In this document: piece by piece, positions 1-64,000 of the stretch
How the letters are laid out: the number at the start of each line of letters is the position of its first letter
Numbering within the stretch: the stretch's first letter is position 1
Assembly (NCBI GenBank): GCA_965649765.1
Contig: OZ287748.1
Coordinates: 84,382,001 to 84,446,000, forward strand
Source: Bispira polyomma
Lineage: Eukaryota
Reading direction: 5' to 3'
DNA: 64,000 bases
Notes under the pieces: generated by a model
Told to the model about the DNA's origin: nothing
Database searches by the model: none
What the model saw: the letters and a program-made list of their open reading frames with translations, nothing else
Position numbers and translations under genes: made by a program

Positions 1-185
1 CAAAATTATGAGTGTCCTATGTTCTTATGTTTAAAATATGTACTTACAAATATTCAATATTCTTATGTTCATAATACATGTATGTACTTATATAATTTTC
101 TATGTTCTTATGTTTCTTAATATGTTATTGAAAATAAATAAATTGTATAAAATTAGTCAAGATTTACTTCTTCCCTATATTTGTG

Positions 186-296
186 ATAGGGGGGGCTTTT
201 GTCCTATGGTAGGGGGGCTTTGGTCAGGGGGGGCTTTTGCCACCCCTTGAAAAACAGGGGGGGCTTTTGTCAGGGGGGGCTTATGTCCTAGAATCA
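186..296. repeat. Cluster of GGGGGCTTTTGTC motifs, probable end of a non-autonomous DNA transposon
   Basis: Five repeats of GGGGGGCTT(T/A)TG, ending GTCCTAGAATC. Confidence 0.4.
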
Positions 297-389
297 TTAT
301 GAACACCCATGTAATAAATCATAACACTCAAAAATAACATTTTTAAAATATGCGGTGGTTTCTAAAAATTGTGGAGTTCCGTAAGCAGC

Positions 390-1526
390 TTCGTCACGGA
401 GGTAAAATCGCCTAGATCTTGGGAGGTAGCTCCATACAGAGTTAAAGTCGCCTAAATCTTGGGAGGTAGCTCCATACAGAGTTAAAGTCGCCTAAATTCG
501 CCTAAATCTTGGGAGGTAGCTTGGAAATTGCCTAAATCTTGGGAGGTAGCTCTAAAATCGCCCAAATCATTTCTTTTATGAAAGTGTAAAATGTAAATAT
601 GTAATATATGTTAGAAGTTCTAGTTTGTGTAATTTTGTGTTTGGTAATAAGGGGTTAATTTTTATAAGTTTTTTCAACTTCTTTTAACCCCTTTTCAACT
701 GTATAATTAATTTAGTCAGGTTAACAAAATTTAATTTAGTCAATTTAACAAAATTAATTTAGTCAAGTTACTAATATTCACTTAGTAACTTTTCTTCACT
801 GTAAAATTAACTTGTATTTATGTTAACACACACTATGTATGTATGTACATTATGTATTACTGTTGAAATAAATCATCTATCATCATTATCAAAAAAAATC
901 ATCAGAGGTAGCTTAAAAATCGCCTAAATCTTGGGAGGTAGCTTGAAAATCGCCTAAATCTGGGGAGGTAGCTCTAAAATTAGCTCAATCTTAGGAGTTA
1001 GCTTGAAAACCACATATAATAAACAAAATAAGGTACCATAAAATAAACTCTAATTTATTGTCATATTTTATCCTTCATTCAGGGTAATTACACATAATAC
1101 AATGTACATTAATACAAGTTACACCAATACATTACATTTTAAATTCTTTAACAGTTTAAGTATTATGACATGCATCACATAGCAAAAATTAATTCCTTCT
1201 GAAATTAATTCCTTGTAAAAGTTAATTATAAAATTATTTATGAAATTAGTTTCTTATAAATTACCTTCCTAGATTTGGGCGATTTTCAAGCTACCTCCCA
1301 ACATTTAGGCGATTTTGAAGCTACCTCCCAACATTTAGGCGATTTTAGAGCTTCCTCCCAAGACTTAAGCGATTTTGAAGCTACCTCCGTGAATTCAGGC
1401 GATTTTAGGCGATTTCTGAGCCACCTCCCAAGATTTAGGCGATTTTGGGCAATTTTTTTAACCTTGTATAAAGTGCATTAGGCGATTTTAGGCGATTTCT
1501 CCATCACGGAGGCGATCGCCTCCTAG
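390..1526. mobile_element. Non-autonomous foldback-like element with inverted 30-bp subterminal arrays
   Basis: GGGAGGTAGCT..AAAATCGCCTAAATCTT units at ~405-570 and ~905-1010, with reverse-complement units at ~1262-1500. Ends in the palindrome GGAGGCGATCGCCTCC followed by TAGT. Confidence 0.55.
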
Positions 1527-1890
1527 TTTTAGTATTAACCAAAATATGCAGCTTCTCTTTCTGGTGTAATTTTGCTATCGGCAAACTGTAACTTGTGATG
1601 GACCAGCAAAGTAGGAATTGGAGTTTTGACTGCTTTCTTTACTCGATCAGCAGTAGAGTAAATTGTATCTTTGTCCTTTAACAGTATTTATATTATAATG
1701 TCCAGACTACAAATTTATATGGTATCATTTTAACTAAAATTGCAAGTACAATGTATGAGTATAAATTGTACAAAATCCGAGGTATTAGGCTAATAAATTT
1801 TTTTCAATTTAATATTGTTTAGTAATTAATGATTTTATTATTTCAGGAAGAAGTGACCCATAATAAGCCTTAATAACAAAATGACTGAAT

Positions 1891-4800
1891 ATGGATGAAA
1901 AAACACTAAATGAACTTCTAGAATGTTCAGTCTGTTTGGAAAGACTTGATTCTACCAGCAAAGTACTTCCTTGTCAGCATACATTCTGTTGCCGTTGTTT
2001 AGAAGAAATAGTATCTAGTAATTCTAAAAATGAATTGCGCTGTCCAGAGTGTCGTTACTTGGTGGAAATTCCAAAGATTAGTGACTTGCCAAACAACTTA
2101 CTACTAATACGATTACTCGAGGGATTGAAAACATCTGGAGGAACCACAGATGGCAACACCAAGTGTAATGAGTCTTCACCTGTTTCGGTTACTACTGCTA
2201 AAAATCAAAGCCTCATTAAGAAGGTTGGTATTTAACCTATATATTGTTGATAATCTCATATTTCTTGTAAGCAATTGGATTACTTGTGATAACAACAAAT
2301 CTTCCTTCATCCAATTTTATATGTAAATACGTTGACATTTAACAGTTTAATTTTAATAATTTGCTTTAGATTTAAAAAAAAAAATGGCGGTTATATACGC
2401 ACAGGTCCGTGTGTATAAAAAAAATGTTACAAGCACGGAAATGATTTGAGAATAATATTTTTCTATTGTTTATTTATTTAGATTTATAATATACAAGTTA
2501 ATTTCATCATTCTTTAATGAAGTTCCATCCATTAAATTAATGGCATTAATGGATAAATTAACTGCAGAGCTTGTTTTTTATAAAGTCCGTGGATCAGTGG
2601 ATCATGTATACCTCGATAGTGAAGCATGTGTATATGAGCGACAATGGAAGAATTGGATGCAAATAAGTCATTATTGTTGCGAACACCCTAAAATACCAAC
2701 TTCCATATAAGGATATTTGAGTGATTCTGACCTTTAACTCTGCAATAATCGCCAGCATATATTACCTTATATTTGTACCGTCTATATTGATTTATACAGT
2801 GGAAGTCATACAATTGATTTCGCAAGAACCAATTTCTATATTTTATATTATATAATTTAGAACTTAAATAAATAGCTTCATAGAAAATACAGAACCGGAC
2901 GTATAATTAAACAGCCACAGACTTAAAAAAAATTTAAGGTCCGTGCGTATAACATTTTTTTTATACACACGGGTCCGTGCGTATATTCACTACAAAAAAA
3001 AAAAGATAGCCAACTTCTTGAAAATTGATGTTGGTTTTTTTTGTCATTATGTTGCAATATAACCAACCAAATATTCTTCCTAAGCAAATTTGTTAAAATC
3101 CTTACTAAGTACACATGTTCTAGAAAGACTGTCTTATATACATAAAAAATGTAATACTTTTTCCCCTGCTTTTTCAGCCAGTCCAAGCTGCACCTTGTGC
3201 AAAGGCTCTTTATAACTATGAAGCCAGGGAACCAGGGTAAGTTGTACCAGGGCTGGTGTTCACAGACATTCATATTTTAAAGTTTTATCCTAACTAATTT
3301 GATTGACTGAAAATATTGTTTTTAAAAATATATATCCTCAATGCTAAATAGTATTATATAGATTTTTTTATTGATGGCAATAAACTAGACCTGTTGCAAC
3401 TCTTTTTGATAGAGCTTTCAAAGACGAACTCATATTTGTATCTACCGGAGGAGTAACTCCGGTGGATACTATGGATTAGTCATCGTTACGCTGCCAACGC
3501 CGCTGCCGTGTCAGTGTGTGTAGAGATTTTATTGTTACCGCTCTGCTGGGAAAACTTTTACACCTAGGCTCCTGAAATTTACAGGAAATGTTCTTTAGTA
3601 CAAAACCTTGCCTGGGAATAATTTTGGCCTCACTTTGACAAACAAGATGGCCGCCACATGTGTTTCTTTGAAAATAATCAGCCTTTTAACTGTGTCTGCT
3701 TCTCAACTGTAGAAGGTTGAATCTCTTTACGGGTGATATGTTTAATGGATATATATGTCCTTTATAACCATGCAAACATTTGACCTTGAATCTCCTCATT
3801 CAAGGTCATCGACAGAGTGCCAAAGTACCCCAAGTGACTGATTTTCGCCAAACTTTCCCTAGTGCCTATATCTCGCTTAATATTGGTCCTAGAGGTTTGG
3901 GATCTCAAACAAACCTATAGGAAGTCATGGGCTGGGAATCTTTTCATATGGTCCGATTTGACCTTGGTCAAACTTGAAAGTGCCTTTATCTCACTTAATA
4001 TTGGTTCTACAGGTTTGGGATCTGAAACAAACCGAGAGGAAATCATGGACTGGGAATCTTTTTAATAAGGTCCGATTTGACGTTGGGCCCTAATGTTCAA
4101 GGTGAAATGATAAAGGCCAAACTTAAAAGTCCCTATATCTCGCTTAATATTGGTCCCATAGGTTTGGAGTGCCAAATCAATTTATAGAAAATCATGGGCT
4201 GGGAATCTTTTGATGTACTCAGGTTTGACCTTGGGCTCCTCGTTTAAGGTCAAATGCGGATGGCCAAACTTAGAAGTGCCTATATCCCGCTTATTATTGG
4301 TCCGACAGGTTTGGAGTGCCAAAATTATGTATAGAAAACCATGGGCTGGGAATCTTTTCATGTACTCAGATTTGACCTTGGGCCCCTTGTTCAAGGTCCA
4401 ATGCGGATGGCCAAACTTAGAAGTGCCTATATCCCGCTTATTATTGGTCCGACAGGTTTCAAATGTGAAACCAACCTGTACGAAATCAAGGTCAGAGAAT
4501 CTTCTGATGTGGTCTGATTTGACCTGTGGTCCCTCGTTCAAGGTCAGTCTTGGTTAAACTAAAAAGTGCCTATATCTCGCTTATTATTGGTGGTATGGGT
4601 TTGGGATGTGAAACCAACCTATAGGAAATCATGGGCTGCAAATCTTTTGCTGTGGTCAGATTTGACCTTGGATCCCTCGTGCAAGGTCAAACGGGTAAGC
4701 CAAACTTTAAAGTGCCTATCTCACACTTAGTACCTACATGTTTGCAATATTAAAACCCACTTGTGCGATTTAAGGCTTTAGCATAAATGCCCTATAGGAA

Positions 4801-7800
4801 ATCCCAGGCTCCTAGCTTGGGTGCTAGCTAGGGTGCTGGCTACCTAAGGTGCTTGCTACCTAGGGTGCTTGGTCTTTCTGGTGGTACAAATATACATCGG
4901 TTCTCCGATGTACTAGGTCTAGTTGTAGTTAAATTATAGATATCTTTATTGCATACAAAGATACAGCAGGGCAGATTTTGAGATAATGGTGGGTATAAGT
5001 TTATGACATTTTGCATTTACTGTGGAGCCTCTATTTTCTGAATATGTAATTTTATGAACACACTTTAACTCTCCTAAATTCACACTTTCCTATGTTTATG
5101 TATTTAATTAAATACTATATTATGAACATTTTGTTAGCCAAACAAAATTTGCTCTCCCAACATATTCAGCTAATAGAGGTTCTACTGTATATGGACCATA
5201 TCTTATGTGTTTACTTGTTTTCTACCAGGGGCCACAGTGGCCTAGTGGTTAGCAAGCATTGTGCTTTACAATCACTGGTCTCTCGCCTCTGGGGTTGGCT
5301 GGCGTGGGTTCAACTCCCGTCGATGCCTATGTAGAAAAGGTGGTAGTTCCTTATTGTGGGCCGCTGGTTTCAGTGCAGAACCTTGATCAACTGTATGCAG
5401 TGTTTCCTCCAACGTTTCCCACTACCTGTCCCAATATACCCTAAACAGGTACTAGAGTGGAAGTTAAACATCCCAATTCAAATTAAAAAATTTGTTTCCT
5501 GTCACTTTCTAGAGACCTAAGCTTTAAGAAAGGAGACGTTGTGTTGTTGAGGAAGCAGGTAGATGAGAACTGGTATCACGGTGAGCTAGGTATACTGCAT
5601 GGATTCTTCCCAGCTACTTATGTCCAGGTGAGACTGACAATGTAACCAATGGACTGTGGCTATCTTAAATAATAGTAATCATACTTTGGCGAGATATATC
5701 AAATAATGAAGATATTTTAAAAAAATGTTGATTCAAAATATTTTGTGCTTCGAAAGAAATAAAATATTCATAAAACTGTTTGTCAGTGATGAATAATCGT
5801 ACATCTTTATCTCTTCTGTAGTGTTTTACAATATTGTGTAATTATTGTTGTTTTCATGTGACCATAGTTAAATTGTAAAAGGAAAATGTGTCAGGTTTTT
5901 TTGGTACCAAGAGTTTGAAACCTTTTATTTTTACTCGTGTTATGTAATATTTATGCTGTTAAGCAATGATCTGTTAAAATTAATCAAGGTGATGACTTTT
6001 TAATTGTATTTATTTTGACGTTGTACAGGTCATTACTCCATTACCTCACCAAGAACTTCCAAAATGCACAGCCCTCTATGACTTTGTCATTGATGATGAA
6101 AATGAAAAAGACTGCCTCACTTTTCGTAAAGTAAGTTTAAAAATAAAATTTACTGTGGTGATAGATGTCATTCTAGTAGTAGACATGGAATTTTGATAGT
6201 ACTTGCTGTACAATTAAAATTTTCTGTAAAATAAAAATAGGTTATCTTATAAAATATTTTTGCATGTTGAACTTTTCCTTGGACGTCCATTAATTGGCTC
6301 TCAGTGTATTAGTTGGTGTATGCTGTGTCCTGTCTGTTGTCAACGGAAGTTGCTGTTATCATTCTTTATTACCGGGTGTAGGTATGTAATCTTATGACGT
6401 GTAACCTCATTGTAGCCTTTGACATTGTAGTTGTGCCATAGCTGTTAAAATTCTTTCCTGGACTAAATCTCCCAAGGAATTTCATGCTTGTTATGATTAT
6501 TCATTAGCACAATGTAGATGTTTACAGTCTGGTACTTTCACCCATTAGTTGTGAAGTTTTCAGTAGTTCCCCTTTTTATTTGCGTCGTAGATCATTTCAA
6601 CAAAAGGAAAAATACATGACTTGAAATTTTTCTTTGTATTTTCTTTAGCCTGATATTTATAGTCACCTATAGGGATTAAAGGCATCATATGCCATTGTCA
6701 GTCAGTGATGAATTTGCTGTTTGAATGTTTGAACTTTGCAGGATGAGGTCTTGACTGTGATACGCCGTGTCGATGGACATTGGGCTGAAGGGAAACATGG
6801 TGACCGCATTGGTATATTTCCCATTTCTTTTGTGGATCTCAACGATGCAGCAAAGTGGCTTATAAATGACCAAGCTAGATTAGCAAGGAGTTCTACAAAC
6901 CACCATGTTAATCATCAGTCCAGTGAGCCCAATACAGTAGCTCTTAACTCTGAACCAGAACCAGTAGTACCTTCTACAAGTACTAGCCCTGAAAGCTCCG
7001 ATATGACCACATTCAGTCGAGCCCCTGCTGCCACCACTGTTGGTATTTTAATCACCACTGCAGAGAGTGTGCAATCTCCTAATGCCATGGCAGTGACCTC
7101 TTTGGCAACATTTCCTACCGGTCTTACCTCATTTGCTATGCACCACAGGACGGACGCTCATCCAAAAAGACATTCACTGACCCTGGTTGGACACCCACAT
7201 TTATCTGCTTGTACTACCACTACGAGTAGTGGATATACCTCTAAACAAAGGCATTCGGTGGAGTTAGGGAATAGTCGAGTTATTGCAGCGGAGCCTGGAG
7301 ACTGTGTCACTGGTATTGTCACTACTGCTGAATCATCTGTGTCCTCAAATGGTGTTACATCTGAATCTACCAGGTCTAAACCAATGGCTGTGCCTTCATC
7401 GGGCATGTAAGTAAATAGTAGGGGTGGGATGGTGGCCAAAAATATGTCCCTGGGTACCCGATTCTTGGTAGTTGACTCAGATCCGGGTACCTGTGAAGTA
7501 TTTGTGTGTAGTAATGTCCACATATATATGTGGCCTCACTGAATCAAATACACTGAAAAATAAAGGTGCTCTTAAGTGAGAACTAACAGTGCAGATATAT
7601 TTTAAAATATAAACAACATTTTGCTTACATTTTTGGTGGCGATGGGTCTTAATTTTGAATATGTTTGATGGATTAAAATTTCTGCCTCCGAAAAAGCATG
7701 GCCGCCATTACTTCTTTGGGTATTTCCACATGGATATATATCTGGGGAATTTTTAATCCTGTGTTTTTTATTGTAAACTAGAAAGCATTAAAATTTCTTG

Positions 7801-10800
7801 ATTTTTTATTTTAAGAAAATATATCGCATAAAAATCATTGGGAAACCTTGTAAAAATGAAGAAAAATTTATTTAAATCTGTTATATTTAGTAAAAACGGG
7901 TACGCATCTGTCAAAGTAAAACCAAGTACTGGCAAAAGTGCTCCACTTTTCAGAATGTGATAAATAATAAGACGTGTGTTGTGCTTGTTATTTTGGTACA
8001 ACTGTATTCATTATTTGAAAATAAGACTCCAAAAAAGTGTTTTGAATTTGACTTTTTATCAATGGTAGAGTCCTGGGGACTGTATTTTAGGACCCAGTCA
8101 CCATTACTGTAGAAAGAAAACGTACAATTTATATAATTTTAAAGCAAAGTACACATTATTGTTTACTATACACTTAATTAAGCTTTTAACCATTAAACTT
8201 ATAGGCTACTACTGGTGAACACTAAACTTCATGTTTTTTTTTTATAGAATTTGTACTCTTTGTTGATGTAATAGTACTATATTATTGTAACCACCGATCA
8301 GGTGGATACTTTGGTTTAGCGTTGGCTACACCGCCGCCGAGAGATTTTCATCGTTAACACTCTCAGCGGAATACTAGACCAGCTAGCTTAACCAAATTTG
8401 CAGGATATCTTCATTGGGAGGTAAGCTTCTCTGCGACTAAAATTAGCCTCATTCTGAAAAACAAGATGGCCGCCATCGGGATTTCTTTGAAAATTACCCA
8501 CCTTTTTCTACTGACTGGTTCTCGTAACTAGACGGTTAAATCTCTTCATAGGTGATATGTATAACAGATATATATGTTCTCTACAAGCATGCAGACATTT
8601 GACCTTGAAGCTTTTCATTGAAGGTCATTCACAGAGTACCAAAGTACCCCACATAGCGAACTTTAAAAGTGCCCATATCTCCCTTATTATTGGTCCTAGA
8701 GGTTTGGTATGTGAAGCCTACCTATAGGAAATCATGGGCTAGGAATCTTCTGACGTGGTCAGATTTGACCTTGGATTCCTCATTCAAGGTCAAACAAGGT
8801 ATCCAAACTTAAAAGTGCTTATAACTTGCTTATTATTGGTCCTAGAGGTTTGGCATGTGAAGGCTACCTATAGGAAATCATAGGCTGGGAATCTTCTAAA
8901 GTGGTCGGTTAGACCTTGGGCCCCACATTCAAGGTCAAACAAGGTATCCAAACTTAAAAGTGTTTCTAACTTGCTTATTATTGGTCCTAGAGGTTTGGCA
9001 TGTGAAGCCTACCTATAGAAAATCATGGGCTGGGAAACTTCTGATGTGGTCATGTTTGACCTTGAGCCCCTCATTCAAGGTCAAATAAGGTATCCAAACT
9101 TAAAAGTCCTTATAACTTGCTTATTATTGGTCCTAGGGGTTTGCATTGTGAAACCAACTTATAGGTAATCATGGGCTGGGAGTCTTCTGTTATGGTCAGA
9201 TTTGACCTTGGGCCCCTTCATCAAGGTCAGACGAGGGTAGTTAAACTTAAAAGTGCTTATAACTCGCTTATTATTTGTCCTACAGTTTTGAGATGTAAAA
9301 GCAACCTATAGGAAATCATGGGCTGGTAGTCTTCTCATGTGGTCAGGTTTGACCTTGGGCCCCTTCCTCAATGTCAAATGACAATAGCCAAACTTGTAAG
9401 TGCTTATAACTCACTTATTATTGGTCCTACAGGTTTCAAATGTAAAACCAACTTATAGGTAATCATGGGCTGAGAATCTTTTGATGTGGTTAGGTTTGAC
9501 CTTGGGCCCCTCCTTCAAGGTCAGACAAGGGTAGCCATAGCTTGGGTGCTTCCTACCTATGGTGTTCTGTCTTTCTGGTGGATACAAATATGCATCGGTT
9601 TTCCGATGCGCTCACGTCGACTCACTTCTTCCTCTATGATCCAGTTTTTGAATATTGTAAAGGACTGGGTATTTTTTGGTCTATTCTTCCAGATGTGAAA
9701 CCACTTGTTACTTTTTCTCACCCATATAAACCATGTATTTTACTCTCTTCTAGATACAAAGCCGTGTATAACTACAAGCCACAAAAAGATGATGAGGTGG
9801 AACTAGCTAAAGGCAGGTATTACATTGTGTCTGAGAAATGCCAAGATGGCTGGTTCAAGGGCACTTGCTTGACTAGAGGCGATGTGGGAGTCTTCCCAGG
9901 GAACTATGTTCAAATGGTCAAAGTAGCAGCCTCAGTTCAGGGTGGTCTTTCACCAGTCAATGGTACTACTACTGCATTGGTAAATAATACTCACTTGACT
10001 TCCTCTGCCGCAGCCGCCATGTGTTCTGTAGCTAGGGCTAATTCTCTACTCAGTAGAAATCATAGCTTTCCTAAAACCTCGCCATATCACTTGAATCCTG
10101 AAAATCACAGACACATCGTCAACCATACTGCTGTGAAGGTTCCGTCCAGGACAATAACCAACGTGACCCAGGCACTGTCCCGATCTGGTGCTGCTCAATC
10201 TCATGTTAGTAATACCAGTAGTACAAAGACAACCCAGACTGACACTCATACGGAAGGGGTGACTTCTTCCATAGTATCTCCTGCACCGAGCTCTGATAGA
10301 AGCCATGTGTGTAGTAATCCTGGCGCGACCACACACTCGCCCAAATCTGGCCGTAGACATCACAAACAGAGTAGTCGGCATGCTTCTATCAGAACTACAT
10401 TAGTACCTGGTCCGGCATTGGACAGGCCTCAGAGTAGTTCGTGTCTACAGGGAGCTGGAGACAGCGGTCAAGAGGCTGGACCCTCTACACAGCAGCAGCA
10501 TTCCATCTGGGTAGTCAGTGGCTCCAGAGGTACTCCAGACCATAATACCACAGTGAGTGATACAGCTACACCAGACAGGACTCGCACCAGAGATAAGGTA
10601 CAGTACACTATTTACTAAAGCTGTGAGTCAGGGTATGTCGTTTGCATCAATTCTCTCCCACACAGACTCAATCAATGCATCAGTCGATTCAATTTTTTTT
10701 TTTTTTTTTAAATAAAGTGTGAATAAAGTGTTGATACATACCCGAACTCAAATATTTTGGATGTTTTCCTCTTTAAATTTAAGTATAACATGAACATAAA

Positions 10801-13589
10801 GTTACAATTTTTATCTATCTAATTAGTTATATTTTTCATTGGTAACAATGTGCTGTGAGGCACATACTAAAATTCAGCCGTAAGGGGGTAAAATATACAT
10901 GATTAAAGCGCAAAGCTCGGACTCTATACATCGCTATATTCATCCCAGTCGACTGATGCATCGATCTCTGAACTAATCGTTGCAGCTTTACTATCTGTGA
11001 CTAGAACTTGTGTAAGTTGAATTTTTTCAGAATTAAAACCATCTTTACATGTTATTAAAATTTTACAACATTTATTTTTCACTAGAAAACCATAAAAAAC
11101 GTTTTATTTGTAAATAAAGATTAGATCATTTCTACTAGTATTATGTTATGCCGTAAAAAGCTTGGAATGTGGTATTAAAAACTTTAATAAGACAAGAAAT
11201 TGGAATGGACTAAGCAGTAGGCACATTATCTACGTTCAGTTTTATGAGTCCAAAACAATTGAACATCACCAACATCTCCCTCTTGTTGTACTAAATTGTT
11301 GTGTTATCATGTTAGTGAACCTTGTGTTACATAGAAATAAATTTAAATTTGCTGAATCATTAGAATCATTATCTGAACATGTTGAGAGGGCAAGATTTTG
11401 TTTGAGTAACAAAGGGGTTTATAAAATATAGGGGTGGGACGGTACCAGATTTTGTTTGTCGATATCCCACCGATGTGAAACCGTTCCGATTCCGGCATAC
11501 CGAAAATTATTTGTTTCCAGTATCTCCCAAAACGAATGCAGCCTGTTACCAGAAGTGAGTTTCGCCAAACAAAACTAACATGTTTCCACTCTATGAAATC
11601 GCAAATAAAAGTTATAAATCTGCAAAAATGTAGCATGACAAGGTATATTTTCTGAATATATGGCATTTGTTTATATAATTTGACGTTTTCCTGCCATTTT
11701 ATGTACATTGTCTCGAAACACCGGTAGCAATATTTACTTTTGGTCAGCAAGTATTTTTGTTGGGATACCGGCAGTACCGTCACACTCCTAATAAAATAGA
11801 AGACCGTTTAGTATAATACAGTTGTATAGTTGGTATTTGCATTCTACTATTTTGCATTTTAACACACCTTATTGCGAAGCATACTTTAAAACACAACAAC
11901 ATAATTAATTGGCCAATAGAGAAGTATAAAAAAACATAGCCATGGTAGAAAAACATAACATTTACAAGGGTAAAAATGAGTTTATCAAATCAAATATTGG
12001 GATAATTATTAGAGGTTCAGATAACACCTTAACATAAATAATAATAGCAAGAGTATTTAATTAAATATTAATATGTTGCAGCAGAAAGATCGTCGAGACA
12101 AAAGAAGTGAGTCTTTATTAAAGAGGCTGGCGAGCGCAGGTATACCACTGAAAGGCAGGAAGGCCAGATCACCACCTCCTGAACTGTGTGCAAGGAAAGA
12201 ACACAGACATTCCACACCCCAAGGGTAGGCAACAGATTCTTACTGCTTAATACAAGAATGTCAATACTAAATTAGTACATGTCCTCATTAACCTTGTAAA
12301 GTCTACTGGATCATTATGTGTAATAATTTTACACACATATACACAGGACCCAATCCTAGGTCATTGCATTGATCTTCATGCATTTTGAATCTTACCATGA
12401 GATTTAACAAGAATGAGCTAAGTATAATTTTACCGAATAAACTGAGATTATATACTTAAAATAGGCTCAGCGTTGTGGTAAAAATAGTTCAATTTCTAAT
12501 CCAAAAAAGGTAGTTTTTCACAGAATTACTATGTGTAAACTTTTTATAGGTAGTAAATTTCAGAAGTGTAACAGATTATTGATTTTTGCATGTACTTAAG
12601 TGTATTTAGTCCACCTTGTGTTTACAGTTCTCTATACAGATCAGGTTCAGAAAGCAGTCTTGTAGAAGGGGCTGTTGCAATCACTGTACATGAATCTTGT
12701 GTTTACAGTTCTCTATACAGATCAGGTTTAGAAGGCAGTCTTGTAGAAGGGGCTGTTGTAATCACTGTACATGTACCTTGTGTTTACAGTTCTCTATACA
12801 GATCAGGTTCAGAAGGCAGTCTTGTAGAGGGGGCTGTGGGTGCTGTATGTTCTTCACCACCAAATCATAGCCACAGAAAAGCTCTGGAGAGACTAGCGAA
12901 AATCAAACCACTCCCTAGAGAAAAGTAAGCTTGACTAAAGGATTTTATTCAGATAATAGAAGGGTACATACAATGGCAGAGGCATTTCTGTGTAAAAACA
13001 ATAGAAAAATATAAATTTGGAAGGGTGAAAATAAATAAAGTAAAATACTTGGACAATAGCAGTTTAGATGATAGAGGTTCTACTGTGCCTACAAAATGCT
13101 CCATGTAAACAAAATTATTTAAATACAATGCATTATCGCCACTGATTTATATCATACCCACTATTTAGCATTCGGGTTATATTCACAAACATTCTTCGAC
13201 TACAATTTTTGGAATTTTCTTAGTTTCAGCTAAAAGGTTTGTATAATCGAGATTATGCTCTATGTACTGGACTTGTCTGTTTTGCTGCAGATGTAGGTGT
13301 ATCACTGCACTAAGTGAGACGGGGTTCTTATGAAAATATGACTAATGAGGTTCTGCTGTGAAAGTAAGTACAATAGTTGTGACTGTAGGAGTATGTCTAG
13401 CACTTGTCTTTTCATTGCAGATATAGGTGTATCACTCCGTACCCAGCACAGAGTGACATGGAGTTAGAACTGAGGGCTGGGGACTCTGTCTATGTCCATA
13501 AAAAGAGGGACGATGGCTGGTTTAAAGGCACCGTACAGAGAAACGGCAAATCTGGACTGTTCCCCTGTAGTTTTGTGGAGAAAGTGTGA
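1891..13589 (+). CDS. SH3RF1: SH3 domain-containing RING finger E3 ubiquitin ligase (POSH / SH3RF1-3 family), spliced
   Basis: Coding exons 1891-2223, 3178-3236, 5513-5627, 6029-6130, 6742-7406, 9754-10597, 12082-12224, 12802(or 12640/12721)-12924, 13421-13589. All are GT-AG with consistent phase. N-terminal C3HC4 RING ([25 protein letters not shown]) followed by four SH3 domains ([27 protein letters not shown]; [19 protein letters not shown]; [21 protein letters not shown]; [21 protein letters not shown]). This is the POSH architecture. Confidence 0.93.
2392..2986. mobile_element. MITE with ~48-bp TIRs
   Basis: Left ATATACGCACAGGTCCGTGTGTATAAAAAAAATGTTA is the reverse complement of 2940-2986. 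An internal segment recurs at ~36180-36330. Confidence 0.65.
3437..4924 (+). mobile_element. Helentron/DINE-like (HINE) non-autonomous element carrying ~146-bp core tandem repeats, copy 1
   Basis: 5' hairpin GTATCTACCGGAG..CTCCGGTGGATAC, a GCC-rich microsatellite, about 6 core units, and a 3' hairpin CATCGG..CCGATG followed by TCTAGTT. Confidence 0.65.
5228..5485 (+). mobile_element. tRNA-derived SINE
   Basis: A box TGGCCTAGTGG and B box GGTTCAACTCC. Body shared with 21477-21740 and 41418-41672. Confidence 0.8.
8285..9612 (+). mobile_element. HINE-like element, copy 2
   Basis: Same head, (CCG)n, about 6 core units of 145-147 bp, and 3' hairpin GCATCGG..CCGATGC. Confidence 0.65.
10616..10990. 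mobile_element. hAT-family MITE (relative of 37372-37730)
   Basis: TAAAGCTG..CAGCTTTA ends and shared GATGCATC/ATCGA subterminal motifs. Confidence 0.6.
11429..11790. mobile_element. hAT-family MITE
   Basis: TIR TAGGGGTGGGACGGTAC / GTACCGTCACACTCCTA. 8-bp TSD ATAAAATA. Confidence 0.85.
12612..12837 (+). repeat. 81-bp triplication spanning an SH3RF 3' splice site
   Basis: CTCTATACAG|ATCAGGT acceptors give exon starts at 12640, 12721 and 12802. The reading frame stays open throughout (ORF 12590-12928). Confidence 0.9.
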
Positions 13590-13699
13590 CCCGTGATATG
13601 TTTCTCAAAAAGTATTAGTAATCTCTCTCTACTGTAGCAGCATTAGTGATCAGAGAAAGTAATGGTATTATACCATGGTTTAGAGTGACATTTAATTGA

Positions 13700-13886
13700 C
13701 AGTAGAACCTCTATTATCCAAACTCCTGTTATCCGAATATTCAAATTTGTTGAACTGGTTTCCACTCTCCCAAACTTTTGTCTTCTTATTGTTTTGTACA
13801 GAAATTCCTTTTCTGTTGTATGAAGCTTCTACTATCCTAATAACATCTCACAGTCCCAACATGCTCGGATAATAGAGATTTTACTG
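13700..13886. mobile_element. pogo/Tigger-like MITE (CAGTAGAACCTCTATTATCC family)
   Basis: TIR CAGTAGAACCTCTATTATCC / GGATAATAGAGATTTTACTG. Other copies at ~5020-5188, 26626-26813, 63476-63666, and a split copy at 49272/57995. Confidence 0.7.
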
Positions 13887-16800
13887 TATTATAATGTACA
13901 GTGGAAGCTCCATATTTCAGTATGAGTAAAACTTCTTAACTAGAAATGAATTTTAGGTGTTTCAACTAACAAGTTGGGGTACTGAGTATAAATTCCTTAT
14001 ACAAAATTGAACTTTTTTGATATTTTATCCAAAAATAGCCAATAATAACAATTAATTCCAGTGAATGCCTTAAAAATTGTAAATTAGTGAAATTGTCTTC
14101 CAGCTGAAATTTCAACTTTTACAGTATCTGAAACTTTTGAAAAAAAAAACCCAAAAGGAGGTGTCTAACAATATATTAAGAAAATATAACTTTTGGTGAC
14201 TGAAATTGAATTCATATGAACTGAATATTCAGATGCAAGAGGTATACATAATGGAGGTTCTACTGTAATAGGTAAAACGAGTAATAATGTTTAGGTAATA
14301 GTCAGCAAATAAAGCTTTTGCCCCAACTCTTGAGGAGTATTTCATTGGTTCATGTGATAAGAAAAAAAATCCAAAAAAAAATCCTGACCTGTGTTAAAAA
14401 GTGAAGATTGTATGCGTTAAGACTATGCATTTACTGGTCATGCTTACGCGGTAGGGGCTGACAAAGTAATTCTCTTTGAAAATGTAAGGGCGGGTAATTT
14501 TCTTTGATTTTTAATTGTGAAATTTCTGTGTTCTCTATTAGGAAACTTTAGTCTTTCTTTTTATGCATTGGACATTTTGTTTGTCCATTATGAAAGACCT
14601 TAACTGCCATCTGTGTGTGGATATCTCTGATTTATAGCCTATTAGGTCTACTTACTTGAACTTCCAAAAACAAAAGTAATCGCTGAAGCTTTGTTACGTA
14701 GCATTAGAATGTTAACTTTGAAGTAGTTTTAGTTATTGCCATTATGCCAGCGACATTTGTAATACTATGTTGTTCTGTTTTTCTGAATGTACTGATAGTT
14801 GTACACTGTTCTTCCTAAGAAATAATGGTAGTGTACAACATTAACTAGGCTGGTATTTCACAAAGAGTTTTAGTCTTAAATTTTTGTCTGAAGCCATTGG
14901 ATTGGCTGGAAATATTTTTTCAATGAATCTGATTGGCCGAGACTAAATATATTTCAAGAATGTTTGTAAACACGGCCCCTGATCTTTGTAAATTTATGTA
15001 TTCTGTATTTTATATTCTTTTATTGTGAGAAGTTTTCAGTACATGCAGTATGGGAAATTAAATTTCTCCATATAGTGTGACAACAAAGCAAAAAAAAAGA
15101 TAATGAAATAAATGCAGGAAAAAAATATTTTAAATAAGAGCTTATTGTAGTAAGCTGTGAAAATTTTGTGACCATGTAACAGTACTTTCTTAGGCTGTTT
15201 AGTACAGTTGGTTAATATTTAATATGTGTCAAACTCACAAAAATTAAGAGCGGATGTTCTATTAGAATCGGACTTTTGGTGCTTTATATGATACTCACTT
15301 ATTATAGAGGTGCTATCATTGTCTAAAGACTTGCATAGTTAGATGTGGCTCCTATATCTGCAGGATTTCTCATGGTCACATATACACATTAACCAATATT
15401 TATTATTAGGCTGTGAAATTTTGCAAAATTGGCCAAAAACAACTTATCTAAAGTAATTGTTTTTCTGTGGCAAATGGTGTCAGATTCATCTGTTTAACTA
15501 ATTATATAACCTCTTTTTTTTTAAGTCTACGTTTCCAGAAGTGTGGTTGCGGCTATATATATTTATGTGGGAGATATGACATAACAAATGTTGAATTTTA
15601 TTCCGAAAAACTTAACTGTCTTATTTCTCGTCCAATTTTGAAATTTTTTCACCATTTTAACTAGTAGAATAAGTTGAACAATGCATATTTTGTGTGCTTT
15701 CGTCAAGCGGATGCAGCAATATTCGGTCTGGGATTTGTTTTTATCTGAGAGATACATAGCACAACCCGCATACATGGAAACCTACACTTATAAGCCTCTT
15801 TTTACTTGCAAATATATTTCTTCTTGTTTCAATCTACATTTTGTCAACCTGCCCCTAAAACTTTCACGTGTAGTCAAGATTCTGTTTTGGTTCATGCAAA
15901 GTTTAATTAATATTCCATAGTTTGTACTATTTACAACTAATGGTTTACTCCCCCGTTTTCTATGAAACTTTCATTGAGTATCACCAGTTGAAGTGACACT
16001 GGCAACAGTGAAGTACAGCATTTTCTTAATCATTATCTATCTACACTTGCTGCATGTCACCATCGTGTATTCATTTTGTAAGTAAATTCATATATAATTT
16101 ATATTTCTAACACTTTAAGAAAAACATACATGCTTTCAATGTTTTTGTCCACTAGTCAGTTTTGAGATGTCAGGTGGAGTGTTAATTGATGCTAAATTGA
16201 CTCTTCTGTTAATCAAACCTGTGTCAGTGTTTATATTAGTTGATCTGTTCTCTCGAAAGCCTCTTGGGAATCTTTTGCAGAAAGTGCTTACATATTTGAC
16301 TAGCTTCTAACCAATTAAAACTTTGAAGTCATTTATTTTAAAAGTTCTGATTATTTTCAATAAAAAAATATATTCAAAGTGGAATACAAGTTGTACTCGA
16401 GTCTATGTTAATTATGAGGCAGAGTTGAACTGATGTACTTTTAAGGTTTGGTAGAAACTTTCTTCTAACAAATGGACTGACCCCCAGTGAACTTTTAGCA
16501 AACTGGTAGAGGTGGTGATTTATTGTCCCATGCTAACTGTTAATAGCCACATAATGCTTCTGGTAATGTTAACACAACTTTAAACATGATTTGACAAGCT
16601 ACAAAGTGGTAGTTAATGAGTAAGAACTTGTAAATTCCTGAGTTAGTGAACAGCGTTCACAGTGATTTGTATATTTCATGACATGTACCTGAATATACGT
16701 TGTTTTCATTTCATACAACATCTATGCATGCTTGAGGTAATTTAACTTATTTAACTATATACATATTCTATGTAACAATGGTGCATATATAAATTGATGC

Positions 16801-17502
16801 AGCATTTCTATTTGTCAAAATGTTCATTTATATATTACTTGTATTGTTGACAATGTGATTATATTATGCCAGGAGGTCAAAATCGTCCTTATTTTTGTAA
16901 AAAGCTGATATTTTGTAGGTAAAAAATATGCTAAATGCTGTAGTTAACGATGCAAATCTGAAGTGAACATTCTGGCCCAAGTTTTAACACAAGCACTCCC
17001 AAAGTTAGTAGGCGTTGTACATCAATATTGAAATCTTTATCAAACCTAGACCCGAGTACCGAGTTTGAAATTGTTAGATGATATATCAATATTGAACAAA
17101 TACCTTTCCTAACTACTAAAATAATAAAATATATTGACATTTTATGACAATTTTTTTAAAGTTTAATTGCTAAATAAAGCCATTTGTTGCACTTGTTTAC
17201 ATTAATCGGCATGCTTACAGGAAGTAGTAATGCGGTATGTAGGTTATAGGTACATACTAAATGTCGAACGTTTGAAACTAACAAATGTTAGTCAACTTAA
17301 TCATTTTTTTGATGTCATTTAGTTTTGTACAAAGGGATGGTCTTTTAATTATACCCTTTCTACGGTCAACTGGTTGACAAAATATTTTGAAAAGGTTCAT
17401 AATATGGTAGTAATTTAGGCAAAATAAGTGCCTTAATTAATCTCATTGTTGGTGGCAAAATTGCAGTTGTAAATTGGAGGTAATAGATTTTAACTCATTC
17501 AT

Positions 17503-17670
17503 CAACAGACCATGTAAACTGTTGTAGTGATAAATTTAAACTGATTCATAAACAGACCATGGTAATTGTTACAGTGATAAATTTGAATTGATTTATCAAG
17601 AGACCATGTAAACTGTTCTAGTGAGTAATTTAAACGGATTCATAAACAGACCATGTAAACTGTTCTACTT
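17503..17670. repeat. ~47-bp tandem repeat, 3-4 diverged copies
   Basis: Repeated AACAGACCATGTAAACTGTT..AGTGATAAATTTAAACTGATTCATA. Confidence 0.75.
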
Positions 17671-20600
17671 GACGAATGCAGGCTTCTGTGGTTGAACTTC
17701 TTAAATTTGTGTTGATCACACTGTAACAGCACCAAGAATGAAAACCTATGCAATAATTGAAATATATATAAAACTGAAGTTGAGTGGCACTTAACACTAA
17801 AATTTTTACCAGTTCGGTTTGACGGCTATTATACTGTTTTATAGAACACTTGCAGTATGCAAATAAAATTGTTACATTTAATTCTATGTTTTCTTGCAAA
17901 TTCTGGTGTTGCTATAAGAAAGAGTGCCAGGTAGTTAACATTGGTCTAATCCATGTGTGGCTGTAGTTACATTAGCATCAGTGCGATGCACAGATGAAAA
18001 AACAGAACCTCTTCCCCACACCATCATACTTTGTCCTTGACATTCATTAAATTGGTGCATGCAAGCTTTAGCCTATGGTTTTTGTGTATACTCCCAGTTC
18101 AGAAAGACAAAATCCAGGATTCATTTGACTAAAATAACCTTCTAGCACTGCTGGTCCTGCTAAATATGCTTGCAACACAGGATCATATTTCTTCCCACAA
18201 GATTATCTTGTTTGAACAAGATTATCTCATTCCCGCAACTTGTACATCTTATTACAATATCATTTTATTCCAACAACTTCTTTGGTTATCTTGTCATGAA
18301 TGTAATTTACTTGGGCCAAAGTTTTACATTATCTTTGGTGCTAGTTTCCATGATATTATAGGTAAAAATAAAATGAATATTTTGAGATTTCGGTTGACTT
18401 GTGTATGTGGATTTTATGTCACGTTTAACATCTTCATGTTGCATGGTGATGAGCAGATTTTTTTGGCGGAGGAAACTAGTGCTATATTAAATGTATCAGA
18501 ATCTATCTAGGTACTACCAAGCTATAGCATGTTAAAACCAAACTTTGACGAGTCTCCGACATACTTTTCCTCACAAAGAAACCAGCGGAACTCGAACCAC
18601 TTTCTTCAGAGGGAAGAAGTAATTGTGAACTGAACATTGATAGCCGATAAGATATCGCATAAGTATAACCGAAGTAGAATCGCATGCATGTATTGCTATA
18701 ATACTATGCTTTCATGTCCGCAAAATATTAATACCTCTATTCATCATTGATTTTGTTGATAATACCATTTAATCTTGATTTAGATAATGTAGGTTACAGA
18801 GTGGTCTGAGTAAGCTCCCAGTTTGACCTTTTCACTTGCCTGTAAAATTTTGGTACTCTTTGTACATGAAGGACCATACAATGAAATTTAACAATTAACT
18901 TGCCATATAATTTTGCAAACCATTTAATAGTTTATTATATGCCAGGGAATGTTTCTTTTGATTAAAGGTGATGTTTCACTGGTCATGCAGGAATTATGTG
19001 GTATCACTTGTGGATATATTGTAATCTATAAGAGTCACTGATATAATCGCATGTATTCATCTTGTAATCTGAATTGTGTACATATTTAATGACAGAAGTA
19101 TTCAAAATTATTAGAAGTGAAAAAGATCTGTACATTTTATTAATATCACTTCACTGACATTTACCAAAAACAAACATTTAACAGCCCTGAATAATTCTAA
19201 AACAGCAGTTTCAAGCATACTTTAAAAGTACATTTTAGTAAAAGAAACCTAACTGAATTAAAATTATGCATGTATGCTAATAACAACACAATACCAACAA
19301 GAACCGAATGGAGTGCCCCTGGGGGGCACAGCGTTAGTTGTTCTGACCCCCCACCCCCCCCTTCCCACCCTGACACAAAATAAATTTCAACCCTCCCCTC
19401 CCACAAAAAAATTCACCCACAACTCCCCCCCCCAAAAAAAAAAAAAAAAAATATTCTTTCAGTTTTGTGATCAGTAGCACAGGCAGAGACGAACTACATA
19501 CCCAATGTCTTACTATTAGGGCTTTTAAAAATCGAACCGAAGAGCATGGGCGAAAATTGAAAAATTTCATACTTTAGAAGAAAGTATCACTACAAAACTT
19601 ACCCTAGAGTGGTAATTCAACTATTAGGTCTTAATTTCATCACATAATCACTCCTTATATTAAATTTATAGCAAATACCTTACTATTCAGAAGTTTGGTT
19701 TCAACATTGGCAGTTTTTATTGTATTACGAAAATGAGCCGCTTATATCATATATAACAAGCACATGTCATATTGGATATACAGTCCGAATTAGTATTACA
19801 ACTATTAAGTAGTTATTTCAACACAAAATCACCCTTTACAATAATTTATGGAAAATGCTTTACTATTAAGGAATTTATTTTCCTTATTGGCAGCTTGAAC
19901 TGTGAAAATCAACTGCTTATACCATATATAATATATAAAAAACACGTTTTTTGCATGCAGGATAGAATTCACAGTAAAGATGTATGTATAATATAAAGAC
20001 TACTATCTCAGTCAATATTGAATGAAATATTACTCTGTAAAAAGGGTTAGAAAGTGTATTAATTGCTTTTTCATGACACATAAATTTTAAAATTTTAGCT
20101 TAAGTAACCCCAGAGAAATCATAATTTCATCAATGCCTATCTATCTCCAAACTTTTAAGATTTTTACAACGCTTTATGCAATTATCTCAAAAAATATTTA
20201 TTTGGGTTGAAAACAGTTGGAACTGTCGAATAGCACAGATTAATAGCTTTCTTGTGATACAAAAACGAAAATTTTAGGTTAAATATTGACAAAAATACAG
20301 CCATTCAATGCAGTAAAATATTAAGAAACTGGATTTGAAATCTTGGAACGAATCCTCAACAATTTTTTTTAGGTATTACCGGTGAGAAAATTTTTCAAAA
20401 AAGGGCCCGCCTCCCTCATAAGATAGAAATAGCATTCTGTCACGCCAATCATTTACAGCCAAAAATGTTGTTTGTTTACATTCGTAAACTTCTTATATCT
20501 TGGAAACGAATACATAATTCAACACGAATTCAATTTTGGACCATCTAGACATGTATATGTACATATCTACTAAAAATCAGAGCTAATGTATGTCCACGAC

Positions 20601-21476
20601 CGGACATTTGCCTGCGGACATACGGTAACCAGGCTATCACTAGGGAGTCGGTCTATCCATGGTATAACGATAGTTGCCATTGTCTGCCTCAAGGCAGACT
20701 CGGCAACTAACGTAAAAATGTTTAGGACTAAAAAATAAACACTAAAACACATAAATTCTCTGGCAACTGATCTATATAAAATTTTGAAAGCAATAGTTCA
20801 CACTAACAGACTGTTTATTGTAGTAAAATCATAAGTTACTATTTGTAAGTCATAAATTAGTCAGTCATAAATTACAGATTTGCTGAAGGGATTTCTTAAA
20901 ATACTAGCCATACAGTTATCATTTCCCTGAAAAGATTTCTTGAAATACTAGTTCTAAAGATATCATTTCAAAAACATATTATATATGGACACAAGCAACA
21001 TTTTGCTTCCAATTATTTTTTCCCACAAGTAATTTTGAAATTCTGTAAGCAAAAAAGCTCTTGATTTGCTTGGTGTAGTTATATAGTACAATCTTTGTAA
21101 ACAAAATGGCTAATGCAATAAAAGTTGTTTTCATCTAAAAATTAGAGGAAAAAAATATATTATTTCTATATGCGATTTGATTTCGGACCCTGACAGTAAA
21201 CATTTTTTTATATGGGAAGTATAAATTAATTTATAGTGTTGGAAGCAAAGAAATGCTTCTTTTCATGATTATTAGAAGCAAATAATTATTTTAAGAAAAC
21301 AATTTGCTTCTTGCTTCCCTTTAATTTCAGACCCTGAAAGTAAAGTGCACCTTTTGTACACATTTTTCAAATCCTTTAGTAATAAAATTAAATATGTGCC
21401 AAGTTGTTAACATTGTAAAACCAGGGGAGATATATGTCAAGGTCTACTTAAACTTACGCTTAAACTCAAATACCAC

Positions 21477-21740
21477 AAATTTTTTTTTTTTTTTAAATTT
21501 GGATATTTAACATCCACTCTAGTACCTGTTTAGGTTATTTTGGGACGGATAGTTGGAAACGCTGGAGGAAACACTGCATACAGTTGATCAAGGTTCTGCA
21601 CTGAAACCAGTGGCCCACAGTACGGAACTACCACCTTTCCCACATAGGCATCGACGAGAGTCAAACTCACGCCGCCCAGAGGTGAGAGACCAGTGATTGT
21701 GAAGCGCAATGCTTGCTAACCACTAGGCCACCTTGACCCC
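21477..21740 (-). mobile_element. tRNA-derived SINE (same family)
   Basis: Reverse-complement copy with A-tail. 12-bp TSD CTCAAATACCAC (21465-21476 and 21741-21752). Confidence 0.85.
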
Positions 21741-22435
21741 CTCAAATACCACGAATACACATTACCTTATTAATGGGAAGAACCTAGACACGTTGACTTT
21801 CTTTTTACACGGCCATGGGGAAAACTGAATGGTAGGAAATTATGAATGATTTGTAGTATTTTGTACTGTAATGTATCATATGTTACCTTGAAAATAGTAA
21901 TAGATGTGCAATTAACAATTCATTTCTGACTTACTGGTTAGAATTGCTGCCAGCCATGTAATAGAGCTTTTAATGAGGGACTAAAATATGCTATTAAAAT
22001 GTAGATATATTTCTTGTGCACAGATTTTTATACAGCATGGTATATTTTGAGTTTTTTGTGAGTTTAAGTTTTTGACCTTTGATACTAATGAGCCCAGACA
22101 AACTTTGAGTAAAATGTCTAAAATGAGAAAAAGTCCATCACAAAGCGTATAAACTAACTGTTATGAGAGATTCTGCGAGTGCATTCAGTCACTCTAAATA
22201 CAGGTAAATATTTCATAAATAAGTATCATTTAAGTATCACAACATTCAAACTAAAAGTCTTCAGTTTAAGAGTCAGAAGAATGACACACTCCTGTGTAAT
22301 AAATGCCACTTCTGACCTCCAAAAAGTCACACATAGAAGACAGGCGTATAACTGTTCATATTCCCACATCTTTAAAATTAAAAGCTTCAATGTCTCTCAG
22401 AAGTGTCATTGCTCTTGGTGACTTCCTTTCCAATA

Positions 22436-25400
22436 TCATTGATTTAAGTTTTCCTTTGTCCGACGCTTTTCAACAATGTTCTTGATGAAGAATTCACCTG
22501 TAAAATGGACAAATAAGTGTCAAAAATTTTTTGGCACAAAGATGTTGTCTTGACATCATATTAACTCAATAGTTATCAGATTTAGATATAATTTTAATTT
22601 AATGTCACTTTCAATAACTTCCTATTATTACAAAAACTGTACAGGGTAGTTAGTCAATATTTTCTGCACTGCAAACCGCCAACCTTCAGCAAGTTGACCC
22701 CAAATTTTCTCACATCGAGCCCGACTAGAGATGAGGATGTTACCCCCAACAACCAAGGTTCCTTATCTTTTATCAGTTTTAACGATCAATTAAATATTAT
22801 TGCCACAGAGTATCACAAAAGAAAAGATTAAAGCATGCAAAACAAAAACAATTTAGACAATAGATATATATTCTTAAAGCAGTAATGTTATGAACTCCTA
22901 TGATGTTTGGCCACAGCGGCCTTGTGGTTAGAAGCATCAGCTTCAACAATCTCACCATTGTTGCTTCGAATCCTGTTTGTTCCTTCATGTGGGAAAGTTT
23001 GTTAAGTATATGTTATAGCTCCGTGGTTTACAGTGATTTAGCATTGGTTTCTTCCATCACTAAATCTGGCTGTTGGGATATGACCTAAGCTGTTAAAAGC
23101 TACATAAAATTCAACCCAATTTTATGTACTGTAAGTTTTTAAGAAGAAGCATACTCTTAGGAATGGCTGTTTCACTCACCTGCTTTGTAAGAAGACCTGA
23201 CCAGAGGACCACTGGCTGTGTAAGCAAAGCCCAGCTTGTTCCCTTCATCTTCCCAGTGTTTAAACTTTTCAGGAGTCACATATTCCTGGACCTAATTAGA
23301 TAAAAGAGTTTTTAACATCGTCATAGCCATTTACAGGGAATATATATATACTGAATATCAAATTTCTACAGACTGTATTTGCAAAGATCTGTGATGAAAA
23401 TTAAATGTTAGATATGCTGAAGCCACACAGACCCATAGGGTTTTATGGCAATTTTCTAGTGGAAGAACAGGATTATCTTGTCATTTTAATATGCAAGTGT
23501 TTTTTAAAGGGGTTACAGGCATAGTAAACTATTACAGTCAAGGTTACTATGTTCAACTTCAACACCAAAGAAATCAAACCAAGGTAGGACAGTAATATTG
23601 CACATGAATAGTTGTAGCATATATGAGCACCATCTGATAATTGAGGCAAACACCAGGGGTATAATACTTAACAAGATTCTCAAGCTTAACCAAGTACTCA
23701 AGTTCAAACCTAAAGCTTACTTTGACAGTAGTTTTTCATATGATGCTCCTAATCAATAGGTTTAAAAGAAGACTCAATGCCTAGTTGTTTGGACAAGCCT
23801 TCCCACCATAGTATTGCCACCAAACACTCGGGATATCTTGTTATGAACCTTTATTCCTCCAACATATACAATATTTGGTTTATGTTTTGGATGGTGTGCC
23901 TTAAAAATGGAGATTAAGCACATGTTTACCTGATTGATTGAAATCTGATGTCCTCATATATCTGGCTGGAGTATAGTGAAAAAAACTCTGTCTGTATATT
24001 AGAATTCCGTGCCAAAAGCTCTATTAAATTGAATGACCACGAATATATGTAAATAAGATGATTATTAATATAAGGACTTCCACAAAGCTTTTATTTGAGT
24101 TGGGTCTGAACCAGGGTGTCTATAGATAAATACAGGCCCAGACAGAATTTCGCAGTTCAACCTCACAAATCCACGGTTAAAGGTCAAACTAAAGTCAGTC
24201 TACGATACATATCTACACAGTGCACACAAACCCTTATAAATACTTATGGCAAGTATGGAAATACTCTGATATTTAATTTAGCAGAAGATTGTACAATGAT
24301 GGTATAGATAAGTACTACTCTAAAGTAGGTAAATAAAACCCATCACATGATTATACAGTTGAACCCCTTTAAGTAGAACTCTGTTAAATCAATTTACTTT
24401 TTATGTAGGAAGAAACCTGTAGTCCCAGAAAGGCCTTTTCTTGAAAATGGACCCTGTTATGTAGAAATCCTGCTTAAGTGAACTTTAGTGAAGGCATTTC
24501 TGGTGTTTGCTTAAAGTTTGACTTAAAGGGGTTCACCTGTATAAAGAGCTAAGTGACCTACCTTAAGATGCCTCTTAGTTGGCTGCATATACTGGTTTAA
24601 CTGTATACAGAGCTAAGTGACCTACCTTAAGATGCCTCTTAGTTGGCTGCATATACTGGTTTAACTGTATACAGAGCTAAGTGACCTACCTTAAGATGCC
24701 TCTTAGTTGGCTGCATATACTGGTTTAACTGTATACAGAGCTAAGTGACCTACCTTAAGATGCCTCTTAGTTGGCTGCATATACTGGTTTAACTGTATAC
24801 AGAGCTAAGTGACCTACCTTAAGATGCCTCTTAGTTGGCTGCATATACTGGTTTAACTGTATACAGAGCTAAGTGACCTACCTTAAGATGCCTCTTAGTT
24901 GGCTGCATATACTGGTTTAACTGTATACAGAGCTAAGTGACCTACCTTAAGATGCCTCTTAGTTGGCTGCATATACTGGTTTAACTGTATACAGAGCTAA
25001 GTGACCTACCTTAAGATGCCTCTTAGTTGGCTGCATATACTGGTTTAACTGTATACAGAGCTAAGTGACCTACCTTAAGATGCCTCTTAGTTGGCTGCAT
25101 ATACTGGTTTAACTGTATACAGAGCTAAGTGACCTACCTTAAGATGCCTCTTAGTTGGCTGCATATACTGGTTTAACTGTATACAGAGCTAAGTGACCTA
25201 CCTTAAGATGCCTCTTAGTTGGCTGCATATACTGGTTTAACTGTATACAGAGCTAAGTGACCTACCTTAAGATGCCTCTTAGTTGGCTGCATATACTGGT
25301 TTAACTGTATACAGAGCTAAGTGACCTACCTTAAGATGCCTCTTAGTTGGCTGCATATACTGGTTTAACTGTATACAGAGCTAAGTGACCTACCTTAAGA

Positions 25401-28400
25401 TGCCTCTTAGTTGGCTGCATATACTGGTTTAACTGTATACAGAGCTAAGTGACCTACCTTAAGATGCCTCTTAGTTGGCTGCATATACTGGTTTAACTGT
25501 ATACAGAGCTAAGTGACCTACCTTAAGATGCCTCTTAGTTGGCTGCATATACTGGTTTAACTGTATACAGAGCTAAGTGACCTACCTTAAGATGCCTCTT
25601 AGTTGGCTGCATATACTGGTTTAACTGTATACAGAGCAAAGTGACCTACCTTAAGATGCCTCTTAGTTGGCGGCATATACTGGTTTAACTGTATACAGAG
25701 CTAAGTGACCTACCTTAAGATGCCTCTTAGTTGGCTGCATATACTGGTTTAACTGTATACAGAGCTAAGTGACCTACCTTAAGATGCCTCTTAGTTGGCT
25801 GCATATACTGGTTTAACTGTATACAGAGCAAAGTGACCTACCTTAAGATGCCTCTTAGTTGGCGGCATATACTGGTTTAACTGTATACAGAGCTAAGTGA
25901 CCTACCTTAAGATGCCTCTTAGTTGGCGGCATATACTGGTTTAACTGTATACAGAGCAAAGTGACCTACCTTAAGATGCCTCTTAGTTGGCGGCATATAC
26001 TGGTTTAACTGTATACAGAGCAAAGTGACCTACCTTAAGATGCCTCTTAGTTGGCGGCATATACTGGTTTAACTGTATACAGAGCTAAGTGACCTACCTT
26101 AAGATGCCTCTTAGTTGGCTGCATATACTGACCAAGAGTGAGACAGTCAACATCTATCTTTCGTAAATCTAAAACATCACAATTTTACAAAAAAATCAAA
26201 ATGTTTGAGAAATTTACTGTGCACGAAAATACTTTTAATATTTGAAAACAAAATCTATCAATCGCAATACAGAAGATTCCTTTAATATACAGACAACAAA
26301 AACAGTATTATAAAATGATTATTGGCCATATTTTACAAAACAAATATCGTATGTTCAACTAAATTCAGGCTAAAATTCTGCTCTCCACTTCTCAGGCTAG
26401 AATGAACGTACATACATGCTCACCTCATATTAGAATTTAATACTGAAAGCTCTACCTATAATAAAATTACCACAAGTCACACTATTTTCACAATAATCTG
26501 AGTATCTAGTAACAACTTTCATAAAGCCTGAGTAGGAGTTTGAGTCCAGATTTTACATGCAAAATATGTGTTTCTACAATTGTTAAGAAAGGATTTACCA
26601 TAACAATATGGCACATAATATACTACAGTAGAACCTCTATTATCCAAACTTCTATTATTTAAATATTCAATTTTCTGGACTGACTGCCACTCTCCCAAAT
26701 TTAAGTATTTCTCCTGTTCTATACAGAAATACTTCCTAGATTTTATGAACCTTCTATTATCCAAACATAATCTTGCTCCTCTCCCAACATGTTTGGATAA
26801 TAGAGAATCTACTTTACTTTATATATCACAATACTATCAGAGATCTACCAAGATTTTAAATGTTAAACAGGTACCTCTACAAGAGTTAAGATATGATTTT
26901 ACCATATTAGGACAATAATAACCTCCCTTGGGTTAACATTACACAACTGTATATATCTTAGGGGCGGTATTCACTAAATGGCTAATTCTAGACAGTGTCC
27001 TACATGTAGCACAAAAGTATACTAGAGTCTATATCTAAGACAAATTCATGGCTTAGCCCCTTTGTGAATACCACCCCTGTTACACTACAAGAGATAACAC
27101 ACAGATCTTACCTTCCAACACCTTGTACACTTCAGCATCCTTCTCTCCAAGGCCCAACATTATGGACGTCTTTGTGACAAGAGATGGTCGAAATTTCTTC
27201 ACATGTTCTAATACTGATAAGGATTGCTTGTAATTGGCCCTTGGATCTCTGACAAACCTGTATTTTTATACAACACATAAACCAGTGAAACTCATTTTCC
27301 TTCAAATACATTATTCTCGTCATTGATGACATTAAAACACGCTTTGTTTAATGCCCCTGCTAAAAACCACACAGATATAGTCAAAGTAAAAGATGTTATA
27401 GTGAAGAGATAGATTAGCACAAATTGTGATGTACAATTGAACCCCTTTAAGTCAAACCTCTAGGGATCGGCAGAAATACTTTTACTTTAACAGGATTACA
27501 TTCCAATTAAATTACAAGTGAGAACCCATATTCTTGCATAAATTCTTCTTGAGGTGTTTTCCCCCTTTGGGAGGAAGAAATGAAAGATTGGTATTTCTTC
27601 AGGACTGGCATAAAACCTATTTCTTCCAGACTGAAACTTCCGCTTCAGGAGAAACTGCGAACCCTGGGTAGTTCTTTAGACAAAAATTATTAAGAGAATA
27701 ACGGTGTTCTACACCCTAAAACTATATATGTCCGTCAAAGTCCCAGCGTACCTTTGTAGTTCTGCCACAGTTTCCACATTGTGTGCATACACATCCAGAC
27801 CAGAGCCTGCTATCTTCTCTACGCAAGTCAAGTCTCCACCAAAGTCTGGTGTGAGGCACTCCACTAACATCACAGGCTTCCTATTATTAAGACAATTGTA
27901 TTCAAATTTACACTCAGTGAAGTCTATACGTTTATTTGGTATTAAAAGTACTATTAACATTGCACCAATAACTGAAACTCCCCTAACTAGGCATAGCGGA
28001 GCATAATTGAAAGCTTAGGCTGACATTATAGAAATGGTTTTTGATTGTTGAAGAAACACAGCAAATGTCAAGTAAGGCAATTAAAAAGCAACTACATATA
28101 CGCAACCAAAACAGTTACTCAGTTTGCTCAATAAGAGATTTCAGACAAATATCCCTACCAGTGGGTAAATCGTTTAGGTTGATGTTACATCAATATCAAA
28201 AAAAAAAAATTACTTTAATATCAAATCATATCGGGACATAGTAAGAAATTTGTGAGGAAACTGGAACAAATCTCAATTAAATCAGAAGTGTGAATTGCTA
28301 AACATGTTAACAAATAGAATGGATTTAAAATGCTTTATTATTAATATTTAACGTGTATTAACTTTAAAATATCATGAAATTATTGTATAATGTTGTTCCA

Positions 28401-31400
28401 AGGTGAAATATATCATTTATGATATCGATGTGTTGTTATTATACATCGATATGGGCATGCAAAAGCCCAAACAATAAATATTGGCAATATCGATAAAAAA
28501 TTTACCCACTAATCTCCACTGTGTGCTTTATTGTTCAATCACAATAGTACACTGTGTCTACACAAAGGATGAGGTAATCTTCATTTAACACACCCTTCCA
28601 ATATAAATAGTTTTGCTGTTCGTGACTAAAGCAAATTCTCTAACTAGAGCAATAAGTGTTATAAATTAAAGAATTCCTCACGTTATGACTTCAACTAGAT
28701 AGAGATGTGCATGCCACAATTATGAGACACTATAAGTTGCAACTGTATAATATTATATATGACTCCAACACAGGCATACTATTATTATTATTATTATGAA
28801 TTTTTTTTAACGCGCTTTATTGATGCTAGGCATCTTCTAAAGCGCAAAAGCAGAATCATCGATCCAATTGTAACATCCATAGGCATAGCAAGGTCGTAAG
28901 GAAAGATGTGGGGACGTGCACAAGGGAAGCTAGGGTGGGTAGGAAAGGCTAAAAAGATGGGTTTTAAGCTTTTTCCTAAAACCGAGGAGTGTATCAACTG
29001 ATCTGAGGTCAACTGGGAGACTGTTCCACAACAAGGGAGCTCCAATGGAGAAAGCTTTGGATGCCGCCTTCCAGATGGGTCTGACTGAAGAAACAGAGAG
29101 TCTGTTTCCTCTCTTATGGTTACTGAAGAAAAGAAGGGAAGCAAGGTAGGGGGGCTGTTGAGTGACTACAGCCTTAAAAGTGGTAACGTAAATCTTGAAC
29201 AAGATACGAGAGTGAATGGGCAGCCAGTGTAATTTTTTGAGGTAAGGAATGACATCTGTGCAAACACCCAGGTGAAAAATCAGGATACAATACATTTATT
29301 ATACACATCTTTAATAGTTATACGTCATAAAATCCTGACTAAAGTCACTATACTGTAGCCCAATTAGTTTGGTAAAAAAATTATCAAGACACAAATAAAT
29401 GTAGACAACTTTCAAAATGTTCCAATAGTTTACCTCTTTTTGATTTCTATCACAGTTTCAGCAAAATGACTTGCTCCTCCATCGGCTAAATCTAAAATAA
29501 ATATTGAATGTAAAATATTAATGGGTACACAAGTACAATGAAATCTGTATGTCTTACTTAACTTAGAAAAGCAGAAAGTGCAGAGTAAACCTAAATGTTC
29601 ACATACCAGATTTAAACGAAATCTGTGACACACATTTTGAAGAATTGTCTGGAAGCTAAAGTCAGTTGTGGTTTATTTATTATGTGGATAGACTTTGAAA
29701 TAAACCCCTTTCTGTGGAACTATATTAAGTTGATTTTTCATTTTCTAGCTCTAACAATTAGAAGTCCCACAAAATCCTTTTTGAAAATCGATCCTGTCAA
29801 GTGGAAAGCCAGCTTAAATACAGGTATGTCTCCGGGTCTGTTGACATTTAAATTAAAGTCGCTCAACTGTACTTCATCTGAGAGATGGCAAGATGACAGA
29901 AACTATATAAAATCTTATCATCAGAGGAAAAATATTCATGTAAATTACAAGAATTTGAGGGTCAAAATAATAGTGTGAATTTTAAGAAAATGCCACAATC
30001 TGCAATTTTTATCACATAATAAATTGTGACACTTGTACTTCACTGAAGATTAAAGGACAACTATCAACACTCATATACATGTATTATTCTCCCGAAAGCT
30101 TGTCATTTAATCACGTTCTGGGACTTTACTTCAACAATAAATGACTATTTATAAATACAAGTGATAATTTAAGTTTTCCATTTTGGGACTTGCTCATTTT
30201 TGGAGCTACGGTATTGCTGGTTGAACTTTAGGATTTTTAGAAACGTTTGTTTCCCAGAATTTATCAGGTTTCAAGTAACCAACCATTGTATAAGAAACTA
30301 TATGTGATCCGTGATGCTGAATCCGATCTATTCAAATTTTCGGTCCAAATATTATCAATATCACTTTCAAGGTGTTGTGAAAATGCTAATAGAAACTTCA
30401 TATCCTTGCAATAGAAATGTTGTTTGTTATAATTATTGCTTTTATTGAAACATAAGTACTCTTAAAATATTTTCAACTGCTATGATATGAAACACCTGCT
30501 TAATTTTTTGATAGACTGGAAAGTTGTACAACCATCGTAATTTTGACCTAACTATATCCCTTATCCGAACAATATGATCACTCAACAATAGTTTCGCTGA
30601 CAACAGTTTTTCATTAACACCTACTGTTATGTTTTATAAGAAATAAAGACTAGATGCTAGCTCTACAAGCATTTATTAGGAACTTGTTACACACACAAAG
30701 ACCTTATATATGTATATGAACAGACTGGTACATGTTAAATAGTGGAGCACACATTTCATTACACCTACCATCCCGGTCCACTGATGTTAACACCACATAG
30801 TCAAGACCCCATTCTGTGACAGCATGTGCTGTATTGACTGGTTCTAGAGGATCAGGAGGGGGTGGGGCACGGCCGGTCTTCACAGAACAGAATCGACAGC
30901 CTCTAGTACAGGTATCTCCCAGAACCTAAATAAGGGGACAAATACAGTAGCACCTTTATTATATAAACATATTGGATGAGCAAGGTTTGTACAAACAACA
31001 GAAGAGGTGTTTCTATATAAAACAATAGCAATAAGCCTACGTTTCCATGTATCATCAATGCGCAGCAACTGATACTTTGCGGCAAATTTTAGTGTTTCCA
31101 TATAGCCAATTTCACTCCACAATTTCATGCAGAAAGCTGGAATAGATAATCAGGATTTGAAAACTTTGAAGTATTTTGTATTCATTTTATACTGTATTTC
31201 CAAGCCAATGCCAACAGGATTTTTTTGCTTCCAGTAGTAAAAATTTGGAGTGTATTGTATAGAAAAACCTGAAGATAAGAAAAATAAAATGACTACAATC
31301 GGTAGTCAGCGATTAGCCATCGGCCACATGGATATGGGGGCTTCAAGAACTTCTATTCTATGTCATAAATTTGCAACATGTAACTCTACTCTTTATGAAT

Positions 31401-34400
31401 ATCAGCCATTGGGTCTCAGAATATGAAGTCAGCCATCAATCAGCTGTCCATTATTAACCGATTGAATTTGATTGAGCTATAACAAATTCCTAATGAGAAA
31501 ACTCAGTGATAAGCACTTTTATACCCCCAGCTAGGGTCATGTGACCTTTAAGAAAGTCAAAGATCAAATCCAAGTATCTGTAAAATTGCTGCAGTGCCAG
31601 GGAACCAGACATGAAACAAATAAGCACCCTTTTCAAGAGACGCTGAATATTAGATGTAGGACTTGAGCCCTATTTGATGTGGGACCTGAGTCCTATTTGA
31701 TGTAGGACCCGATCCTTATTAGATGTAAGACCCGAGCCCTATTTGATGTAGGACATGAACCCTATTTAATGTAGGACCTGAGCCCTATTTGATGTAGGAC
31801 CTGAGCCCTATTTGATGTAGGACATGAGCCCTATTTGATGTAGGACATGGGACCTTTTTAATGTAGCACCTGAGCCCTATTTGATGTAGGACATGAGACC
31901 TATTTAATGTAGGACCTGAGCCCTATTTGATGTAGAACCTGAGCTCTATTTGATGTAGGACCTGAGCCCTATTTGATATGGGACCTGAGCCCTATTTGAT
32001 GTGGGACCTGAGCCCTATTTGATGTAGGACCTGAGCTCTATTTGATGTAGGACCTGAGCTCTATTTGATGTAGGACCTGAGCTCTATTTGATGTAGGACC
32101 TGAGCTCTATTTGATGTAGGACCTGAGCCCTATTTGATATGGGACCTGAGCTCTATTTGATGTGGGACCTGAGCCATATTTGATGTAGGACCTGAGCTCT
32201 ATTTGATGAAAGACCTGAGCTCTATTTGATGTGGGACCTGAGCTCTATTTGATGTGGGACCTGAGCTCTATTTGATGTGGGACCTGAGCCATATTTGATG
32301 TAGGACCTGAGCTCTATTTGATGAAAGACCTGAGCTCTATTTGATGTGGGACCTGAGCTCTATTTGATGTGGGACCTGAGCCCTATTTGATGTAAGACCT
32401 GAGCCCTATTTGATGTGGGACCTGAGCCCTATTTGATGTAGAACCTGAGCTCTATTTGATGTAGGACCTGAGCTCTATTTGATGTGGGACCCGAGCCGTA
32501 TTTGATGTAGGACCTGAGCCCTATTTGGTGTAGGACCTGAGCCCTATTTGATGTGGGACCTGAGCCCTATTTGATGTAGGACCTGAGCTCTATTTGATGT
32601 AGGACATGAGCCCTATTTAATGTAGGACCTGAGCCCTATTTGATGTAGGACCTGAGCCCTATTTGATGTAGGACATGAGCCCTATTTGATGTAGGACATG
32701 GGACCTTTTTAATGTAGCACCTGAGCCCTATTTGATGTAGGACATGAGACCTATTTAATGTAGGACCTGAGCCCTATTTGATGTAGAACCTGAGCTCTAT
32801 TTGATGTAGGACCTGAGCCCTATTTGATATGGGACCTGAGCCCTATTTGATGTAGGACCTGAGCCCTATTTGATGTAGGACCTGAGCTCTATTTGATGTA
32901 GGACCTGAGCTCTATTTGATGTAGGACCTGAGCCCTATTTGATATGGGACCTGAGCTCTATTTGATGTGGGACCTGAGCCATATTTGATGTAGGACCTGA
33001 GCTCTATTTGATGCAAGACCTGAGCTCTATTTGATGTGGGACCTGAGCTCTATTTGATGTGGGACCTGAGCCCTATTTGATGTAAGACCTGAGCCCTATT
33101 TGATGTGGGACCTGAGCCCTATTTGATGTAGAACCTGAGCTCTATTTGATGTAGGACCTGAGCTCTATTTGATGTGGGACCCGAGCCGTATTTGATGTAG
33201 GACCTGAGCCCTATTTGATGTAGGACCTGAGCCCTATTTGATGTGGGACCTGAGCCCTATTTGATGTAGGACCTGAGCTCTATTTGATGTAGGACCTGAG
33301 CTCTATTTGATGTAGGACCTGAGCCCTATTTTATGTAGGACTTAAGCCCTATTTGATGTAGGACCTGAGCCCTATTTGATGTAGGACCTGAGCCCTATTT
33401 GATGTAGGACCTGAGCCCTATTTGATGTAGGACTTAACCCCTATTTGATGTAGGACCTGAGCTCTATTGGTGTACGACATACGAGAATAAGAGGTTTGTG
33501 TCTATTTATAAAGGATCACACACCATGATGGTTGCTGTTGCAGTTCCACTCTCTCCTCCCCAGCATTCACCTATGTTTGGACACTTAGCCTCTTCACATA
33601 CCTAATAAAACAATAGAAAACCTTCCATGATTCTGTAAGAAATTTTCACTAACAACACACACATGCCATTTCATGACAGCCAAAAATAAAATCTGGAGAT
33701 ACATGCCAGTTCATGACAGCCAAAAATAAAATCTGGAGTTACTAGGCAAAGCTTTCAGGCTTTTGTTTTTCCATTGGTTACCGTTATTACTATCGAGTAA
33801 GAGTGTACAGTAGATGCTCTGTAACTAGAACCAGTTTAAGTAGAACCAATATTAGGCTCCCAACATTCAAAACTACTAGTTTTAACTTAGGCCACAAGAA
33901 GTTCCCCATAAAAGTAGGACCATATAGTGTATATTGAACATTTAACTGATGCAGAATTTACTGCACAAATAGAAGTACATGCAATGCCATGCATACATTT
34001 TGATAAAATACAAAGACATCTTCAACTTGGGAGAATTGATCTTGGCATTAGTTTTACCATTACGCTATGCTTTATAATAATACAATACATATTAAAGAGG
34101 ATACTAGTAAATGAAACATGGATTAAAGAAAACAAACAAATTGCATGTGAATGCTGAAAGATAATGCCTTACATTATAATTAGAGTGACAAACATGATTT
34201 AAAAGACTTACAAAGAGTGAAAACATCCTTAGAAATTAAACACTAAAGAAAACGTTAAAACTCACTGTGTGTAAATTTAGAGATCTCAGCGATTCTGTTA
34301 ATTTGTTGAAATTTTTCCCCATTGGAATTTCTTTCTTTAACCATGGTGGAAGTGCTAATCTAAATAAACAAGATAAACTCCATTACAATAAAAAACAAGA

Positions 34401-35215
34401 TAAACTTAAATACAATAAAAATATTTATTTAAAATAATACCATTCTTACAAAAATAATAATAAAATATATAACACTTTGGTACAAAATGTACACGCTACA
34501 GATCACTTTTTGCCATTCAGCGAGTATTGTACTCCTAAATATACGAATGGTGGAGTGCTCAGCAGATTAGAGGAGATAGTAAAGTAGAAATCGACCAAGA
34601 ATTGAGCAAAATACTATATGCATGATTTTGTGTATTTTCTTTGCTTTTCTGGTACTCATCTGTGTAAATATTAGGGAGTATCAACCTTAAATTGTTCTTT
34701 TCTAGTACTCGTCTTTGTAAATATTAGGGAGTAGATTTTTTGGTAGGCCTAGGCAATACCCTGTATCTGTAAAAAAATCGGGAACTATGTAGGACCAGTA
34801 GTAGTTTCAGAGGATATGTTGACGCATAGGCGTTTGCTCACTCAGGCTGATGGCCAAAAAAAACCTAGAAAGAAATAGAATCGCTAATATACCGGAACAT
34901 GTTTTCTAAACAAAATGTAAGTTCAAGTTGTATGTAGAACTTTAAACTGGAGCCCAATATCAGGATTGGGCCCACTGCATACTTTAGGATCCTACAAATC
35001 TGCTAACTGGCCATCAGTCTAAATCTGTACAACTACTTATATGACTGAGCTTACCTCTCTCCCTTTTTTCTCTTAAGGTTTCCTTCATATTCAATCCCTG
35101 GTTTTGCTTCGCCAGTGATGAAGTCACCAAGATCCGGACCATCAGCAAGTGTCTCTTTTTGCTTTTTACTAAGAGTGGCATAGCAACAGACCGGCTGTAA
35201 GCTGCCTGCTAATCT
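22436..35215 (-). CDS. LIAS: Lipoyl synthase, mitochondrial (radical SAM), spliced; first coding exon not located
   Basis: Exons read on -: 35215-35055, 34359-34266, 33601-33524, 30925-30769, 29491-29434, 27880-27752, 27257-27112, 26168-26098, 23291-23180, 22497-22436 (TGA). LipA motifs [18 protein letters not shown] (CX4CX5C), CTRGCRFC (CX3CX2C), [48 protein letters not shown]. Splice phases are consistent. Confidence 0.95.
24356..24539. mobile_element. pogo/Tigger-like MITE (TA TSD)
   Basis: TA|CAGTTGAACCCCTTTAAGT ... ACTTAAAGGGGTTCACCTG|TA. Relatives at 48845-49021 and 61381-61533. Confidence 0.7.
24537..26130. repeat. 64-bp tandem array (~25 copies) containing the LIAS exon end and 5' splice site
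   Basis: Period is exactly 64 (donor ACCTAC at 24556 and 26092 = 24x64). Unit on -: CAGTATATGCAGCCAACTAAGAGGCATCTTAAG|GTAGGTCACTTAGCTCTGTATACAGTTAAAC. Confidence 0.97.
28780..29275 (-). mobile_element. 3' fragment of an L2/CR1-group LINE
   Basis: ORF2 C-terminus [34 protein letters not shown], followed by an (AAT)n tail. Confidence 0.85.
31648..33478. repeat. 23-bp minisatellite (~80 copies) in a LIAS intron
   Basis: Unit GATGTAGGACCTGAGCCCTATTT with variants. Higher-order duplication at 851 bp (37 units). Confidence 0.97.
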
Positions 35216-35519
35216 CTGTATGAAAATACATACAGAGCATTTATTCCAATTTAATATTATTCATAGACATTTCACTTTTTTACAATTGTTTTCATGGATA
35301 ACGGCTAATAACCTCTATCAAATATCCTCAAAGATAGAGCCAACAATGGTTCAGTACATAAGAATATGTCTCTTTCTTGGGTACATAATAATATTTGCTC
35401 TCTTAGGGAGATTACCAAATGTTTCGACCTTCAGTACGTTTTGACCCTTTTTTTTGACACGATTCAACCATCATTTAGATTATTTTACTTTATTTACTTA
35501 CGTTTAATGTTAGAAGAAA

Positions 35520-36067
35520 TATAATTAGAGAATATAAGCTGTTTGTGAGGGCTATATTGGGATATATGCACCCGAGGTCAGGCCAATATGGCTTGAGGGT
35601 CGTCAGACCCAAAAGCCATATTAGGCTGACCAAGGGTGCATATATCCTAGTATGGCCCTCACAAAAAGCGTATATTCTCTTTATTATACCGAAGCATTTT
35701 TGATTTTTACTAAAGATTGTTTTTTATTAAGGAATTTTAGTTCCAAAGTCTATTTTCACGGAGCTCCGAGGTTTAGTAGCGTCTCTAACTCCCGTAACGA
35801 GTATATAAACAATTTAACCACAGCGGAAGAAGACCTTTAATAGCAAATTCAATATAATGTATTTACAGTTGCTTAATTGTGTGTTAAACTATAAAGCTTT
35901 AATGAAAACGCAAATAACCTCCAATGGTGCTTGCTAAACTTTGCAAGTGATATGGCCCGCTGCAGTGATATGGCCCCTGACTGCTGGGCCATATCGGGAA
36001 ATATGTTATGTCACGTGATCGCATTTTAACCAATAGGATCACTGGATTCGCCGCCGAGGTATAATAA
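35520..36067. mobile_element. Non-autonomous element with an ~82-bp-stem hairpin (possibly Crypton-like)
   Basis: Inverted repeat 35520-35601 / 35606-35688. Second hairpin GATATGGCCC..GGGCCATATC. TATTATACC/GGTATAATA inverted ends. Confidence 0.45.
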
Positions 36068-37371
36068 TATTATATATTCGCACAAAATATTTGATGCAAC
36101 GAATATTTTGACTATTTTAAATACCTTATTATTTTCGATGCCACGGAACAAAGGTAAACCTTCAATCCACACTTTATTATAGATAAATTAACTGCCCACC
36201 TTGTTTTTTACTAAGTCTGTGGCTGATGTATACCTCGGAAGTGAAGCACGTGTATAGCAGCGATAAAGGAAATTTTTTTTGCAAATTAGCCACTCTATCT
36301 GACCTTTGACTCGGCAAGAACCGCCAACATATATTATCATTATTTAATCCAAATAAGGGGCAGTTAGAAACCAAAGAAGGTAAACATAAACAAATATAAA
36401 AATGGCTACCCATCTTTAAACTTAAATATCTCATCCATTTCTCAACGGATTTTAATGCAACAAAAAGCACAATAACCACAATAAAATAAGCTTTCTCACC
36501 ATATTCATTATATTTTTGTACCTTCAATTATTAATAAACAAATTTGAGGTCGAACCTGAAAAAAAAAACGGGTTGAACGATCTCAGAAAAAACGTGTCGA
36601 AACGTCATGAAGGTCAAAAGATCTGGATATCCTTGGAGATACAACTCTTGGGTACATAAGCAAGCCAAGCTGTCTCGGGTAAACAGCTGTTGGGTATACA
36701 AGCAAAGATTTCTGTATAGGGCACGCCACCGTGGTGTAAATATCCTCAAACTAAAATTCTGGACAAAATACCAAAAAAATAGACAAATTGACTTTTATAT
36801 TGTCGAGGCACCTGTTTTCGCGCGACACCAGTTTTCGCAATCTCTCTATTTTCGTCCACTACTTCCTTTTTCTGTTTTTGGCATTTTTTCAAAATTTTTA
36901 CAAATACAGCGGTGGATATAAACAGTATAGTCCAAATCGTCTACAAATGGCATTGTAAATTTTAAGAAGCAGAAATTAAGTTTTGCTAAAGCCTCTAGAA
37001 TATATAATATCTTAGGAGATATCATTAATAGTAATTAATACCATCTCATTATTGTGTACCATGGTAATGTTATTGTGAGCTTTTTAACCTTTCCTTTTGT
37101 GGGAAACATATCACAAATTACTTGACTTGCTTCCATTTGTCTTTGTATTTTATACATTTTTAAATTATTTTTATTAAACTTTTTGTGTGTGAACCGAAAA
37201 TCCTTTCTATAAAAGTTAGTAGGCATTTTTCATGTTATTAGTGGCCTCTCTCCTCTAAAAACAACCAAAACAGCAATATTGTGAAAACAGGTGCCAGCTA
37301 TTTTGTGAAGAAAAATGAGTTACTCCAGATAATTAAAGTAAATTTTTTTTATGGTTTATTGTTATTTTGAC

Positions 37372-37730
37372 CAAGGCTGCGACGATTAGCGCTAGCATTG
37401 ATGCATTAATCGAGTGAGACAAGAAAAATGATACATTGAGCCGGGCTTTGCGACTCGATCATTTATATAGTACTCCTATTGGCCGAATTTTAGTATGCAC
37501 CAAAAAGCACATTGTCGCCTAGAACAAATATAAATAATAGATACGTAAAAATGTAAGTTTGTGTTCGTTTTACACCTAAATTTGAAGGTATATTGTGGGA
37601 AAACATAAAAAAAAACAGTAGAATCTAGGTATGTATCAGCACTTTATTTGGTTAAAATGGAGTTTTTCGATGCATCGAGTCCGTGTGGGCGATAATCAAT
37701 GCACTTTAAACCCCCCGAATCGCAGCCTTA
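37372..37730. mobile_element. hAT-family MITE
   Basis: TIR CAAGGCTGCGA / TCGCAGCCTTA. 8-bp TSD ATTTTGAC. An inverted relative lies at 10616-10990. Confidence 0.8.
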
Positions 37731-37989
37731 ATTTTGACGTATTTTATTGACGATACATATTTGGAAAACAATATTTTGGTAATGGTGAAATAATGGATTA
37801 CTTGCATAGAAGTATAATTTTGGGGGTTTTTTCCCCTAATATTGTGAAAACTGGTGCCACTAGGATATATACCTTGTGACGTTTCTAAATAAAACTGGCG
37901 AACGGCTAATAACCTCTATCAAATAAATAATTTTAGATATTTAAAAAAATTGAGATGTGTGTATATATGCCGTTACACATTTACAACGA

Positions 37990-38210
37990 TTTGCTATAGT
38001 AAACAACTCTGTCAACAGCCGCAAATCAGAAAAAAAAACGGCCGTTTCGGCGACAGAGAACTCTACTGGTGTGTAAAATATTGTACGTAAACGGTTCCGG
38101 GAAGTTAAGTTCATTTAATGTTAACACTCTCTTCTCCTGTTCTCAGGTATCCATCTTCCATTACTTTTGAAGAAAGAAGAGCGGATTATAATTAAGAAAA
38201 GGTACCTGTT
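37990..38210. promoter_or_regulatory. Candidate divergent promoter region for LIAS and the NRPS-like gene
   Basis: Locally CpG-richer patch between the head-to-head genes. TTCCGGGAA at 38095-38103. Possible + strand donor AAAG|GTACCT at ~38201. Confidence 0.3.
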
Positions 38211-39663
38211 TATGTGTTTTTATCAGGGCGCTATATATGTTAAACTTTTTCATCTTGTTCTTCAAAACAAGTCAAGTTTATTTCTTTTTATTACTCATGT
38301 ACGATGTTCATTTATTTTATTTATCGGTGCATACTGAAACTGTCGATGATAATAATAAACACTCATCTTTATAAAAAAAAACCCACCCTTGTCATAACTC
38401 AAAATGTATGACATGTAATATATGAATTTTTTCCCAAGATCTAATTGACTGTTTGAAGAGAAGCCAAAAAGTGTTGTAAAAGTGTGTTAAATTGAAGTAC
38501 TTTTGAGACTATTATTGTGGTTGGTATTTATCATGTAATTTAATGATATGTGCAGTAACAAGTAATAAACTATTTCTGGTTCATTTTTAATCATTAAAAC
38601 AAAAAATATTGCTCTATTTTTATACAGATTAATGCTTGAGACTTTTGTTAAATACTAAAAAAATCACCTTCCATATAGTCTTAATTTTAAGACCAAATCT
38701 GACACAAAAAATTGACTGATTCTTTTTGTGAACAAAACTTAGACAAAAAATGACTCAAAGACCTTTTGTGAATATGGTCCCAGATAAAAAGTAAAGTGAT
38801 TAAGATTCTATTTAATTTTTTTCAAAATCAGAAAATATATCTAAGATTGGCAACACATTTTGTTATTGTTGCCTGTATAATAAAAAATAACTTTGGGCAA
38901 GATATGAACATGCGATTGCCTACTGATGTCGACACAGACTATGTTGTAGGACACATGATTGGTTGATTGATATAACTTAATTAAGCTGCATTAACCAGTA
39001 TTTACTGAATATGGTTTTTTTACAAATAGATATGCAGATTTAAAAATCTGAAATGTATAGGTTAGTACATAATTATTTTACAGTTCCTAAGAGTGAAAGT
39101 AAATGCATGGTAATGAAACCAACATTTATATAGTTGAACTTCTACCATAAAATTGAATGTTAATAATATTTGTATGCAACATAAACACCTACAGGGCATG
39201 AAATGCCACAAGTTAGACCTAGATGTACACAAAATCAAATCAATAAGTTCAGTTATAGTTAAGTTACATCAGTTTTTTTCTCAATAAAATAAAAAATAGG
39301 TACATCAGGCTGCACTTTAACCAGTTGATGACAATAATTGCACAACAATACACATAAATTAAGTGGAATATATACATACAGGAACTGTAAATTAATCATG
39401 GAAGTGGGTCAAGTTTTCTCCCTCAGTATACATGTAGTAGAATTACTGTCCATCGGTGGTGAAAGGGTTAATGTTTAATGCAAGAATTGGTTCTTTTCCT
39501 ATCAATAGTCAATCATTATTTAGTACAAATTGTGGTAAGAAATATTTCACTAGAAAAGTAAATCGATTTAATGCTTTGTATGCTTGAGCACAAATTTACA
39601 ATCTAGATGTATTTCAATATATTGAGTCAATCAATATAACTGTGATAAACTCTTAAAATGTAA

Positions 39664-40637
39664 TTGTATCCACCGATCCGCTGGATACTTTGGTTGAGCG
39701 TTCCAAGATTTTTTGCTGGTTTAGTGTTGGAGATTTTTGCTGTTAACACTCTCAGCGGAAAACTAGACCAGCTAGCTTTACCAAATTTACAGGATATCTT
39801 CATTGGGAGGTAAGCTTCTCTACGACTAAAATTAACCTCATTCTAAAAAACAAGATCGCTGCCATCGGCATTTCTTTGAAAATTATCCACCTTTTTAGAG
39901 AGATTTTCATCGTTAACACTCTCAGCGGAAAACTAGACCGGCTCTCGTAACTAGAAGGTTAAATCTCTTCATAGGTGATATGTATAACAGATGTATATGT
40001 CCACTACAAGCATGCAGACATTTGACCTCAAAGCTCTCCATTCAAGGTTATCCACAGTGCCACAGTGGGCATACAGTCAGTCAAGGTTCTGCACTGAAAC
40101 CAGCGGCCCACAGTAAGGAACTACCATCTTTCCCACATAGGCATCGACGGGATCCAACAGGTTTGGCATGTGAAGCCTACCTATATGAAATCATGGGCTG
40201 GAAATCTTCTGATGTGGTCAGGTTTGACCTTTGGCCCCTCATTCAAAGTCAAACAAGGTATCCAAACTTAAAAGTGCTTATAACTTGCTTATTACCTAAA
40301 GGTTTGCATTGTGAAACCAACTTATAGGTAATCATGAGCTGGAAATCTTGTGATGTGATCAGATTTGACCTTGGGCCCCTCCATCAAGGTCAGACAAGGG
40401 TAAATAAATTTAAAATGCTTGTAACTCACTTATTATTGGTCCTACAGTTTTGAGATGTAAAACCAACCTAGAGGAAATCATGGGCTGGGAGTTTTCTGAT
40501 GTAGTTAGGTTTTACCTTGGATCACTCCTTCAAGGTCAGACGAGGGTAGCCATAGCTTAGGTGCTTCCTACTTAGGGTGCTCTGTCTTTCTGGTGGATAC
40601 AAATATGTATCGGTTCTCCGATGCTCTAGGTCTAGTT
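39664..40637 (+). mobile_element. HINE-like element, copy 3, with an internal SINE fragment
   Basis: Same head and 3' hairpin/CTAGTT end, about 3 core units. Antisense SINE piece at ~40067-40152. Confidence 0.65.
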
Positions 40638-40779
40638 TATTTTGTTCTATTTAAAATATTTGGAAATATGTTAATAAACAATTATTAGGTACAATATTTT
40701 CCTGTTGGATTTTTATTTAATATCACTACCCAGAGAATAAATGTTAGCCATTTTCAAATTAGCTCTCACAATAATTACA

Positions 40780-41110
40780 AAGGGCATTGTGTCACTAATC
40801 TAGTAGTTACAGTGTTCGACTTTGAATCAGAGGGTCCCAGGTTCCATCCTCGCTGCTGGCCTGGAGATTGTGTTCTTGGACAAGATACTTCACACAAAGT
40901 TGTCCCTCTCCACCCAGGTATATAAATGGATACCTGGCTGCTAATTGTTGTGAGTCTTTGCACCATATGTAGCAGTATGACTAGTATGCTTACAGAGGAA
41001 GCTGAGAGTGAACAATTGGTTAACAAGTGGAAAATTATCTGGGGGTGTAAACTGCAAAGGTCGGATTAGACTTCCTCACTATAGGTGATATCAGACTATA
41101 AACCCACACA
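40780..41110 (+). mobile_element. Diverged tRNA-derived SINE with CORE-like segment
   Basis: Degenerate tRNA head, then GTGTTCTTGGACAAGATACTT..CTCTCCACCCAGGTATATAAATGG. Confidence 0.5.
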
Positions 41111-41417
41111 TTCACATTCTTTAAATTTTTAAAAAGCTAAATTACCATTATATGGGGATAGCCTTTTAAAAGTATTAATTTCCTACAGGCATCTACCTTT
41201 CTATATTGATCAATGATAAAATAGATGCCATTTTAAGAGTAACAGTTAAGTATATTTTAACTTAATTGTATTATCTGTGGCATTTAATGCAAACTGTATA
41301 ATAAATAACCAGTATCTATCATAATATTCTGTGACATTGTTATTTTTATTATACAAATTGTCTATATAAGTAACTATATATGTATATATAGAATTGAAAT
41401 AAACTGCTTATTATATT

Positions 41418-41672
41418 GGAGCCACAGTGGCCTAGTGGTTAGCAAGCATTGCACTTCACAATCACTGGTCTCTCACCTCTGGGCCCCTTGAGTTCTACTC
41501 CCGTCGATGCCTATGTGGGAAAGGTGGTAGTTCCTTATCATGGGCCTCTGGTTTCAGTGCAGAACCCCAATCAACTGTATGCAGTGTTTCCTCCAGCGTT
41601 TCCAACTACTGATCCCAAAATAATCTAAACAGGTACTAGAGTGGACGTTAAATATCTCAATTCAAATTCAAA
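41418..41672 (+). mobile_element. tRNA-derived SINE (same family)
   Basis: 13-bp TSD TGCTTATTATATT (41405-41417 and 41673-41685). A and B boxes present. Confidence 0.85.
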
Positions 41673-42984
41673 TGCTTATTATATTATTATAGCTAATCAA
41701 TAAACTAGCTTTATTTACAAAACAACATAGCACACAAATATTGAGACTGCCTTTTTATGTGCAGAAAAACTTTATTAATGAAAAATGAAAATGTTAGTCA
41801 AGTTGGTACTTTTCATTGTTATGCCTTAAAGACACGAAAATCACTTTATGGTGACATACTTGTTAATTAAACCAGACCCTTGCGTAAAATCATTATGCGC
41901 TCCTGTAAAACTAAATAAAAAAATAACGTCAGCACAAAGATAGATACTACCAACGGAATTAAGAGTCTCTTTACTTTGCTGTTGTTCTTGATGAGTGTGT
42001 AGTGATCACTAGGTGTTTAATATGACATACCCCATGTCCAAAATGCGAAATATAACAGTCCTGCTATACACATGTATCTCCTTTGGTTTATATGAAAACT
42101 AAAGGTTCATTTTAAATTATGTAACACATCTACTATGATGCCTTATGATGAAGTTGTTCTATTATATTATATCATTCAGTTAGAATAGGTAAAATTGTAA
42201 TACTTCAAACTTTGAGAAAAAAAATTATAGTTTAATATATAATTTGAGAAATTTCGATGTAAGATATGCATCAACATAAAACAGCAAAGTTGCAATGGGT
42301 TAGCTGTATTGAGTTGGCATTGGCGTATTAAAAACACTAAACAAACATATTACAATGATTAGAAACACTAAACAGATATAATATAATGATTTTGCATACA
42401 CCTTTCTTAAGCGGCAATGGGATTTAAAATGTATTACTATACTGCTGATAATTAAAAACAAACAAACAATGTATACAGGGGAGATATAGGAGCACTTTAC
42501 ATATTCTTTTAAAAACATTATGACTATTATTTGTTTAAATATCGATCTTAGCCCTTGAAGGCCCGACATATTAAAATCCTATTTATCCGAATTCAATAGT
42601 TACATTAGTTAAATAGCTATGCTAGCCTGCATAAGGCCCAATATTCATTACTTCATAAGATTAGCTATGCCACATTATATACAATTAATGTGGTAATAGT
42701 GAAATTACTGTATATATAACATTAATTGATAAGCATCATCTTCATTTACACTGTAAAGCAATCTACACAATACTGTAAGAATGAGAACTGGAAATATTTA
42801 AAAATGGTTTAAAAGTTGTTTGGATATTTCAGTGACCCGCTATAAATGTATAGTCTCAAGGTCAAATATATTTATTTTTATAGAGGACATAATGTCAAGT
42901 AGCTCTGCCCAAGACTGATTACTTCTTGTATAAGTAATGTGGCAATGGCAAAAATACTGTATTTATGACGCTAATTAACAAGCA

Positions 42985-43860
42985 ATAATAATAATTGAAG
43001 CATTTGTAGAGCGCCAAATTGATGAGAACATCCCCTGAGGTACTGATATTCACAAAGGGAAGGTTCAAGTGCAAGCAAAAGATTGTTACCAAAAAACATC
43101 CACCTCGGAAGAGACTAAGGAGGGGGTAAGCCAATCTGAAAAAGTGAGTTTTTATTGATAGGAAACCTGTGGAGTTTGAGAACATTTTGGATACTTTGGA
43201 GCCTTGTAATATTGGCTTTAGTAATACTGTACATCAAGAAATTACAATAGTCTAGACAACTACTCACTCGCATTTGCCACCTGGACCACATTTGAAGGCT
43301 GAGATACCTGCGTATTCTGCGCAGATCATGTAATAGGAGGCCCGTTAGACACTGGCTACATGACTACTGTGAGAGTTGTCTTGGTCAAAGATAACGCCAA
43401 GGTTCTTTACTTTACTTGCTGGTGACCTTTTGTTGTCAAGGATATTGATCGGAAAAATGGTTTCAGACTGTCTCGAGTAGTATTGTCGCCTATGGTAATA
43501 TACATAAATTTAGTTTTGTTTGGGTTGGGATTTAATTTCACATTTTCCATTCATTTTTGCACAGGCTCAAGGTATTTTGCAATTGTGATATACTTGAGTC
43601 AAAGTTTGTTGCATCCAGTATAATTGTATGTCGTCAGCATACAGATGATGAGTGACATTAATCTGAGTAAACATTTTACTCAGAGGAGTGGTATTCATGG
43701 TGAAGAAGAGAGGGCACAATACCGAGACCTGTTGGACACCATAAGGGGTGAAAAAGCTTCTATAAAATTATCACCGATTTAGATTTTTTGCTTTCTACAA
43801 TGTAGGTAGGACTAGATCCAGCTGAAAACTGAAAACTTTGCCATCAATGCCAAACTAATC
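42985..43860 (-). mobile_element. Degenerate L2/CR1-group LINE RT fragment
   Basis: On -: GVQQVSVLCPLLF (GVPQGSVLGPLLF-like), YADD at ~43630-43641, and a KTHFFRLAYP terminus. Confidence 0.7.
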
Positions 43861-46800
43861 AGTCCCACTGTAAACTGTAAAGCTATGGTCGCATTCATAT
43901 GGCATTACAGTAAAAGTGACTTGAGATATCAACAGTGATTTGTATGTTATAAACCTCCCGTCAAAGATTAAGCAATTTCTACACTTTACTGTAAATATGG
44001 AAATTGAAAAAAAAAATTAATGATTTTAAAAGGGTTTGGATATTTCAATTGCCTGCTAATGACCTTGTATGTATTGTCTTAAGGTCAAATGATTTTATGT
44101 TTAAAGAAAGGTCCATCAGATCTGTATCATAGTGTTAGTTATTTTTAAAACAACGTCTAAAAGTCATGAATTTTGACCAATGTTGAGCTCTAAATCATCG
44201 CGAGATTAAGCCTCAATGTCAGATTTATATAGCTATTCTCTACATCACCAAATACAGTCACACACCAAATGTATTTAAATCTATTACTTTCAGAGAGGGA
44301 AGGATGTCATTACTCTGCCAGTGGTGAATGAACCACCACATTAAAACCAGAGTATGCCCTGATTTTCATCTTAGGATACAATACAATACTGTGGCCAATC
44401 TGTGGCCAACCCCGAAGATACAAACATCATTATTGATAAAGCACTAAAGATATGGGATACTTTTTTAAACATATGTTTCGGAGAGCATGTAGATCTACTT
44501 GGGTCCATTGCTGCAGTTCTGCTTTAATTCGGTCAAAATGATGATTTTTCTGTTGAATAAGCATATATAGAACGTGGATGATGTGTTCCATATCCAAAAT
44601 ACAACAATAAAACATGTTGAATCAATATTTACTTATTTTAGTTAAAATGAGGACGCCTTTCACCTGGAAATATATATATGTTCTGGCCTTTAATAATTGA
44701 TAATTAAACAGAACATTTAACCATTATATCTCCTCCATAGAAACAATTATAGTTTAATAATTTAGTTATGGAAAGTAACATTAAGCATTTTGTAAAGAGA
44801 ACTCACCAGGAGAACTTGTGAGCACATTAATTGTTCACAGTGAATACTGTATCAGATATACAAATATGTCATAATTCGCATGCATACGTCTTCTTAAACA
44901 GTATTTCCGCTTAACAGAGTAAATGTTAAAGAAAATGCCCTAAAAATTCGGGATTATAGATAATAATTGTAATTGTAATTTGACTTTTATAGCGCTTAAT
45001 CTCCCTTTAACAAAGGGGACTCTAAGGTGCAACAGCACAAAAAGACAGTAATCCAATGTCAATATCCAGGGACAGAAAAAGGGTCAAGCATCACAGAGAA
45101 CGTCCGGAGTGATTAGGATAAGAAAAATAAAAATTTAAAAAAAAAATATAAAAAATAAAGAAAATAAGCTATACAGAGTTCTAGACTGTATTAGAAAAAT
45201 TACATATAAAAAAATTATATGTAAACCCGAGCCCCACTGTATTAACTCAGTGCCAAATTTCCTCTTTGCTTAACCTAGGCCTGCAATCAAATTTCTGTAA
45301 GATCTTGCATACCACAAGCACCTGTCTGTAAAGACCTCTCATGCCAACTTCTTTGTCCGTTTTTGGTTTGTTTTAAAGTTTTGGACAAATATTTTTTACA
45401 AGTTTGGCTTTATCTAGCTCAATATACAAATCTCTAGCATTGATAAAATGAAATTATATTTGCACTCTATGTAACTAATGTTTGCCAGGCTCTGTGTTAA
45501 TCTTAAAACTTTAGATATTTTTTACAGTCATTGTAAGAGTCAATATGTGAACCAAGAAATATCTTGCCACGTCAACTAAGTGACTTGATTTGTAACCTTT
45601 TATCTGTTGATGATGATCAGAGTTTTACAAGTGTCTCCTCCATTGTGTTATATAACATAAATACAAAAAGTACACATAACAGGCAATACCTTATCTGTGT
45701 AAATACCACTTACTGTTCTTGAATGTTACAACATGAGAATGATATTCAAATTAACCGAGTTTAAAACCAACATTTTCGTTTTATTTTTCAATTAATAAAA
45801 TATTTACAAAATAGTACTACGTATAGATAATAATAACTGGTCCAGAAATACTACAATGACTGTCATTTTTAATATAAAATTGTGACATATGATCTAGACA
45901 AAATAAGCTATAACTATATGTGTAATTGGTAATTTTGCCGTGATCTATTATTACTTATATTGATGTTGCTTGTTTCACAAAGTAGTAAACCTTATCTTTC
46001 ATATTTTATTTACATTGTGCATGTGTCAGTCAGTAATGCATTGTATGCAAATTATACAGATATGATAAACTTTAACATAAACAATGGACAGCTGATGTCA
46101 GTCATCTGGCATGCAGTGACAGACATATTTATATATGTACATGTACATGCATGTAATTATATTTCATTCAGTTTGGAATAACAAAGTTCAGTAGATCTTT
46201 TTTAGGAATTGGATATTTATTGACAGGTACAGACTTTCACTTATCAAAGTATGATAGTTTAATTTTTAAGCTAGAGTAAAAGTACTACTTTCATAGCCTT
46301 AATAATATTTTCTGATTTGTTTTTCCTTTTGCTGGCAAAATCACCAGAATTAATTTCCAATGTAATCCTAAACGTATACGCAATTACCATTATTGTAAGA
46401 GTAAACACTTACTTCCTATTACCTTGGAAGGGTAGATCTTATACAAGGAAACACATTTTTCTAGTTTGTAATCAGTTAACGCAGAAGTAAGTGAATAAAA
46501 ATTTATGCACTGTCAACATGAGCAATGACAAGACTAAACGCAAGTGTTTTTAATTGACTGCTGCATATGATTTATGTTACATGTTTTAGTGTAACTTAAC
46601 TGATTTCAATGGTATTGTTAAAGGTGTACATAACTTGTCCATTAAAACACCTACAAAACTACTTGTAAATACTATTTCCCTAGAATGTCCACACTATTAT
46701 GTAGTCCAAAACTTTGTTTCTTAAATTTTATGAATGACTTATCTTTACAAATTCAAACTGTCATAAACTACAGGATACTTTAGTGACATTAAATAAGTAA

Positions 46801-47327
46801 GTATATAGGTAAGGTGTTAAATATTTGGACATTTCATTTTGTATCCTGCGACATATAAGTTGTAAATTTATTTAAAAACTTACCACAGAAACATGGTAAG
46901 TCTCTTTAATTTGTGAAGTGTTGGCCAGAATAATTACAGTAATCCCTACTTCCTTATCTGCCACTGTGGTCTGGTATGGAACACACTAACTAATTAGAAA
47001 CACTGAGGACCTGGGTTCTATCCCAGCCTGGGGCGACCAAGTAAAGGAAGATACATATATAGTGGCACAAATGACCCCTTAAAATGGCAGATATTTGGCA
47101 TTGGGTCCTATCCCCATTTACAGGCTAAAGACCCTCAGCAACTTTGATAAATTGTTAACCTCAAGCTTCTCTCTTCAATTAGGGGAAAGAATATGTTACT
47201 AGTGCTGCTTGGTGGTACTTGGGCAGTCAATGAATAGTTATTTAGCACTTTGGATAACAGAAAAATATAGTTAGATGTGCTGAGTTTAAACTTCAATACA
47301 TTACATTTGTACTTGGCCAGAATCATC

Positions 47328-50300
47328 ATGGATGCCATTAACATGGATGGTTATGAAGCACTTGGGTGTCTACATGACATGTTTAGAGAACAAGTGAAGA
47401 AAACACCTAAGAAAACAGCAGTGGTAGCAGATGACGGGAGACAACTGACCTTTCAGGTGACGTATCTATATAATATTAATACACACAAGTGTGTTTAAGG
47501 GGTTGTCAGCATTGTAGGCAACCGTTTTTGGTATTGATGGAAACCTTAGGCTATACAACCAATTAATCTGATGTTATTTTCTAAACTTAGACTTCACAAA
47601 CAATATAAAAACATTTTTGCTCGTAAAACTCACCATTTTTGACTGACTGCTGCTACTGGTAATGTCAAAGCCAACATCATAATTGACGTGTCCATCACAG
47701 CCAACATAATAATTGGTGTGTTTATCAAATCAGCTTTCCCTCTCTGTTTGGCTCGGGATGGTAATAATTTTATGATATAAGCATTTGTAAAGCACCAAAA
47801 TTGATAAAACATCCTCAAAGGCAGTGATTCTCCAGATAAGTTTAGTCCATTAAAAGAAGAAATTAGTCTCAGAAAGCACTTGTTTTGGGAGGGTAGGCAA
47901 GCCTGAAAAGGGAGGTCTTCAATTGAGTACTAAAACTGAAGCCACAACAGCAAAGACATATCATCCAATCTGCATATTGGGATGCAAAACGGAGACTGAC
48001 AACCTGTTGGCATTTACTGGGCCACTAGTCCAAATAGATGAAGATAAATGGAAGTTGGGGTGGATCAAGATTGATGGCTTAAAACACCAAGGCATATTAT
48101 AGTTTAGAAGTATATGATGCTCTATCAGTAATTAGTGAAACTTATTTAGGTATGATGGTACACTGCTAAGTCGATCCAATTGATATTGATAGATAGTACA
48201 ACAGAAAGTATTTTCACTCTTTGAAGCTAATGCTAAATTAGCTAAAGTTGTTGTTCCATTTATTATTTTTTTCCAACCAAGGAGGTTATGTTTTTACAAA
48301 TGTCTGTTGGTTGGTCAGTTGGTTTATCACACTTTAATTAAATTTGGTGGGATGGGATATACCATAAGATATTGTATGGTATCTTCTTCTTCCTTTATTA
48401 AAGTTACTGTATAATGTGTAAATTAAAGTTCTGATATCATCCATTACCTGGTGAGAAAGTTAAAAAGAGTTTGCAAATTGTAAAAGCCAGTGTTTTTTGA
48501 CAAAAAATGTTAAACAAAATGCGCTTTGTAAAAGTATTAACTCATATCTTTTTAAGAAAGACACAAAATTCACTAACCGGAATTCTCTGGTTGACTATAA
48601 TGATGGTTTTTGCAGAAAACCAAACTCTTATATAAATGGTTATAAATGTTATAATCGAGGTCCACATGTTTGTATAAATGTTTCCAGGAACTGGATGATG
48701 CGACGGAGCAGTTAAGCCAGTACCTGCGTGTGTTGGGAGTCAAACCCGACCATATAGTGGGCATATATATGGAGAGATGTATTGAGTTCACCATAGCTTA
48801 TATAGCGATACTCAAAGCTGGTATAACTTGTAGTATTGTGTGTACAGTCAAACCCATCTAAGTAGAACTCTGTGAAGTCAGTTTCCCCATTGATATTGAA
48901 GTAATTATGTAGTCCTGCTTTGACCTATGCGTCTGAAATTTACCCTCTTTGGTGGAAATTGTATTTGAGTAGAATTATTTATTGTGGCTTCTAATAAGTT
49001 TGACTTGAAGGGGTTGAACTGTACATGTATAGTCAAACACTTTGAAGTAGAAAGTAGTCATATATAATATATGAAGATAGTCAAACTTAAGCTATAAATG
49101 TAGGAGGAGCTTTGTTTGCAGCTCTCGTAGCCGATGGGAGTTTACTTATAAAAATAAAGGGAGAGCTAGCTGAGTGAAATATATTTAAGAGGGGAGAATT
49201 CTCTCAGTATTGATTCTAGAGAAAGGTGATTCTTGTTGTCCCTTTGTGTTAGATTATTGACTTATGTAACACAGTAGAACCTCTATTATCCAAACTTCTA
49301 TTATCAGAATAATCACTAATTTCCAAGACACTGTTATAGTGTGGTTTCTTGGTACATTTTGTGTTTCAAGACTTCCACACTATTGTTTGGGTGTTGTGTT
49401 GTGGCTCAGGCTTTGGGGTGGTGTAGCCTTGTCAGATTGACTAAGAAGATACAGCTTTATTTTCCATGTTTATTTGTTATAACGTTTACAATTAGTTATC
49501 CCCTGAGTGTTTCTGGCTGAGCTCCTATTTCATTTATTGCCAGCTAGAGCTGAACTGTAACTATAAGTCTAACTGTTTATTAGGCATAGCTTTCTGCACT
49601 AAACTTAATACTTCTATTTATAGAACTCAGAACTCATCTCTATCATCTCTGTGAAACTATCTTTGCACCTCTGCTTTTCCACTCTTCAACTCTGCAACTC
49701 TGCTACACAATTCAATCAGGCCATTTATATACTTGAACAAAAGGATATGATTCATACCTTTAATACATTGAGAACTTTCTTAAAATAACCTTATCAAGAC
49801 TCATCTAAAGTTTTCACAAGTTATAAAGTTATACAGTTAAGCAATACTAAACCACTAAAACATACACACTACTAGAGAAAGGCCAATCCTCCTACACAAA
49901 CAGTTTTCTTGAAAATGATCATCCAGAACTTTGTCTTTACCTAGAAATGTGCCATTATCAGAGGAGGATGTGGATCTGTGGTTACCTTAAACATAACATT
50001 TTTAACCACCATATGAAATAAATATTGATGTGATTGAACTCAACTTAAAGGGTCATTCTATTACTGTAATACAGTGGCACATGTTTATTTCTTTTTAACT
50101 GTGTTTCTATGATTGTAAAAGTTTGTACAAGTGACAATCTATTAACTCCCTACAAATCTGATAACTTTTAACATATGAATTTTTCCTTAATATTAATAAC
50201 TGATATATTAACTTTCCTCCTGAACAATAAGGTACATGCACATATAATGTGTGATACACAAAGAAATGATAATGAATAGATATTTATATGAAATGTTAAA

Positions 50301-53300
50301 TATGAACAAATTACTTGTGTGAACTTTACTAACACAACGTTACCCATTTATAATGTAATTAAATGTGATATAAAAGTTACCGCTGATTATGTTTATATTT
50401 ACACCAGAAGTTCTTTATTCTGTATGTTTGTATCCAAGACATTGTGATAATGAATATTGTAAAATATAGCTCTACAACACTTCCCTCCGCTGTGAAAAGG
50501 TTGGTCCCCAACCTTGCTTGACGGAAAGACAAGGTATAGTTAACATGAAGATGAACATGATTACACATTAGTTACTACAGTAACTTTTGATAAGCCGTAC
50601 TAATTAATGAACATCGAAAATGTAGCAAAACATAGACATACACATTATACATACAGCAGTTAGAATACATAATTAGAGTTACAATTAATAGATACATGTT
50701 TTTCCCATGTAGTGAAGATTACAAAATGAAATATACTGCAAATATAACTACATACAAATATATACATAAGTGGATCAGTTCCATTACATTATCTACAGTG
50801 CCAACTGCTAGTAAAACATGACTAACCATGATTGTAAGTGGTTACTATGATAATATAACACTTATTTTACGTTAATATCAAACACTGAATATTTTTCTGT
50901 TAGAACTTCTGTTTGTTGTGTTAGTTTGTTTGTTGTAGGAGCAATCAAGAGCTATGGGTTGTGAAGTTGGCTTAAGACTTTGTTCTCTCCTGTTTGAGAC
51001 TGTTGACTGCTGTCAGTCCATTTGTTACCTCATCACACAATCATGTTCAAAAGTGTGATTGGAACACTCTGCTTGTGCCTATAACACAGGTATATGCAGT
51101 ATTTATGGGAGAAGCATGTGTGTCTCCAATACTGCTGACGTGTGTTAATCTGGCCTGTTCGTTTAAAGAGGACACCATAGTTTGCTCTGGTGACCGTTGT
51201 TGGTTGTTGGACTGACACAGACTGTTAAGGTTGCTATCATCATTAGTGCTGACCACCATTGGTTGGCCAAATTACAGAATTGGTAATTTAATAAGTTACC
51301 TGGATAGAACTTAGCTATCTTTATTGGATGCAGTGAACTGTGTGCCACATAGAACTAAGTAGAACGTATAAAACATCTAAATTTTGCGCACATAATTTAG
51401 AATTTGGAAGAAAAAAAAAGAAATCTGCAGAGTTTTATATGCATTGTGTGTTCATTGTAAGATATAGCTTTTAAGAAAAATCTTTAAGGTTTCAATTCAG
51501 TAGCCATATGATCACACATGATAGCTGTGCTTGCTTCTGTTAAAGCTTACACTGTAATGATAATGTTTAGTCTTGCCATGTTTCTACTAGTGTGTTGCTA
51601 ATGATGCTGTGTTTGTATTTTACGTTTTGTGGCTCTACCAGAATGAGTTTTCTTAATATGAAACTCTTCCTTTATGCAACTTGGAATGGAATCTTCGGAC
51701 ACTTGTCTCTTTCCAGACTTGCCTGTTATTTTCACATAGTACCATCTTTTGCCTTCATGCTTGGCAGCTGTTTTGTAAATCTTTTCAATCTTAAGTGCAG
51801 GGTTTACCTGAGAATGAGGTTGAGACTCCTCTTGGGTCACAGGTTGACTATCTTGTGTCTCTGATGAAGTGTTGGACATTTGGGAGGATTGAGTAAGTGG
51901 TGTGGGAGCAGTATTTTCCCTTTCCTTACAGGGTTTGAGTTTATTGGCATGGACAGCACCTCGCCATGCGTTTTGAGTAGCAGTGTTTCTTAGCAGGTAG
52001 GTGTGATTATCAAAGACTTTTGCGATGTAGAAAGGACCTAAGAACTTATCGCTAAGTTTTGGTGACAAACGTTTCTTTCGTTTGTTATTTTTTAGAAGCA
52101 CATGATCCCCAAGTTTGAATGTAGGATGTGAAACTTTTTTATCATAATAATTTTTTGATGACTGTTGAGCTGCTGCAATGTTTTCCTTTGCTAGTTCAGA
52201 GAATATCTGAACTTTTGTATTAAGTTTGTGATAGTGTTCCTCTCTACCTACAGGTGACTCAGTGGTAGCTAAAAAATTGAGATCTATAGGCAGCTGACAT
52301 TCCTTACCAAACATTAACATGTATGGAGTGCACTTAGTTGACTGAGTAGCTGGTGTTCTTCTGTATGCACACATGATACTTGGTAGGATTTCATGCCAGT
52401 TGTTTTGAAACTTATTTATATATGCTCTCATTCCTTGTAGGATATAGCTATTCATTCTTTCTGCTGAGGAATTAGTTTGGGGATGATATGGTGTTGTGTT
52501 AATCTTTTTAATCTGAAAGAGCTTGCACAAGTATTCCAACAAACGTAACATGAACTGCTGACCTTTGTCAGTAAGGATAGAGGATGGAGCGCCATATCTA
52601 CAAATGATTTCATTGTATAGAATGGTGGCAACATTAGCTGCTGTGGCCTCCTTTGTAAAAGAATCTACTACAAGCAAGATGTATTTGTGTCCCTCGGTTG
52701 TAGTAGGCAGAGGGCCTAGAAAGTCTAGGTGGAGTCTGTCAAACCTAGCTTTTGTGGGAATCGGTTGTAATGGTGTAACAGAGGCATGGTACTGTCTTTT
52801 TATATGTTGACATGTTTCACATGATTCTACATATTCTTTGACATCTTTGGCCATTGTATTCCACCAGTACTTTTGTTTCAGTCTGTCGTATGTTCGTTCA
52901 AAACCTTGGTGACAACCTATTGTACTGTCATGATATGCCTCAAGTAGCTCTAGTGGGACTGTTTTGGGAATCAGTAACTGTTTAATGAGTCTATCTTCTC
53001 TATGACCCTGATGGAGCATATCCTCTATAATAGAGTAAACCTCCATGTAGCTTATAATCAGGAGCTGTACGTGTTACTTTCTTAACTACCTTTTCATCAT
53101 CTGGTAAAGTTCCTTCTTCAATAAACTGTATGATTGGCCCTAAATCCGGATCTTGTTTTTGTTGATCTGTTAAACTTACTTCTGAATTACTGGTGAGATC
53201 CGTGAACAATGAAGTAGGGCTTATATCTTCATATTCATGAATGGCCGACACATACTTTTGTAAAACTGTCACTTTGGTTGGTACTGATTTTACTTCTTGC

Positions 53301-56300
53301 TCAACTGTGTAACTTAAGTTATACTCAACCATAGGAGCTTTATCGGTGGTAAGTGTAGAAACTAAGGGGAAGGTGTTTGGCTCTGGTTCTACAGTAACAT
53401 CAGACTTTTCAGGATAAGTGCGTCAGGATAATGCATCAGCATTACCGTGTACTTTACCAGGTTTGTGAATAACAGTAAACTGGAATCCTTGTAGGTAGTC
53501 ATACCATCTTTGTCGACGGCCAACATGCTGTTTTGCCAAGTCTAAGCTTTTCAGGGCAGAATGATCACTGTACACAGTAAAGTGTTTGCCTGATAAATAA
53601 TGCCTGTAGTACCGGATGCCTTCAACTAAGCCAAGCCCCTCTTTATCAGTAATTCCCCATTTCCTTTCACAATTATTCAGTGAACGGCCACCATAAGCAA
53701 TCACACATTCTCTACCTGTATCATCTTCTTGTCCAAGGATGTACCCAATGGCAAGGTCAGATGCATCAGTGTAGAGTATGAACTCTCTGTCAAAATCAGG
53801 GAATTTTAAGATAGGTTCTTGTATCAACTTACTTTTCAGCTGTTCAAATGAACTTTGACACTGGTCTGTCCAGAGAAACTTTACATCTTTTTTCAACAGT
53901 CTGTTTAATGGTGTAGCTATATGGGCAAAGTCTTCCACAAACCTGCGATAATAATTACAAAGTCCTAAAAAACTTTGTAATTGAACCTTAGTTTTTGGTA
54001 CAGGAAAGGTTTTTACTGCACTGACTTTTTAAGGATCGGGTTCAATTCCCTTCTCACTTATCAGATGCCCTAGATATGGAGCTTTTGGGAGGGCAAATAG
54101 GCACTTTGGGGGTTGTAGTTTGAGATTGGCTTTCTCTAGGCAATCAGATACCTCAGTTAGATGTTGCAGATGTTGAGAAAAACTACTACTAAATACAATT
54201 ATATCATCAATATAAACTAAGACATACTTCCAGTTTATTCCACAGAGTACTTCACTCATGACCATGGAAAAGGCCATAGGAGCATTTTTCAAACCAAAAG
54301 GAAGCCTTTTAAACTGGTAAACACCATTTCTGGTCACAAAAGCTGTCTTGTGTTTAGTTTCCGGGTCAAGTGGAATCTGGTGAAAGCTACTTGCCAAATC
54401 TAGGACAGAAAATAGTGTGGGTTTTGACATAGCAACAGTGTCTACCACTTCCGAAAATCTAGGAATTTGGAAGTACAGATAGTCAGTGATTTTGTTCAGC
54501 TTTCTGTAATCCACCGCAAATCTGAAATCCCCATTTTTCTTTTTAACTAGTACCACTGGGCTTGACCATGGTGAAGTACAAGGTTCTATTAGATCACCTT
54601 TAAGCATTGAGTCTACCAATTTGTCAGTGACTTCTGCGGTTTGAGGTGTTTGTTTGTAAGGAAAGCTTCTGACAGGTGAAGCATTACCTGTATGAACAGT
54701 ATGATGGTACACATTAGTACCAGTTAATTCTGTGACATCATTGGCAAAGACATGTCGGTATTTACCCAGAAAGGTTAACAGTTGTAGTTTTTGTTCTTCA
54801 TGAAGTGCACTGTTGTCTAGGGATATACCTAAGCTTGTAGCTTCCTTAATGAGATGCTCATTACTGACATATTGATGTTCTGTTTGAGATTGACTGATAC
54901 TTCGGACTTATGCTGTCTGAGGTGTATTGTTGTTTGTACCTGATATTATGTCACATTCTTGGATTGGTGTTTGTAATGCGACATGTGTATTTTGAGGTAT
55001 TTCAATGTCATGATCAGTTGGATTGAGAACTCTGTAACAAGATGTACCCTTAGACATTGAAAGTAAACATTTTGCACCAGCGATGTAATGTTGAGACATT
55101 AACATTTTGACAGGTTCAGCCAAACAGGAAACAGTTTTTCTCTTGTTATGTCTGCACATAATAGTTATAATTTTCTCAGTTCTAGGTGGAATTAGTTCAG
55201 TAGTAACTGTTTTTGCAAGGAAACTTTTGTTGTTGTGAGATGCTTGAATGGTACTGACAGAGTTGCCAGTGTCTATTGTTAGTGTCTCCTTGTCAAATGA
55301 CAGAATTGCTTTATACTTTTGTAAAAAGTCTTTCCCTAAGATACACTGGTGTGCTAATCCTTCAACAATATGATATGTATGTGTTACTGACTCACTTCCT
55401 ACTGTTATAGGAAAACTAGCTAGACCACTTGTTTTCAGTGTACCACCCCCTGCATGTGTTAGTTTAAGAGATGATACCTGAACAGGGTATGTTTTGTTGA
55501 GCCCTAGCTGAGTAAAAACCTTATAGTTCATGCAACATACATCAGCACCTGTATCTATTAGAGCTTTTACCTCAACACCATTTATGAGTACACTAACTGA
55601 GCATTTGCCTTGATTTATACCGGTCATGACCCTATTTGACATAATTTGAGTATCTATGTTGGCCTTAGAGAGGTTCTTTTGCTTGTTACTTTGAAAACCA
55701 CTGTCACTACTCGATACTCTTACTGTTCCAATGTTTGTCTTTACCTTCGAATGATTGATACCTTTTTGCCTATCCAGGTCATTAGACAAGTTACATTTAC
55801 TGTACAGGATAGGCCCGCACCCCTATTGTGAACTTTTACACATTTTCCCGAAATGGTTACTTTTTTGGCACTTATAGCATGTTTTACCTCTAGCAGGGCA
55901 CTCAGATAAAGTAGAATTGAACTTACCCCCACAGAATGTGCATTGTCTGTAATGAGTGGTGTCATGTCTCTGTTGGTGGTTGCCTTTTGTTCTCCATTGT
56001 CTGTTTGGTGTGGATCCATGGGATACACTAAAATGCTGTGGAGTCTGCGACACATTTTGTGTTACCGCTGTGAGGCTGCTGGCCAGGTCCTTCAGTGTTG
56101 CACATAATTCCACTACCTCTGGGGTGGCTGGAAAGCTGGCAGTGGCTGTGGAATTGTCCTTTGGCAGCGTGTCACGGCTATGCGCACATCTTGTAGTGTG
56201 CTTGGATTCTGTGTGGCCACAAACCCCTGGATGTCTGGATCCAATGCAGCCACCACAAAAGGCACAATCTGAGTGGCCTCCATTTTACATTGGTGGTACA

Positions 56301-59300
56301 AATTCACAATATGATCTATGAAGTGCAAAGGATTTTCCCCCGGCTGCTATCGCATGTTTTTGAGGAGCTCCATCGCCTTGAAGGAATCAGCTGTTGTTGA
56401 AAAGCGCTGCAGGAAAGCCACCTTGAAGTTGGCCATGCTTGCCTTGGCTGTCGCTTCCAAGCCGGAGAACCAGTAATTGGCTGTATCATCCAGGTAGAGG
56501 CTAATCTCCTTCAGGAGATTCTCATCGGTGGTGTTATTTTTAGTAGCAAAGGCCTTCAATTTTGTGAGGAATATCTCGGGGTTTGAACTGCAAGAGTCAA
56601 AGACTGGGGCTCTGTTGTTCGCCATGTTGTCTGTCTTCGGTGATGTTGATGTTGCTGTTGTTGTGCCTGACGCCTTGTTACTGCTAGGATCATTTAGGTC
56701 AGCTTGAAAGTGACCAACCCATCTCCACCAAACTGTTATAGTGTGGTTTCTTGGTACATTTTGTGTTTCAAGACTTCCACACTATTGTTAGGGTGTTGTG
56801 TTGTGGCTCAGGCTTTGGGGTGGTGTAGCCTTGTCAGATTGACTAAGAAGATACAGTTTTATTTTCCATGTTTATTTGTTATAACATTTACAATTAGTTA
56901 TCCCCTGAGTGTTTCTGGCTGAGCTCCTTTTTCATTTATTGCCAGCTAGAGCTGAACTGTAACTATAAGTCTAACTGTTTATTAGGCATAGCTTTCTACA
57001 CTAAACTTAATACTTCTATTTGTAGAACTCAGAACTCATCTCTATCATCTCTGTGAAACTATCTTTGCACCTCTGCTTTTCCACTCTTCAACTCTGCAAC
57101 TCTGCTACACAATTCAATCAGGCCATTTATATACTTGAACAAAAGGATATGATTCATACCTTTAATACATTGAGAACTTTCTTAAAATAACCTTATCAAG
57201 ACTCATCTAAAGTTTTCACAAGTTATAAAGTTAAGCAATACTAAACCACTAAAACATACACACTACTAGAGAAAGGCCAATCCTCCTACACAAACAGTTT
57301 TCTTGGAAATGATCATCCAGAACTTTGTCTTTACCTAGAAATGTGCCATTATCAGAGGAGGATGTGGATCTGTGGTTACCTTAAACATAACATTTTTAAC
57401 CACCATATGAAATAAATATTGATGTGATTGAACTCAACTTAAAGGGTCATTCTATTGCTATAATACAGTGGCACATGTTTATTTCTTTTTAACTGTGTTT
57501 CTATGATTGTAAAAGTTTGTACAAGTGACAATTTATTAACTCCCTACAAATCTGATAACTTTTAACATATGAATTTTTCCTTAATATTAATAACTGATAT
57601 ATTAATTTTCATCCTGAACAATAAGGTACATGCACATATAGTGTGTGATACACAAAGAAATGATAATGAATAGATATTTATATGAAATGTTAAATATGAA
57701 CAAATTACTTGTGTGAACTTTACTAACACAACGTTACCCATTTATAATGTAATTAAATGTGATATAAAAGTTACCGCTGATTATGTTTATATTTACACCA
57801 GAAGTTCTTTATTTTGCATGTTTGTATCCAAGACATTGTGATAATGAATATTGTAAAATATAGCTCTACAACAACACTTTCCTAAATTTACAGTTCCTAC
57901 TCTTAATGCTTTTTCCATTTTCTTAATCCCCTAGTATTCCATTTTTAACAAACTGTTTCTTTCCTAATATTTTTTGGATGATAGAGGGCAGCCTATATGT
58001 CAACATATCTTTACATCTTATCACATCTATCATTATCATCTATCATTAGGAGCATCCTACATGCCTATTGATGTCAGTTACCCCACTCCTCTGTTGGAAG
58101 ATATCTTCGCAGATGCCAAGCCTATTGCCATTTGTGCTGAGCAGTCAGTTCTCCCTAATTTAAAAGGTATTGTATAACAAACTTGCTGACCTCTCTAGCA
58201 TATTATTAATTTTGTTAATATTATATGTATACTAGACCCTCTGTAACTAGAACCAATAGAAGTCAAATTTCTCTTTAAGTTAGACAGAAGTAGAACCACA
58301 TCCTGTGAACATTAGACATTTGACTTAATTATATGCAGAGTCTATTAAAAAAGAAAATAATAAAATAGCCATATATTGATAAAACTATTATAAGAGAAAT
58401 TGGAGTTTACAGAATTATCAGCTGCAACACTAATTAACATTGGTGAGGCCAAAATGATGCAACTTTTAAAAAATGTAGATGACCTGGGTTCAATACCAGC
58501 ATTGCAGGGGCGACCAGTTACAGGCAGACACATAATGGCTTGAATTACAACTGACTTAATATAGTAGTCCTCAGTTATTGGTTCATAACCCTAGTTGGCT
58601 AAAAAACCTTTGTGGTGTTGCTAAATAGTCAGCCTCAAGCCCCTCTCTTCAGTAATGGCCCATTCACATTGCAACAAATCAGTATATACAAATTCGTTGG
58701 TTGGTGTAAATTAACAGAAGCATTCTCACTGCAAAGAATCAGGATAATGATCTAGAAATTTGATAGGGATCAAATATTGCACAAATCTTTTTTTTAATTT
58801 CCACACGAATTGTTGAGGGAGATAAACAAAAGCATGTGGAAATAAACAACATCATCTAAACATAAGTAAAAAGTGACACATCTGCGCAGGATTTGGCTGA
58901 ATATTTCGTCTGTGTATGTACTGCAAATGTATAAAATTAGGTTTCATGTGTATTGCTGAATTCTTTAATAAATACCGACTCATTGCAATGTGAATGGGCC
59001 ATAAGGGGAATGAATGATAGTTAACTGATGCTGGCTGGCTGCTGGATGTCAAGAAAAGGTTAATTAGTGTTTTGAACACCAGATAAAGGTAGATAAGTGC
59101 ACTGATTATAAATTTGAATATAATACAGTTAAGAATTCTTTCCATAATAAAATTCCTAACCACAAACCTGCACTTTTGTATGTAACAGACAGAAAGAATG
59201 TGATTGTGATGAACAAATCCTGGCAGCAAAGAATACAGAAGGAGTTAGAAGTGGCTGATTTGTGTGTTGAACCTCCTTCAGTGACATTAGACAACCTGGC

Positions 59301-62300
59301 CTATACTGTGTACTCCTCTGGTACTACAGGGAAACCTAAAGGTCAGTGCAATGAGTACACTTACAATTCACAGATATTAGGTGCTGTATGTTATATCTGG
59401 AATAATTATTTGTATTTTTTTTAGATCAATGTTCTATTTGTATAAGTGAAGCAATACATATTCCAACAAAATGTTGTAAAGCCAGTCAAGTTGCATCTGT
59501 AGACATCAATATGTGCTCTACAAAAATGACAAGGAAACAAAGCTAAATATCACACACCTACATGAATAGAATAGGAGAAAAAAATCAAATCAAAACGAAA
59601 GTTTTTTTTCCTGTTTTGTTTTTTAGTTAACTCTAAGAATCTGTGGTTGCATTTCCAAACACTCTCATTATAAAATTCTTATAATTACTTTGAGCCAATC
59701 AGATTCCTTGAAACAGTTTTGTAAACCAAACAAATTGCTCAGACTCAGAAAATTTTATCACTGTGAATAATTGACCAGACAGTTGTGTGTTTTGTACTGT
59801 TATGATTATGAGATTTGCACACTTTTCAGGTATCCAGTGCCCACACCGTGGTGCAGTGTTTTCCTACTCTCACAGACACCAAGCCTTCCCTTACCAGGAG
59901 GATGACAGAGAGGCCTGTAACGTCTTCTTTGTGTGGGAGATGCTCAGGCCTTTACTTAAAGGTAAGTGTCAGTCAAACCCAGGCCAAAGTACAGTTGTAT
60001 TCAAATCTATACTCAGTTATCTATCTTTATCCTGGTATCCAAAGACCAAAGCTCTCATTAACCTAAAGCCAACCAATAACTGTCAATTCCCCTTACTTAA
60101 GAGGGTCTCCATTTTAGGTTTTCACTCAAGCCACTATACATGACTTTCCTAGTTTTAGGACTGAAACCAGGTCATCCAAGTGTTGTTTACTTGGCTACAA
60201 TGGTTGCTAATTATATTGCATCCAATGTTATGGTCATTAATTTTTATTGCAATATTGCAAACACACAGTTCCTTTAAATTTACTGAGACTCTTATTCTAT
60301 TGTAGGAATCACCCTGTATATTATTCCTGACACTGTGATTTATGATGCCAGAAAACTAGTGGATTATATCAAAAAGAACCAAATCACCCGTATTCTGTTC
60401 ACACCATCCCTCCTGGAAGCGGTTCTGGATGCTGAGGTGGATTCAGTACATTTCTCAGACAGCATCAAGTCACTCAGGTAAGTTCTGCACCAAGGCACAA
60501 GGTCTAGGTCTGTAGATAAATAAATATTAGCTATTATGAGCACTATTCCATAACCTTTTTTAATCAGAATTGCATTGTCAGTCCTTAGAATCCACATTAT
60601 GTAGATAAGGTAACTGGTAGTCTGATTGAATGTATCTTAAATACTCATTGGCATGATTATTTCGGTTTTATCTCACTAAGTTTTTTTGGTCAAATAAGTT
60701 GTACAGCTACTATATTTGATTCACTAAAACATGACAAAGTTTTACAAAGATGTAGGTTTGTTGGTAAGTGAGTAATGATTACATATTGGTTTCAATAGCC
60801 ATAATAAGACCAGTAATATAATATTTGATTTATATTAACTATTATTTGTTTATAAAAATCAAGGAATATAAATGAGATGGTTTGGATCCATTTAATGTAC
60901 AGTTATAAATACAGTTATGGAAATGTAATGCTAATTGCTGATCAATTTCCTATACAAATCCTAGTTTGTCGCCTCTTTTAGCATTCACAATTATTACAAT
61001 ATAAGTTAAATTAATTTTATCTTTTTTTATTTATAGACTTAAAAAATTAAAAAAAATTATAATATTCACCCCATTTGAGTGTTTACTAATAAGATATTGG
61101 GGCAGACCGAGAACAGATAAATGTTGTCAGACCCTTGTTTAGATAGCTGTTTTGTGTGGTGTTTGTAGAACAGTGCTATTTTGTGGTGAAGTGGTTACAA
61201 CAGGACTACTAGACAGGTGTATTAAGGCGTTCCCCCATGTCCAGTTTGTCAACCTCTACAGTGTCTCTGAGTCACATGACATAGCCTGTATGGATCTGTC
61301 ACAGTGGTATTCTACTCTAAAGGTAAACAGCTTACTTTTTCTAAATTCTAGAAACATGTATCAATCTCTGATTATAAGTACAGTTAAACCCCTTTTAAGT
61401 CGAAACTCATGGATCAGGGGAAAATACCTCTACTTGAGCAGGATTTCCACTTAACAGAGTAGATATTTAACAGAATTTCTCCACATAAACGGGAAATTGA
61501 CTTAAAAGAGTTCCACTTAAAGTGGTTTGACCGTTTGACCTGCAATTACAGCAGACTCTCGACTGTCCAACCTCCCTTTATCAAAAATTCAGATTTTCTG
61601 AAACCCAACTAATATCCCCCATTTTTGTTTTGCATGTTTCTTATGTCTATTAATTGGCTTGGGTAGGTGATAATCAAGGTTTTGATTAAAATATTCACTT
61701 AATTGGGTTCAATAGTAGATTTGGAAGACAGACCACCACATTCAACAAGTACCCCTTTTCTGTTAAAACGTATGTCTCCTCTATTCTAAATGGTTTAATT
61801 GTGTCATAAAAAGCTTTTCTGTATGTAATCAAATTATCCTCATTAATAATATAGTTGTTTTTTTTTAACAGGTGATTAGTAACAAAAAAAAAACATTTTT
61901 CAAATTTAGCTTAAGCTTTGGCTCTGACATTTCTGAAACAGCTCATTGCATATAAAAAAATATTTTGGCACTGAATCCATAACAACAAATTAACATACAC
62001 ATGTACTTGTGCCAGCCATTTCAATATCATCAGAATGGAACCGGTTGTCATATAATTATAATGAATCAAAATGAGAATAAAGAAAACTGCAATAATTCTC
62101 TATTTTGCATTACAAAATTTAGCTTAAAATTAACAATTATTTGTACAGCTTTTTCATGTTTGTTTTTTTAGGACATAAAGGCTCTGAAGTTTTGTCCTGT
62201 GGGGAAAGTTTTACCAGGAGTACATGTAGTGATACTGGATGATGACCTCAAATCACAACCTCTGGGTGTACCAGGAGAGGTACAAACAAAAAGTTTGAAC

Positions 62301-63431
62301 TCAGACACAAAATGGCAGTGGAGATATCATAAAATTAGGGTCTTATTGATTGATCTCACATGAGTATGGTGTAAACTAAAATTTTGAGTTGATGTGTAAT
62401 TTCAAATTTCATTAGTCAATATTGTGATTATGGTAAAATGACTTATTTTGTAGATTGCATGATCTTACATGAATACAAACTCAACCTGTGAGGTTTATGT
62501 GTGAAGTAAAATTGCATTCAGTCATACAAAAAGTAAAGTTTAAATGAAGCGCCTCATCAAATAAATAATCTTATGGATTATATTGATCACAGAATAAATG
62601 TTGTCTGTGGAAAAGCTATGCGAAACAAATATTATCAGCTCAAATCCAAGAATTAAGTTTTTATCTTATTTCTTTAAATTTTATTTAGAGATGATTGTAC
62701 GCGTCTTTTATCATGAGGTGCTGTCGTCAACATATTTACATATAAATGTATAAAATGTAAACAATTTCCAATAATAATCAGAAACAACAGTGAATACATA
62801 TATTTTAACATAAGTTTTACATGTATCTTTTTGTTGCAATTACATATTTTGATAGTATGTCTTTTTTTTTCCAGTTTGTTTTTGAATTATTCCTCATTGT
62901 AGAGAAATAGATTTAGAACTTCTTAAATGATTTCCACTTATTTCATCATTTAAAATAATAATAGAATATTTCTTAGGCAAAAAAATTAAAGATAATATCA
63001 TGATTCCTATACTAGATATATGTTGGTGGACCAACCCTCGCCAAGGGTTACCTCAACAGACCAGAGTTAAATGCAACAAGATTCATCCAGCGGCCAGACT
63101 CAGTAGCTGAGAAAGCAGGTCCACGTCTTTATAAAACTGGTGACTGGGGTTACATGCTGAGCGACGGGAGCTTTGAGATCTGTGGACGCTGTGATTCGAT
63201 GGTGAAAGTGCGTGGCTACTCTATTGAGGTACAGGCTGTAGAGGCTGCTCTGTTAGAACTGGCAGTAGTCAATACCTGTGTGGTGTTAGTCAGTGGTGAT
63301 GAAGGAGAAGACAAGTTTTTGGTGGCTTACATTGTACCCGAGGGCAAGACCACCAAGAAAGAGGTCAGAGCTCTGCTCAAAAGGAGGCTCCCCTTCTATA
63401 TGGTGCCTTCGTATTTTCTCTTCTTAAATAA
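47328..63431 (+). CDS. NRPS-like adenylation-domain protein, probably ATRR/glycine betaine reductase-like; 3' end outside window
   Basis: Exons 47328-47456, 48688-48820, 58050-58166, 59189-59341, 59830-59961, 60306-60477, 61169-61322, 62172-62279, 63016-63431 join in frame. A-domain core motifs: A1 LTFQEL, A2 LKAGASYMPID, A3 LAYTVYSSGTTGKPKG, A4 ACNVFFVWE, A5 NLYSVSE, A6 GEIYVGGPTLAKGYL, A7 YKTGD, A8 GRCDSMVKVRGYSIE, A9 LPFYMVP. The A-domain call is firm. The ATRR subfamily call is inferred from recalled motifs. Confidence 0.85.
48845..49021. mobile_element. pogo/Tigger-like MITE (TA TSD)
   Basis: TA|CAGTCAAACCC..AAGT ... ACTTGAAGGGGTTGAACTG|TA. Confidence 0.65.
49332..50479 (-). repeat. 3' LTR (~1148 bp)
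   Basis: Direct repeat of 56734-57873. Preceded on - by the purine tract GCGGAGGGAAG (50480-50490). Confidence 0.95.
51598..55822 (-). pseudogene. pol: Gypsy pol (protease, RT, RNase H, integrase) with premature stops and one frameshift
   Basis: Protease ALIDTGAD. RT SPWSSPVVLV..DYRKLN..LPFGLKNAP..YIDD. RNase H LYTDASD..DHSAL..NADALS. Integrase H..GCHQG..CETCQ, HLDFLGPL, TDKG, SAERMN and GPF motif. Confidence 0.92.
55823..56625 (-). pseudogene. gag: Gypsy gag (one internal stop, one frameshift) with C-terminal zinc knuckles
   Basis: ORF pieces 56347-56625, 56113-56328 and 55823-56113. Double knuckle CTFCGG..CPARGKTCYKCQKSNHFGKMC. Confidence 0.8.
56720..56730 (-). other. Primer binding site complementary to tRNA-Ala 3' end
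   Basis: TGGTGGAGATG on -, 3 nt inside the 5' LTR. Complementary to CATCTCCACCA, the 3' end of metazoan tRNA-Ala. Confidence 0.7.
56734..57873 (-). repeat. 5' LTR (~1140 bp)
   Basis: Near-identical to 49332-50479: about 16 substitutions plus one 8-bp indel by eye. Adjacent to the PBS. Confidence 0.95.
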
Positions 63432-64000
63432 GTAAGTTACTGTGGCAAGATCATTATATACATATTACATACATACAGTAGAGAACCTCAATTATCTGAA
63501 ATTCTATTGTCCAAATTTTTTATCTCCCTGAACACATTTTCACTCTCCAAAGTTTATGTTTTACGATTGATTGTTTGACACTCAAATTCTACTCTATTTC
63601 ATGAACTATCTCTTATCCAAACAAAATATTCTCTCCTGACTTGTAAGGCTAATGAAGGTTCAACTGTAATAACATATACCTGTAGTCATGGTTACAAAAA
63701 GAGGAAAATAGTTAAAGATGCTTAGAATATTATTGACCATAATTTTTGTATGGTTTAAACTGTAATGTTTATTTTTATAAACTAATATGTGACATCACAA
63801 TGTCCTTTATGTAATAAATAAGAAGGTTTTACTCAGAAAAAAAAATTGTTAACTTAATGCTATAGATATACAGAGTATTTGTTTATAAATTGATATATGA
63901 TGGAATTAATCATAAACCACGGTCTAGATATGTGAAACTTCACTGGTTAGCTATTAGGTACAAAATCATTTTTATTTAAAGTTCACCTTCTAACCTACAA

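What the first reader, a model, noticed from the sequence alone, without database searches (positions are those of the whole stretch)
47328..63431. Intron-rich animal NRPS-like gene with a non-amino-acid (betaine-type) adenylation pocket
Seen: nine spliced exons give A-domain motifs A1-A9. A4 reads NVFFVWE where canonical NRPS A domains have FDxSVWE, so the Asp that binds the substrate alpha-amino group is replaced by Val and flanked by Phe/Phe/Trp. A5 is NLYSVSE rather than NxYGPTE. Known: fungal ATRR (A-T-R1-R2) reduces glycine betaine to choline using an aromatic cation-pi pocket, and from memory it carries an ACNVFF(I)WE motif. Ebony, AASDH and Lys2 keep an Asp here. Inference: this animal may run a betaine-to-choline reduction pathway (osmolyte recycling), which is little characterised in metazoans. 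The many canonical introns indicate long residence, not contamination.
Basis: partly seen in the sequence, partly recalled or inferred. Interest (0 to 1): 0.8.

Follow-up and report, generated by a model that had tools for sequence, protein, structure and literature searches.

The report
Invertebrate betaine-to-choline reductase (ATRR) gene
This is the first half of an ordinary, ancient invertebrate gene of the known ATRR family, an enzyme that most likely turns the osmolyte glycine betaine back into choline; its binding pocket differs enough from the tested fungal enzyme that the exact substrate still needs an assay.

Summary
The nine exons are real: all introns are GT-AG and in phase, giving 504 codons with adenylation motifs A1-A9. 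The window ends before A10. An orthologue from another species (dN/dS 0.08) continues through A10, T, a thioester reductase and an SDR with their catalytic motifs, so A-T-R1-R2 (ATRR) is well supported. The gene is not unusual. Full-length relatives occur in annelids, molluscs, cnidarians, placozoans, echinoderms, tunicates, insects and nematodes. Some are already annotated 'glycine betaine reductase ATRR', invertebrate copies are noted in papers, and a nematode copy has been tested indirectly. Three introns are shared with Trichoplax. Two refinements: (1) the pocket keeps F201 and W204, but W270 is Leu and E304 is Asp, as in the DMSP-activating BurA, so betaine is likely (about 0.7) but not shown; (2) fungal ATRR nests inside Actinomycetota, apart from the animal and protist clade (AU p=0.002), and split or fused copies exist in bacteria, often beside a BCCT transporter. 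Verdict: new member of a known kind.

The parts
47328..47456 (+). Exon 1, start codon and A1; nothing upstream of the A domain
   Evidence: aligns to residue 1 of homologues
48688..48820 (+). Exon 2 (A1 end, A2)
49332..57873 (-). Ty3/Gypsy LTR retrotransposon in intron 2, antisense to the gene. LTRs at 49332-50479 and 56734-57873 (98.4% identical, TG...CA ends, 4-bp ACAC target duplication). gag zinc knuckle, protease, RT, RNase H and integrase, interrupted by stops and frameshifts; no env-like ORF
   Evidence: absent from the orthologue's intron 2
58050..58166 (+). Exon 3
59189..59341 (+). Exon 4 (A3 P-loop)
59830..59961 (+). Exon 5 (A4 ACNVFFVWE; pocket positions 235 V, 236 F = fungal F201, 239 W = fungal W204)
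   Evidence: 43/43 residues identical in the orthologue
60306..60477 (+). Exon 6 (pocket position 278 L; Arg at 276 where the fungal enzyme has Glu)
61169..61322 (+). Exon 7 (299 L = fungal W270, 301 C, A5 NLYSVSE with 322 L, 330 D = fungal E304 and BurA D606, 331 I)
62172..62279 (+). Exon 8 (start of A6)
63016..63431 (+). Exon 9 (A6-A9); the gene continues past the window end

Best explanation
The window holds the 5' nine exons (the adenylation domain up to A9) of a vertically inherited invertebrate ATRR gene (A-T-R1-R2). Most likely mechanism: the A domain binds glycine betaine through a Phe/Trp cation-pi pocket plus an acidic residue (Asp330) and adenylates it with ATP; the betainoyl group is loaded on the phosphopantetheinylated T domain; R1 reduces the thioester with NADPH to betaine aldehyde; R2 (SDR) reduces that to choline, which feeds phosphatidylcholine synthesis and limits betaine build-up. 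Shown here: exon structure, purifying selection, family membership, pocket residues, and full architecture with catalytic motifs in an orthologue. Inferred: that this species' own downstream exons match the orthologue (about 0.93), the chemistry (from A. nidulans ATRR), and the substrate.
For: The orthologue on ENA contig ERZ22147071 ctg31009l has the same nine exons (dN/dS 0.077), then GKLD (A10 Lys), GG|HS (T Ser), TGATGFLG and YSQSK (R1), and TGASSGIG and YSGTK (R2). The best full-length relatives are A-T-R1-R2 proteins from many phyla, 60-66% identical over the separately searched exons. F201 and W204 are kept and position 330 is acidic. The window code V-F-W-L-L-C-L-D-I differs at two positions from the cyst-nematode code V-F-W-L-H-C-L-D-V; the ATRR of the related root-knot nematode rescued yeast from high betaine (PMC11050029). 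W270 is not fixed in the animal/protist clade: W in 60 of 101, at least 15 swaps on the tree. Bacterial relatives sit directly downstream of a BCCT betaine/carnitine/choline transporter in 12 loci. The family is kept in land insects, freshwater snails and filarial worms, which favours a universal substrate. Marine protists transcribe atrr in the region where labelled betaine was traced to choline (PMC9321204).
Against: No animal ATRR has been assayed in vitro in the papers found; the nematode evidence is a growth rescue plus RNAi. Five of ten code positions differ from the characterised fungal enzyme. Asp330 is the residue of the DMSP-activating BurA, while fungal ATRR has Glu and rejects DMSP and beta-alanine betaine. 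The fungal enzyme is not in the same clade. The downstream exons of this species lie outside the window. No synteny with the orthologue could be shown.
Confidence: 0.7

Rival explanations
1. Same A-T-R1-R2 chemistry, but the animal enzyme prefers, or also accepts, a different onium acid: DMSP, beta-alanine betaine, proline betaine, gamma-butyrobetaine or carnitine, reduced to the matching alcohol. The shorter Asp330 and the loss of W270 would make room for a longer or bulkier substrate.
For: Asp at 330 in 100 of 101 animal/protist sequences, against Glu in all 114 fungal sequences scored. BurA D606 occupies this position and BurA prefers DMSP. The BurA-like protein of L155 also shares Arg276 with animals. 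Animal Cys301 and Leu322 are nearly invariant and differ from fungi.
Against: Nematode MiATRR (cyst-nematode relatives carry the Asp type) relieves betaine toxicity in yeast, and its transcript rises with betaine and falls with choline in planta. DMSP is unlikely in aphids, cockroaches or filarial worms. The BurA-like A domain does not group with animals in the tree.
Confidence: 0.2
2. An R2-less paralogue (A-T-R1, stopping at the aldehyde) or a decaying duplicate, perhaps disturbed by the intronic retrotransposon.
For: Shorter models without R2 exist in Capitella, Owenia and others, and a fragment in Mytilus. A recent 8.5-kb Gypsy insertion lies in intron 2. The downstream exons were not seen.
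Against: The closest relative has an intact R2. All nine exons are open with canonical sites and dN/dS 0.077. The element is antisense and lies 0.5 kb and 0.18 kb from the splice sites. The short models may be truncated predictions.
Confidence: 0.06
3. Another animal NRPS-like enzyme (Ebony, AASDH/ACSF4, Lys2-like aminoadipate reductase, molluscan FmtATR) or a true peptide synthetase.
For: Exon 9 alone is more identical to canonical bacterial NRPS (about 50%) than to fungal ATRR (36%).
Against: Pocket exons 5-7 score 91, 65 and 70 bits on the animal ATRR profile against -3, 14 and 3 on canonical NRPS. There is no N-terminal C or formyltransferase domain. The closest full-length relative scores 422 on the Lys2 model against a cut-off of 1030. 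Exon 9 falls inside the animal ATRR clade (99).
Confidence: 0.02
4. Contamination or a recent horizontal transfer.
For: Bacterial relatives exist at 44-50% identity.
Against: Intron positions are shared with Capitella, Mytilus, an aphid and Trichoplax. The neighbours are spliced animal genes (SH3RF-like, lipoyl synthase), and GC content is uniform. Animal sequences form one clade (100/99).
Confidence: 0.02

Closest known systems
Nematode MiATRR (Meloidogyne incognita; PMC11050029) and the invertebrate ATRR-like proteins in NCBI (Haliotis rufescens, Nematostella vectensis)
   Same: Same animal clade, same A-T-R1-R2 layout, same A4 and A5 signatures; code differs at only two positions from cyst-nematode copies.
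   Different: Position 299 is Leu (His or Ile in plant-parasitic nematodes, Trp in about 60% of the clade) and 331 is Ile. Different host, a Gypsy element in intron 2, and one ancestral intron (431/0) is lost.
Fungal glycine betaine reductase ATRR (Aspergillus nidulans AN5318; Hai, Huang and Tang 2019, 10.1101/559534)
   Same: Domain order, short Asp-less A4 loop, F201 and W204, an acidic residue at 330, and homologous R1 and R2 (all ATRR-type R2 domains form one clade).
   Different: W270 to L, N to C at 301, C to L at 322, E304 to D; only 36-58% identity in most exons. Fungal copies nest inside Actinomycetota rather than next to animals (AU p=0.0018). A. nidulans itself was not retrieved; A. 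clavatus served as the numbered stand-in (offset +1).
BurA adenylation domain (Burkholderia; PMC7496086)
   Same: Same onium-acid A-domain family, Asp-less A4 loop, Asp at the 330 position.
   Different: Part of a TE-A-T-KS-AT-KR hybrid that extends DMSP to gonyol; it has no R1-R2, and it branches separately in the tree.
Molluscan FmtATR (PMC11869996), Lys2, Ebony, AASDH
   Same: Monomodular NRPS-like enzymes of eukaryotes; FmtATR and Lys2 have a thioester reductase.
   Different: FmtATR has an N-terminal formyltransferase and takes tyrosine. The Lys2 model cut-off is missed by a wide margin. None has the fused R2. Ebony and AASDH were not compared by sequence here.

Membership tests
ATRR (A-T-R1-R2 glycine betaine reductase family) | N-terminal stand-alone A domain with no C domain before it | tested here: met
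   Exon 1 aligns to residue 1 of homologues; no other hit upstream
ATRR (A-T-R1-R2 glycine betaine reductase family) | T, thioester reductase R1 and SDR R2 follow in one chain, with catalytic Ser and both Tyr | tested here: inconclusive
   Outside the window for this genome; fully met in the orthologue (about 88% identical over the nine exons)
ATRR (A-T-R1-R2 glycine betaine reductase family) | No Asp235; short hydrophobic A4 loop with F201 and W204 | tested here: met
   ACNVFFVWE against A. clavatus ACNVFFIWE
ATRR (A-T-R1-R2 glycine betaine reductase family) | Acidic residue at the E304 position | tested here: met
   Asp rather than Glu; Asp in 100 of 101 animal/protist copies
ATRR (A-T-R1-R2 glycine betaine reductase family) | Groups with ATRR-type A domains, apart from canonical NRPS | tested here: met
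   Exon 9 inside the animal ATRR clade; ATRR-type clade 100/100 against NRPS; exon-wise profile scores
ATRR (A-T-R1-R2 glycine betaine reductase family) | [quoted passage not shown] | not testable with these tools
   Needs an enzyme assay
Fungal ATRR subfamily (the biochemically characterised type) | Third cage aromatic W270 and code V-F-W-L-W-N-C/V-E-I/V-K | tested here: not met
   Window code V-F-W-L-L-C-L-D-I
Fungal ATRR subfamily (the biochemically characterised type) | One clade with the fungal sequences to the exclusion of bacteria | tested here: not met
   AU test rejects fungi + animals + protists as one clade, p=0.0018
BurA-type DMSP-loading NRPS-PKS | TE-A-T-KS-AT-KR architecture | tested here: not met
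   The gene starts at the A domain and the orthologue continues T-R1-R2
Lys2 aminoadipate reductase | TIGR03443 score above 1030 | tested here: not met
   The closest full-length relative P0084 scores 422
Ebony / AASDH | Ebony AANAT-like C-terminus, or AASDH PQQ repeats, after A-T | tested here: not met
   The orthologue has NAD_binding_4 and adh_short after PP-binding; these proteins were not in the tree

The most novel reading that the evidence does not exclude
The animal and protist ATRR clade is a branch separate from the fungal enzyme (which looks like a transfer from Actinomycetota), and its Asp330/Cys301/Leu322 pocket with a variable position 299 reduces a different or wider set of onium osmolytes (DMSP, beta-alanine betaine, carnitine-type acids). 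That would be an unrecognised onium-acid reduction pathway common to most invertebrates, with unreported bacterial counterparts in transporter operons.
Probability: 0.2. Interest if true: 0.65.

Novelty: new member of a known kind. Interest (0 to 1): 0.3.

Why it matters
This one gene adds little, because the family is known and widespread. What is useful is the wider picture. Most invertebrate phyla appear to keep an ancient enzyme that could run the choline-to-betaine pathway backwards, and none has been assayed in vitro in the papers found. That bears on osmolyte turnover and dietary choline needs in molluscs, corals and insects. The pocket differences give a concrete, cheap test (Asp against Glu at 330, Trp against aliphatic at 299). 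The side result that ATRR is not exclusive to eukaryotes, and that fungal copies nest in Actinomycetota, revises a published statement if it holds with wider sampling.

Tried and rejected
The spliced model was searched exon by exon, by reference only; the joined protein was not built or searched. A natural full-length relative (P0084, 66.5% identical over the exons) stood in for the A-domain trees, the PDB search and the structure prediction. The large representative-protein search was not used, because the family was settled without it. The PDB holds no ATRR-type structure by sequence or fold. The unaligned first prediction was not collected. The PNAS version and SI of Hai et al. were not held, so the fungal code comes from retrieved fungal proteins and the four residues named in the preprint. 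Genomic loci for Acropora and Ptychodera were not on record. Synteny with the orthologue was not found within 13 kb upstream. Searches for papers on betaine replacing choline in animals found nothing relevant. Regex-based pocket counts for bacteria at positions 299 and 301 are noisy and were not relied on. No tRNA genes in the window. The contig is not human: it has invertebrate-type genes at 34% GC. Unrelated toxin-annotated genes in outgroup locus L164 were left unread.
Full report
Observation. I read the region and defined nine exons between 47328 and 63431. All introns are GT-AG, the phases chain correctly, and the 1514 nt give about 504 codons without a stop. Motifs A1 to A9 are present in order. 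Pfam and NCBIfam recognise adenylation-domain pieces in exons 2, 4, 6, 7, 8 and 9. The gene runs off the window before A10. The window has no N and is not human.

Intron 2 (9.2 kb) holds a Ty3/Gypsy retrotransposon on the opposite strand. Its LTRs are at 49332-50479 and 56734-57873, 98.4% identical, with TG...CA ends and a 4-bp target duplication. It carries gag knuckle, protease, RT, RNase H and integrase domains, interrupted by stops and frameshifts. The orthologue's intron 2 is short and lacks it. It looks like a recent passenger.

Architecture. Exon 9 found a 95% identical fragment on a 1.1-Mb ENA contig. That contig is another species: its exons are 75-92% identical in DNA and its introns do not align. 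It has the same nine exons, with dN/dS 0.077 against the window. It continues with A10 (GKLD), a T domain (GG|HS), a thioester reductase (TGATGFLG, YSQSK) and a complete SDR (TGASSGIG, YSGTK). A-T-R1-R2 is thus shown for the orthologue and inferred for the window.

Family. A natural full-length relative from a JGI contig (L003 = P0084, 1293 aa) retrieved 1100 proteins at E<1e-100. The best 120 include annelids, nemerteans, molluscs, a brachiopod, hemichordates, echinoderms, tunicates, cnidarians, Trichoplax, a flatworm, an acoel, insects, nematodes and marine protists. Haliotis and Nematostella copies are named 'glycine betaine reductase ATRR' by NCBI. The window's exons are 60-66% identical to the best of these. 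Each exon scores best on the animal/protist profile, and exon 9 falls inside the animal clade, nearest P0084, which groups with annelids in the A-domain tree. The host is probably a lophotrochozoan, but this is not settled. Of nine intron positions, seven coincide exactly with Capitella, seven with Mytilus (plus one near match), six with an aphid and three with Trichoplax.

What is already published. Hai et al. characterised A. nidulans ATRR and wrote that atrr also occurs in several protists and invertebrates (10.1101/559534). Zhang et al. showed that Meloidogyne MiATRR lets yeast grow on high betaine and that knock-down harms parasitism, without an in vitro assay (PMC11050029). A 2025 paper mentions the molluscan glycine-betaine reductase homologue as known (PMC11869996). 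Marine protists transcribe atrr in the region where betaine is converted to choline (PMC9321204). An animal ATRR gene is therefore expected, though animal enzymology is thin.

Pocket. Fungal ATRRs were retrieved. In A. clavatus, F202, W205, W271 and E305 match the published F201, W204, W270 and E304 with an offset of one, which fixes the numbering. The window's code is V-F-W-L-L-C-L-D-I (the Lys lies outside the window); fungi mostly have V-F-W-L-W-N-C/V-E-I/V, and cyst nematodes V-F-W-L-H-C-L-D-V. Two cage aromatics and the acid are kept; W270 is Leu, also in the orthologue. Among 101 animal and protist sequences this position is Trp in 60 and changes at least 15 times on the tree, whereas F236, W239, C301 and D330 are nearly invariant. 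The Leu is therefore ordinary for the clade. The Asp at 330 matters more: BurA, which prefers DMSP, has Asp there (D606), while fungal ATRR has Glu and rejects DMSP and beta-alanine betaine. This keeps the substrate open. Against a specialised marine substrate stand the nematode result and the retention of the gene in land insects, freshwater snails and filarial worms. The A4 change is better described as a shortened loop than as Asp to Val.

Origin. Scans of bacterial genomes found many A-T-R1 proteins with the same A4 signature in Rubrobacteraceae, Desulfobacteraceae, SAR202 and others. In 16 actinomycete loci an SDR 63-72% identical to R2 lies directly downstream, and in 12 a BCCT transporter lies directly upstream. 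Fully fused A-T-R1-R2 occurs in an Actinomycetota MAG (L149) and in Mangrovihabitans. In A-domain trees rooted on canonical NRPS, animals and protists form one clade (98/96), while fungi nest within Actinomycetota next to Mangrovihabitans (100/100). The R2 tree also groups fungi with the actinomycetes. An AU test rejects a single eukaryote clade (p=0.0018). Caveats: limited sampling (ascomycetes only), GC-biased actinomycete rows, and the direction of transfer is inferred from nesting. The practical point is that the assayed fungal enzyme is a cousin, not the direct orthologue, of the animal gene.

Mechanism and verdict. Most likely (0.7): ATP-dependent adenylation of glycine betaine, loading on the T domain, NADPH reduction to betaine aldehyde by R1 and to choline by R2. 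The exons, selection, family and pocket residues are shown; the orthologue's architecture is shown; the chemistry and substrate are inferred from fungal and nematode work. Main rival (0.2): the same chemistry on another onium acid. It works like ATRR and belongs to the ATRR family in the broad sense, but it fails the tests for the fungal subfamily.

Noticed in passing
window 49332-57873 (-): Recent Ty3/Gypsy LTR retrotransposon in intron 2, LTRs 98.4% identical, coding region broken by stops and frameshifts.
   Followed up: yes
window about 23200-34400 (-): Spliced lipoyl synthase (LIAS) gene, head to head with the ATRR gene about 13 kb away; its first exons were not mapped.
   Followed up: partly
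window 1885-12925 (+): RING plus SH3 exons of an SH3RF/POSH-like E3 ligase.
   Followed up: partly
window 24530-26130, 31648-33468, 3965-4719, 8663-9537, 40152-40548: Tandem arrays: 64-bp x25 (99% alike) and 23-bp x79 inside LIAS introns, and a dispersed 141-147-bp repeat family also seen in the orthologue's locus.
   Followed up: no
window 46022-46081; L171 9271-9333: A 63-bp non-coding match (84%) upstream of exon 1 in both species; with the conserved AG just before the ATG it may mark a 5' untranslated exon.
   Followed up: no
L149 3936-7907; P0205; L160 6961-7776; L124 976-2745: Bacterial ATRR-type genes: fused A-T-R1-R2 in two actinomycetes, split A-T-R1 plus SDR in Rubrobacteraceae, often after a BCCT transporter. 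The original paper called atrr exclusive to eukaryotes. Fungal ATRR nests among these.
   Followed up: partly
L030-L082, L084, L091, L103, L126, L137, L143, L148: A second bacterial A-T-R1 group (Desulfobacteraceae, SAR202, marine metagenomes) with Asp330, unrelated SDR neighbours, and PfkB or methyltransferase genes nearby; function unknown.
   Followed up: partly
L155 3138-10328: BurA-like TE-A-T-KS-AT-KR hybrid in Mixta mediterraneensis with the onium-acid pocket.
   Followed up: partly
L170 11381-15457: Two long unannotated ORFs (575 and 648 aa) in a 12-kb intron of the orthologue's R2 region, probably a mobile element; no family hit.
   Followed up: no
P0171, P0180 (Capitella), P0145 (Owenia), P0006 (Mytilus): Shorter ATRR-like models without R2, either real paralogues or truncated predictions.
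   Followed up: no

Follow-up and report, generated by a model that had tools for sequence, protein, structure and literature searches.

A conserved gag stop and downstream stem-loop point to probable programmed readthrough in an invertebrate Ty3/Gypsy clade

The window analysed here, a 64,000-nucleotide stretch of the Bispira polyomma genome assembly (contig OZ287748.1), carries on its minus strand a gag gene that ends in CAA-TAG and a pol gene that continues beyond it, which raises the question of whether this TAG is a nonsense mutation or a site of programmed readthrough from which Gag-Pol is made. A sequence-only reading had favoured the latter and described a gammaretrovirus-like signal. 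Its account of the junction was accurate as regards the CAA-TAG, the 8-nt spacer, the perfect 8-bp stem and the 31-nt loop, all of which are present at the minus-strand positions in Table 1, and pol does lie in the gag frame, with a 304-codon open frame after the stop that carries an aspartic protease.

Positions 49332-57873 of the window hold a full-length but broken Ty3/Gypsy LTR retrotransposon on the minus strand of an animal genome of 1.04 Gb. The element has two LTRs with TG...CA ends, a target-site duplication, a primer-binding site (PBS) and a polypurine tract (PPT), and its domains are ordered Gag-PR-RT-RH-IN; Pfam recognised, in the sequence typical of Gypsy, Gag (weakly), CCHC, PR, RT, RNase H and integrase. 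Compared by eye, the PBS differs at 2 sites from the 3' end of tRNA-Ala as given in supplement 2 of PMC13524379. Neither an env ORF of at least 80 codons nor a chromodomain match was found in the element. The caveat that this copy bears further nonsense mutations proved justified: in-frame stops lie at 56349 in gag and at 54910, 54031 and 53425 in pol, with frame changes near 56140 in gag and near 53000 in pol. Full Pol cannot be made from this copy owing to these breaks elsewhere and, because of them, the window alone cannot separate a signal from decay. The LTRs differ at merely 15 sites, yet between them lie the four stops and both frame changes just listed, and the copy may already have been defective at insertion. 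Two sets of DNA contigs, probably from one source, span 50450-56101 and show no differences. Elsewhere in the window are a tandem array with a 23-bp unit (about 31500-33600) and, on the plus strand at 59068-59424, an exon-like fragment of a host gene for an AMP-binding (adenylation) enzyme (Pfam E 3.9e-7).

Table 1. Positions of the retrotransposon and its gag/pol junction in the window
Feature	Position	Strand	Basis or remark
Target-site duplication, 4 bp, upstream copy	57874..57877	-	second copy 49328-49331; read off LTR ends
5' LTR, 1140 nt, TG...CA	56734..57873	-	versus 3' LTR: 15 mismatches and one 8-nt indel
Primer-binding site, tRNA-Ala-like	56719..56730	-	by-eye comparison
gag (capsid; terminal CCHC knuckle)	55826..56625	-	copy broken: stop 56349-56347, frame change near 56140
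Conserved in-frame gag stop TAG, CAA before it	55823..55825	-	direct sequence and family comparison
8-nt spacer GGGTGCGG	55815..55822	-	length conserved across families, sequence not
Conserved helix, 5' arm GCCTATCC	55807..55814	-	perfect 8-bp inverted repeat
Loop, 31 nt	55776..55806	-	relatives 3-36 nt, frame always preserved
Conserved helix, 3' arm GGATAGGC	55768..55775	-	pairs with 55814-55807
pol, same frame as gag: 87-codon linker, protease, RT, RNase H, integrase	51601..55822	-	
Polypurine tract	50480..50491	-	direct sequence reading
3' LTR, 1148 nt	49332..50479	-	LTR comparison

At the window junction the CCHC knuckle ends 4 codons upstream of the stop. The helix that follows is present in both MFE and centroid structures with a core pairing probability of 0.98, and its score at this offset from the stop was equalled in 1/1000 dinucleotide shuffles. 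Taken whole, the 141-nt region shows no greater stability than its shuffles (z +0.43), so that only the position-specific helix is significant. Rfam gave 0 matches at E<=5 over window positions 55600-56000.

A DNA search of this genome for close copies gave merely 2 partial relatives and protein searches were therefore used, the loci comprising the top 30 matches of each of four genome protein searches together with 20 chosen 10-kb stretches. These fall into eight related families (A-H), with RT identities to the window element of about 39-74%. An in-frame stop lies just past the Gag knuckle in 22/22 junction copies from the protein search of this genome, a count made up of 21 copies tallied by peptide (L084 and L088 as two loci) and L237, with three spurious peptide matches within pol excluded. 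A search of the genome for the stem only, with no stop required, returned 13 loci, and TAG stands exactly 8 nt upstream in 13/13. Beyond this genome, a metagenome scan (best 80 of 220 loci kept), a genome-contig scan (4 loci) and viral contigs (1 distant locus) were covered. The first two scans supplied seven further families with junction DNA, all of which have the in-frame stop (L134, L136, L137, L139, L140, with its near-copy L144, L165 and L215); clade rows L135, L138 and L214 are without the junction and were left out of the counts. The stop is thus found in 15/15 families with junction DNA, eight from this genome and seven from other contigs, and none of these copies and families had a sense codon in its place. 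Among them L134 is near-intact, with a 373-codon gag, the stop and a 1316-codon open pol. A pattern built on TAG gave 19 matches against 0 in a reversed control, 5/19 being unrelated repeats; the TGA pattern (48 matches against 29 in the reversed control) was too loose for counts.

L057, L065, L070 and L072 belong to another dispersed repeat, one that has internal palindromes and whose match to the search pattern is fortuitous. L232 / L002 (G000:C9:2082621-2082903) is a gag-only derivative of the window family: its gag closes with the same CAA-TAG, and the polypurine tract and LTR follow within about 30 nt. Contig depth is raised over window positions 56061-56700, which suggests that there are further copies of this kind. 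At L007 / L035 (G000:C3:56174047-56174307) the junction is tandemly duplicated at a 191-nt offset, with stop and stem in both copies.

The stop codon is UAG in ten families and UGA in five (n=15), CAA precedes it in 8/15 and an A stands directly before it in 13/15; the string CAA-TAG-GGG-TGC, whose invariance had been proposed as a check, is not invariant. What does recur is a contiguous helix of 7-14 bp starting at nt 9 after the stop, detected in 13/15 families (each at p 0.000-0.021). The other two are L086, in which the 3' arm is deleted, and L140, in which the stop is present and followed by a weak 6-bp hairpin (p=0.057). By comparison, a helix of equal score at nt 9 follows 2/46 non-clade gag stops and 0/5 other stops of the window element, and the mean helix score is maximal at the nt-9 offset. 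In 6 of the 13 families additional pairs lengthen the helix by 1-5 nt on the spacer side. Counted by script in the register of the stem (MAFFT had misaligned a long-loop family), pairs 1-7 are formed in 91/91 cells across the 13 families, although with related families the independent events are fewer than the cells. Covariation, also proposed as a check, is evident in compensatory changes on both sides at pairs 1, 2, 5 and 7: pair 2 is C-G in 11 families, U-A in 1 and U-G in 1; pair 5 is A-U in 6, G-C in 4 and G-U in 3; and pair 7 is C-G in 10 and U-A in 3. When 3' arms were swapped among families pairing dropped (p=1e-4), a value which, like the other p values, overstates the independence of related families.

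Outside the helix, constraint is on length and phase. The end of the stem falls in the same codon phase in 13/13 families despite loops of 3-36 nt, and the whole stem-loop measures 20-59 nt. The spacer is fixed at 8 nt with 3-6 purines of 8, G1 in 9/13 and G5 in 6/13 families, so that of the purine-rich, MuLV-like spacer first described only the length holds. The pseudoknot fared no better. It had been drawn between a loop hexamer at window positions 55789-55784 and AGACAA at 55740-55735, 27 nt past the stem; pairing of the window loop with downstream sequence is no better than chance (p=0.21 for the best helix of this type), 1/13 families reached p<0.05, and L134 and L139 have loops of 3 and 4 nt. 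Neither type I (UAG-CAR-YYA) nor type II (UGA-CGG/CUA) readthrough contexts fit any of the families (0/15). The arms encode recurring residues (Pro/Ser-Ile/Val and Asp/Gly/Asn-Arg/Gly), and part of their conservation may be at the protein level.

A 127-row RT tree placed the stop-bearing families in one 28-row group (SH-like 99). A second, unrooted IQ-TREE RT tree of 58 rows (38 loci and 20 of 120 database proteins) recovered a 36-row clade with support of 100/98 that takes in proteins of Mytilus, Pinctada and Sinanodonta. Beyond the clade, pol is in the -1 frame at 38 of 46 distinct gag ends, in the +1 frame at 4 and in frame at 4, these last being single copies whose kin are -1; 5 additional rows are single ORFs. 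The generalisation that Gypsy elements mostly use frameshifting or a single ORF stands for this sample outside the clade. In-frame gag stops are already known in fungal Ty3/Gypsy elements.

Among the best 120 of 462 longer database proteins 116/120 are without a Gag domain, and fused Gag-Pol occurs twice outside the clade and twice inside it (P0080 and P0110); as these last two are fused without a stop, not every clade member has one. P0080 and P0110 (and P0166) have short linkers from which the stem-derived peptide is absent, possibly through loss of the readthrough switch. Gag homologues end 5 residues past the knuckle in 5/7 cases, and longer, fused Gag relatives were not present among 1401 candidates, which is weak evidence. 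Pfam Chromo was noted by eye in 24/120 homologues (best 120 of 462). Clade members L214 and L215 and proteins P0009, P0086, P0095 and P0120 carry the labels of Sedimenticola or Ca. Thiodiazotropha MAGs; they are likely to be animal host DNA binned with symbionts. A TGA-family member, L040:7552-9790 (G000:C7:52681500+), has ORFs of 475 and 276 codons past the integrase, the former resembling an F-type envelope (Atlas 0.96, Baculo_F), a recognition that is sub-threshold and has no significant Pfam hit.

How ribosomes might reach pol can be judged from the linker to the protease motif, which spans 30-110 codons and is stop-free in 13/13 scorable representatives, against a total of 176 stops in the other two frames. 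As the linker is open and the first in-frame AUG lies beyond the protease catalytic motif in 9/13, ribosomes most plausibly enter pol through the gag stop. Comparison among relatives supplies the stop, the continuity of frame, the fixed start of the helix, the covarying pairs and the free length of the loop. On these grounds we consider it highly probable that the TAG is a gag stop inherited within a Ty3/Gypsy clade of invertebrates and that the conserved stem-loop 8 nt on stimulates its readthrough to give Gag-Pol; lineage-wide programmed readthrough, as first proposed from the single copy, is well supported by the stop in every copy and family and by the structure downstream. Most ribosomes would terminate at the stop and release Gag. 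While the stop occupies the A site the helix would lie at the mRNA entry channel, where it could tip the balance from release factor to near-cognate tRNA, so that a few percent of products would be Gag-Pol. The signal would be a simple stem-loop rather than a pseudoknot, serving UAG and UGA alike.

It is unlikely, but has to be weighed, that Pol is made from the gag-stop-pol RNA by a non-canonical bypass such as that considered for Tca2, with the local stem not the sole driver but one part beside a distant RNA element, a factor encoded by the element or editing that turns the stop into a Trp codon. Both UAG and UGA are in principle editable to UGG, as in hepatitis delta virus. PMC2194720 provides a precedent for bypass and cites the binding of RT to eRF1 as an enhancer in MuLV. 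The fixed distance between helix and stop, however, fits an effect of ribosome position, and no conserved duplex encloses the stop, for which the probability of being unpaired ranges from 0.03 to 0.90 across the 15 families.

Production of Pol separately from Gag, by splicing round the stop, an internal promoter or non-AUG initiation, would leave the hairpin a role in packaging, splicing or RNA stability. Crude regular expressions find donor-like sites within 300 nt upstream in 8/15 families, codon 3 past the stop is CTG, TTG or GTG in 5/15, and Tca2 has a minor junction promoter according to PMC2194720. Acceptor-like sites, by an equally crude pattern, occur in 2/15 only and both are >200 nt downstream, and there is no AUG ahead of the catalytic Asp in 9/13. 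Nor does a separate Pol call for gag and pol in one continuous frame, for phase to be preserved across the loop in 13/13 or for a helix anchored to the stop. Splicing and internal initiation are disfavoured as sources of Pol by these patterns, and we rate this route as quite improbable.

Could the hairpin instead arise incidentally from a conserved peptide such as a protease cleavage site, with the stop merely leaky at a basal level? In favour of this are the A directly before the stop in most families and the fixed codon phase and recurring residues of the arms. Third positions are nevertheless held: pair 1 is G in 12/13 families across different amino acids and pair 4 is T in 13/13 at a four-fold site. 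A Pro-to-Ser change is accompanied by a compensating partner, and the arms pair best with their own partners (the swap result above), making this a very remote prospect. Finally, that the TAG is a nonsense mutation of a decayed copy, as the further lesions of the window element (in-frame stops at four places, frame changes at two) might suggest, is refuted by a stop at the same place in all 22 copies and all 15 families, near-intact elements on other contigs such as L134 included.

Structure-stimulated readthrough, if this is how the clade makes Gag-Pol, would extend the retrovirus-style strategy to Ty3/Gypsy elements of animals; the others in this sample rely on -1 frameshifting or a single ORF. 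The clade is moreover a natural set of 13 short variants that differ in stop codon, spacer sequence and loop but share helix position and core pairs, and in 100-nt cassettes it allows a direct test of whether position and stability matter or the specific sequence. For annotators, the stop is a feature on account of which such elements should not be considered dead, and the Pol proteins of the clade in databases bear artificial start sites. More tentatively, and with some doubt, it is possible that an old and widespread lophotrochozoan Gypsy lineage, some members of which bear env, gained a readthrough switch independently of retroviruses, the stimulator being a minimal, sequence-conserved 7-bp helix at +12 from UAG or UGA that is read sequence-specifically by the ribosome or a factor. 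Readthrough signals would then gain a new class, and animal Ty3/Gypsy elements their first structured example that spans a clade.

Readthrough is already known in fungal elements and gammaretroviruses, and a report of it for animal Gypsy elements was not found in the literature searched. The BEL element Kamikaze was reportedly listed by Gao in 2003 as an animal stop-codon case. No description of the signal in animal Ty3/Gypsy elements was met with in the parts consulted of PMC6238403, PMC8556966, PMC13524379 (one supplement part included), PMC12440569, PMC4402516, PMC3118150 and PMC6317226. A 2003 survey, as summarised in PMC5009743, assigned 28/51 animal elements to -1; rice RIRE2 has a candidate in-frame gag stop (PMC2754532); and in the parts consulted of a 2026 review on readthrough in animal viruses retrotransposons go unmentioned. 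How an RNA structure 3' of a stop codon promotes its readthrough is described as still open in PMC3159437 and PMC13517186.

The Candida albicans element Tca2, which is of the Ty1/Copia type, is fungal and shares with the clade an in-frame stop, an 8-nt spacer and a predicted 3' structure. Its arrangement is gag-UGA-pol with a predicted pseudoknot, and the junction alone gave no readthrough in an S. cerevisiae reporter (PMC2194720), an analogy that should serve as a warning for the readthrough reading of the clade. Closer in element type, the fission-yeast Ty3/Gypsy elements Tj1, Tcry1 and Tosmo1-3 have one conserved in-frame gag/pol stop, which Tj1 requires for transposition (PMC4600332; bioRxiv 10.1101/2022.12.06.519325). 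They are fungal and, unlike the clade, have a short primary context, GAA-TGA-CT, with no conserved 3' helix reported in the parts available.

Among animal elements, the 'ancient errantivirus' clade, known from Cnidaria, Mollusca and Annelida, bears a chromodomain and env (PMC13524379). Points of possible likeness are the Mytilus, Pinctada and Sinanodonta proteins, the Pfam Chromo homologues and the one family with an F-type env-like ORF; the window element differs in the env ORF and chromodomain match that it lacks. The words 'readthrough', 'frameshift' and 'recoding' are absent from the main text of PMC13524379.

In VEEV a stem raises readthrough about tenfold and its loop is dispensable (PMC3159437), which the free loop length of the clade matches. 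Like VEEV and CTFV, the clade has a simple stem from +12 whose loop length and fold are apparently unimportant (PMC3159437, PMC13517186). The viral signals, however, have UGA-CGG/CUA contexts and structures of 78-177 nt, whereas those of the clade measure 20-59 nt and are mostly UAG-G, with UGA-C in no UGA family.

MoMLV gag-pol readthrough is type III, with UAG-G, a spacer of 8 nt plus a pseudoknot of the H type, and a structure start at +12 is common to MoMLV, VEEV and CTFV, for which a positional argument has been made (PMC13517186). As in MoMLV, the clade stop lies past the Gag knuckle and ahead of the DTG motif of the protease with pol in frame, the structure starts at +12 (8-nt spacer) with a G, and a G follows UAG in 8/10 UAG families. 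Unlike MoMLV, these are Ty3/Gypsy elements rather than retroviruses, with no conserved second stem, a spacer that is not purine-rich (G5 in 6/13), UGA in 5/15 families, loops of 3-36 nt and a linker of 30-110 codons ahead of the protease motif. Judged by these comparisons, the predicted signal of the clade resembles the gammaretroviral one in position, yet stands outside that class.
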